Source of the DNA: Lama guanicoe
Taxonomy: Eukaryota
NCBI GenBank assembly: GCA_013239625.1
Contig: MU055744.1
Location: 898,355-962,354, forward strand
Length of the DNA: 64,000 bases
Direction of reading: 5' to 3'
Position 1 is the first letter of the stretch. Each line of letters starts with the position of its first letter. A model generated the notes under the pieces. That model saw nothing but the letters and a program-made list of their open reading frames with translations, was not told where the DNA came from and did not search any database. This document shows, one piece after another, positions 1 to 64,000 of this stretch. The translations under genes were made by a program, and so were the position numbers.

Positions 1-632
1 CTGCAGGCCAGTGACCTGCCCAAGCACGAATCTTCTGGAGCCTGGGCTGGGGCTGGGGCCACACGCCCGTGGACTGACGCCCGACGGCCGAGGCGACCAG
101 AGGCCGTCCTGCCTCAGCCGCCAGCGCCTTGCCGCCGCCCGGGCTACTCAGACCTCCTCCCCGGCCGGGCATTTCGCTGGCTGACAGCTCAGTATCTGTC
201 TGGTTGCCCCCGGGAGGAGCCGTAGCCGTTCTGCTGCCAGAAAGAGGCGGACACACAGGAAACGCAAGGGCCGGGATCCCCCGGACCGCGCGGCCTCAGG
301 GTGCGGAGGGGCCGCCCTGCTCCGGGGGGCCCTCCTCTCCCCGCCGCCCCGTACCTAGGGACCGGCCTCCCGCAGCCAGGCAGCACGGCGCCCGCCCTCC
401 CCGTCTCTGTCCCCGCCGTGGCCTGCAGCGGGGAAGTCAGTCTCCCTTGTCTGCCTCCGCCCTCCCGCGAGTGGCACAGGCCCGCCCGGGCGTCCAGCCG
501 CAGAGACCCAGCAGGCCGGCGTGTGCCCGGCCTGGCTCTGGGCAGGCTGCCGCTGCGGCCGCCCCGTCGCTCTGCTTCGGCTCCCAGCTGGGCGCTGTGC
601 TGGAACCTTTGTGCCAGAGGAGGGGGTTCGTC

Positions 633-725
633 TTTCCCCCACTTGACAGACAAGGAAACGGAGGCCGGTGAGCCCAGCAACATGCCAGAGGCCACGCGGC
701 CGGAGTTGGAACACATGTCTCTCGC
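633..725 (-). mobile_element. MIR fragment
   Basis: ccccacttgacagacaaggaaacggaggcc resembles the MIR core (cccattttacagatgaggaaactgaggc). Confidence 0.5.
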
Positions 726-3700
726 TGCTCACCACCACAGTGCCACACTCCCTCCAAGCCACAAATGGGCCCTACAGCACCCCCCAGGGTCCAGTTCACC
801 CCAGGAAGAGGCAAGCTGGGAGGCCTGTGGCCCAGCTCAACTCAAACGCTGACTGAACCCCGCCTGCGTAGCAGACACTGGGGTCCCACTGAGGAGAGGA
901 GACAGGCGTGTGAGGAAATGGGCCACGGATGGCACCACGAGGGCCATCTTGGAGAAGGACCGCTGCTGGGACCCTGCTGAGCCAAGGGCCAGGTGACAGG
1001 AGGACCTAGTGCGAACGACAGTGTCTGACTTTCTGAGTGGCGGCTTCTCCAGGCCGAGACTATTTGCACCAGGAAGCCAGCTGACGTGCCATGAAGACAC
1101 GCAGGCAGCCGCAGGTGCTCCCCCAGGGGAGCCAGTCGGACCACCATGTGGTTCCACTGTGGATGCAAAACTTAGTGGGCAAAAGAAGAAACAGGGTATT
1201 TGCATAGTCTCCAAGCCTCCTCCCCCAACCCCCCCCCAAAAAAACCCAACAATGCGAGCGGCCTGGAGTTCTCAGAACACAGACGAAGCGATGGGGCAGG
1301 GCAGGCATGGAGGACTTTCTGGAGGAGGCTCAGACCTGGGCAGTTTGCAGGGCCTGGAGAAGGAGGGGGGCGGCATGACCCCACACATGGCCTGGGCATC
1401 CTGAGTCGAAATCCGGTTGGCCTGGTCCGCTCTGGGGCTCCCGGCCTCTCCAGGCACCAGGCACGGGCGGGAGGCTCGCATCTGCCGTCCCTTCCGGCAA
1501 CCCGGTGAGGCCAGTGCTGCTAAGATCGCATTTCCCAGAAGGGGAAACTGAGACTCAGAGCCGTGGGCGTGAAGACTGTGGGTGGCATCGCTGGGGGTCA
1601 CACCCAGGCTGGACCACCTGAAAAGCCAGGTGCGCTCTCGGGGCCCACATGCCTGCCCCCCCCACTCCACAGTCAACACAACCAGGGCTTTTGGGGGGAG
1701 CCTCCACCAGCTGAGCTTTGAGCCTGGCCCTGCCCCTGGCTCTTCCAAGAGACAAGACTTCTATTCACAAAACATAGAAGATCAGACTGTGACCCGTGTA
1801 TCAAATGCAGCAGAATCCAAATGAGGGAGAAACTCAGGCAGGCAGGGCTGGCTCAGGAGGGCTTCCTGGAGGAAGAAGTAGGGTTGGGGGTGGCCACCGA
1901 GTGTTCCCTGTGGAAGCCCAGGGCCACGTTGCTGAGACTGCTTGGGGGTACTCCACGTGGGGTCTTCCCCAGGCTGCAGTCACGCCCGGTGCAGGCTGGA
2001 GGCCTGCTGCCCCGGAGGGTCCTGTGCAGCGCACCCTCCCAGCCGGGCTACAGGGAGGAAACGGGGCCTGGGGTCCCGAGCGCAGCCGCAGACCGCCCAC
2101 TGCTCTTCCTGGCGGCCCTGAGCCTCGATCATCCCTGTGGACCCGCCGCCCCACAGCTCAGGCCACTGGTCAGCACGTGCTCTTGGGCTCCCGAGGTGCC
2201 TGCACTCCCCATGGGGGGTTGAGGCCTTCAGGGGCTCCAAGGAGGGCTCCTGGCTAGCCAGTCCACATCCAGGGTTCGCCAGTGGAGAACTGGCCCGGGG
2301 CACCACGCAGGCCGGGACGTGCCCTATCGCCACCTCCCCGGGGGCCAGGTTTCGGGGCCGCTGCCCCTAAACTCAGAAGCATCAGCCAACACCCAGATCT
2401 GCCACATCCGCCAGCCCCACCCTGCTTTCTGCAGTTCCCAGGAGGGCGGTCCGCCTCCCGGACCTCCCGACCCCCCATCTTCCTCCTGAGGAGTTAACGA
2501 AGGAGCCAGGTGTGTTCCTTCACAGATGGTGACGTTTGACGTCCCACCTTAGCCCCAGCGGAAAGCGAACCACGGGTGGAGAGGGCAGGGCTTGCTGGAG
2601 GCCGTCCAGGGTCCAGGACCGCCCGTCTGACCCCTGCCTGGAGCTCCCACCCTGCCCCAGGCCCATGGAAAGTCCAGCAGAGAGACTCAGCCCAAGGACA
2701 GCACAGCCCACGGCCAAGGCCCGGCTGCGGTAGGAGGGGGACCAGAGCTCCCTGCTAAGTGGAGAGCCAGAAGCTACTTTCCACGGAAAAAATGTCTTCA
2801 GACCCCCAGAGGCCGGGAGGCCCCAGCCCATGAGTCAAGGCTCAGGCTCGGCTGCAGCCACTGCTGAAACTCTTCCCAGACAGACAGCCGTCCCCCCGCC
2901 CCCCAGCCCGTCCTGAGCCAGGCTCTGCCCCCGCCCGGCAGGCCCGCCCGGCCAGGGCCCCTCCAGGCTGAGCCCCTCCTCCCGGCTCCCCGGCCCTCCG
3001 CCCCACCCAGCACAGCCCCCCACTTGAGTCCCCGTCCTCTGGGGCGTCCGCCTCCCACCTGCAAAGTGGGGAGAAGAGCCCGGCTGGCGGTGGGCCAGGC
3101 CTCAGGGCCCAGAGGCGGACTGCTCAGGGTGACCCGCGAGGGTGGCCTCAGGCCCTGCGTCCTGGCCCTCAGGCCTGGCACCTGGCAGCTGCCAGGGAAC
3201 GCTGGCCGACTGGAACCTGAGTTCCTCACGCAGACGCCTGCCCACCCTCGCGCTGTCACTGGGTTTCTCTGTGAGGTTTTACTTCAAGAAACGTTTCTGA
3301 GATGAAACGTGGAGATGAGCCTAAGCGAGGCCGCGGTGCAGACCCCGGCGTGACCCTTCGGAGGTGGCAGGGCCGTGCCCGGCGGGGCTCATGAGCGGCA
3401 GGCGAGGCCCTTTCTGCCCTGGTAGCTCCCTGGCTCTGGGGCGGGAGGGGGTCTGCAGCCGTGCCAACCTCGGCCAGAGGCCCGGGGTCCGCCTTCGGGG
3501 TCAGGAGTGTTTCCACCGGCGTCTCTGGAATCTTGGGCACAGGGAACTGGTATCCTTTTCTGGGCAGCAAGGACTACGTCAGCTGTCACGTTCCAGGACC
3601 CCTGGCTCAGGGGCGTGCTCTCTGGAGGGACAAGCAGGACCCAGACCCAGGGGCCGGAACAGCACCCTGTGAGAGGACAGAGGTGGCCTGCCACCCTCCC

Positions 3701-5299
3701 TCCCACTCCCAGGCCCACGGTAGCCAGGACCTGGGGACACCATGAGGGTCCCAGACACCTGGCCCCAGGCTGCAGAGCTGCCTGCGGGAGGTACTGGAGC
3801 CAGGCCCCGCTCAAAGTGGGGAACCCTGGGGGCCGTGCCCCGCCCCCCTCTGCAGCCCCAGGGACCCTCCCAGGGGCCTCCCGATGTTTCCATCACAGGC
3901 CCAGCGGGACTGACAGAAACTGGAATTTTCAGGCAGAGCCCAGGGGGCGCTCCCCTCCCTCCCGCCTGGGTCGGGCCACGGGCCTCAGACCAGACAACCC
4001 AGTCTGTCCTCCTCGCTTCTACCTTCCGCCTTCTGCAGAGGACCCCACGGGTCATCGGCTGGCCTGGCCCGAGGGCCAGAGCCGGCCCGGGGCCTTGCCC
4101 TGTGGTGCGGGTCCCAGCAGCAGCGGGCGGGCTGCATACTTTCCCACTGACGTCACCGGCATGGCCTGCCTCTGAAGTGACTGCGAACCCTCAGGGGCCT
4201 GATTGCAGCTGTCTTCCCAAAGTGAAATCAGATGGTGTCTCCAAACCTCCCCCAGCCCCTGCCTCCTCCCCCACTCCCTCTCTCCCTCTCTCTTTTATTA
4301 TGTTCCTTGGACCACGTCCAGATGTTTCCAGCAAAGGCAACCCTCCAAAAATTCTCAAAAAGAGAGGGAGAGCGCGCAGTTTCCTGCCGGCCAGGGCTGG
4401 AAGCGACGACGTGGCAGGGCGGGGGTGGCGGCCACGTCCGCAGGCCGGCGGGAGGCCGCAGGCTCCAGGCAGGCCTGGGGTCCGGACATCCGCAGGACGT
4501 GGCCCTGGGGCAGCCCCTCTCCCTGGACGCCGGGACCGCGGCCGCAGCGATGGGCCGGGCAGGGCAGAGCAGCAGGCCCCGGCGCTGGGCCCAGGCTGAC
4601 CCGGCGGGGGCCCCCAGCAGCGCGCTCACACGCGCAGCCCTGGGAGAGCGCGTCTCCACGGCGCTGGCCGCGCGGCTGGGGGCCCTAATTACAAGCAGTG
4701 CCCATCCGGCATTGGCATCACCTGTCTAGCTCACCTGGAGGCAGGTTCCAGAGGCCCCATGGGAAGAGGCGCTTTGGAGCCTGGAAGGAGCCCCCGGAGC
4801 CCCCAGGCAAAGGCAGGAAGGCTGTGCTCGGCGGGGAAGCACTGTGGGGGGACCCGCTGTGGGGGCCCACGGCACCTCCGGGCTGCAAGGTGGGGCCGGC
4901 CCACCCTGCCGCCAGGACACCATCGAAGCCTTTGTGAGGGCATCCTGGAGGCATGGCCTGAGCCGGGAGAGAAGGGCCCAGGTGCCGCCTCTGGAAGCCC
5001 CGCGGCCCCACTCAGCCCCCAGAGTCCTCACATGCAGAGTCCTACCAGGCAGGGTCCCCTCCGTCCTGTGTGCCTCCAGGTCCAGGACGGGGCGAGGTGG
5101 ACAGGCTGGACCATGCCCCCTACCTTGGTCAGCAGGACCCCTGCCTCAGGGAGGCTCCCCTCACCTGAAACTCTTGGTTCTCCCTGGGGGCTCTGGGCCG
5201 CCAGGGGATGCCCGGTGGGCAGAGCCGGGAGTGTGGACAGGTGAGGAGCCCCCAGCCAAGTGTCCAAGGGTTTGAAGACGGACCGCAGGGGCGTGCTGG

Positions 5300-5850
5300 G
5301 GGTCATGACAGAAATGAGTCTGACCCCCCACCCTACTTCAGGGCCAGTCAACAGAGACACTGACATTGCAGGCCAGGCCCCCAAGACCAGCCCCTCAGCT
5401 TTGGTGATTCGCTGGAAGGACTCAGAATTCAGCCAAGATGCTACGCTCACAGTTGGGTTTATTACAGCGAAAGGACAGATAAAAACCAGGCAAGGGAGGG
5501 TCCCCATGGGGCAGGTCCAGGAGAGACCAGGCACCAGCCCCTCCTGGTGGACGTGTGACGTCACGGGTGGGGGCTGCCAACCAGGGAAGCCCCCCTGAGC
5601 TTTGGCATCCAGGGTCTCCCTGGGGATTGGCCGTGTACTGCACACATGGTTGACCTGAACCTCCAGCCCTTCCGGAGGCCCGAAGTCCTCTATAAACCCT
5701 TCGCTAGCAGGACTCTCCTGCCAGGCCAGCCCCAGGTAAACAAAGATGCCCTCTTCAGCAGGACGTCCCCAGGGCTCAGCGGTCCCTCCCGGGAGCCGGG
5801 CCAGGACCAGACCTTTCTTGGGCCCAGGGCTGCTGAGTTACCCCTTCCCT
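5300..5850. mobile_element. MER21-family solo LTR (MER21C-like)
   Basis: cccaagaccagcccctcag...attcgctggaaggactca...tttattacagcgaaaggac...gccaaccagggaagc...ccccaggtaaacaaaga match recalled MER21C blocks. Confidence 0.75.
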
Positions 5851-7298
5851 GCACAGTGACCACAGCACACTGGGAACCACGCTGGGAGGCACTTGGCCCC
5901 AAGGAGCCCAAGGCAGGGAGGAAGCTACAGCCCCTGCCAGAGACATGGGCGGTGTGGGGGCCAGGACGACACTGCTGTCACCTCTGTCTTACAGGTGACA
6001 GAACAGAGGCTGAGTGGGGGTGCAGAGTCAGCCTGCACTGCAGCCCAGATCCAAACCCCATCTCTCACGGCAGCCTAGCCCCTCCCAACCTCCCCCTGAG
6101 CTTCCCCTCCCAGAGCCAGCCGGGCACACGCCTGCGGGACCCTGCAGCGGGCCGGGACGGAGTCGCCTCCTCCCAGACCTCAGCGAGTGTTTCCTCAACT
6201 GCGGGTGACATGAGCATCCTTCACAGGGGTCCCCACCCAAGCCCTCCCAGGACCCCCAGTCTCAGAATGGGCGGCAGGCGTCTGTGAGGGCAGAGGGCGA
6301 TGCTTAACCCCAGGGAGTGAAGCTCAGATTCCAGACGACAAAGGAGGGGGCTTGTGGGGGAGGGAAGCCTTGGTGCTGCCCACCCCAACCCCGTCACCCG
6401 GAACCACAGAGCATCAGTTCCTCTTTCTACAGAAAGGAAAGCTGGCAGCCCAGAGACCCGAAGGGATGCACCCCCAGTCCACAGAGATGTCACAGCCCTT
6501 GGCCACCCCACACTGCTCACCTATCCAGAGGTGTTCCTGATGCAGGCTCAGAATTTTTTGAGTCTTCACACAGCGGCTTTCCAGGCTGGCCCAAGAGGAT
6601 AGCCGTCAGTGCAGGTGGAGGGGAGTCGTCTGAGCAGCCCTGCAAAGCAGCCTCACCCGGGACCCCAGCAGCAGCAAGAGAGATTCCAGTTAGACCTGAG
6701 GAAGACACAAGCTGCAACCAGGAGATCACACTGGTTACGGACAAGCCCCAGGAGCCCCCAAGTGCTCTCCTCCCTGCGACACACGTGACGCTTCCGGAAG
6801 GCACAGGCGCACACAGCGACCTCGTGAGACAACGGCAGGACCAGGCGACCCGTCCGATGATGCCCTGGTCAGTACAGCTAAGATTTATGGCCCACCTGTC
6901 AGTAGCTAAACCTCTAGGCCTCAGCGCTTGTAGCTAAAAGAAGCCAAAGCGCCCGCAGCAGCCCAGGGGCGGAGATAAGGGGGCTTCGGCCCGCAGTTCC
7001 CTTCGGAGAGCCCGGTGGATGTCACTGAGGGTCCGTGATTTCTTCAGACTGACCTTGGTCCTCAAAGCAGAAGACTTCCCTGAGGAACCAGGCATGAAAT
7101 TAGAAGATTTTCCTTTCCCAATTTTGTGCCCAAAGAACCCCTATTTACCCTTCAGTGCCCAGCTTAACAGCCGCGTCCTCTGGGAAGCCTTCCACCACCT
7201 CCCCCGCTGGCAGCTCCCTCCTCCAACGTGGCCTCCTCCGGCGCAGAGCAGCCCACATTTGCTGCCTGCATGCAGCCCCCAGAAAATGTTCTAGACTT

Positions 7299-7597
7299 TC
7301 ACTGTCCCATATGCCAGCCACTGGCCACACGTGCCTTTGACAGCTTGAAATGTGGCTTGTACAAGTGGAGATGGGCTGTAAGGGAAAAATTAGTACCACG
7401 TCTCAGACTCGGCACCCAAAGAATGAACGTAAAGTAGCTCATTAATCATTTTTAGATGCTCACATGCTGAAATAATAATAGTTTGACATATTGAGTTAAA
7501 TAAAACATATTATTAAAATTCACATGGTTCTTAATGCAGCTACTAGAAAATTTTCGGTCACACATGGGCCCAGGTTAATTCTGTCGGGCAGACTCTG
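7299..7597. mobile_element. MER33-like hAT-Charlie MITE
   Basis: actgtcccatatgccagccactggccacacgtg...cttgaaatgtggct...ttaaataaaacatattattaaaatt...gctactagaaaattt; an AT-rich island of about 300 bp. Confidence 0.75.
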
Positions 7598-7609
7598 CTC
7601 TCTCCTGCG

Positions 7610-7705
7610 CCAGCCCAGGGCCTGGCCCATTCAGATTTCCAAGCAGTGTTTGCTGAGTGAATGCATGAATGAATGAATGCATGCATGCATGAATGAATGA
7701 ATGAA
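7610..7705 (+). mobile_element. L2 LINE 3' tail with (TGAA/TGCA)n
   Basis: gtgtttgctgagtgaatgcatgaatgaatgaatg... is a typical L2 terminus. Confidence 0.6.
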
Positions 7706-10279
7706 TTCAAGGGCTCTTGGGGCCAAATGCCTCTGCCCTGGAGCCTCGGACTGGCCCCAGCATGAACCATGACTCTCCTGTCACAATACAGACAACATGA
7801 GGTGTTTACTGAGCCACAGCTCCCTCCACTGGAGTCCACACCCAACCTGCATGTCATGTGCTCAGCCCCGTCCGGCACCTGGCCCCTTGCTGGGGTCTCA
7901 CGCACCTGGGGGAGGAGATGGGGGTGCCCCCAGGGAAGACAGGGAGCTCCAGTGAGTGAGGAGCTACAGAGGTTTGCCAGCTCGTCCTTGACCACCCCTG
8001 CGGACTCACAGTGGACAGGCCGGGTGCCGGCCTTTGGCTCAGGGTAAGAGTCTGCCAGGCCGAGTTGGAGGGAGGAGGGAGGGGAAGCGGGAGGCTGCGG
8101 TGTCCTTCTCTGGGTCTTGGTGTGGCTGGCTCCTCACTGACCGTGCTGTCTAGACTGTCCACCCACCCACCCACACCTTGCTTCCTGAGCACTTGGCCGG
8201 GACCCATGGCCCTGGCCTCCTAGACGTGGCCACTCGAGGGCTCCTGGCATATCCCCAACCTCCCCTCTCCTCTGTGTCTCGCTCTGAACTGGGAAGGTGC
8301 CCCCTGAAGCTTCCTGCCGCCTCTGGGGACAAGCTAGGGTATCACATGGGGGTGGAAGGCGGTCAGAAGTCATAATCACTTCACACCCAAGGCCTGGCCA
8401 CAGAGGGGGCTCCCACTGGACCTCCGCCAGGTGGACGTCCCAGGCACCTCCACTCTTCTGCCCACGATCCCCTGAGCTCTGCATTGCCCTCTCCCCGCGG
8501 CAGCAGGTCCACCCTCCCGGGACCACTCCCCACCGCCGGGTGTGAGACGACTACCGCCTTCGTGTCTGGCTCTGAAAACTCACTCCTTTTATCGGTTCCG
8601 TGTTTCCAGGACTGGAAAGAAGCTCTGGGGACAAGGAGGGCCCTCAGCACAGATGAAATCCGAGATGCTGTCAGGGCCCCTGGCTGCTCCCACCATCCCA
8701 CATAGCCCATCTGGGCAGCTCCCCGGCCCCAGGCACGGGGACAGAGAGCGGAGGGGCAGCTCCTGTCCGTCACAGAGCACCAGGCTGCGGGATGGGCCCC
8801 GGGAGAGGAGGACGGCTGCCAGGGAGATGACAGGGCTTAGCCAATCAGCACCGGCCGCCGGGCTAGGCGGTGTGCTCACTCAGCGGGGCAATGCCGCCCT
8901 CTGGTGGTGGAGGTGGGCGCTGACAGCCCGGCCCCTTCTCTGCCCTCAGACCAGGTGCAGGCACCTGGCGATGTTGCCCCCCACCCCTCCTTCTAGGTAT
9001 ATTAAAGGTGCCCAGGAAGTCAGGGGCTCCTCTGGGGGAGGAGACTAAATACTTCCAGCTGTGGTGGGTTTCACACCCATCCTGTACTCCAAGGAGGCCC
9101 CTTTTTATTGGAGTCACCTCACAAGCCAAGGAAAGCTGTTTGTGGGTAATAACGAGATCCTGGAGCGTCTCTTTCCTTGAGTCTGACTCAATTCAAAGTT
9201 ATAATCCACACATCTCTGTGCACAGAAATGCGCTTTATTGAACTTGCTCATTCAATAAGTTATTTGGTTTTACAAAGCCCTAGTTACAGAGCTGAGGATC
9301 TTTCAGCTTGGCGTCATTAGAGAGAGCCACCCACTGTCGACCCAGAGAACTGCAGCCCAGCTTTACAAGCCGTTGTGGTGGGAGGGGTTGGGGAGGGTGT
9401 CCAGGAGCCGGTGGGATTTCCAGCAGCTGAGAGGTCCTGATGTGACCGACGGAAGGAAACCACCAGAGTCGGAGGGGTGAGCCAGGGAAGTCACCTGGCT
9501 CCAGACCTCTAAGCCAGCTGCCGTCTCAATATTCCGACTGACCCGTCAGAGCAGCTACATGGCGACAGTGCCATCGGGGGGTGGGTGCACAGCCTCCATC
9601 CTCCTAAGGCTTCGGCAGAACCAGCCCGTCAGGCACCTGAATCTTTCTTAACACAGGGCTCCAGGCAGCCCCTGCTGTGGGCTGGACGGCCAAACAGCTG
9701 CCCTGGACGAAGAGTTCCGAACAGCCCCTCCATCTTCATTCCACGTGCTCCCAGCTGGTTGGGGTTTTTTGTAAATTTCTTTTATTAATTAAAGTATCAC
9801 TTGTTTGTTGTATCCATGTTCACTGGATTTGTACTTCCTGGCAAGTTCCTGGACTCTTTCCTTCCACTTGTCCCACCCAGGGCCCTCCGAGACCTCAAGG
9901 CCCTCTGGCCACCGTGATATCTTGGTCCTCCACTCCCTGGGCCGTCTCTGCAGCCACCTCCAGCCCTGCAACAGTCTGCCCCTCCACCATCCTCACCCAC
10001 GTCGGGAATTCCTCAGCACGGTTCAGTTCCAGACAGACTCACGCTTGTCACAGATTCCACGCATACCACATAGCGTCCCCAGCTGCACCTCCAAACTCCC
10101 CAGGTGCCCAGGAAAGGCCCTTCTTGGAAAAGGACCTTCCTGTAAGCCAGCCCCTGAGGGTCTCTTGCCCTTAGTGGAGGAGAGCAGTCACTTGCTGAGT
10201 GTTTCTCTGATGCCAGGACGGAGGCAATGCCATCTGAGTGCTCAGTTCACCTCAGCCCCATGCAGCCGGGCCTGTGATT

Positions 10280-10330
10280 GACCCATTTCACAGATGGAGA
10301 AACTGAAGCTCACTCAGTGAGCGAGCGAGG
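10280..10330 (-). mobile_element. MIR core fragment
   Basis: cccatttcacagatggagaaactgaagctca. Confidence 0.55.
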
Positions 10331-11264
10331 GGCTGACGTGTGCGACTCCGGAACCCACACTTGTATTCCTGGGGGGCGGGTGGGAGAGGACTAAGGTGGG
10401 GTTCTGGGCTGCCCCCACCAGCAGGGCCCTGGTCTCCCAGCCCCCCGTCACTCCATGGAACACGGCCTCAGAGGCTTTGCAAGCTCGCTCTCCCTGCTCC
10501 ACATGGACCTCGAGTCTGCCTGCCCTCGCCCTCCCCGTCCAGCCCCAGACAAGCGAGAAAGGCCCGCCTCTCAGTGGGGACAGCCTTCAGACCCTGGTCC
10601 TGGGGCCGCCCCAGCCCACATCCTGCAGACCTGGAACCTAGGGGTGTTCTGTGAGAGAGCTGGAGTCTGACCAGCCCGGGGTGACACGCAGTGTGGCCTG
10701 GCTGCCATGCTGAGCCCCAGCCCTGCAGTCCCCAGTGTGTTCACAGGTCCCTGGAAGCCAGGCTGCAGGGCCGCCAGGTGGCCACTGACTGGGAGAGGGC
10801 CCCACCCCGCCCTAGGCTCCCAGGCTGCTCCTGCATCAGCTGAGCTCAGGGACAAAAACCTGCCACATGAGCTCGTGTAATCAGGGTCGCGCCCACCCCT
10901 GAAGAGCTTTCACTCCTGGGGAGACTAAGGTGCAGGCGCACATGCCAGGGACCCTGCCTGGTGACCGGAGAGGGGTCGGAGGGAGGGAGGGCGGGGAGTG
11001 CCAGGCAGCCTAGCAGGCGCCTCCCCGGCCCCCTCCAGCCCCAGCCCCCAGGCCCCCGCAGTCACGTGCCTTCTCTCCCACGCTCCTCTGAGTGCGGGAT
11101 GTCAGTCAGAGGCTGGATGCGGACTCTGTTTAGAAAAGCTGCGCCCTGACTCCCGGCCGCCGGAGCAGCCCACACGGGGCCCTCGGCAAGCGCACGGGCT
11201 TCCTTAAGTCAGGGCCAGGCCGCGGCCTGCGCCGGCTGCTGTGCACACACGCGCCTTTACTTCT

Positions 11265-11429
11265 CTAAATAAACTTTTCTTAAAAATTTTGGAGCGTTAG
11301 ATGTACCAGAGAGCGGCAGAGACAGGACAGCGAGCCCGCGAGCCCCACGCCCAGGTTTCCCCCGTGCTGACACCTGTGTTCCTATAGCACGTGCGCTGTA
11401 GCGCGTGGACCAGGATGGGCGTGCTGTGA
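11265..11429 (-). mobile_element. L1MC-type LINE 3' end (left part, interrupted by Tigger1)
   Basis: aaacttttct...ttagatgtaccagagagcggcagagacaggacagcgagccc...ccaggtttcccc resembles the reverse strand of the L1MC 3' terminus. Confidence 0.6.
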
Positions 11430-13635
11430 AAGGCGCACCTCAGAGACCCTGTGGGTCCAGCCTCCGCCCGCCGCAGTGCAGCGATGAGCCAAGAGAGCGA
11501 GTCCCAGGACTGTCTGGTTTCCTGTGCGTCTGAAAGTGGTGTTTACGCTGCCCCCCACCCCGTTCTGTGACGCATGCAGCGGCGTCGCGTCTCAAACGAC
11601 CAGTGTACACGCTGGCACTTCTGACGCTCGATGGCTGAGAACCGCTACCCATCACCTGAGCCTTCAGCGGGCTCTGATTTTCCTGCTGCCTGAGTGGGTG
11701 GCGGTGGCCGAAGGCTGGGGGTGGGGAGGGGCTGTGACAATTTCGTAAAACAAGACACCAATGAAGTTTGCCACATCAACTGACTCTTCCTTTAAGGATC
11801 TCTCTGCAGCAGGCAACGCTGTCAGACAGCGTGCACCCACACTAGGACTTCTTCCAAAATCGGTGTCAGTCCTCTGAAAACTTGTCACGGCCTTATCAGC
11901 AAAGTCTATGGAATATTCTAGACACTTTGTTGTCACTTCCACATTCCTCACAGCATCTTCACCAGGAGTGGAGTCCATCTCAAGAAGCCACTGTCTTCGC
12001 TCACCCACGAGAGGCAGCTCCCCCTCCATGCGAGCGTTGCCCCGACGCTGCAGCAGTGCGGCGCCATCCCCAGGCTGCACGTCCAGTTCTGGCTCCCTTG
12101 CTGCTTCCACCGCATCTGCTGCCACTTCCTCCAGCGAAGCCTTCACCCCTCAGCCACCCAGGAGGGCTGGGGCCAGCGTCTTCCAAACGCCGGTGAGTGT
12201 GGCTGTGCTGGCCTCTTCCCGGGAACTGAGAGTGTTTCTTAACAGCATTGAGAAGGGTGAATACGTCACAGAACATTTTTGGTTCACTTGCCCCAGGTCC
12301 GCCAGAGGAACCACTATGTAAGGCAGCTGGACTCGTACAGAACACAATTCTTGGGTAATAAGACTTGAAATGACGTCTGAGCCGGGCTGCAGGACGGGCG
12401 CCGTCAGCGGGGAAACCGCGTCCGTGGCGCCGTCCGTCCCGTCAGAGCGCCCGGGGGCCCAGGTGCGTCCAGGGCCGGGGCGCTTTGAAGGGAAGCTGTT
12501 TCCCGGCAGCGGGCGCGCAGCGGCAGGAGCCGGCGTCGGCCCGGCCGCGGGCACGGGCAGAGCAGCCCCGGCGCCCCCTGAAGGGCCTGGGAGTCAGGGA
12601 ACGGCCGGCGGGCCCTGGCTCCAGCCCGGTCGCCAGCTGCGTGAGCCCCTGCCGGGACGGCCACCCGCCCGTGGCGCCGGGAGCCGGGCACTGGCTCCTC
12701 TCCGGACGGCGAGGCCCCGGGCGGCGGCCCCTTCCGGCAGACGGCGGCCCCGTCCGCCCCGAAAGCCTGCGCTCAGTGTAGCCCCCCGTGAACGGCCGCG
12801 CCCCACCTCGCGCATGACTCGCCGGTCACCTCGGCCTTGGCGGCTGCGAGCCGGCGTCTGTCCTTCCGCCTCGGGCGCCGGCCTCCGCCGGCCTCACGCG
12901 CCCCCGGGGCCTCCCGCCGCCGCAGGATGGAGGGGGCCGGGGCCCCGCTCCGGGCGCGGCCTTGGCCGACGGGGGCGTGAGGCCGGCCTGGTCTTCGCTG
13001 CAGACCACGCAGGCTTCCCCCGGGGCAGCAACAGGGCCGGTTCCCTTCTCATCACTCGTGTGTGCACGGGAGCGGCGCGCTCGATTGCCTTCGAGGGCCT
13101 TCCCTTTGCCCGCACAGCTGGGCTGACTGGTGCAGAAGGCCGAGTTTTGGGCCGACCTTGACTTTCGACGCGCCTTCCTCACGAAGCGTCATCGTTTCCA
13201 GCTGCGGATGGAGAGTGGGAGACTCCTCCCTCACGTGCGGACCTGGAGGCCACGCAGGGCTGTCAGCGGGCCTGACTCCCGCGCTGCCGAGTCTCGGGGC
13301 CGCGGGGCCCGGGGAGAGCGAGGGAGGCGGGGAGCGGCCCTCGGCGGAGCCGTCCGACCGCACCCGAGGCTCACGGGTTAAGGTCGCGTCTTACGCGGGC
13401 GAGGTTCGTGGCACCCGGAACAATGACAGTAGCAACCGACTCAGAGGTACCGAGAAATTTGAAATATTGTGAGAATAACCCACACGTGATGCAGGGACAC
13501 AGGGTGAGCCGACGCTGTTGGGACAACGGCGCCGACAGACCCGCTGGAGGCCGGGTGGGAACAGACCTCCAATCTGTGAAAAGCACAGTGTCCGCTCAGG
13601 GCGGGACAGCGGAGCCAACAAACGCAGTCGGCCTG
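11430..13635 (-). mobile_element. Near-full-length Tigger1 (TcMar-Tigger) DNA transposon fossil, strongly GC-shifted
   Basis: Degenerate TIR-like ends (aaggcgcacctc, compare CAGGCATACCTC; ...gtcggcctg). ORF 11664-12146(-) reads KASLEEVAADAVEAAREPELDVQPGD...EMDSTPGEDAVRNVEVTTKCLEYSIDFADKA, matching the Tigger1/TIGD1 transposase C-terminus. Collinear with the recalled consensus throughout. Confidence 0.9.
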
Positions 13636-15200
13636 AGTTTTCGTCTGTCCTTTGTTTCTCACCTAATGTCCTCCTTTGTCCCAGGACCTCACGTGACTTT
13701 CAGGCATCAGGCCCCCGTGGGCCCCTCGGGGCGGGCACGGTCCCTCAGACTCCCCTCTTGGCGATGGCCGTGGCAGTAAGGGGGCAGCTCGGGGGCCTGT
13801 AGACTGTCCTTCGCCCGGGACTTGTCTGGCGCCGCTCTCGGGGCTGGACTTGGCGGTGGGTTTGGCGGGAAGACCCCGCGGGGGCACTAGGAGCCCTTCT
13901 GCAGGCGACTTGTCCCTTCTCCTCCACTTAGTGATGCATGTATTTGTAGGAGTTCGGACTCACGGACATTCACATCATGCTTTGAGTTGTAACCCAATTC
14001 TACTTGAATTGCTCTGTCCCCACTTGGATTTTCCAGCCCCTGCCGCTGGGAACCGTGCCGGCCGCCTGCTTGTCCCTCTGACGACCCCACCGTTCCGCTT
14101 TTGACTTCTTGACCGTCACCTCCTGGCTCAACAAGATGCTCCAGGCTCATCCTGGCCACTTCCTGCCCTCGAATCAGCGGCTTGCCCCAGGCATCCTGGT
14201 TCTTGCACTGGAGGATGGTGTTGGAAACCAAGGCCTGGGTGCGGGGGTGCTCAGTGGCCACTGGGTGCTCTCCGTCACTCTGCTGTCTCTCAGCTGATGG
14301 AGCAAGAAAATTGCATGTATCCTAACCTGGGCTGCGTTACACATAATTCTAGATGTTTCTCCATGCAGCCGTCTGTACGCAGCTGACCGCACGAAGGCAT
14401 AGTGCACAAGGTCGTGAGCCCTGATCCTTCACCACCCTGCCTACCTGCCCCTCCCACGCCGACACGCTGGCTCCCACCTGCTGCGTGGTCACTAGAGGGC
14501 AGCCTCTCGCGTCCAGTTTTACAAACCCCACTCATTTCAAAGCTGCCACTCCTTCCGTGAGGCTGGCTCAGGAGGATGGTTCTCTCACAGCCTGTGGTCC
14601 ACCCTGGGATTCTCCCCACCCGCTGAGCAATTGTTTTATTTGCATAAACACGGTTCACTGTGTGTGCCGTGAAAGTCCTGTGGGTTCTGACGAGCATGCG
14701 GCGTATCCACCAGCAGCCTCGTACAGAATCATTTCGCTGCCCAGGATTTTTAAACCCTGTGTCTCGCCTCCTCACTTCCCCCACAGCAGCCCCTGGTGAC
14801 CACCGATCTGTTCGCCTTTCCTCTGGTTCTGCCATGCCCGGAGCCTCATGCAAATGGGGCCGTGCTAGGCGTGGCCTCCCCTTCCCAGGCTGTCTCCCCC
14901 AGCGACGTGCGCTATGATCCACCCCGCCTTTTCCTGGCTTGACGGCTCACTTCTCGTTAGTGCTAAGAGTTCCCCTGTCTGGATGGACCTCAGCCTGCTC
15001 GTCCATCCGCCTGCTGCTGAAAGGCCCCGCGGCTGCCTCCAGGCTCTGGTGGCTGTGAGTAAAGCTGCTAGAGAGGAGCGTGCGGGGGTGGGCGTGTTTT
15101 CAGGTCGGCTGTGCCGCCCAGGAGCGCGGTCGGTGCACGGTGTCTAGCGTTGTCTGAAATTGCCAAACGGCCTCCCAGAGCAGCCGTCCCAGCCCCCTGG
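13636..15200 (-). mobile_element. L1MC-type LINE 3' UTR/ORF2 end (continuation after Tigger1)
   Basis: ctaatgtcctcctttgtcccagga, caagatgctccaggctcatc, ggaaaccaaggcctgggtgc and gaaattgccaaacggcctcccagag match L1MC3/4-like consensus blocks in order. Confidence 0.75.
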
Positions 15201-16559
15201 AGGGGCTGGGAGCTGCCAGGGGAGCCTCCTCATGGCCTGTCCCAGCAGCCTCTCCCCTGCTCAGCTCTCAAATGCGTTCGGCATCTACAGAGTTCGGACC
15301 CACGGCCCAGCCCCTACCTGCCACCCTGAGGACGCAGCAGCAGGTGGGAAAGGGCAGTTTGCAGGCGGCTCTGCGGGGCTGCTCCGCCCCGGCACCCGGG
15401 CAGCCGGGCAGCCGGGCTCCGAGCAGACGTCTGGGCGGGCGCACACCTGCCCCCTCCTCCAGCCCCAGGCCGGCCCCTGCCTGCAGCACCGCCTAGAAGC
15501 CGGTCCCGGGTCCACTGCTCTCACTGAGCCCGCACCATCACCACTCTGCCCGGCGTCAATTTCTTACCTGAGCAATGGGGCTACTCACCTTTGCCGAGAG
15601 TGTTACTCTGCTCTGAGCCTTTGCACACACGCTCATTGCAATTCTCCCTGTCCACAGAGGGGAGACCGAGGCCCAGGAGGTAAGCATGTTGTCCACTGAT
15701 CAGCAGCTGGGGGTGGACCTGGCCTCCTGAGCCTTGGGCCTCCCCGGATGGCCCTGGCCAGGCTCTGGCAGCTGCTGGTGTGAGAAGGGCAGGTCCGGCT
15801 TTGGTGGCTGCCCCAGACACCTGTCACTCCCCAGCCAGAGCAGGCTTCTCAAAGCTGCATCAGGACCACCCCCGAGGGGCAGGGCAGCCGGGAAGGTCGC
15901 CGTCAGGCGCGTTGGTCCCAGGCCCCCGCCCGCCGCGCCCCCCGGGCAGAAGCTCCTGGCCGACCTCTGGCTTGTAAACTCCAGAACCAACAGTGGCCCC
16001 AAGAGCAGAAGCAGATTTCTCCAGCCCCACTGTGTGTCCAGCGCCTTGCCCCCACAGGTTTTGGGTCCTAGCGTCCACAGCCAGCCCTGCCAGGTTAGGT
16101 CAGTGTCCCAGGGGTCAGTCACGGTCAAGCTCAGGGACAGCTGTGCCAGGTCGTCCTTCAGGGGGTGGGGGGCGGTCCAGGTGCTCAGGGACTCAGGCCC
16201 TGGTGCCCCAGTGGGGCGGACAACCCCTCAGGGTGGGGCCATCCAGTGAATGAATGAGGGGATGAACAAATGAACCAAGACCCTTCCAGGGCTCCCTGGG
16301 ACCAGGCCCACAGCCTGGCTTTCCCAGCATGGCCCCGGGCCTGATCTCCAAGGGCTCCAGCCCCTACCCTGCCCAGGTCCGTGTCCCAGCATGACACCCT
16401 CCTCACACAGAAACAAAACAGGGAGCGAGTGACGACATCAGAGCACTTTCTGGATGACCGAGGTCTTGTACACCCTCGTCACCACAGCCCTGGGAGGTGG
16501 AGGCTCCTGTCCCCACCGCGGGGATGGGGGCCCGCCCCGCCCCCGGCCCAGGCTGAGCG

Positions 16560-16725
16560 CACAGCAGCACTCCGCTGCCTGGCCCACCTGGGAGTCTCTA
16601 CACAGCGCTGGTGCCACCCGCGCCCGCCCAGACCTTCTGATTTAATTGGCTCGGGGGGGCGATCTGGGCGTCAGGATTCTGTGAATCTCCAGCGAGTCTA
16701 CATGCAGGGAACTGGGACGCACTGC
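16560..16725. mobile_element. MER5-family hAT-Charlie MITE
   Basis: cccagaccttctgatttaattggctcgggggg...ctgggcgtcaggattct resembles MER5B/MER5A1. Confidence 0.55.
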
Positions 16726-19469
16726 AGCGTGGGCCACAGGAAACGCCTGTGGACGGAGGGACCAAAGGACCAGGGTGGGCTCTGCCCTGGCGCCTCCAGC
16801 AGGGGGCAGTGCCACCTCACAGGTGGGGCTCCCGTGCTGAGCCGCCCAGTGCGCCTTCAGTGGGGTCTGTCCTAACAGACAGTGGGCTGCTACGGCCTCT
16901 GGGCCCCGTCTCTCGTCTCAGGACTCCTCCCAGGGGCGCTGCTCTGCCCTGCCCTCCCCACCTCCAGTGTGTTCTCCAGACATCTGTGTCGATGGGCTCG
17001 CTGGCTGCTGGCGGGCGGGTGGAAATGCTAGACTGAATGGCCCGTCCACTCTGACACTCTCAGTCCACGAGGTCACCGGCAGCTGGACGGCCCGCCAGGG
17101 ACAGAGCGGATGGGAGGTCCAGGCAGCTGGCTGGCACTCCCGTCGGGATCCACGCTGGCAGGCACGGGAGCAGTGGCCTGTCTGTGTCCAGGCTGGGGCA
17201 GCCCTTACCACTGCTGGGGAGCCCCCGAGTTGGGAGGCAGGTGGGGCTGTCTGCACATGAGGGGCCTGAGGACTGAAACCTTTCTGTGGCCCCTTTCCCT
17301 GATTCCCTCCACACTCCAGCCCCTTCCTGCCTGAAGTCTCACCTCCCTGGCCTCCTCCGCAGGGCTCTGGCCACTCAGGTTCCGCTGCCCCCGGGCCCGG
17401 TGATGACACCCACTCCCCCGCCCTTCATGTCCTGGGGCGGGTGCCAGGTCTCCATGGGGCTCGCCCCGGCCCCCCGGGATGCCCCTCCTCCGCCTCCCAC
17501 GCGGGCCCTCTCTCCCGTCACACGGCCCCGCTTGCTGATGGCAGGGCCAGCCCTTTCTGGTCGCTGGGTGCCGGGCACCCAGCACAGGGCCTGGTACACA
17601 GGGGTGCCCAGCAACGTCCCATCCAGAAGCCCCCTGCCCAGCCCTCACCTCTCAGGTTACAAGCCCCAAGCCCTGCTAAGGCTCTGTCACCACCTGCTCC
17701 CGCTGAGATAAACTGATCAAGCATCTCTGACACAGGGGACTATCCTGGGCAGGAATCAGCAGGGCAGCCAGAGGCTGCAAGGAGGCCTCAAGCCAGGTTA
17801 GCACGCCATGCCCGTGTTAGCCCGGAGTCTCCACTTGACCGGTGGGAGCGCAGTGACGGGGTGGGGCTCCTGCCCCTGGGGGCTCCCCAGGCCCGCTCTC
17901 CGCAGGAAGTCGGGTGGTGGAGCCCTGTTCACCCGCCTCTCAGCCCCCCACGCCCACTGGCTCCTTGCTCCCCCTCCTCTGGGGACAGCACGCCACCCAG
18001 GTGGGCCCGGGAGCTTGCGTCCTGGACAGTGTCTGTGGGACTCGGCCAGGTCAGGTCATCTTGGTCGCTGCCCTGCTGTGGCCCGGGAGCCTGTGTGGAG
18101 CTTTCCTTTTCCTGGCCTCCCCCGAGAGCCCGCAGCCTCCCCCTGCCCTGCGGCCTTCGGAGCCGCCTCTCACGGGCACGTCACACCTGTGCCCTCGCAG
18201 CCCGAGCCTGAGGTGTCCCCGCGGCAACCTCGCGGGGGGCGAGCCCAGAGCGGGCCCGCGGGGGGGCAGGATGAGGGGCCCTCAGTGGGGAGACAACCCT
18301 CCAGGTCTCCAGGCCCCCCAGGGCTGACCCCTTTCCAGACCAAGAAGGGGCCCCCGCGGCCGGTATACTTGAGCTTTGATGACAGGAACCCAGAGTGGGC
18401 CGGTCCCAGTGCAGCCCGGGGGCCCGCAGGGGCTGTCTCCCCGGGCCGCCCCCCCACCCCGGAGGTCCGGGCCGAGGGCCGGTGGGCTCGGCCACGGCCT
18501 GACTGCAGGGACCAGCAGCAGGCTCGGCAGCGGGCCTCCCGGCTAGTCCCCCGCGTCCCGCGGGCACTGCCCCCCCACTGCGGTCTGGTGCAGCCTCCCC
18601 ACGCGGCCTGGGAAGGGGGAAAGTGTGGGTGTGGGGCCTCGACAGCCGCAGGGGCCCACTCAGTCCTGCCTCGACCTTCCCTGAGGCCCGAGAGCCCCTT
18701 CTGCCCCGACTGTGCCCTGCATCCACCATCATGACAGTCCTGGGGCTCCCCTTGCCCAGGAGAGTCAGTGAGGTGGTGTACCAGCGTGCAGGATTGTGTG
18801 TGAACACACGTGTCCTGTGCATGTCGCATGTGTGTGAATGCATTTCAGGGGGCACCGGGGCAACTGCGCCATTTTGGCCGCCAGCCTGTCGTGAGGGTCA
18901 CCCCCTTCCACTGAGAACCAGTCTCTTCCTCGGTACCGTGTGTCTAGCAGGACTCTGGCCCTCAAGGCTCCCAGCTCCAGGGCGCCCAGGGCCTCCCCGG
19001 AGGGTGCCTGCTGGACAGGGGCACGAGAGGATCTGGGCAGCATCACCGAACTGCAGCCGGCCCGGCCCCGCCGCAGAGGAGCTGGAGCAGACAGAGCGTC
19101 ATTACCTGGTTATTAACCAGGAGGTGAGATGGCATCACATTCTGTGGCTGCGTGAGCTCCAGTGTGGCCGCCGGGCTGGGCTCAGGCAGCCTGGGGCCGT
19201 GCAGGTGGCTGCACACCCGGGGCTGGTGGCTGCTGACGGAGGGCAGTGCCTCTGGACGGGACCCGGAGGAGAAAGGACCTGGGGGCAGGCACCCAGGAGC
19301 CCCAGGCCCGGGTCTCGTGGCCCAGGACCAGCTACCACCGCTGTCGGGGCAGCCAGGTGCCTTGCCTGGACCCAGCCCCGGCCAGGGTGAGGCCAGCAGG
19401 CCCTCCGCCACCCGCCCCGCCCAGGGCGGCCGGCCGGCTTCCAGACCGAGCCCGGAAGACCCCATGGGA

Positions 19470-22400
19470 ACAGAGGCGAACTGAACGGGTGTGTTTTTAA
19501 ACACTCGTGTTTTGCTCGTTTCTCCTCTCACGTTTTTCTCTGCGTTTCCCTTTTCCACAATTCTACCACCATTGTTCGTCAATCCCCGGCACCTGCGGCC
19601 GCGACGTTTTGAGAACAATCACGTAGGGAAGTAATTTCACAGTCAGAGTCGCGGGAAGGCCAGCTGGCAACAGGGACAGAACAGAGCGAGGCGTAAAAAC
19701 TACTCGAAAGGGGAAGAAAACCCTTGAAAGCTTCAGGCCCACCCTCCGCCCCAGCGGGAGAAGACCCATGCGCAGAGGTTTCGTACGAAGCCTGAGTCCC
19801 AGGAGCCCCTCTCTCTGCTGCGTCTCCTGTCGAGACATCCGCGGAGAAAGCCTCCACCTCCATCTCTAACAGCAGAAACAAAACAAGCCCCCCGTCACAC
19901 CCTCCAAGTACACATGAGGGATAAAATTACATTTGTACAAAAATAGATTTTTTTTCTACCTTTCCCGATGCTTTACACACCTCTCTTCTCTGTCTGGCCT
20001 CCTCTCTAGAGTGTGAGCTACACATCCTGGCTAAGGCGCTGCTGAGGGCTGGGAACTGCTAAAGCTGCTGGCTCCAAAGCATCTTAAAATAGATGCACGT
20101 CCTTGCCTTGAGATATTCATTCGAACCCGGATTTCACCAAAGGAAGGGTCCTTATGTACTTGCTTACATTAAGGAAATTTATAGGAAAACGGGGGGAAAT
20201 CTTAATTAAAAATGAACACAGAAATGCTGGAAACTGCTCAGCATGTACTGTATGGATGGTGTGCGGGTCTGTGCACACAGGCTCCCTGTATAGCACACAC
20301 GCTTCACACCACACACCTGCGTGGGCAGGGACAGGCCACGCGCCCTCATTCCGTGATGGGGACATCATCAGCTGATGACACCGGCCGCGCGCCCCAGCCA
20401 GGCCCTCCCGGGAGCCCCGCAGAGAAGGGGGCTCCGGCGTGGTCTCCAGCTCTTGCTACCGGCCTGACAGCCCGAATCCTTTGGGGACTCCGAGACTTGG
20501 AAAGCCGAGGGCGTGGAGCTGTCTTCCCCCAGGTGACGAGGGCCATCTCGGACACGGGAGCCTCTCGGTGGCGGCCCCCAGGCAGGCCGGCTTCCCAGGA
20601 GATCCCTGACGCGGGACGAGCCCGAGCCTGGCTCAGCCGACGCCTTCCCCCACAGGACGCGGTCATCTTCGCTCCACAGCTGCGGGAGCCCCGTCTGATG
20701 TCAGCGCGGGAGGTGACGCCGGCAGGCAAGGCGGGATGGGCACAGGACGGCTAGCACGCTGATGTTAGTGCTATCTTTAGAAAATTAAAGATTGTCCCAC
20801 CGAAACAATAATAAAAATAATAACAATTACAAAAAAATCACCGTAACTGAACCAGATTGGTGACACTGCTGCAGGTCTGGTTAAACAGAAACGCTGCCTC
20901 TACCGAGCAGCGTGCAGCCTCCCCACATCACCTCTCCAACAGCACTGCAGGGACAGCAAGGGTGACAGCGGGCTGATGAGGAAAGGGCGGCCCCAGGAGC
21001 CCAAGACACCGAGTGGCCGGAGGGGCTGGGAGCTCTGGCTGTGGGAGGGGCTGTCCCGGGGGCCTCGCTGCTTTGCTGGCAGCCAGCCGGAGGCCGACCT
21101 CCACCTAGAGGGCCCCACCCTGGGTTTCTCCATGGGAGCCACCACGGTCCTGTTTCTGAGGGGCCCAGGGAAGCGGGGTGGGGGGGCCGGGCGTGGGTGG
21201 CGGGGTGCATCTGGCTGCAGAAGGCACCAGGGGTGTCGGGGGTGGGGCAGCCCAGCGTTCCCACAAGCAGGGGGACCCCCAAGGGTGCCTGCATCACTCT
21301 GCCTGATACAACCAAGCCCCCAAGGGCTGCCGAGACGTCCAGGGGCAGTCTGGGAGGAGAGACAATGGGCAGGCCCCGGCACGCCCATCTCTGCCTCAAA
21401 TGGTGCACGGGGACTCCCCGCGTGGCAGCCACCGCCTCTCCTGCCTATTAGGGCGGGGTGCCAGAGGAAGGAGGTGTTTGCAGTATCCCCCGTACCTTCT
21501 GCCACGGTGCCCCACGCTCAGCTGGGGCCAGACTCCGGAAGGCAAAGAATGGACACTTCCTTCCCATGGAGGCCTGGGGCCAGTAAGGCCCCGCCAGGGG
21601 CACCCCCGCACCACCTGGGGAGACAGACCTGGGGGCAGGCAGCTCCAACCCCGCCCTCCAGCCCTGTTCCCGGGCTCCTGTTGGGGGCAGCAGGAGGGAA
21701 GACAGGCGTGACACAGCATCCCCTGGGGGGCTAAGACGGGACCCCACCCTGCCGACCCAGCTCAGGCCCCCACTTCTGACAAAGGCCCGGCTCACGGGGA
21801 GTGAGGCGTGAAAATGCGAAGTACTCAGACCAGAGGGAGGGCTTACAGTGCAGAGGAGGCTGGTTCCACCTGAGAGCGCCCCGCCCCGGGGGCAAAGCGC
21901 CTGCCTGCGGGGGTGAAACGTGCAGGGCCGGGCGCGGGGCTGCGTGGGGCAGTCGATGGGGCCCCCAGACAGGGCTCCGTCACCCCAACAAGACGACCAC
22001 AGGGCTGGCCGTCCCCAAGGGGTGTCCAGCCCCGGCCCGAGGATGCTGGCACCTGATTCCAAGACTCTTCAGGACAGAGCAGCCAGCAAAGGGGACTCTG
22101 CCCAGAAAGCTCCAGCATGTGGCCCGCCCCTCCACCACCTGGCCCCGTGCCCACGCCGCCCGCCTCCTCCCTGTGCAGGGCTGACCAAAGACCCTCTGGG
22201 CAGTGACCCTCCTCCCACCACATGCCCGCAGGCCTCCTGGGTGGTGACCTCTGCCCTTAAGAGGTGAGCAGAGCCCACACTGGGATGGGCCCCTGCTGCT
22301 TCCAGGAAGCCAGAGACCGGGCCTGCCCTCCGCAGACTAACGGGTCCAGGGTTGGGCAGGGGCTGGGGCCATGCGGTCTGGTTACCCTGGCTGGACAGGG

Positions 22401-23105
22401 GCACACTGGGGAAGAAGCTGAAACCAGGATGATGCAAAGAGAAAACTGAGGTGGGGCAGGTGGATGACCCCTGCCTGCAGCCTTGAGGCGGCCCCAAAAC
22501 CCCGCACAGAGGTCAGCTCCCGTTCTGGCTGGCTCAGGGGCAAAGTCAAAAGTCATCTTTGGAAAAAGGGGCCGCTCACCCTCCACGCTGACAGAAGGCA
22601 AGGCTGCCTGCCCCGAGCCCTCCCATCTTCCCGGGGGGCAGGTGGGGTCTTCTGCAATGAAACACCAGCCCCCGCCCCGTCCCCTTGCCACCTGTTCCCT
22701 TCTCCCAGCCTTGGTGGGGCCGACACCAGCACACACAGTAGGGCTCATGGGAGATTTCCAAAACCAGCAACAACTGACTGTGCCCGAACGAGCCGCCCTC
22801 CGACCGCTGCAGCTCCAGTGGCGAGGGCCTGAGGCCCCGCGAGCCGCCCGGGCTCCCGGGGGACAGCCTGGCGGGCCTGGCCGGGCTCACGCCAGCTCCT
22901 GCCACTCCGGCTGCTGCCCCGGTGCGGACGAGGAGTACTGAGAACAAGGAGGGTGCAGCACGTCTCTGAGGCTTTGCGATGGCAGGCCGCACCCCCGAGG
23001 CCAACAGCCAGGCGGAGAAGGGGTGGGACGGGGCTCGGCCGGGAAGGGCAGCTGGCAGCCAGGCGGGGCGGCCGGACCAGTGGGCGCGAAGGACGGCCGG
23101 CGGGC
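19470..23105 (-). other. RXRA: RXRA 3'UTR (3' end approximate)
   Basis: Follows the stop codon. AU-rich blocks at about 19910-19960, 20150-20220 and 20770-20870 and the distal 19470-19960 stretch resemble the recalled mammalian RXRA 3'UTR. No canonical AATAAA at the inferred end. Confidence 0.7.
19636..19643 (-). promoter_or_regulatory. miR-27 family 8mer seed match (ACUGUGAA) in the 3'UTR
   Basis: Plus-strand ttcacagt reads ACTGTGAA on the mRNA strand. RXRA is a reported miR-27a/b target. Confidence 0.6.
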
Positions 23106-23253
23106 CTAAGTCATTTGGTGCGGGGCTTCCAGCATCTCCATGAGGAAGGTGTCGATGGGCGTGTCCCCAATGAGTTTGAAGAAGAAGAGATGTTCCAGGC
23201 ACTTGAGGCCGATGGAGCGCAGGGCCGGCAGGCGCAGCAGGAGCTTGGCAAAC
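23106..23253 (-). CDS. RXRA: RXRA exon 10, coding part (dimerisation helix 10/11, AF-2 helix 12)
   Basis: [48 protein letters not shown] then TAG; 148 nt. The C-terminal HQMT is typical of RXR-alpha. Confidence 0.98.
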
Positions 23254-24848
23254 CTGCGGAAGAGGAGCCGGCGTGAGGGGCCGGCGAGGCCCCCCACCCC
23301 ACGCCCGGTCCCGGGAAGGGACCACCTCATTGCCCAGTCCCCCTGCCTGAGCCGAGCCTTGGCAGGGAAGGGGGAATCTCTCAGGCAGAGGAAACAGCAG
23401 GCCAGTGCCTGGAGGCGGAAGAGTGCAGGGTGGGTGCAAAGACCCTGCAAGGAGACCCCAAGGGTGGAGACTGGGGATGAAGGGCCAGAGGCAAGACAGC
23501 AGCCAGGCGGGAGCAGGCTGAACAGGGCTTCGTGGGGCTTCCTCCAGGGGCGAGAGGGAACCACAGCAGGGCTTTAAGCAGGGAGGGGGGCTACAAGAAG
23601 GGGCCTGAGGATCAGCGCTGCCTCTGGCTGCAGCGGGGAACGAAGGTGGAGAAACCCCTGAGCTTGGATCAGGTCTGGGCTCCAGCAGGCCCTTCTTAGA
23701 CAGCTCCGACCTCCAGGGTGCCCACCATCAGCACCCACCGCCCAGAAAGAGCCATGCTAAAGCTGAGCCAGGGGCACCTGGTGCCCGGGGGGCAGGGCGG
23801 GAGGGAGGGAGGGGGCTCCTCAGGCCCTGCTGGCCGGCTCCCCGCCCCCCCCATGCCCCGAAGTTGCTGGTAAGAACTCTGGTGGGGCAGGGAAGGGGGA
23901 AGACAGCTGGGGGTACTCCGCTATTCTGCCACCGAGGACCCTCCGGAGCTGCGGGGCCCTATTAATTATTAACAATGTCTGTATTTCGGGGGGGAAGCTC
24001 CGGGCTTGGCTGCAACACAGCCTGCGTTTTAAAGGCAAAAATGCAGCTTAGAAGCTGGACCGAGGCCAGAGAACAAGCTGTTTTCTGCTGAGCTGGCGAG
24101 ACGGGCTGGGCCAGGAAGCCAGGAAAAACAGGAGGGCCTGCTGCCCCTCTGTCCTCCTCCTCCGGGAAGTTTCATTTAAACCAAACCAGATGAGGCTGAG
24201 CAGAAGCAGGACACGGTTAACCATGTGTGCGCCAGTCGGCAGGGTGGGCAGGGGAAGGAGGAGGCCTGGTCTCAGAGGCCCCCACCCCGTCCCAGAAGGT
24301 GCCCCTTGGAGGGGGGAGAATCAGGACTACAGATGCAGAATGCCAGGAAGCCACTCATGTTCTCCCTTCTCTTGGACCCCCACTGTGCGTCCGGCACCGT
24401 GGACCCGGAAATGAGACAATTCCAGCCCTTCTGGGGCCCACAGTCCGCCAGGCAAGAGAGCCAAGCTCTGCACTCAGACTGTGCGTGAGTTTGTAAAGCA
24501 CCTACTACGTGCTGGCGTCCATCCCTGCTGGGCGAGCGCGCTAAGGCCCTGCCTCCAGCAGTTCCCTTTGGCGAGAGGTGGAAAGCACTGCCTTTGTTCA
24601 TGGGCTCCACAGAGACAAGCACCTACTGTGTGCTGGCACCAGGCCCACCTCTGCTGGAGCCACAGGACAACGTGAGAGCATAGTGCTCGAGCCAGGAGAG
24701 CGCCTTGACTCCTGCCCTCGATGGAGGAGGGGTGCCAACTTCTAATTCACAGAAGTGCCCAGCGGGCAGGTGGTGGTCCTGCCCTGGGCAGGGGGTCTGG
24801 AAAGAGCCCTGGAGGTCCGTCCGGGCAGAGGCTGCGCCCAGGTCTCAC

Positions 24849-24954
24849 CTTCCCGGCTGCTCCGGGTACTTGTGTTTGCAGTACGCCTCCAGGGACGCGT
24901 AGACCTTCTCACGGAGCGCCTCCACCTCGGCCGGGTTCGAGAGCCCCTTGGAGT
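24849..24954 (-). CDS. RXRA: RXRA exon 9 (LBD helix 9)
   Basis: [36 protein letters not shown]; 106 nt; cccag| acceptor and |gtgaga donor. Confidence 0.98.
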
Positions 24955-26506
24955 CTGGGAGGGAGCAGGGCCTCAGGTCAGAGCTTGTCCCCGGGAAGGG
25001 GGCTGCCCCTGGGACCCACAGATCCTGCCCAGACATCGTGCCCTGTGCTTGAGCCCCAGCCCTGCCACGACCTAAGGCCAGTCCCCTGACCTCCTGTCAC
25101 TCAGCTGCCCAATCTGTAAAGTGGGACTGCTGCCCTGACCGCTCCTTGCTGCCATGGAGACTGGGCTGACGCCTGAGGCCTCTGCTGCACTGGCTCCCAG
25201 CCCCTCTGAGCTGGATGAAGGTTCCAAAGCCTCTCCTTGAAATAGCCGGACCCACGCTGCAGGGGGGCCTCAAGCCATCTTCAGCTCTGGGACCCTGGGG
25301 GTGGGTCCCAGTGTGGAAGGGGCTCCGCTGGTGGACAGGGATGCCTGGGACGAGGGCCAAAAAACCTCCAAGGCCCAGGACTGAGGACTGAGGACCGCAG
25401 GCTGTCCCCAGGTCACCTCGGCGGGCTGTCACAGGCCGCCCTGGAGCAGGCAGAGCCCCCAGCCAGGTAAAGCTTTGCTGAGCCTTCTCTTCGTCTCCCG
25501 TGGTTCCCCTACAAGCCAACGCCGGACCGACTTTTCTCTCTGCCCCCTGCCCCACAACAGCCACCACAGGAATCAGGATTCGGGCTCCCGCAGAGGAGTC
25601 TGGCCCCAGCCGGGCGTGGTCCATCCTGATGGCAGGGGGGCCACCTGCCGCTGGCCGGCAAGTGCTGCAGCCCCCTGGGGGCTGGGCCGTGGGGCAGGCC
25701 AGCTGCGAAGGCGTCTCTGAGCCCCAGCCCGGGGGCCCTGCCCCGGCCTGCCTGGCCCTCTGACATCCCAGCAGGGGCACCGCGCAGCTGCTCTCCACAG
25801 CCAGGCTCCCCGGGCCCTGGGGCTGTGCCCGCTGTGGCCGTCTCCCTTCTGTCCCCAGCGGCCCCAAACCCAGGCCCCAACAGGAGAACCAGCGCCCGCG
25901 GCCAAGCCACATAGGATTCCAACAGGGATCCCGCCGGGCCAGGCCAGGGCTCACAGCTCAGCTTCCCATCCTGGCAGGGTCACACGCCAGAGCACAAACC
26001 CTGTGAACAAACGCCCCTGGGAACAGCTGTCCCCACGAGGGGGCCGCGTCTCCACCCCAGCCGGCCCCTCAGTGCTGGAGCCAATGGAGAGCAAGGAGGT
26101 CAGGGCCCGCGAACCCTGGGGCTGTCCCACCCTCACCACCGCCTGCTTGGTTCCCTGCACTTCCCCCCAGAAGCCCGCAGCAGCCCTGAACCTGCCCCGT
26201 GTCCCGGTCCAGCCCCAGACCATCCGGGGTCCAGAACGTCAGCCGTGGAGGCGCATGAAGAGGCTGCCTCTCCTGGAGCCCGGATTCTGGGCCAGGTGGT
26301 GCCACGCTTTGGACAGTGCCCAGAAGGCCTGGCCAGAGGCATCCCGAACCACGGAGGATGAGCTTGGCCAACTGAGCCGTGCTGGACCCTCACAAGGGCC
26401 TCGAGAAGGCGGCACGGCTGCACCCCCATCCTAAGAGCGACATGGAGGCCGGGGGGGGGGCGGCTCGCCAACACAGCAGCACCAGCGGGCAGCGGGAAGG
26501 CAGTAC

Positions 26507-26598
26507 CGGGGTTGAAGAGGACGATGGCGCGCAGGCAGCCCAGCTCCGTCTTGTCCATCTGCATGTCCCGCATCTTGGACACAAGCTCCGTCAGCACC
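26507..26598 (-). CDS. RXRA: RXRA exon 8 (LBD helices 7-8)
   Basis: [30 protein letters not shown]; 92 nt; cctcag| acceptor and |gtactg donor. Confidence 0.98.
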
Positions 26599-27821
26599 CT
26601 GAGGGGGAAGCGGCCAGATCCAAGTCAGGCTGTGTCCCCCAGGGCCCCCCAGAAACCCCCGAAGGACTCCGGGAGCCCGACGTGGGCCTGGAGGGCAGCT
26701 GAGACGGGCCGACGGTCTCCACGCACAACCTGTCCGGTCCCAGTCCCAGGGTGAGTGCCTCTCCCCTCACCAGAAAGGGTCTGCACGTGGGACTTTACTC
26801 TGGGAACCTGGGGACGAAGGAGGACCTTCGTCTGAGGCGAGCCAGAGCTCAGCTGCAGACCAGGCACGGTCTGGCCCTGCTGCCCCCATTCCGACCGCCA
26901 CCTCGAGCCCATGGGAGGCCGTCTCCCTGGCTCCTGGCTCCTCCTGGTTGCTCCACTTCCCACCACCGGCCACTCATCACATGCCCTTCACCGTCGCCTC
27001 CCAGCATCTGGGACCCCTGGACGGCCGGCTGCTGCATGGCTGGGGCTGAGCTTGAAGACACCCCCCCAGAGGGACACGCTCCCCACAGGAAGCTCTGTGG
27101 GCAATGAACGCTGCCCCCCACAGCCCCCTTGGGTGGCGCCCCTGCACTTGCGTTTACTAAAGGCCCTGAAACGTCCTGCAGCAAAGACGTCTACACACTG
27201 TCTGCACCAGCGCCCGCCCGCAGTACGCGGCGCGTGGAAGTCAGAGGGGCGGCACAGCTCCCACACTTACCCCCAGGGGGCGCCGGCAGGGGACCCGTCC
27301 CTCCACCTCCTCCCCGGCCTGCTCCTTCCCCCTCGCCACTCCTGGGCAGCAGCCCCCCTCCGAGGGGCCCGCGCCGGCTGGCTGCGCCGACGCCCAGGTC
27401 CCCAGGGGCCCCAGGCCCTCTGGGCTCCCAGACAAGACCAGCCGGAGACAGGAACGGGCAGCTCCTGGCCGCCTGGCCTGGTGCAGCCGACGGGCTGTGC
27501 TTCCGAGAGCACCTGAAGGCCACGCCCGCCCGCCGACCAGCCCCAGGCCTCCGGGTGTGAGCTGAGAAGCGGCAGCGGCGCACAGAGGTGTGTGCTAGTC
27601 CCGGCTCAGAAGAGGCCCTGTCGTGGCTGATGTGACAGCCACCGTGAAACTGTATCCACGGCGTAATCTACCTTCGCTTTAGAAACAGTGCAGCCTTCCT
27701 CCCCACATGCAGGGTTTAAAGAGGGAATGGGCGGGGAATAAACCAAAATGCTAACTGTGGCTGTCGGGTCCCCCCATGGTCCACGTGCAAAACCTTCAGG
27801 AACAGGACGGACACCGGGCAC

Positions 27822-27954
27822 CTGTCAAAGATGGCGCCCACGCCCGCGCTGTGGGCGCTGTTGCGGTGGACGTGCAGCCCGGTGGCCAGGAGGATACCGT
27901 CCTTCACGGCTATGGAGCGGTGGGAGAAGGATGCGATGAGCAGCTCGTTCCAGC
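27822..27954 (-). CDS. RXRA: RXRA exon 7 (LBD helices 5-7)
   Basis: [45 protein letters not shown]; 133 nt; ccgcag| acceptor and |gtgccc donor. Confidence 0.98.
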
Positions 27955-28724
27955 CTGCGGGGAGGAGGTGCACGCGGTCACCGCTGTCTCCAGGCCCCCA
28001 GCCACCCAGCCCCCAGCCCCCAACCCCAGTTCAGACCTCCAAAGGCGGCTCTCACACACCCATCCCTCTGGGAACCCAAGCCAGGAATCCAGGGAACCCC
28101 AACCCCATGAACATTCCACAGAAAGGAGGTTCCCGAGCACTGGCGCCTGGGAGGTGCCTCTACAGTGCGCATGGGCACAACAAAGGCCCTGAGGAGTCCT
28201 GTGCAGAGCATCTCCTGAAGCGCAGTTGAACCCCAGCCCTCCCAAACTCGGGTGCCGGGGAAGTCTCTGTCTGCAAATGCAAGACGCTTGTGCCACAGAG
28301 CGAGAGGGAGGTCCCACGACCCTTTCTGGGCAGCCGCACAGCAGCTGCCACCAGTCTGGTCCCAATGGCAAACTCCCAAAGATCGGCACGTGCTGCGTGA
28401 ATGCCACAAAACAGGAAGTTATTAAACTGAAAAAAGGCATCTTGGAGCCACAGGCCAACTCACGCTCCCTGTAAGTGAGGCCCTGGCGTGCACAGACCAG
28501 AGTGGGTATGAGGGCTGGGAGCAGGGAGGGGAACAACTCCGTGCTCAGACGCTTCAATGCTGCTGTGAACTGGAGCACGTGAACCATCTCCCCTAAGGAC
28601 ACCACTAGTGACTGTCACGGCCACCACTCCCGAGGGCTCCAAAGGGTCCAGGCTCCATGGCTGACAGACAGTATCATGTGGATCATCCCACCTAATCCTG
28701 ACTCAACCCGACAAAGCAAGTACC

Positions 28725-28790
28725 TGCCTCATTTTACAGAGGGGAAAACTGAGGCCCAGGGAGAGGAAGGGGTTGCCCCGTCAGAGAATC
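28725..28790 (-). mobile_element. MIR core fragment
   Basis: cctcattttacagaggggaaaactgaggcccagggagaggaaggggttgccc. Confidence 0.65.
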
Positions 28791-29464
28791 GGGAAGAGAC
28801 CCCAGCGCCTCTTCGACAGCCTCCCCTGATGGCTCTGGGTGCTGGGTTTTAGAGTGAAAGCTCTTCAGGGCTGGGCTGCCCCCCAGCACAGGCCTGGGGC
28901 ACGCTGGTCAGGAGGCGGCTGCTGAGGGGGCTGCAGCCCTCTCCCCGCGCCTCCCAGCTCATCCGTCCCTGCTGTCCCTCCGGCAGGAACTTGCACCCTG
29001 GATCCCAGCCTCACAGCGGGCACCGGCTTCCCCTCGGCACGTCCGTCATGACCACTTCTGGGACTCAGGCCTGACCCCACGCCCAAAGTGGACGCTCCCC
29101 ACAGCGGCCCGGCACCCCCGTGGGGCCCCGCTCAGTCTCGGGAGATGTGTGTCACAAGCACAGGCCAGGAAAGGGGAGGAGGCAGAACACACAGACCCCT
29201 AAGGGCAGCCCCTGCTGCACACGCCTCCTTCTCCACGGCCCCTCCAGACAGCCCTTTACCTCTCTGAAGGCCACCAGCAGAGACCCCAAACTTACTATGC
29301 CCCTATGAGGCAGGTGAGGGAAACTGAGCTGGAGGGGGCAGTGCTGGAGCAGGACCCCGGCCCTGGGTCCCCAGGCACCCTCCCCCCTACAGCCCCACAC
29401 AGCAGGAGAGAGGGGTTGCCCCAATCCCGTCCCTGCATCCCCGCCCCCCAGGCCCGCCACTCAC

Positions 29465-29594
29465 CTGCCCTCAGCAGGATGACCTGGTCGTCCAGGGGCA
29501 GCTCGGAGAAGTGCGGGATCCGCTTGGCCCACTCCACCAAGGTGAACAGCTGCTTGTCCGCCGCTTGGCAAATGTTGGTGACGGGGTCGTTGGG
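29465..29594 (-). CDS. RXRA: RXRA exon 6 (LBD helices 3-4)
   Basis: [43 protein letters not shown]; 130 nt; ccccag| acceptor and |gtgagt donor. Confidence 0.98.
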
Positions 29595-29666
29595 CTGGGG
29601 GAGGGGCACGCAGTGAGCGCCACAAGGAGAGCGTGGCCCCAGACCAGGCCCCCCATGCTCTACCCA

Positions 29667-30060
29667 TGGAGGCGGAACAACACCCCCCAGGACATCCTCG
29701 TCCTCACTCCCAGAGCCAGCAAATACACCACTAGTGACAGCGAAAGGAGCTCTGCAGACGCGATCGAGGTACAGGTTTTGAGGAGGGAGGTTATCCCAGA
29801 AGAGGTGGGTGGGCCCAGTGTCATCACGAGGGTCCTTACAAGAGGGAGGCTGAGGTCAAGGAGAAGATGCTGCCGGCCATGAAGTTAGAGGAAGGGCCCG
29901 GAGCCAAGGAGCAGGGGGGCCTCCAGAGCTGGGAGGGGCCAGCACCGGTGCCCAGATGTGGCCCAGAAATACTGATTTCTCCAGGAGCATAAGATAGGAA
30001 AATCCGTTGTTACAGGCACATAGGGTGTGGTCATGTGTCCCAGCAGACACAGGACAATCG
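29667..30060 (+). mobile_element. MLT1 (ERVL-MaLR) solo LTR in intron 5
   Basis: aaaggagctctgcagacgcgat...gggaggttatcc...ggtgggcccagtgtcatcacgagggtccttacaagagggagg...gagccaagga...ataagatagg match MLT1D-like blocks. Confidence 0.75.
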
Positions 30061-32204
30061 CCCCGTGTTGTGACCCACTGGGTCCACACTGCAGCCCTGG
30101 GGGGCAGTGCCGGGCGACTTCGCGTCCCAGACCAGGGAACCGAGACACGGGAGAGCGTGTGGGGCCGGGATGGGCTCCGCCAGCCCCGCCGGGTTGCTTC
30201 TTCCTACCAGACACAGAGGTGGAGCGCAGAACACTGCGGTGCACCAGAGGCCCTTCCAGAAAGGTCTAGCCAGGAGGTGCCGCCCTGGACATTCTTACAG
30301 ACCAGGAAAGCCAGGCGGGCCTCAGTGTCCCAGCCTGTGGGGCTCGGAAGGCGAACCCTCTGGGTCCTGGGGGGACCAAGGCTGGTGCACCGGATGCAGG
30401 AATCCCTCATTCCAGAAACCACGACAGCCGGCGTCCACGTGAGGGAAGGCCTCCTCCAAAGAGCCTCCTCTGACAGAAACCATCTGCCCTCCAGTGACGC
30501 TCAGTCTAAACAACCCGGCCCCACGCAGGGCCTGCCGAGGGCTCTCGTGGGAGGCCCAGCGACAGACTGGCACGAGGCCAGCAGGGCAGACGAGGCGGGC
30601 ATGCAGAAAGGGGGCCTGGGGCCAAGGGAGGGCAGCAGTCGGGGTCCCCGCAGACCCCAGGGGGAAGGGTGGGCCAGCACTGGCACGCAGACTCCCCCGA
30701 AGTCACCTTCACACAGAAGTCCCTGAGCTGTAGGGGGCTGGCACACGTCCTACAGGGCATCCCCTCCTCCGTCCCCCTGCCGTCTGCTCCTCTGAGAACC
30801 TTCTAGGAGCAATGACCAGAAGCCTGAATACTTGCCAGCCCTGAACACCACGTATCTGGCTCAGGTCACCTGTGGGCACACCCCCGCCCCATGCCACCTG
30901 ACACAGGACGGCAGCCACAGTAGAGGCTGGTCTGCACGGGGTGGCACCCCAGCAGCGAGCGTGCCAGGGCCATGGCCAGGCTCCACCCCGCAGGGCCCCA
31001 GCGGTTTTCTGCCATGTGCAGACCTGGACCTGCTCCCTGCCTTTCCATACCACAGGCGGCCCTCCGACGTGAGAGCCCGGGCCAGGGGGATGGGGGCCCG
31101 GGAGAGCTGCACAGCGGGGAGGCAGAGGATGTGGGGAAGGCCGGACAAGAGCCCCAGACTGGAGCCCTTGGATAAGGCCTTCTCCCTGGCCACTGGCAAG
31201 CACCCTCTCCGAGTCCTCCAGGGGCCCAGAGCAGGCCGGGGGCACAGGATGGCACCCTGAGCCCCTCCCAGGCAGGATGGGGCCTCAGAGGTGGGCGCCA
31301 GGTCATGTCTAGAACTGAGAACAAGGGGTGTCGGTGCAGGGGGTGCAGGGCTAGGCCCTGGGGGCTCCCCAGGGGGAGGGGGCCCTCCCGGGGAAGGGGG
31401 CTCCAGGTCCACCCTGCTCCATCCTGCAGAGCAAGTGCTTAACTTCTCTGAGCCTAGATTCCCACCCAGAGACAAAACAGGCCTCACCAGAGAGCAGGCA
31501 TCACCTGAGCTCCCGCCCCGTGCCCAGTGCAGGGGCCTTCCCTGTCCTGGGCAGTGACAGCGGGACCCCTAGGGCTCCAGGGGTACCAGCTGCGGCTCGT
31601 GCTGTGGGTCTGAGGGGAGAGGCCTAATGAGACATCCTCAGAGGGGACCAGGTACCCTGCGGGAGGGCAGACCATGCACAGAACCCCCACCCAGCCAGCC
31701 CGCCCACCTGCCATAGGGGAAACCGCCCTCCTGGTCTGCATTCGTGGAGAGAGCAGACAGCAGACTTGTTTTTCCCAAATAATGTCCTTACTTGACAAAA
31801 TTAAAAGCTGGCAGACCTCTGAGATCTCCTAACTTTCCCGTTGGAGTCTCTGCTCAATCATGAAACTCACAGCGGGCCTCCCCCACCCTCCCTGGGACTG
31901 GAGACGGGGTGTAGGGTGGGGCTGGGACATGGGCCACACAGCACTGTTGAGCATCCAAGCCAGAGAGGGAGGTCAGCCATTCCACAACCAGGGGCGGCAC
32001 CCCCAGAAGGAAGGGGTCTGACGGGCCGTGGGCCTGGGGCACCAGGCCTCCCATCACAGGGGTGCAGAGGAGCAGCGGTGCCCTGAGACCACAGGCAAGA
32101 TGGGACCCCCACACTCAGACTGTGGCTGGGGGTCACAGTGAACACCTATGGTTGGGACAGGGTCTCCGTCCCTGACTGCAGCTGGGCAGTGAGGGCAGCC
32201 TCAT

Positions 32205-32274
32205 GGTGGGGAGGGGGAACCAGCCGCCACACCCCCCACGGTGGGGAGGGGGAACCAGCCGCCACACCCCCTAC
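32205..32274. repeat. Tandem duplication, 2 x 35 bp
   Basis: ggtggggagggggaaccagccgccacacccc(c/t)ac-type unit twice, with one mismatch. Confidence 0.9.
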
Positions 32275-32349
32275 GCTCGGGGCCCTGGTGGGCAGCCACA
32301 GGGGCTCTGAGCCCAAATAACAGGGCTGCTGGGGGGGGGGGTCAAGAGG

Positions 32350-32560
32350 GAAAGGGCTCCCTGAGGAAGTGACCCTTTTCTGAGACTGAAGCCTGAGTGG
32401 GAATAGTGAGAGCAGCATGTGCAAAGGTCCTGGGGCTGGGCAGGGAGCGTCCAGTGCAGCAGAACGTCAGTGGGTGTGGGCCTTTGTGAGCCAACGACAG
32501 AACAGAGGGAGGGAGGCCAGGGTGACCTCAGGGCCAGCCTGGGCAAGGTCTCCAGAGCCA
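32350..32560 (-). mobile_element. L2 fragment
   Basis: gggctccctgaggaagtgacc...ctgaagcctga...cagcatgtgcaaaggtcctgggg is a typical L2 reverse-strand signature. Confidence 0.5.
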
Positions 32561-32832
32561 GCCATAGGGCTCCGGCCCCAGCCCTGAACCCACACAGGAG
32601 ACACAGATGAAGTCTGGACCCAACATTGCCTGCAAACCTGGGGCAGACACAGAACCCCTGAAACCGGCTGGACAATGGGCCAGAGATGCAGGTAGCTTGA
32701 ATGTTAAATGTAGAGTCCTGGGCTTTGAACCGAGCAATCAAAACATCATCCACCCGACTGGGAACCAGCCAGCGGGGCCGTGACCAACGGGGTTCCCCAG
32801 AGCAGGGTGGGCGGGGGCGGGAGTGCACTCAC

Positions 32833-33002
32833 CGAGCTGGGGTTCAGCCCCACATTCGCCTCCACATACGTCTCGGTCTTGGGCTCCACGGCCAGCTCGG
32901 CCTCCAGGATCTTCTCCACCGGCATGTCCTCGTTGGCGCTGCTCGTGGACTCCACCTCGTTCTCCCCCCGGTCCTTGCCCCGCTGCCGCTCCTCCTGCAC
33001 GG
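32833..33002 (-). CDS. RXRA: RXRA exon 5 (T-box/hinge, LBD helix 1)
   Basis: [57 protein letters not shown]; 170 nt; ccag| acceptor and |gtgagt donor. Confidence 0.98.
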
Positions 33003-33224
33003 CTGGAGCACGGGGAGGCCGCCGGTCAGCCCACAGCTCCTGCCGCAGCCCCTCCGCTGCCAGGGGCCAAGCAGCGCCCACCCTGAGCCAGCCCGTCCAC
33101 AATGTCGGCCAGAGCCAGGGAGACTGACGCTGCTCGGAGCTGGCCAAACCACAGCCAGGTCTCTGCCCCATGCCTGGCCTCCCAGTGGCTGTGGGCCCTG
33201 AGCACAGAGCATGCCACTTCTCAT

Positions 33225-33480
33225 TAACTCACTCAACTACTGTTCACACCAAGACCCACCCAGGACCAGCACAGTTGGGGCCTGGCGCTCGGGGAGCTGA
33301 CGGTTCAGCAGGAACCCAAACATGCAAGGAGAAGGGCTCTGATAGGCTATAGACTCGGGCAAAGCCAGGAAGGCTTCCCGGAAGAAGTGGCAATGAAACT
33401 GAAGAAGCAGGGAAAACAGGGGTAACAATTCAGGCAGAGGAGGCAGCATACACAAAGGGCCAGCACCAGAGCAGAGATGC
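33225..33480 (-). mobile_element. L2 3' fragment
   Basis: tcattaactcactcaac...aggaaggcttcccggaagaagtggca...caggcagaggaggcagcatacacaaaggg. Confidence 0.55.
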
Positions 33481-35749
33481 TGCTGCCCCAAGGCCTCCCA
33501 TACCAGCTGCAGAGTCACAACAAGGGGTACAAGCATGGGGAGCAGGGCCGGGCACCTGGATGGGGTCCAATGTGTCCCAGGAAAGGGACAGGAGGGGACG
33601 CAGATCCCTGACAGGCCCCTTCTACTGCAGGGAGGAGAGGCGCCAAACCCAGGCATGAGTCGGGCCGCCCTGGGCTGGCCTGGCGGGGGCCGGGGCAGGG
33701 GACAGGCGCAGCACGGGGGTGGAGGACCGAGCAGATGGTGTGGTCAGCGGGGCGGCCTAGTTTCTGGGAACCCAAGGAGAGAAGCTGATGGGAAGGGCTC
33801 ACTTCAACGCTGTCCCCAAGGGGACCACACGGAAGGAAGGTCAAGGGGACTGGGCACCCCACAGCTGGGCGTTCATAGACCCTCGACTTTGTGGCCTGCG
33901 CAGCTCAAGCCGCCCTCTCCCAAGAGGGGCCGGGCTCACTCCATGCCGGCACCCCAGAGCTTCGGGAACTAAGCGGCACCACACTCATCCTCGGGAGGTG
34001 GCACGGGAGGTGGCACAGGAGGTGGCCACGAACCACCGTGTGCCCCAACTCCCAGACCACTCCTGCGGGGATGGACCTCAAGGCCTAGAGCGACACACGT
34101 GAGAGCAGGAGGGCCTGCGGCATCCACAGGCCCCGCCCCCCACGCCCGGGACCAGCCAGACCTGGGCTGAGCCCCGCCCCACCCCAGCTTGGGACCAGGC
34201 CTCATGGCGGCCACTCCTCCTGCCCCCTGGGGACCGTCCTGCTCCCCAGCCACACTCAGAGCCACGGCACCAAGAGGTCCTGGTCAACGGCCCACCCCGG
34301 GGGACCTGAGGATAGGATGTTCCGACAGAGGCTGGTGACCGTGTGGGAAGCTCCAGGTCAGCTAGCGCACAGGGGCTGACTCAGGCCGGCTGACTGCGAC
34401 AGCTGCAAGCACCCTGGCCTGGAGCCCAGCCTCTGGTCAGCCCTGGAGGTGGGGGCTCAGCAAAGAGGCCACAGGGCTTTCCAAGGACACCCACCTCCCT
34501 CGTCCAGCCCTAGTCCCACCCAGGTCTCCCTCTCCTTATTTCTCACCCATCCCAGAGTTTTGCCCCCCAAACCAGCCCGAACACCCTCCCCACTGAGCCT
34601 CAGCCCGGCACCCCAGCCCTCATTCTCCTGGGGGAGCTTGCTCTCAGCCCCCTCCTCTTTCCCGGTCCAACATGATAGGCCAAGCTCCCAGAGGCCGGGA
34701 GGGTGCGGCCCCCGTGGGGCCCCCCACGTGCCAGCGCCTCTCCAGGCCTCAGATGGGGCTCACCCTCCCCTGCAGGACATCTCTGCCGGGCAGAAATGGT
34801 TCCGCATCCTCGCTGACATCAGCTGCCACGGGACTGCCCCCGTGCACCTCCAGACCCACCCTGCCTGCTCCAAAGCCCAGGCTGGGGCTCTCACTCAGGC
34901 CGCTCACCCTGGGCAAATGCAGAGGACCAGCCGGAGGAAGGCGGGGCCCCACCCCGCCCAGCCTTGTTCTCAGGACTCCGCAAGCCCCCCATCCCCTTCT
35001 TCCAGGCGGGGGGGGGGAGAGGGAGGGCCCCCCGCTGCTGCTGCCTGGGGATCCTGCAGGCCTGAGTGGTTCTGTAACAATGCACATAGGTCCCTCTCCA
35101 CCACGCCATGCCAAGGGCTTCCTGCCGGCCTGCTGACACCCATTCAGAGAATGCTGGGTCCGTCTCTGCCCCCCTCCAGACTGCGGGGCTCCCTGAGCCC
35201 TTCCTGCATCGACAAGTGGCCATCTGCAGCCACCCCCTGCCAGGGCTGCACCAACCCAGGACCCAAACACTGACTCAGGTGAGGGGCTTCCCATCCGTGG
35301 GGGAGACTCAGACACGGCCCGGCCAGCACCTCAGGTTGCACCAGCCGGGCCAAAGAGCCAGGCAGGAGGCCTGGAGTTTTTGCAAGCCTGGTGCTTCTGG
35401 AAAATCTGACAGCCGGTGGGGCTTGGCGGGGAGCTCAGGCTGGCTGGCCTGACTCTGGCCGCTCCCCACATGGGGTGCTGGGCTAGAGCGGGCACCTCCT
35501 CACAGCACCCTCTGTCACAGGGGACGGGGTCACAGGCCAGCAGAGCCCACCCTGTGGGAGGCTGGTCTGGGCTGGCATCCAGGGTGACCCTGAGACCTTA
35601 GAGGATGGGGTCCCTGGTGTCTGCCCCTGGACAGAATCCTAAACCCTCAGGAGCTAGGACACAGCTAAGGGGTGCATCTCACCACGTGGGGAGACAGTGC
35701 CGGAGGGGTGAGGCTGGGCCCCCAGGAGAGCGGACAGCTGAAAGCTCCA

Positions 35750-35860
35750 GGCTCCAGAGTCAGACCCTGCTCTGCCCAATAGCTGTGTGGCTCTGGGTGA
35801 GACCCTGGCCTCTCTGTGCCCCAGTTTCCTCAGCTGTAGAATGAGAACGACACGCTGGCC
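35750..35860 (+). mobile_element. MIR fragment
   Basis: ccagagtcagacc...agctgtgtggctctgggtgag...ctctctgtgccccagtttcctcagctgtagaatgaga. Confidence 0.6.
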
Positions 35861-37250
35861 TTCAGGCTGGAGCCACAGGGAGGTGCCCTCGGGATGTCCC
35901 CAGCTGTCACATGCCTCCCGCTCCCACGCTCCCCACGACACGGCCCAGCTACGGGGACTTCCTCCCACTCCACAGACAGCCCGGGGCACGGGGAGTCCCG
36001 GACGAGGTGGCCCCATGCATGGAGGCAGCGCCAGGAACGGGGAGAGGGCGGGGGTTCCCGGCACCTGCCTCCTGCACGGGGGCGGCAAGAATTAATTAGA
36101 GTGCTTTGTGAAGCACTTGGAAGCCGTGAAGGCCCACAGCTCTGAGCAGCGTCTTATAAATATTATGGTTTTATTTATAGACGGCGGAGGGGGCGGGGGA
36201 GCCCGGGGATTCATTTTGCCAGCTCAATCACCTTGCAGTAGTCCTGTTTGACTTACGTCCCGCTGGCGCCAGGAAGCCTCGGGCAGGAGGCGTCTGCGAA
36301 GACAGGGCCTCGTTATCCTCCCAGCCCTGAGTGTGGGGCGGAGGGGACGGCACAGGGAGGGGAGGCTGCCAGGAGCGCAGATGCGGCTGGGCCGGGCCAG
36401 GCGCTGGGGATCCCCAGGAAAACCCTCGGGGCTGACCCCACACCGCAGCCAAGCACATGCCTGGGAGGGGGGCTCAATGCCCAGCATAACCGGGGTCCCC
36501 GGCATGCGGAAGAGGGACACCCCGGACCTGCCTGGGGCTGGGCAGGAAGCCTCGGGGTTGGGGGCACCTGGGGGAGGGAACCCCAGGTCTGCTGCTTCCC
36601 CGGTTCAAAGCACTGCCAGCCGGCCGGGCCCTTCCTCCATCCCTTCCCCCTGCAATCTGCCTGCCCACCCCCCACAGCAGGCAAGAGCGGATTTCACTAG
36701 AACGCTCTGGCCCAGCCGCCTCTCCTTAGGGCCAGAGGACGGTGCCTCTGCCCGAGGTCACATGGCCAGTTACGTCTCTCAAGCTCGGAGGACGCGTCCC
36801 TCTGTCCCCCAGGGGACTCAGTCCAGGACAAGATATCTGCACATGAGAATGATCACCCTGTGCTCACACTCTCCAACCCCACCACTGGTCCCCCAAGGTG
36901 CTGCCACCCGCCAGGTTCCTCCCAGCAAGCCCTTGAAGGGAGCCTCGCTGACGTGCTGCACACGGGAGAAGACATGGAGGCTCGGAGAGGCAAAGCCCCA
37001 CGCCGTGTTGACAGGGAGGCTGGGACCCAGCTGGAGCCCCTTCTCCACCAGACGTGGGGCTCCACGTGCCTGTGCACACACCCCAGTCCTGCAGAGTCAG
37101 AGATGGGGCGCGGGAAGCACAGGGAGGCAGGAAGGAAAGGGGAGAGGCTTCCTGAGGGAGGAAGAAGGGACCAGAGAGGGCCCGAGTCACCCCGGCCGGG
37201 GGCCAGGTCACCAGCATCAGACTGGGGAGCCCTGAGTGCAGGGCCGGCCT

Positions 37251-37593
37251 CCCTCATCAGACCCAGAGCGCCAGGCTCTGCCACCGCACGCTCCAGCAGA
37301 GGCCCAGGCTCGGCCAGGGGAAGGCTGGCCTGTGTGGCATTTCCCACCTGGGCCCCCCAGTGCCCGGGAATGCTGCGGAACAAGTCCCTGGTGGCTGCTT
37401 GTGTGCGAAGGCCCTGGCCGACACGACATGCTATCAGCAGCGGTATCCCTCATTAGCCAGCAGGAGGTGGGGTCCTCGCCGGCCCTCCCTGAGGTCCGCC
37501 AGCAGGGGTGCCAGCCGCGGGGCGCTCCCTCCCAGCGCTGCAATGCGCTGGAGCGTGCAGTGGCAGGGCCTGGCGCTCTGGGTCTGATGAGGG
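37251..37593. repeat. Inverted repeat: 47-bp arms at 37251-37297 and 37547-37593, 249-nt spacer
   Basis: Arms are reverse complements at 45 of 47 positions. Confidence 0.95.
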
Positions 37594-40479
37594 CTCGGGC
37601 CAGCCAGAGGAGCAGACAACTCACATCCTATGTGCTCCCGGACAAGGCTGAGGTGGTACCCAGGTTCCCCACCTCCCAGGACGGCCACCCTGCCCCAACC
37701 CATGCAGCCAACAGCCCCACCACCTCCCGGGGGGCCTCTCTGCAGGTCAGCCACTGCACCCGGCCCCTCGAGAGGAGGCCTGCCCCTCGACCCCTCAGAG
37801 CCACTCGTCCTGGAGACCACTGAGTTCCCTGCACAGCCGGCACCAAGGCCACACCAGGGCCACTGGTCACTCCTCCCAAGGGCAAGGCCATGGCCTGGGC
37901 CTCACAGGCACCTTGCTGCGAGCCACGCCCCAACGAGCGCGGGTAACGGGCACTGCCACCCACGCGAGGCCGGAGCGCACCGGCAGAAGGCCCGGGCCTC
38001 CTCCTGCGCCCTGGGCTCTCGGGCCTGCACAGAGCCACCCTCCACAGCCGGGGGGAGGGTTCTGCGTGGTGCTCCAGCAGGAGGGAGCTCTGCTGGAAGG
38101 TCCTCACGGCCTGCTCGTGACTATAAACCCAGCAGGAGGCCGGGGAAGGCGGGTCCCGATGCGATCAGGCACTTATCTGATGGCCCATAAATCAGGTCTC
38201 GAGGGCCGCGCCGCCTCGGGAATGTGCCCAAAGCTGCAGATTTATGCACCAGACGGGAGAACGCGGGCGACACAGCTCTGGACCAGACAAACGGGAGCAG
38301 CCCGGGCCCCACGGTGCCGGCTCTGAGGCCTCCCCGAGCGCCCCTCGTCCCCGGGTCTCCATCTGGGATGTGTGGGGACAGCATCGCAGCACCACGGGTG
38401 AGTGAGAGTGTGCGTGACGAGGACAGGGTGCCCAAAGAGACCCCGGACACAGCAGGAGCTCCTAACAGCCGCTGTAACAAGACCCAGTCACCTAGTCACT
38501 GGTGAGCACCAGGGGAGGGCCCAGGCCCGGTGACTCCCCAGCCCTGAGACTGTGGCTCCTTGGGGCCACAGGCAGCTTGAGTCTGCTGACGCCCAGGCTC
38601 ACAGGTGGACAGGCTGAGGGGGCTTTAAGAAGGAGTCAGCACTTCCTGGACAGTCTCGAGGACCGGCAGAGGGCACTGCCTGCGGCCCCGCAGGGTGCCA
38701 CAGCTGCTGACAGTCTCGGCTCCTGCACACACTGCCCCCTCCAGCCGGGCACATGGTCTGCTGAACACTCTTCAGGTGTCAGCTGGACACCCACCCACTC
38801 GAGCCTTGCCTGGCGCCCATGGCTGGGCCAGGCACCTCCTCTGGGCTCCCACAGTTCCCTGGGCTTCTCCAAGCCAGCAATGACCACAGCTGGGGGCCGG
38901 CCTGTCTGACAGTCACTTTGAATGGACGGAGGACCACAGCTGGCCGCTGTGTGCCCAGCGCTCAGCATGGGGCCAGGCACCAGGGGCGGTGAGCCCAGCG
39001 AGTGAGTGATCCCAGGCACGAATCGAGGCTCACTGCACAGTGGTGACCTCGAGGGGGCCTGGAGCCTCGAGCTGCATGGCAGGGCCCCGCCTCTGGCCAG
39101 GCTCCACGCATGGTGCACACTGATCCCTGCCCACCACGTGCTTGCCCCGCCCAAGTTTTCCCCCTTCAGGAGCAACGCTGCACTCACCACCTCCAGCGAG
39201 CCCACCCTGACTGCATGGGGCGGACAGAGGGACCAGGTCTGGGTACATGCCTCCCCCAGCCAGGCCCACGCTTCTTCTGCCCCTCGCTGGCCTATAGGAA
39301 CAAAGTCTACACCGGAAACCAGAAGTTCAGGTTCCAGGCTGGCACGTGACTGTGGACAAGCCCTGGACCCTCTAGGCCTGTTTCTCCACCTGCGCAAAGA
39401 AGCATGGGCCGAGCTCTCTAAATAAACACGCGCCCAGATCAGAAGGCCTGGTGGGCGGATGCCCATTCGGCCCAGGACCGCCCCTCAGCTCACAGGAGGC
39501 TCCCCTCTGTGGGGTCCACAGACCCACCGCCCCTCGCCGGGGGCTGCCACCCAGCCCCAGCCCCACCCCCACCAACACTGCACTCCACACGCGCTCACAG
39601 CCTCAAGGAGGAAATCCTGCAGGACCGTGTGGCCTTGCTAGAGTTTCAGTTTCTTGACAACAACAATTGATGGGTGCTGAAGAGCAAAAAAAAAAAAGAA
39701 TGAAATGGGATGAAATCTGCAGCCCGGGGACTCCGCCAGGAGACAGTGGGACAGAGGCAGGCAGACACAAGCCACGTGCGGACCACGGGAGCAGCCACAG
39801 TGCAGAACGGACCACACGGATCCTGACCCCAGACAGCACCTCCCAACCCCACGAGGCCCCGGGCACGAGACTCAGAGAGATGCGGCCCATCCCAGACCCC
39901 AGGGTGGATGCAGACCAAAACCTAGAGAAGACGCCCAGAACACAGGAGCCATCAAACCTGCAGAGGGGGAGACAGAGACCCCCAGACAGCAAGGGGAGGC
40001 GAGGAGCCCCCTCTGGGCTTCCACGCTGCCTGCCCCCACCCACCCCGAATAAATGTCCTCAATGAAATGGGCCCATAAACCCAAGCCCGAGAGGCCCACG
40101 GCCCGTCCCTCTACTGTGAGGACCTGGGGTCACCAGGCACTCTCACCCAGGCTCACAAGAGCAAGCAGAGCATGGGATGGCCTGGCACCCAACAGGCTTA
40201 GGGACATCCTGATGGACGTCTTGATGGTCTTATTAGAGTTCCCTGCCCTCCCACCCCTGAGTCAGCACTGTCCCCTCCAGGACGTGACCGTCTCCTCACC
40301 CAGCAGAGCACCAGGCCCCAGGTGCACCCACTCTCCTGGGCTGGCTGCCTCCGGTGACCCCCTACCCCCCACCTCCAACCTCGGCCCTCGATGTGTTTCT
40401 GCCTCTCCACCTTCCACAGCCCACGCACCTGGCCCGGGCCCACTACGACCTTGAAGAGGCCTTGACCAATGCCTGTCCC

Positions 40480-40580
40480 CAGCGGGGCCGGGAGCAGCCC
40501 GCAGGCAGGACCAAAGTTGTGTCTCCTCTAACCCAGAGCCTGGCATACAACAGACGCTCAGTAAAGGCACGGTGGGTGAG
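40480..40580 (+). mobile_element. L2 3' end fragment
   Basis: cccagagcctggcatacaacagacgctcagtaaaggc resembles the L2 terminus. Confidence 0.5.
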
Positions 40581-40843
40581 CCCACAGCCCAGGGGACAGG
40601 CTGCCAGCACTGCGGCAGCTGCCTCTGGAGGGAGTGCGCGCCCCGTCATCAAAGGTTCGCAAACGCGACGGCCACCACTGGAGGTCTGCACAGCTGCCGA
40701 GTCTAGGGCTGGACCCTGTGCTCCAGGAGCCCGGGCCACGCCACGAGGGGGCCTGTGGGAGGCGGCCCCGCCCACTCATCCGCGGCCCGCCTCGCGCCTC
40801 GCGCCCCACGGCTTCCCGGCCGCCCCGCCCCCCGCCTCCGCCT

Positions 40844-41002
40844 NNNNNNNNNNNNNNNNNNNNNNNNNNNNNNNNNNNNNNNNNNNNNNNNNNNNNNNNN
40901 NNNNNNNNNNNNNNNNNNNNNNNNNNNNNNNNNNNNNNNNNNNNNNNNNNNNNNNNNNNNNNNNNNNNNNNNNNNNNNNNNNNNNNNNNNNNNNNNNNNN
41001 NN
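40844..41002. other. Assembly gap (159 N) in intron 4
   Basis: N-run. Confidence 0.99.
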
Positions 41003-41323
<321 letters not shown>

Positions 41324-41324
41324 G

Positions 41325-41415
41325 NNNNNNNNNNNNNNNNNNNNNNNNNNNNNNNNNNNNNNNNNNNNNNNNNNNNNNNNNNNNNNNNNNNNNNNNNNNN
41401 NNNNNNNNNNNNNNN
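41325..41415. other. Assembly gap (91 N) in intron 3
   Basis: N-run. Confidence 0.99.
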
Positions 41416-41480
41416 CCGCGCGCCCCCCGCTGGCCGCCCCGCCCTGCCCGGGCCAGCCCTGCTGCGCCGTGGCGCCTCAC

Positions 41481-41631
41481 CTGAGGAGCGGTCCCCGCAG
41501 ATGGCACAGATGTGCTTGGTGAAGGACGCCATGTTCCCTGAGGGGTGGGCCGGGACTTTGAGGACACCGTTGAGGCCCAGCGGGGGCTTTATGTCCTCGC
41601 TGCTGCTGACGGGGTTCATGGGGGAGCTGAG
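41481..41631 (-). CDS. RXRA: RXRA exon 3 (end of A/B region, start of zinc finger 1)
   Basis: [50 protein letters not shown]; 151 nt; cctcag| acceptor and |gtgag donor. Confidence 0.98.
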
Positions 41632-42123
41632 CTGAGGAGGGGAAACCGCGGTCAGCCCTGGGGGCCAGAAGGTGCTGCCACACCCCCACTGTACAGAGAG
41701 AGAAACTGAGGCTCAGAGAGGGGCCCTGTCCACCCCAGGCCCCACGGAGGGGCAGCTGGGTGCTCAGCCTGCGAGCACGGCAGGCTGGCGGCGGCTGTCC
41801 CGCCCTCGGAGCCCCACCCTCCCACAGCAACCGGGCGTGAAAAAGACCTCGAGAGGCCCCTGCTCATACGCGCATCCCTCACCCACCTAAGTAAGAACTG
41901 CCTGCCGTTACTGGGTGCTCCCCCCACAGGCCAGCGAGAGCTCCGGGACCCCCTGGGGAGGCAGGCGCTTTGGGGACCCCTGGCCCACAGGTGGGCACCG
42001 AGTCTGGTCGCAGTGAGGAGGGAGGAGAGGGTGTCCACCCCAGCAGGGCACACAGCCTCAGCAGGCAGGGTGGGGGTCAAAGATCACACGACCCAAGGAG
42101 AGAGGGAGGAGACACCAACCCCT

Positions 42124-42296
42124 ACACGCACACGCACACACGCACACATACACATGCACACACATGCAAGCACACACACGCACGCACGCACACACATACA
42201 CACGCACACATACGCGCACACATACGCACGTGCACACGCACATATACTCGCAGGCACACGCACGCGCACATACACACACACACATACACACACATG
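42124..42296. repeat. Imperfect (CA)n/(CACG)n/(CATA)n microsatellite in intron 2
   Basis: About 170 bp of almost uninterrupted purine-pyrimidine alternation. Confidence 0.95.
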
Positions 42297-42999
42297 CCCT
42301 CCACCCCTCCCGCCATCCTAATGCTGCGCCAGGAGGAAGCGTGGGAAACTCACCGGTCACCCTGGCAACAGCGGCCGCGGCTGCAGTGACACAGCGGTTT
42401 TGGTTCCGCTGCGCCCACCCCAGCTCTCCCATCAGTGCCAAGGGCCCGGAGGTGCTTCCCGCTGCGCCCTGCGAGCCAGCCGGTCTACGCTGGGGCCAGG
42501 ACCCCAGCCAGGCAGCCCCAAACACCCCCGTTCTGCAAAGCCCTGGCAAAGGCGGAAGTCGGGCTGTGTGATGTCTGTGGATGGACAGCAGCTGTCGTGC
42601 TGGGCCCCTGTGCACAAGGGAGCCTCACCCTCTTCCTTCCCCGCAGCCCCCAGCTCCCATTCTCCTTTCTCATGGGACAGGAAGAGTTGGGTGCTCAAAG
42701 CACACAAAACAAACCATCCCAAAGGCTGTTTCCCACCAGTCTCAGCACCTGGCAAGTGCTGGGTTCCTCCTCCGCCCAGGTGGGCCCCGGGGGGTCTATG
42801 AGGATGCTTAACCCCACGAGACTTGGGGGCTGCCGAGAGGCCAGCCCCTGCAGCTCAGGGCTGTCAGGACTCAGGAGGTGGGAGAAAGAGTGTCCAGGGG
42901 ACCCCACTGCAGAACAGGGCACCCTATGTGTCAGCTGAGAGTACCCCCGTGCAGCGTCTGCAGGCTTCAGAGACATTTCACTAATAAGAGAGCAGACTA

Positions 43000-43190
43000 C
43001 ACAGGGCGCTGGCTGTTTGCTAAGTGCTACTGGGCACGGCTGTGCACCGGCCTCTTGCCACGTGGGAAGCCCTCAGTGAGTGGGCAAGCTGCACTCCCCT
43101 TTCCGGAGTGGACACGGAGGCTCAGGGAGGTCGGGGGACCGGCCGAGGGCACACAGCTGAGAAGTGGCCGAGCAGGTGTGAGCTCAGGCC
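43000..43190 (-). mobile_element. MIR fragment
   Basis: gtggacacggaggctcagggaggtcgggggaccggccgagggcacacagctgagaagtggccgagc; a GC-shifted MIR. Confidence 0.55.
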
Positions 43191-46100
43191 CCTGAGAGCT
43201 GTAAGCACTGAGGGGTCCCTGTACGCTCAGAAGGGGTGCCCGGGGCCCCAGAGGACTGGCCGGCCCAGAGCCACTGGGTGATCCCGTCCACCTGGCTGTT
43301 CACTGAGTGCCCACCGGGCGCCCAGAGGCCCCGGAGAATACGCCCTGCGTGGCCTGTGGAGCTCGCTGGCAGGTGGGAAGGGGACAGCCACAGCTTGTCC
43401 CAGGGACTCTGACTCCTCCACTCCCTGGGTGGCTTTGGATAAACGATCTAATCACTGAGTTTCCTTGTGTGAAAACTGGAATAACACGAGGCCTCCGTCT
43501 GAGGGCTGCCATCAGGATAACGGAGCGACTCGTGGGCAGCGCTGACAGCAGAGCTAACGAACCCAAACCAGCCGATGCATTAGCGCTTGGGCCTCCGGGG
43601 GGCGCCACCAGGCCAGCTGGGCCTGGACAACAGAAGCCGGTGTCCCAGGCAGAGAGGCCACCAGAACGATCGTTTGGAGGTGGGGGAACCGAACGACTGC
43701 TGGGAAAAGGGCAGGAAATCGATGCAGCCCGTGGTGGAGGGTCCGCAGCAGGGGCCGAGGCAGCCACTGAGGACACGTGAGCAGGCGGCCAGGGCTGGAC
43801 ACTGGGCACGAGGCCCCTCTCAGGCTGTCGGAGCCCGACCACAACTCCATGCAGCTGGGTCTGCGGGGCGGCACCGAGGAGAGGAACGGGCATTTCCCCT
43901 TTCTATGGGTACCCAGATCATCCGGGTGGGTGAGGGCCACCTGTCCTGTCTCCCAGCCCCCAGGGCAGGCCCTTGGGACTGGCACCTGCCTGGGTAAATT
44001 GAGGCAGGGCCGCAGCACTGAGGACGGCCGGCCAGACTGCATCAGGAAGGAGACACAGGAAGGATGGACAGAGCGTTAGTCAGCAGGCTCATGGCCAAGC
44101 TGGCTCCCAGGCCGTGTGCCAAGGGCATTCCTGTTCCCCCCACCCTGGGCTCAGGCGTTCTTCCCGTGGGCACAGCAATCAGCCCTAGGAGGCCTTGCAC
44201 ATGTGGGAAGATGGAGACTGGGCAGCAGACGCACCCTCAGCCCAGGCCTTCGGCCACCATGTCACTTCTCTGCCTCAACTGGTAGGCGTCCTGGCACGGC
44301 CACAACAGCGAGGACACAGGGGTGTGGGGGCCTTCTCCCTCCCCAGCCCCAAGCTGACAAGCCTCGGGCCGGGTTCACAGCTCCCAGGACAGAGCATGGG
44401 GGCCTCATCCTGCCAGGAGAGCACCCCACAGTTGGGGGATGGCTCCCCTCCTGTGCTCCACCTTGGGCTCCAACATCTCCTTCTGGAGCCTGCAGACCAC
44501 GGCGCGGTGAGGGTGGGGGCTCATCCCGTTTCCCCTTTCACATCCTTGGCATTTATTTCAGTTCCATGGAGCCTGCGGGACCAACTGAAATAACCACCCG
44601 CCTCCATCAGTGCCCCCCAGGTCTCCTGCCTGTCTCTTCCACACCCAGCCTAAGTTGGGGGCCATCACCCATGGTTGGAACTGGGGTGGGAGGCCCCTGG
44701 CTTCGCTGGCCTCCATCTGCCATCAAGGCAGCGGGCAAACCCTGTGAAGCGCACGTGGCCTCGCGGACGCCCCGTCACGGAGGCCCCATGCTGCGATGTC
44801 CACCACGGGGAGCAGGCAGGACCCACGCAGGTCCTGCCCGGGGGAGGCTGGCCAGGCTGGTGCCAGGCACTGCGGGCGGGCTTGGGGACGCAGTGGGGAA
44901 TGCTGCCTGGGCTGATGCGGGGAGAGACACGGGGCCACTTGGGCAACAGCGCCCATGGTCTGGCCTGATTCTGCCTGGTTCCTCTCCCCCACCCACCGTG
45001 TCCACTTCCCTGTTGGGCAGGGTCAGGTGGAGAGGACTCAGGGATGTCGACGGCCCTCCCGCGTGGACGCGAGGGCCGAGCAGCAGGCCCTTTCCGACAA
45101 CAGCAGAAGTCAGGGATCCTCGCTGGTTCCGGCACCGTGACTTCGCGGTTGTGGTTTTGAGGCGGGGGTGGGGGCGTGCTCCCCTTGAACTCCACCCACA
45201 TTGCCATGAATGTGGGGAACCCCAAGCTTTGAAGACACACTATGAAGCCTAGAAGCTGAAGTCAGCCCCCAGGGAAGGAGCTCTGGGGGCCAGGGGTGGA
45301 GGCAGGGTTTGAAGAGACTGAGACCTCCCCAGGAATGGTGGCCAGAGGCCGAGCACAGGGCTCAGACCACAGCCACACTAACTGGGCCTAACTGATGAAC
45401 GAAGACCAGATGGCAGGTGACCAGCAGGGCAGGGGTGAACATCTGGCACCCCTCACCCTGGATTCAACAAGCTCCTACTGTGTGCCAGGAGCCTCACTGT
45501 GTGCAGGAAGGAGGTGGTCCCGCAAACCCCTGAATCCCCAGCACCGCCCCACCCCTGCCCCCAGACAGGCTAACAGTGCCAAGGGGCACCAGGCACCCCC
45601 AAGGTTTGGGGGCATCACGGCCACCCTCGGCCCTGTGTCTCTGCACACTCGGGCTCACACACATGCCCTTGGGGCGTGCAGGGTGGGCATCAGGCCTCGG
45701 TGCCAGCAAGGAGCCTCCTGGGGCTCTGAGAGCCAGCAGGTGCCGCCACTGTCCCGGTTCCCAGGGGACAGGTGCACGCCCAGTCTGCGCCTGTCCTCTC
45801 ACCCAGCGGCGTCATACAGCCAGCAAGAACGCGGGTGTGGAGGCTACGCTACAAACAACACGGCCAGGCCCTGAAGGCAGCCGAGACCCCCTCAGGCCAA
45901 CACCTCAGGCCTTCTGCCTGCTTCTGGAAGGCTAGGTGACAGGAGGGGGCACCCGAAGGTACCCGTCCTCCAGGCACAAAGGGGCTGACAAGGTCACCCT
46001 GGAAGAGCCGGTGAGATCTTCCACCAAAACCAGCTCGGGACAGGCCCAGCCGATGGGCAGCGAGCTGGCCCCAGACCTCGGTGGCGCCCCCAACCTCCTG

Positions 46101-47147
46101 GGTCGGGGGTGGGATGGGCTGCCCTGGAGGCGGCCTGGCCCAAAAGCAGCGGGGAGTGCCCAGGACACGATGCCCAGACTAGCTGTGTGGCTCTGGACGG
46201 CGGGGCCTGCCCCGGGGTGCCCTCTCTGGAGGGCTGTCCTGCAACCTCACGGAGGTGGTGCGCCTGAGCTCCCCACCACGGGGCCCTGTCCTGCTCGGGG
46301 GACCCTCCGCTATGGAACCCAAACTTGAATGACACTCCAGGCAAAGGCGTGCCTCCTATTTCAGGAGGACAGTCTGAGCCCAGACAGAAGCAGCACTCCC
46401 AGGATTCCAGCAGGTCTCCCAGAAGTCTCACAAGGAACCCAGCAGGAACCCACCGGAGCTAGGACGGGAGATGCCCAGCCGGGGTCCTGGGAACTCAGGG
46501 CACCGCGGCAGGGGCTCGGGCGAGAGGCACCCAGGGTGGGGAGGGTGGACCGGGCCTGCGGGTCCCCACAGCAAGACCTGGCTGAGTCAGGCCACCAGGC
46601 GCCAGCTGCCCCCTTGCCCGGACACAACTCCAGGAGCAAACTGTTCAGAGAAGCCCCTCAGCACACGTGACCGCGGACCACAGAGAAGACCGCTGAGCCC
46701 AGCAGGCGGTCTGAAGCCACAGCAGGACTTGGGCCTGGCAGCCCGAGTAGGGACGTGTGTTCCCCAAGCCTGGGAGTCTGGGCAGGGAGCTCCAGACACC
46801 CAGCACGGGTGTGAGCGGAGACCGGGAGGGTGAGGGCCCGGGGCCAGGGAAGGGAGGGGCAGCAGAGAGGCCCGGGGCTCCAGGGAGGCGGGCTGAAGCC
46901 TGAGGACTGTGCAGACCCCACCCTACAGAGCTCGGTGGCACGGGGCAGGAGCCCCCCACCAAGGGGGCCTTGCTGGAACAGAGGGCCAGCAAGGGAGCTC
47001 AGCTGATGACCTCGGGGGCCGGAGTCAGCCAGACCTGGGCTCAGACCCAGGCTGAGGCCGCCTCTCTGAGACTGTGTCAGAGAGGTTGGAAGTGAGAGCA
47101 CCTGACTCCCGGCCCCGCCCTCCAGTCCAGGCCCCGCCCACACTTAC

Positions 47148-47413
47148 CTGCGGGCNNNNNNNNNNNNNNNNNNNNNNNNNNNNNNNNNNNNNNNNNNNNN
47201 NNNNNNNNNNNNNNNNNNNNNNNNNNNNNNNNNNNNNNNNNNNNNNNNNNNNNNNNNNNNNNNNNNNNNNNNNNNNNNNNNNNNNNNGCTGCCCCGGTGC
47301 GCCGAGCGAGGAGCCGATGCCGGGCCCCAGGGAGGGGTGCAGCGAGGGAGCAGCCATGGAGCCGCGCCCTGTGGGGGAGCTGAGGGAGGAGGAGGTCACC
47401 TGGGTGGAGAAGT
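47148..47413 (-). CDS. RXRA: RXRA exon 2 (AF-1 A/B region), partly N-gapped
   Basis: Acceptor cttgcag|ACTTCTCC gives DFSTQVTSSSLSSPTGRGSMAAPSLHPSLGPGIGSSLGAPGQ...PQ, then donor gtaagtg. Length is 266 nt including the gap at 47156-47287, in frame with exon 3. Confidence 0.95.
47156..47287. other. Assembly gap (132 N) inside exon 2
   Basis: N-run. Confidence 0.99.
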
Positions 47414-49370
47414 CTGCAAGACAAGAATCCACAGGAGGCCGGTCAGGAATCCACACCGACTAGCCTGCCACCCCTCAGGCCACAGCGGCCACACCAGGCC
47501 TTGGAAAGGCAAGAGACAGCCCTGGGCAGGGCCCCAGGCGCCCCCACCTGCTCCTCAGCCCCACTGATGCAAATTCACACCCAGAGCTCCCCGCCAAGGC
47601 ACCAGCCCCACCCGGCCCGGCTTTAAGGTTCAGGCTGGGCCCGAGGCAGGTGCAGGGAAAGCAGGCTGACGGCTGCTCTGAGACGCCTATCTGGGCAGGG
47701 AGGCCAGGGCGCTGTCCCTGAACCTGCAACCCCACGGGGCCTGTCCACCTGGAATGCCCGGTAGCGGGGAGTTGCCAGCCCCCTGCCCGTCCACTCGGAG
47801 GTCAAGGTGAGAGTCTGGGAACAATAACAATAGCGAACGCTGACACCTCAGAGCACCTACCACGCAGCGCAAACAAGCCCACATCCTCACTGCAGCTCAA
47901 CACGCCGCACCAGCAGGTACACGCCAGGCGCTGCTGCTAACCCGCTTTACAGGTAGGGGCCGAGGCCCTCTGTTCTGCAGCTGCTTCGGGCAGGGCGGGC
48001 CAAGACACCAGACCTCCGGCCCCTCTGACTCAGGGGCCCCAGAGAGGTGCCACTTCCTGTGTGCCCAGGCCAGGCGGCGTGTGGCCCAGGGCGGGGAGCT
48101 TCGAGGTGGGTCTGGTGGAGGGGGCCCAGGAGTGTGCCAGGCCTGGAGATGGGGAACCCACAGAGGCTGTGAAGGGAAGCTGGGACCTCCCACAGACCAG
48201 CCTTTCATCTCTGGGATTTCAAAGCCCCAACATGTGCTAATTAGGCCTCCCTCCCCACCCTGAGGGCTCAGCAGGAAGCTTCCCCAGGAGGGAGGCTCTC
48301 AGGTGGTGAATCCACCGCCCCAGGGACCTAGCAGAACTGAAGGGGACTCAGAGAGGCCCAAACAAGGCAGTGGGAGCTGGAGCTGCAGGCCACAGCTGAG
48401 TCCAGCCTCTGCCCAGCAAGGGGCTAAGCAAGCCACACTCCCTCCCCAGGCCTCAGCCTTCCCATCTGCAAAATGGCCTGTTGGGGCCCTTTCCCACCAG
48501 TCCTGCAGTGATCACACATGCTTCTGAGATGTCGAGTGGGCCACAGGTGCAATGGAGTGGCTTCTGTCCATGCACCAACAGGTCAGGGACATGCCCTACT
48601 GACACCACTCAACAGCCCCAGGATGACTTCGCTTGTCTGAACCTGGGAGTGGCCATGCCCTGAGCATCCCCCAAGTGCCAGGCTCGGAGCAGGAAAACCC
48701 TGTGTGTGCATCGCCCCCAGGTCCTCTCGTCGACACTGGTCAGTGGTGCAAGCTGGGTCTCAGACACACACCGTCACGCTGCAGGACACCGCCACCCACA
48801 GGGAGGGTTGCGACTCAAGCAGGCCTGACTCTGTCCAGCCAGAGCCGAGCTCTCCCCTCAAGAATCTGTCTGTGGAGGTGCTGGGCTGCGGCCAGCCCGT
48901 GGGGCAGGGCAGTCCCCACAGGAACACAGGAGGCCCTGCCACTCCTGCAGGCCCCCTCCTCTGGGAGCACTTACCCATTTCCAACCTGCAGCCCCCACCT
49001 CTGGGCACCTCCTCCCTTGCTCCCCTTCTGAGGGAAGAGGAGCACAGGAAGGGGTCTGGAATTGCTCATTCAAGCCAGGGAGTGGAGGCTAGCAAAAGAG
49101 CCTCATCAGATCCATGTGAAACCCTCGCCATTCACAAAATTGGGAATAAACCATTTCACTGAACTTGAAAATAAGAGCTTTAAGAAATTCCAGAACTCGA
49201 TGGCAGCGACACCTATTGGCAGAGATGGGTACTACAAACCAGCCCTACTAGACATTCAGATCCCTGCACCCACGGGTGGACGCCAAACATGCATGCCCAG
49301 GTGTCTCCCCAGGGTGGCGGGAGAGGACGGGCAGGAAGAGCAGCAGACCCAAGGTCTGGCTGCACTTCCT

Positions 49371-49383
49371 TGACCTCTGAACT
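49371..49383 (-). promoter_or_regulatory. Consensus DR1 nuclear-receptor element AGTTCA-g-AGGTCA
   Basis: Plus strand tgacct-c-tgaact; both half-sites fit RGKTCA. Function untested. Confidence 0.5.
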
Positions 49384-52300
49384 CTTGTGGCCATGTCCAC
49401 CCATCTGGGACAGACAAGGAAACAGGCACTCGTGCCAGTCGCCCAGACTCCCCAGAATGTGCGGTTGCTGCCAGGCAGAGCACCACTGTTGTTTCCACCA
49501 GGCCGCGGGGATACCCAAGAGCCCACCTCCCCGGCCCTCCACCGACCCTGGCTGAGGATCCCTGAGCCCGCTTCACCCCGTGCAGGCGCCTCCCCTTCAC
49601 ACAGTCCCGGGAAGCGCCCTGCTGACCTCGAGCAGGGAGGGAGAGCAGAGCCAAGTGGGGGCTGCGCAGTCTGCACCAGAGCACAGGGGAAGCCGCTGGG
49701 GGACCGGGCTGGGCTGGGAGCGGGGTCCCAGCCCCACTGGTGCATGCAGAAGCCTAAGGGCCTGGCCACCCTGCGGAGCTGCCCACCTTGCTTCTGGGGA
49801 TCTGAGGCCAGAATTCTCACAGCTTCTCCACCTCCACCCCCTGCCCAGGTGATCCTGGCGGACCTGAGGGCTCTGAATTAGAGGAGAGGACTGGGGGCTT
49901 CTCGGGGGCTGCCCTCCTCAAGGGGCAGGGCGTAGCTGGCAGTGACCATCCAGGGCAGGGCCTGCTGCTGGCCCACCACCCCTGCACGGGGAGGGGCGTG
50001 CGGCTTCCAGCTCACACGGCTGCAGAGGCCGCCCCAGGCCAAGGGGGGCCGCTGGGCTTGAGCTCCTTGCTTATTTGCTTGTTTGCTTGCTGCGCCCCAG
50101 CAGGAAGGAGGGGGAGAGGCAGGAGAAAGCTCTGGCCGGAAGGAAGGAGGGAGGGGGGTGGCCTGTTCCACTGCCAGCTGCCGGGCTGCACCCCAAAGCT
50201 TCCTCAGCCCCCCAAGGGACCGCCCGCACCCAGCCCAAGTCTGAGAACCGCCAGGACATCACTAAGATGAGGGGAACAGGCAGGAGAGGAGAGCCAGGTG
50301 CAGGGGCTGCCGGGGGAGGGGCCCAGCCGCCAGCCTCTGGGTGCAGCCAAGCCCCCAGATGTGAAGGGTGGGGCCTGGCTCCCTAGGTAAGCTCCCACCC
50401 TCTGCCCCCCAGGCTCAAGTGTACAGTGACTGTCCCAAACTAGTGAACCTTGAGTCCCCCGGGAGGGGCTGCTCCAGCCAAAGCCCACCCAGGTGACCCC
50501 CGCTGCCCCAGGGCCCCCACTCCAGGCCCTTCCTGCTGACACAGAGCGTCCACGGCAGACACCTTCCCGGAGCCTGGGTGACAATGGGCTGGGTATGTTT
50601 TCTGGAGCCTTCTGCAGAGACACTTTCTGGCCAGGAAGGGAATGTTAGGAAGAAAAGGACAGAATGCTTAAATGCCCATGCTGGCAGAGGGGCCCCCCGC
50701 CACCCTCCACGTGCACGCAGGCTCAGCCTTTTCCGGGCCCCTATCTGTCCCCACCCACTGATAAGCAGTGGCTGCGATAAGGCGTTATTCTGAAACTCAT
50801 ACTTTGGACTTGCAGGGGACTTGTCACCAGCGGTCACCGCACAGTTATCTGATCCTCAGCTCAGCCAGACTGGCGGGGCCAGGGCTGCAGGACGCCAGGC
50901 TCACACCAGACCCAGCCCTAGGAGAGGCTGACACCCGGCTGGCCCCACCCGAGGCGGCAAAACCCAACTGCTGGACCTCTTCCGCTCAGAACCTGGGCCT
51001 CACCGGGCCAGGACGCAGCACCTCACACCACTTACAGCCTCCATGCCCCTTGGGACCAGCAGCAACCCGTGAGACTCAGGGCTCTGGGGATGGAGACCAT
51101 GGCGCACAGGGACCTCCAAAAAGAGACAACCAGTGTCCAGGCAGAGGGACATCCTAGCAGCCCCAACTCGGGCAAAAAGACCTTGAAGCGCTGCCGGATT
51201 CAGTCCAGGAAGGCTGCATGGAAGAGGGGATAGACAGATCTCTCCCTTGACACAAAAAGTGTTTCAGGCCATAAAACTCACTTTAACATGCAAACCTCTG
51301 GAGGCCAGAAGCGGAAGTCACGAAGCAGAGGTGGGAGGTGGAAGGCGTGGGATGCCCGGGAGGCTGGGCGCCCAAAGCAGGAGAGCAGCAACCCTGGGCC
51401 CCGAGCGCGAGGGTCAACAGTAAAGGGAAAGAGCGCTGCAGGGGCGACTGCCCCATCACAGGCGTGTGCAAGCAGAACTAGCACCGCCACTCGGGAACGG
51501 CCGAGCAGGTGGCCTCGAGGTCCCTGTGAGAAGGAAAAGGGACCTCCCCACTGATCAAAATCCCTGAGCTGCACAGGCCCCCTCCGGAAGGCCACCAGGA
51601 CCCTCCTGCCCACCCCCACCCCACGCCCGACTCCCCAGCAGGAAGTCAGGGAACCCCCCCCAAACTCCCTTCCGGCCTCTGCCTGGCAGACGGGGAAGGC
51701 GGGGGAGGTGGCAGGAAATACCAGCCCCACTGCTGCCGGGGTGGGGGCAAGCCCCCGGGACTCCAGCCCCTGCCAGGCAGCTAGGGAACCCCGACTCTTG
51801 AAAAGCGAGGCTCAGGGCTCCTCCACAGCCCTTCTGAATTTGCAGGCCCGATCAAGGCAGGGTCTAAGCAGGCCACAGGTTGGGGCCCAGGGCCCTGGGA
51901 CAGGAGGACATCAGGCCCAGCCGAGCAGGAAGTCCAGCAGAGGCGGGGACAGGCAGCCCAACTGAATGAGCATGGGGACAGGTCCCGCGGGGCTGGAGTG
52001 AGCCGGGGACTTCAGAGAGGGCCCTGCAGGACAGCACAGAACAGGGAAAGTGGACAGGAGGGAAGGGGACACAAAGGGGTGAGGGAGAGCCCCCCCACCC
52101 GGGAGCCAGCACTGGACGGACGAGAACAGGACAGGTTTTAAGCACAATGTGTCCATGTCCAGTCCCCCAACCCCTGCAGCTCTGTGCTCCGGCCTGGGGA
52201 CAGCCCCGGAATCAAAGCCCCACCTCGGGGAGCTCGCAGGCCCTCTGGAGCTTCCTGGGACGCCCACCTCCAGCCCCCACCTTCCGGAAGGACTGCTTCC

Positions 52301-53470
52301 CCTGCCACCCTGGGGAGGGAGAAGTGGCAGCCCAGCGGGGACTGCGGTGGGACCACGGCGGGACCACGGCGCGTCGGGGTTTGGGGGAAGCTGGGGGTGG
52401 CTGGAGCAGAGAAGGGGGAGGCAGGCTCCATGGGGGAGGGGCCTCCAGTACTAGGGGTGGGGGGAGGCAGACGTGCCTGCGACACAGGGTGGGGCCGGCC
52501 CTGGTGGGGAGAACGCCCACCACTCAGTTTCACCTTCTGTAAAACGGACTGCGGGCTGCGAAATGAGGCGGCTCTGATGACCTAGAGAAGTGGGCCCCAC
52601 GCGCCCTTGCAAGGTGGGGTCCCAGCACCTGCCGTGGGCCTGCTCTGACCTCCCTGCAGAGGGTGGACAAGACTCCGGGCCTGTCACCTCCAACCCAGGG
52701 GGCATGGCCAGCTCACTGCCTCCAGCCGAGTCAGTTTACAGCTTAGGTGACCTGGACTGAAATTTCAGTGCCTCTGGGGTCACCCTACCCTTTCCCCAAC
52801 CAATGTCCCCAGCCTCAAATCTCAGCTCCACGAGGAGGACAGGGGTCAGCTCAGCCCTCACAGGTCATCAGGAGAAACTCCAGCCCGCCTCCGGCCCTTC
52901 CCTAAGGCCCTGGGGCCCCAAAGCCCAAGGCGGGCCCACACCAGGCAGGCAGCCTCAGGGGCCCCTCTGGAGAGGACCCCAACCGGCCAGAAGGAACCCA
53001 GCTCTACTCTGTGCCAGGCCCAACACTCCATGGGCCTGCGGGGGCCAGAATCCACGTCCCACCTCCACAAGGGGGACAAGCGTGGCCCAGACGCCACGGG
53101 AGAGATGAGGCGGCGGCGCGTGAACACGCATCTCCTTCACCCACACCCCTCACCGCTCACAGATGCCGAAAGGAAGTGGCTCTACAGGCTTTTGCCCCTG
53201 GACACTCGACGGGGCTCCACCCCCGCAGGCCACACGGAGAGCATGGCCAGCCTCTCCCAGATACTACTGTCTACCACCATCCCACCCAGTCCTCCGCGAC
53301 ACTGGTGGGGATGGCCAGGGGAAGGGCTGAGGGGCAGCAGGCAGAGGGACGCTGAAGGCCGAGGGATAGGCAGGGCACTCTGAGGGACGGACACCAGGAC
53401 CCCAACAACCCCTAGGCCGCAAGGGGACCCAGAGTGACCCAGGGGCTGCAGAAGCAGCAGAGTCTCCCAA

Positions 53471-53535
53471 AATCACCACCATCACCCTGATCATCATCAC
53501 CATCACCATCCTCACCATCGCCACCATCATCCTCA
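53471..53535. repeat. Degenerate (CAT/CAC)n trinucleotide repeat
   Basis: atcaccaccatcaccctgatcatcatcaccatcaccatcctcaccatcgccaccatcatc. Confidence 0.85.
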
Positions 53536-56500
53536 ATATCTGAGCGACCCCTTGCCCTCTTTCTGCACAGACAAGAGGCTGAACCCCAGAGAAGCTAATG
53601 CTGACACAACGGGTTTTGCCACAAGTGGCCCAGGAACGATGTCTCAGGGTTCCGATGGCTGTACTAAGCAGGCCAGGGCTGGTGAGGGGCAGGGGAAGGA
53701 ATGGGAAGTGGTGGCAGCCGCCCTCACCCAGGACACTCATACAGCCTGGGGGCACTGTGGTTGGGCCCTGTGGTGGCAGGTGTGGCTGAAGCCCAGCCAC
53801 TGTGGGGGAAGTGGGGAGCAGAGCCAGGAGGAAAGGGGTGGCCAGAAAGGACTCCCCATGACCAGCTAGCCAGCGCCTGGGCCTGGAAGGAGTCCAGGAC
53901 AGGGCTGAGGGGGGATGGCGCCAATGCACTGGGGAGATCCAGCCAAGGTCTCAGCGGGCACTGCCTCCCGTGCCCAACACCCTGAAGCTGACAGTCCACG
54001 GGGGTGGCAGCCACAGCCCTCACCCCAGGCTCAGCCAGCGTCAACTCAGCATGTCTGCGACGCTCCCCTCACTTCCTGCGGTGGACGCTGCCCGCTCCCC
54101 CGGGCCCGCGGCACTCGGACAGGTGCCCCTGGAAAGTAGGATCTGGGGGCACCCTCGGTGCTGAGCTGCACGCCAACCTGGGGGAAGCGCTGCTCAAGCC
54201 ACCGTGGCGCAGATGAGGGATCTGAGCCCCCAGCTCTTCACCATTTAGGAAAATGTGCTCGGAGAGAGGGACTCAGTGGGGAAACCGGGGACGCACCCTA
54301 GAAGGTTGGGGCCCATCTCCCGCTGGAGGCCTGCTTCCTGGGCCCAGGCCCCTTGGCTGTGTCTGGCCCCTCTCTGCCAGGCCTCCCTGGGTGCACCTGG
54401 GTGCTGCGGGAATAAGACCCCGCAGGCTGCCCACAGCTTCAGGATGATGAGGACCAGGCCTGCTGCAGAGAGAGACACCACTCTCCTGGCCCCATCCTGC
54501 ACACCATGCAGGTGCCCCAAAGGCTGACTTGGGAAATGTCAACTCCCCAGCCTCCCCTCCTCTTGCCCCTGGCTCCAGGGCCTCCTGGACCTGGGGGCAG
54601 GGCCGGTGTCTCGGGAGAAGCCAGGTGAACACAGGCAGAGCCGGCCCCTGGCGAGGACCAGCAGGCAGGCTGGTTCCCAGGGGCCTTGGGGAGGCCGGGG
54701 AGGGGGTGTTGTGGCCACAGGACTAGGGGACCCACCTTAGAGTGCTCGGCCCAGAGCCAGGTCCCCACTTGGGTGCTGTGTTTCCATCCATCCAGCAGGA
54801 TGCCCACCCCAGGGTGCAGGCCACACAGCCACCACCTGCGGCCCCCAAACATGAGGCCAGTCCTTTTAGGAGTGCTCCAAGGTATCTGATTTTACCGAAA
54901 GGCGCCCCACCACCCCGAGACGGCTGGGGGACAATGAGGATTTCGTGTGGCCTCACTGACAGGGCCATCCACCCATCCCAGGGACTCGGAGGTGAGAAAG
55001 GTCCCGCCCAGCCGGCACCGAGGGGGGCGAGGAGAGTGCTGGGAGGGGCAGCGTCTGACTCAGCCGCATCCAGCAGCGCTGCCTCTGGCTGTTTCAGAAA
55101 GTTGCCCCCGACAGGGGGGCTGCCACGTGGAGGCAGCACAGGGCCACCCACCCAGAAAGATGCTCAGGGACCCGAGAGTCCCCAGAGCTGGTTTCCGACC
55201 CCATGGCCAGACCCTCAGCAGGCCAGCCTGCAGCCCCGCAGCCGTCCCTCACCCCCTGCCCTGGGCACGGGAGCAGACACCACCCGGATCTACTGCTGGA
55301 CAGCTGGGCCACGCCCCCCACTCGTGGCCTAACGCGTGCTGCGGGCGGGGCAGCAGTCAAACCCCCAGGCCTGCTGGAATCCCCAGGGGAGGAGGCACAG
55401 GCACAGAAAGGAGGTGACAAGAGGGAGAAGGCCACAGAGCAGCCAGAAGCCAGCTGCAGTGAACCTGTGTGCGGCGCCGTTACCACCGCGGCCTCTGCAA
55501 AACAGAGATTCCCCAAATCCGTGGCCGGCTGGTGGCCTGATGGCTCGTGAAGTCCCCGAATGAAATCGGAGGCTGCGATGCACAGCTAGTCTGGTAGCAG
55601 CGCCTGTGCGGCCCCGGGCGCCAGCATTTACGCAGGAGCTGGGGAAGCCCAGGGACAGAGAGCTGCCCCGCCCCCTCTGCCTGAGGAAGGGGCTGGGGAG
55701 GGAGAGGCGCTCCCCCAGCCAGAGTGAGAGCCGCCGGCCCAGCCAGGACCAGAGCCTGGCTTTCCGCGATGCTCCCGACACACGTCACTCTCACAAAGAC
55801 CCCTCTCCTCGCGGCCAGCCAGGCGGCCGGCACGGGTTCCAGGCGCAGCCCGGTGCCCGGCAGCGACGCCCACTGTGGGGACACGGGAGCACAGAGAGCT
55901 GGAAGCACGCTCACCTCTCCGAGGCCAGGCTGGGGCTCCGGGCGCAGCAGCCTCCCGTCCAGGCAGCGCCCCGAACGTCCCCAGCACCTCAGGGTGCCGG
56001 CCCAGACGGCGGGGGCGGGTGGGCGGGGAGGGGGGAATTCCTGGTGAAACCCCGCCTGTCCCACAGCGGCCTGGGGGGCAAGGGGGCCCCGAGCCTGCGG
56101 GCTGGCTGGGGCGGTTTCTCTTCAACAGGAAAAGACACGATTCTCGTTTCATTCTGAGCCACGCTGCTCTCACTGGCGCAGAGGCCCGCGGCGGAGCTCT
56201 GTCGTGGAATGCCTCCCACCCCTGCCCCGGCGGCTTCTCTCTCTGCCTTTCCTTGCAGCCCCTGTGGGCTGATACTTAGGCCGAGGTTCGCCGGCACCCC
56301 AGCCACCGGTGCTGGAGTGTGGGGACCCGGTAGCCATTAGAGCACGGCGGCCAGGTCAGGGAGAGGGGCCACTCTGACGCAGCTGCCCGGCGGGCGTGGG
56401 CCGGCCTCTGCTGGGGACGTCCCCGGGACCTCCCAGTGCCCTCTGAGCATCTCCATTTCTCGGATGTGGCCCTGATGCCTGGCACCCCAGGGCGTGGTCG

Positions 56501-59500
56501 CAATGGGTGTGGCAGGGCTGAGCCAGAGACCCAGGAGGGCAGCGCGCCCACCCAGCTGCCAACGGGGGCTTTCAGAGACCCCCGCTGCCTTGGGCCATGA
56601 GCTTGACCCCTCGGCACCCTCCCCTAGGCAGGGGCTTACCCACCCCGCACAGACTTAGCCGGTGTCACCAGGCTGGTGCCTGCAGTGTGGAGGCCCAGCT
56701 GGCGGGCCTCTGCAGACAGCAGACAGGGCCTCACCCGTGAGACAGACTGAGAATGGGACATCCGCCCGCTGGAGCGGGGCTTCCCCACCTCAGCCACGGC
56801 GTGGGCGCCTCCCACCTGGACCAGCATAGCGGCCTGACCCTCCCTCTCCACCCAGCAAAGCAGCCACCTCAGACCTCAGCTTATCACCCCCACACCCCTG
56901 CTAAAGGCCCTGCTGGCTCTTCCCTGCTCTGGGGAGACCCCATCTCTGCAGGGCAGCCTCTGGGGCTGGCACATGCCAGGGCTGAGCCTCTGAACCCCCA
57001 GGCACTCTCTCCAGGACGCCAGCTCAGTCTGGGGCCCATGGGGCTGGCAGGATTGGTTCCCAAACTGAGATCTGCCCCCTGCGGACCAGCTGTGTGCCAG
57101 GCTCGGCCCTCCACTTCCCTCCCCAGCCCCGGCAAGGGCAGCAGGAACAGGAGGGTGGGCTCCACTGCACCCAGAGGAGGAGGCCCCGGAGGCCAGGGGC
57201 CAGGAGACGGCTGTGGGAGTGCAGCCCTAAAACGTCCATCCCCGTCCCCAGGGCCTCACTCCTGACACCCCTGGGGCAGCAGCGGAAGACGAGAACTCTC
57301 TTGCCCCTCAACAGGCGCTTCTCAGGGGCTGGCGTGGCAGCAAAGGGGACAAACCAGCTGACCCTGCAGGCCTGAGATGCCAAGGACCCGGCTGGGGCCG
57401 CAGCAAGCACCCATGGCACCACTCAGCCCACAGGGCCTCCAGGCAGGAGGGGGGCTGGAAAGCCATGGCCTCCGTCCACCCAGCACGGCCCCGGGAATGC
57501 CCCACCCGCCCCTTTGCAGAGACGAGAGCCAAAAGTGGGCTCCAATCCGGCCCCGGCCAGGCCACCGCCCGCTCAGCATGCCCTCCCCAGGGCTGTCCTA
57601 GTCATCGGTCACTTGGCAGTATGGCCACCATCCACTCAGTCACCACCAGAACGTCTCGTGGCCCCCATTGTACCCCAAACTCCAAAGCCACCCCCAGCTC
57701 CACAGCACTCCCACCCTGTGTGGCCACCTGGGGCCGGGGCCTCTGCCCTTGCAGGCCCTGCCCCAGGGCCCCTTCCTGGCCCTCTCGGCCTCGCCAACAA
57801 CCACTTCTCTGGGTCGCACAGGCAACTCCAGGGGATGGCCAAGGCCAGGGTCAACAGGAGGAGGAAACCCAGGGCAAGCACGTCCCCACCGCACACTCCT
57901 GTCCTTGGCAGTACCTGCGAGCAGCCTCCGAGACCCGTGGACAGTGCACACTTTTAATACGGGGTGGGGGGTGGGCCGGGCTGGGGGCTGCCATGCACTC
58001 GCAGTGGCAGGGCTGGGTTGAGGGGCCCCAGGGACCAGACCCCAACCCTGGGCGGGGCGTGGGGGCCGGAGCTCAGTGAGGGCAACACGAAGACCCGGCC
58101 CGGAGGAGCGGGAACCCGGAATCACGCCTTCCACGGCTCCAAACCCACCCCGATTCCCAACACCCACACTCAGGCCGCAGAGCTGCAGGGAGAGGGCTCC
58201 ACCCCTCCCGAGGGCGCACAGCCGGCCGGGGGTCCGGGGAAAACAGCAGGGAGCAGTCGGACCCCGTCATCGGCTTCGAGCCTCACCTACCCAGGCCGCG
58301 GACGGCCGCGGGCCCAGGCGCAGGAAGGCCCCGCAAGCGGGTGGGAAGGCCCAGTGCGCTCGGCGCAGCGTCACGCGTGCGACTCACAGGGGCCGTCCTC
58401 GCTCAGAGCTCAGTGGCTCAACTTCACGCACGACGCTGACAGTCTGCTTCGGATGACTTTCCAGAGAGCGGACGAGTGGAGACGGCTGAATGTGGCAGCA
58501 AGAGGTGACAGGCAGGAGGCTACGGTGCAAAAGCTACAAACCGAAGAAAAACCCAGCAGCCAGGTGTGCGTTCTATGCAGAGAAATCCAGATACCCCGAC
58601 GGGGCCAGGCGAGGCCCCCAGTCGCCCACCAGGGAGGCGGTCACGCAGAGCGCCCGGCCCAGCTGCCGGACGGCCACGACGACCGCTCACCCCACACGCA
58701 CGGGCCACAACGACTAAGCACAGAGCAGGTGGAACAGCCCAGGATGCGCTCTGTACGAAGGTAATTTTATCTGATTTTAAATGTCCTGTCATATCAACAA
58801 ACTGACCTGGAAAGTTCTCTTTCCGGCACCCATTTCGCAGACAAGGAAACCAAAGCCAACAGCTGACCAGGCCTGTCCAGGGTTGTGTGCAGCAGGTGGA
58901 CAAGGGACACAGGCACAGGGCAAGCCCCCAAGGAAGAGCTGTGGTCGGCATGTGAACTCGGACCCCCAACAACACCCCCAGAACAGGAAGACAGAGCCTC
59001 CACCCAAACCACGTGCCCGAGAGCTCTTTGCTGCGGGAGCACAGGGGCTTCGAAGAACCCTGGGCTCACAGACTCAGCCCTCAGCGAGCCTCCGCGGTCA
59101 CTCAGCGAGGATGGAAGAAACCGAGCCCAGAATGGCCCGGGGTAGGCTCCAGGTCACCAGCACCCGGGCCGGCCCCAGGACAGGCGTGCAATACACACAC
59201 AGGACGAGCACCGTCTGTGGACCTGTCCCTCAAGTCCTGACCAAGAGAACACGCACGAGGCTTGGAAGCCCCCAGGCAAGACAGCACAGCGCCCAGAGGC
59301 AGTGTCCTTAGCTTCAGGTCCCAGCTCCAAAACCAAGTGGTTCCCAGGGACGGCCCAGGGCAACCCCACCTGGTGTCCACCACCGTCCACATGGCGTGAG
59401 GGAAGCCAGGCTACAGCCCTCTCCATGGACATGCAGGTGAGGCACCCTGGACATGGAGGGCCAAACGCTCATGAGCTACAAGAGGGCTTTAAAGGGCCTG

Positions 59501-62500
59501 GAAGAGCGAGGTGGTGCCAGCTCCCACCCTGGCCACCGGGTCTCATTTGAGCCCCTCCCCTGAACTGCTGTGTGGCCCTGGGAAAGCCAGTTCACATCTC
59601 TGGGCCACAGCACCCCCTAGAACCCAGGCAGGGGGGAGCACATCCTCCGAGGGGCATCTCTGAAGGTCAGTGAGTGGTCGCGTGGGCCCTAGCCTGGGGT
59701 GAGATGAAGAAATGGACCTGCTTGCAGCCAAGACGAAGGCAAGTGGCCCGCGAGCCGTGCCAGGTAGGAAACCGGTGCCGGCCCCACCAGAACAGCAGGG
59801 AAGACCAGGACCCTCCAGGACTCCAGCCTCTCACTTCCCCACGGGCCTTCCACCCTGAACAGCCTGGCTCTGCCACATGGGCCAGAGCCAAAACCCAGGG
59901 ACGAGCCAGGTATGGGGCCTTCTGTCTGTCCCGGGCCGGCTCCGGGCAGCCCAGGCCTCCCTCAGCTTCCGCACGGGCCGCGTGCAGCTGAGTAGGTGTT
60001 CTCCACCCTGGACCCAGGAGGAGGGGCTGGGCCCACTGAAGCCCTCCAAATGGACAAGCCCCCACTGTCCCCAGTCTCTGTTTCCTCATCTGAAAAGGGA
60101 GTGAGCCAGTACCTCTCCCCTTTCCACCCCAAAACCCGCTGACCCAGACACCCAGGGCAGCCCAGAGCTCAGTGGTCCTGGCTCAGGCCGGGGACAAGAA
60201 GCAGGACCTGAACTGGACGCCCTCAGCGCAGCCGGGAACCACAGGGGCGCTCAGCAGGGCCCGGGCCCCACAAAGGCCAGTTTCCCGGAGACGCCCAGCA
60301 CCTGGCCCCAGCTCTCCCTCCTGGCTCCCCGCACGCTTGCCCTGAGTGCCACCACCTGCAGCCAAGACGCTGGCCCCCTCCCAGCCCACCAAGCCCAGCC
60401 CTCACCTGCCAGCCACCTGTGGTCCCCCGCCCGCCAGGCCAGGCCACCTCTTGAAAGAGAGGCCAGGAGGTGCAACCTCATGGCCAGGGTAGGCGAGAGG
60501 TCCCACCACAGGGGTGGCCCCATCACCGCCTGGCCCGCCGGCTCAGGGCCCCACGGCCTCGGGCGATGCAGGGTGGCAGATCAGCAAGCAGCAGGGGCCG
60601 CGGGGAAGAAGGCCCAGGAGGGCAGCGTCTCCGCCAGGCAGCTGGGCACCGTCCAGAGTGACTGAGTTCCCCTTTCCCAGGGCCCGCCCGGCCCACCACC
60701 CTCACCCAGACACCTGTGACCACAGGCGGCTCCCATTGGCCGAAGCCAACTGCTTCCTAAAAGAGGACAGGGACCCCAGCCTCGTTTCCTCAATCTGAGA
60801 GCGACAGTCCCAGCCTGCAAGTGGTGACCACGTGGGACCCCGGCCCAGCCCGGGGCCGGGCAGAGAGAGGAAGGGCAAGGCCTGGACCTGAACTCCAATA
60901 GGCCCCACCTCGGGCCAGCTGCCTGGCCGCGGGCAAGTCAGGTGACCTGGCTGAGCCCACTCCCCCGGCTGCGGGCTGTGGGAGGATGCGGGGATGGGGC
61001 CCACCCTCCGACACAGGGCCAGGCAGCACGCCCAGGAATGCTCTCCTCCCGATGCAAGTGCTGGTCTCAGCCCGGCCTGGGGGGCGGGAAGGGGGGCGTC
61101 CTGGGAGTGCTCGGGGCCCCACCACGCTGTCCCCCCACCCCCACCCTCCGGCAAGAGGCGTCCTGTGCACAGAGCCCTGGAGCACTGGCAGCGAGGGTCC
61201 TGCAGGAGGAGGGACGGCACGGGCCGGCGCCCAGAGGCTGGGAGTCAGGCACAGGACAGGGCTCGGCAGGCCTGGCACAGAAGAGGCAGCAGTGGAGCAG
61301 AGCCCCGACTGCCAGGACACATGGGGCAGCAACGGGGCGCGCCGGAGCCAGGGGAGGGGGCCTGGGCAGGCTGGGGGCTCTGCCTCGGAGCGGGTGTGCA
61401 GGAAGTGCAGGAGGAAGGAAGCCTTCGTGGCTCCCGGCCACCCTCCAGCCACACAACGGGGTCATTCTTCCGGGGCACAGAATGCCTTTTGTAGCCCGGC
61501 AGCCAGGGGCCCAGCCCAGGGCCAGCAGCAGGAGTGGGGGTGCAGGGGCTCCATCACATGGCCTTTAGCCCTGCTGGTCCCTGGCAGGCCAGTGTGGGGT
61601 CCTCAGTCCCCACCCCCAGGCGGCCTGAGGTCCAAGCAGCTCTGTCCCCGGGGGGCAGCCCTGTCCGGCTGCAGGGGCCGAGGCCGCTTGGACCGCTCTG
61701 AGCGGCACACACTGCTCGCACACCGTCCGCTCCCTGGCAGCGTTGGTCGCGCTGGCGGCCAGGCCAGCCCTGGACCCAAGGCAGCCGGCGCCCTCACCTG
61801 AGCACGTGGTAGCCCTGCTGCCCACTACAGCCCCGGCACTGGCTGTTGGGGCCCAGGTGGGCCGACTCCTCCTGAAGGACTCTGACAGGAGGCCAGAGGC
61901 CTCCCGCCCAGGCTGACCTGGCTGGCGGCCCAGCAGCGGCCCTGCCTCGGCCTCTCCTCCAGTGCCTCCCCCACGTGCACCCATCTGCCCGCACCGCACG
62001 CTCCGCTCGCTCCGCTCGCTGTGGGGCCGGGCAGGCCCCTTCCCTCCAGGGCCCATCCCACCCTGCCCTGCCCATGGACATCCAATCCACACTGGCCAGA
62101 ACCCCTCAAGTTTGGGGTTCAAGGATGAAGAGAGAAACCCCCAAGCATCACACTGCAGAGCAGAGGGCCCAGGACCCTGACTGCAGGGCAGGAGACGAGA
62201 CGTCCTTCCCTGAATTACCTGGCTTGGGTTTCTGCCACGTGCACGTGCCATTTTCATGACAATGACACAAACAGCCTCGGTGGCGGCGGAGGCCTGACTT
62301 TAGCAAGACCCTGGTCAGACCCAGGTTGCTGCCACCCCTCCTCCGCGTTGGCCAGGCTCCCTCATTCGCTCCTTGTCACCACTTCTAGCTCCCAGCTTGT
62401 CTGGTTCGGGGCCCGGGCAGGGATAAGCTCACCCAGCGGACAGGGGTGTGGCGAAGGCCTGTCTGTGGCCAGGATCACAGCCCAGCCCCAGTCAAAGGCT

Positions 62501-64000
62501 TTACTCCCAAGAGGCAAGCCAAGCCAACTCAGCCGTGGCTGGTGGTCAACCGTGACCCCCAGATCCTCCTCAGCCGCCCAAGAACCTGGCTGGTCAGCCA
62601 AGGGCTTGTGCTCCCAGGACAGGGCAGGGAGGTCCCCTGAGAGGTCCTCTTGGCCCTCGCCCACTGACTCACTTCATCTGTACCCAACAAGCTTCGTTAC
62701 TTGAAAGCTAACTCTTGCTGTCCTAGCTGCCAGGAAGGGAAAGGTGCTCAGCCCTGCCCCACTCGCCCTCAGCTCCACAGGTGGCAGGCGGGGCCCAGCA
62801 CTGGAGTCACCTCTTGGAGTCAACACAGACTTACCTCCTGCCTCAGCAGGGCCAGTGCAGGACCCTGGACACATCCTGGCCGGCAGCTGGCCCCAGCCCA
62901 CCAGGCTCCCTTGACCTCAGGCTCTCCCCCAGCCCCACCCCCCACAGTCCCACCTCCTCCTGTCCCGCCCTGACGTGGCTCGTGGATGTCTGGGCCCTCA
63001 GAGTGGGTCCAGCTGACCAGGCGCAGGACCTGTCCCACCGGCTGGGTGGCCTCAGGGGTGACGCAGCCCAGCACAGGCACGGCCATGACCCACCTGTGTG
63101 GCGACAACTGGGGAGGCCTCTCGCAGGACCAGGCGCTGGGAAGCACCAGCCCCTGCCGCGCCCGCCTCCGTGAGCACACATGAGCCACATCCGTGTGGGT
63201 CGGGCAGCCTGCAAGTCCGAGCTGGGCACTGCCGCCCGGGGGGGTCTCACCAACCAGGCCCTGCCCTGCGGGACTCAAGCATTTAGCAAGCACCAAGAGT
63301 GTGCTGGGTGCTGAGCCAAGTCTCAAGCAGCAGCGTGTGCTGCCTCTGGGTGGGCACAAAAGTGTGGGGGGATCACCTGGAGGGGGTGCCGGCTCCCAAG
63401 GGGCTGAGCCAGCTCCGACCAGCTCATGGACATGTCTCTTCCCAATCAGCGTTTAGCGACATCACATCAGTAGCAGGAAGTCGGCCACGGCGCAAGCGTC
63501 TACCCCACAAAAAATAGGAAAAGCACATATCACACCCCCAGAGCCCAGAGACGCAGGGCCGCCCCCACCCAGCCTGGCTTCCCCCAGACGCAACGGCAGG
63601 GTCTCTCCCTTGCCCCCAGCACCCCTCAGCCTGAGACCTACTGTTCCTTCCTTGCCCAGACCCCACCTCTGGTCTGCCCTGCCAGTCCAGCAACATCCCA
63701 GGTGTTGGCCCAGGGGTCCCCCTGGGCAGACGGGCCCGAGCAGCCTCCTGCCACCCTCTCGGACCTCTCCCGCCAGCTGTCCGCGATCTGCCTCAGTGCC
63801 CAGCTCCTGGCCCTCAGGAGGCCCCCCAGCCCTGCCGCCACCCCCCTGCCTTCCCCAGGCCTCACCCTCCCTGTTAAGGCGCTGGAGGCTGGAGCCCGGG
63901 CCCTGGCCAGCGCCGCCAGAGCCCAGTCAAAAACAACACACACACACACCCAGCCCTCAGCTTCCTTCCTCCCCGTACGGCCGGCAGTGAGAGAGCAGCA

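Follow-up and report, generated by a model that had tools for sequence, protein, structure and literature searches.

A Tigger1 transposon fossil downstream of RXRA with a core probably rewritten by GC-biased gene conversion

The RXRA-adjacent locus and the identity of the element

The window (the whole 64-kb stretch of DNA that was analyzed) has a GC content of 64.6% and a CpG o/e of 0.44. Its context gene is RXRA; the translation of one exon matched RXR-alpha chains (E 1e-27), and that of a second matched a nuclear-receptor ligand-binding domain. The GC3 of the gene was 337/365 over eight exons, whose ends are approximate. A transposon fossil with a GC-rich core (12380-13420) lies downstream of this minus-strand gene, as the first-pass annotation had stated, the RXRA stop codon (23106-23108, minus strand) being 9.7 to 10.7 kb from the core. 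The distance of 6 to 7 kb from the RXRA 3' end given in that annotation is plausible, we assume, only if the UTR ends at ~19.5 kb (human UTR length); no canonical poly-A signal was found between 16641 and the stop codon. The features of the locus are the following.

11430..13635, minus strand: fossil of a Tigger1-family DNA transposon, close to full length, recognized by transposase homology; the ends are those proposed in the first-pass annotation
11630..13253, minus strand: broken transposase frame covering TIGD1/Tigger1 aa 1-593, collinear, the alignment containing 34 deletions and 3 insertions
12400..13050, no strand: peak of A/T-to-G/C rewriting, 58-73% of the A/T at codon-fixed sites per 150-bp window, with 0-1 G/C lost per window
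11600..12379, no strand: shoulder with a weaker shift (67/234 A/T-to-G/C, 18/178 G/C-to-A/T)
13261..13420, minus strand: non-coding DNA immediately upstream of where the transposase begins, with 75.6% GC and a CpG o/e of 1.11
12237..14184, no strand: sequence-defined CpG island, 1948 bp, 67% GC, o/e 0.87, continuing beyond the element into the flank on the right
13636..15180, no strand: right flank, characterized by composition only (70% GC at 13700-13920, 53-63% farther out) and presumably L1MC, in agreement with the first-pass label
23106..41632, minus strand: RXRA coding exons (8, GC3 92%), the context gene

The core contains 140 CpG, with 75.7% GC and an o/e of 0.94, and 50 of the 60 bases at 12661-12720 are G or C; its earlier description as extremely GC- and CpG-rich relative to the window is accurate. 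The richest 1-kb CpG window in the 64 kb falls inside the element (134 CpG, against 75 for the best elsewhere). CpG islands were called at ≥500 bp, GC ≥55% and CpG o/e ≥0.65, and the island at 12237-14184, which lies above all three thresholds, was the largest of the 13 calls of at least 500 bp in the window. Two other sequence-defined islands were observed at 1-750 (o/e 0.69) and 58037-58851 (o/e 0.80).

Three assembly N gaps (40844-41002, 41325-41415 and 47156-47287) have CpG-rich flanks of 72-83% GC and stand beside RXRA exons, where they may conceal more intragenic GC peaks. At 7290-7590, a stretch that we take to be an old DNA-transposon fragment has 40% GC; still AT-rich 4 kb from the Tigger1 element, it is a weak internal control for locality. 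The tRNA-SINE promoter box had no notable match in the 64 kb, where one A-run of ≥10 was found, and the window appears to lack traces of recently inserted SINEs or LINEs. Set against the SINE density of canids, this repeat content would suggest a lineage outside the canids, in which PRDM9 is usually intact.

To identify the element, a stop-free minus-strand fragment was used as the query; it returned 969 related fragments, of which the best 150 were used, and a profile built from 40 of them yielded 56 long proteins, most of them named TIGD1. The majority residue of 27 aligned long proteins (91% mean column identity) served as the ancestral proxy. Since this proxy is a protein, only codon-fixed positions were scored, and the non-coding ends of the element remained unscored. 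The reference P0153, a pogo-like transposase, contains CENP-B_N, HTH_Tnp_Tc5 and DDE_1 domains. By tblastn, transposase residues 14-590 were placed at 13222-11651, with a best E value of 6e-35 for P0153. A frameshift-aware alignment, in which G/C mismatches were given no advantage over A/T mismatches, was collinear through the GC-rich core (aa 1-593). For aa 80-335 it scored 141.8, compared with -113.9 ± 11.9 (maximum, -78.5) in 100 dinucleotide shuffles (z = 21) and -108.6 on the other strand. Thus, the two claims made earlier, that the element is collinear with Tigger1 and that its GC-rich core aligns to it, hold over the transposase.

This result decides the question of whether the core might be GC-rich DNA inserted separately or an artefact of assembly, a proposal to which we now give practically no credence. 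In its favor, the core is barely detectable by plain tblastn and Pfam, and N gaps interrupt the assembly at GC-rich places. Pfam applied to 10 minus-strand frames gave a single weak unrelated match, and an initial homologue search with a window fragment gave no match. However, the core is collinear with the transposase at z = 21, and it is therefore part of a rewritten transposon, a later insertion being excluded. Against an artefact, 14 DNA runs from 5 studies and 5 organism codes contained 83-96% of the words sampled from 10500-14700, and the best of these runs may be the window's own source. Six RNA-type runs contained 5-10% of these words, which is not evidence of expression.

The ends of the element were less well defined. 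The bases at the proposed boundaries (11430 and 13635) are not the TA of a target duplication; the terminal repeats there have one 4-base run in common plus scattered matches, and the 25 longest of 92 inverted pairs included none that joined the two ends of the element. Either the terminal repeats and the target duplication are eroded, as expected in a copy so altered, or the ends are misplaced. A search for a DNA copy of Tigger1 in viral, metagenome and plasmid collections gave one weak locus (L001), which was left unused, and no orthologous frames of a 279-aa plus-strand frame over the core were found, which is weak evidence.

Direction and shape of the base change

At codon-fixed sites of the core (12380-13260), 156 of 280 A/T positions had become G/C, compared with 5 of 220 G/C positions that had become A/T, and codon-fixed GC had risen from 44% to 74%. 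Elsewhere in the frame the corresponding values were 67/234 and 18/178, different from those of the core in both directions (p 6e-10 for A/T-to-G/C, p 1e-3 for G/C-to-A/T). Over aa 80-335, in the peak, the counts were 127/204 and 2/176. Four gap settings gave 151-160 of 277-286 A/T-to-G/C and 4-6 of 214-224 G/C-to-A/T changes in the core, and sites away from gaps gave 96/174 and 2/124. Shuffled cores also yield ~118/183 apparent A/T-to-G/C changes, and the count is meaningful because homology is set by score and by a near-complete retention of G/C, with 2 G/C lost in aa 80-335 versus 12 ± 3 in shuffles. The excess of AT-to-GC change proposed in the first-pass annotation was thus recovered against the protein proxy ancestor, and its "de novo CpG island" is borne out as a statement about sequence.

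The two strands behaved alike in the core (67/173 for A>G, 46/107 for T>C), and 43 transversions accompanied the transitions (A>C, 30; T>G, 13). The changes are indifferent to protein function, with 164 of the 273 codons in the core altered and many frameshifts; 96 residue changes led into G, A, R or P versus 4 out of them. Among the shifts in the core were 11 T>A, 9 L>P, 7 I>A, 6 E>G and 4 V>A, the last four being those singled out in the earlier annotation. A local mutational bias, from an error-prone polymerase or from A-to-G editing of an RNA intermediate, would account for such a pattern only with great difficulty, and we regard it as most improbable. Near hotspots, meiotic break repair does increase mutations of the A>G and C>G types (PMC7615360), and the direction of the G<->C changes also counts for this bias: at 12530-13149, 11 of the 13 core G<->C changes run the same way (C->G on the plus strand), small numbers with no flip at the peak centre. 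Editing, however, is strand-specific and restricted to transitions, and mutation alone cannot lower the G/C-to-A/T fraction from 13% to 2%. G<->C changes are, moreover, raised outside the core (8/178) as well as inside it (13/220). At strict sites they amounted to 7/122 and 8/124 in shoulder and core, respectively, and over the whole copy to 21/398, compared with 184/8034 in control copies; raised G<->C was accordingly rejected as a core-specific mark of hotspot mutagenesis.

The A/T-to-G/C fraction per 150-bp window was 20-28% at 11600-12050, then 35-41%, reached 58-73% at 12400-13050 and fell to 34-44% beyond, giving a peak ~700 bp wide. A gradient, suggested earlier from the weaker shift of the flank, is therefore present inside the element. 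The peak stands on a high regional GC background (65%; RXRA GC3, 337/365). Both this background and the behavior of CpG-creating changes speak for the notion that germline methylation loss in a GC-rich region (65% GC, RXRA GC3 of 92%) suffices without any local hotspot. In the shoulder, CpG-creating changes look depleted (11/68 versus 43/150 for the others, p 0.06), whereas in the core CpG-creating transitions (46/88) survive undepleted beside those in a non-CpG context (67/147), with an interaction p value of 0.03. However, hypomethylation merely slows CpG loss, and the 67/147 non-CpG-context transitions of the core, compared with 43/150 a few hundred bases off, contradict this proposal, which we find barely credible. 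The undepleted CpG-creating transitions are the only hint about methylation, and strong gene conversion alone predicts likewise.

Selection for a CpG-rich enhancer or promoter serving RXRA or a neighboring transcript appears highly improbable. The island lies ~10 kb from the RXRA stop codon, and orphan CpG islands are associated with enhancer activity (PMC11170920), both of which would suit such a role. Against it, hundreds of separate sites were altered in a single chemical direction, G<->C changes are unsuppressed (13/220), 15% of the peak has been deleted, and GC-box density is near background (2.9 versus 1.9 per kb). Later co-option is conceivable.

Controls were 139 of 149 other Tigger1 fragments (10 with <50 aligned residues were dropped, and P0002, from the same locus, was left out); they were chosen by likeness to the RXRA-adjacent copy and are of unspecified lineage. 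Of 9 fragments looked up by cluster, 1 could be named. Pooled over aa 405-520, they showed 1286/12115 (10.6%) A/T-to-G/C and 1143/8787 (13.0%) G/C-to-A/T changes. In the same segment, which lies outside the core, the RXRA-adjacent copy had 30/105 and 5/80, and 1 of the 139 controls was higher.

A few other fragments were strongly GC-shifted: P0013 (40/105 versus 4/81), P0116, P0015, P0123, P0036, P0122 and P0009. Rewriting of Tigger1 is thus not unique to the RXRA-adjacent copy, and from their sequences these fragments suggest more rewritten copies in other mammals. Such fragments, P0013 and P0116 among them, had ≤28% of derived residues in common with the RXRA-adjacent copy, compared with 92% for P0002, and therefore cannot be called orthologues.

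Strength and duration of the bias and shrinkage of the peak

An established process, GC-biased gene conversion (gBGC), gives one-way, strand-symmetric, kilobase-scale A/T-to-G/C change regardless of function. The homology, direction, symmetry and shape described above, together with the deletions that share the position of the peak, are most simply read as its product: the Tigger1 core was probably rewritten by gBGC at a recombination hotspot of ~1 kb that presumably remained in operation during much of the period after insertion. The first-pass annotation had offered gBGC as its explanation, and that reading is well supported by a change that is one-way and strand-symmetric, includes transitions and transversions and forms a 1-kb peak with shoulders. 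Under this mechanism, meiotic breaks would have been repaired again and again at the locus, with G/C alleles favored in heteroduplex DNA. Fixation of A/T-to-G/C changes would have been raised about sevenfold and the reverse nearly abolished (B ~6-11 if constant), and the CpG island would have arisen as a by-product. Persistence at such a scale would point to a PRDM9-independent, promoter-like hotspot.

The A/T-to-G/C load was 7.3 times that of control copies, which would require a B of ~7 under a constant bias; with activity restricted to 10% or 2% of the time, B would have to be 64 or 314, respectively. In a toy model with assumed mutation rates, a constant B of 6.4-11 gave A/T-to-G/C 0.62-0.63, G/C-to-A/T 0-0.005, GC 0.77-0.78 and o/e 0.91-0.94, values to be compared with the observed 0.62, 0.011, 0.80 and 0.91. 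A late burst, confined to the final 10% of the time, gave G/C-to-A/T 0.055-0.09, and a hotspot dead for the last 20% gave 0.065-0.10 with an o/e of 0.64-0.75. In the model, therefore, a lasting and recent bias fits best, since a late burst leaves excess G/C-to-A/T change and a long-dead hotspot loses CpG. The hotspot had been called long-lived in the first-pass annotation, and that adjective stands here as a result of the toy model only. With strong bias, the modelled CpG o/e was ~0.9 whether tenfold CpG decay was included or left out, and the methylation state is therefore not readable from sequence.

A single short and strong episode of gBGC, or a chain of short-lived PRDM9-directed hotspots, would leave an identical substitution signature, and the burst model does reproduce the A/T-to-G/C fraction and the CpG o/e, as well as the elevated proportion of G<->C changes (0.05-0.08, compared with 0.068 observed). 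We nevertheless judge it unlikely, since it needs a B of ~64 (active 10% of the time) or ~314 (2%) and predicts 12.7 core G/C-to-A/T changes versus the 5 observed (Poisson p 0.013), the simulation likewise being against it.

Together with the change in base composition, which the first-pass annotation had described without mention of any loss of length, the peak has shrunk. Of the 765 nt expected for aa 80-335, 647 are left (15% loss), compared with 190/195 and 623/630 on the two sides. The peak at 12380-13030 carries ~22 small deletions and zero insertions, and the adjoining frame parts lost 1-3%; over the core as a whole, 25 deletions and 1 insertion were counted. The aligner produced ≤1 false deletion in 30 substitution-only simulations, compared with the 22 observed in aa 80-335. 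Short deletions and net shrinkage increase with recombination rate in transposable elements of birds and human (PMC3342960), and human autosomal hotspots are insertion-biased (PMC7615360). By analogy, the shrinkage would agree with a recombination-linked deletion bias and conflict with the insertion bias of human hotspots. Slippage in GC-rich DNA is an alternative cause of the deletions. The system of PMC3342960 is a broad-scale correlation in birds and human, whereas the loss at the Tigger1 locus is 15% within a 0.7-kb peak.

Relation to known systems and implications

Compared with TIGD1/Tigger1, the fossil is collinear over the whole transposase frame (aa 1-593), but its frame is destroyed and the codon-fixed GC of its core has gone from 44% to 74%. 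Dog-specific CpG islands have been attributed to gBGC, and the GC-peaks of that study resemble the Tigger1 locus in forming a ~1-kb peak with accelerated A/T-to-G/C change and a new sequence-defined CpG island off promoters (PMC4350167). The dog study, as far as its account of the approach goes, used three-species alignments, whereas here the transposon fossil supplies the ancestral state; the words "transposable" and "repeat" are absent from its text. PRDM9-independent hotspots were reported as active in 39 of 52 mammals, as stable, hypomethylated CpG-island-like sites read from gBGC footprints even with PRDM9 present (PMC11161765). Those hotspots were treated genome-wide, at loci orthologous to mouse and dog hotspots, whereas the Tigger1 case is a single intergenic transposon-derived locus, read from sequence only; by that study's own warning, GC* is unsuited to single loci. 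PMC11170920 counts gBGC among the sources of orphan CpG islands, which were called there on repeat-masked genomes. The transposon route set out in that article concerns inserted DNA already rich in CpG, unlike the rewritten, AT-richer fossil found here.

No published case of a Tigger1 rewritten by gBGC was found in a search that was thin in subscription journals. The locus is an extreme and clean example of a known, published process; the more novel parts would be how long the bias lasted, a possible origin of the hotspot in the promoter of the element, and the loss of length at the same place. The peak sits downstream of the old start codon, at a distance of 200-850 nt, beside a CpG-rich upstream stretch (13261..13420) that is, from its sequence, a candidate old promoter region. 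This position resembles the 5' GC peaks of genes, which follow recombination (10.1101/2024.03.12.584636). Speculatively, and with a rather low probability in our estimation, the transposon's own promoter, open in the germline, might have seeded a PRDM9-independent hotspot, and a self-reinforcing loop acting over tens of millions of years might have turned the first kilobase of the dead gene into a CpG island and trimmed 15% of it.

In general, since the transposase family supplies the starting sequence, which is presumably neutral, the strength, width, duration and indel effects of gBGC become directly readable at such a locus. Repeat-derived cases have been largely masked out of at least one study of CpG-island turnover, and heavily rewritten repeats can evade ordinary homology detection. 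Used as gauges genome-wide, Tigger1 copies could test the origins of default hotspots and of orphan CpG islands. If the promoter seeding were true, transposon fossils would be a source of new default hotspots, and default hotspots that persist would on balance remove DNA, in contrast to the insertion-biased PRDM9 hotspots of human.
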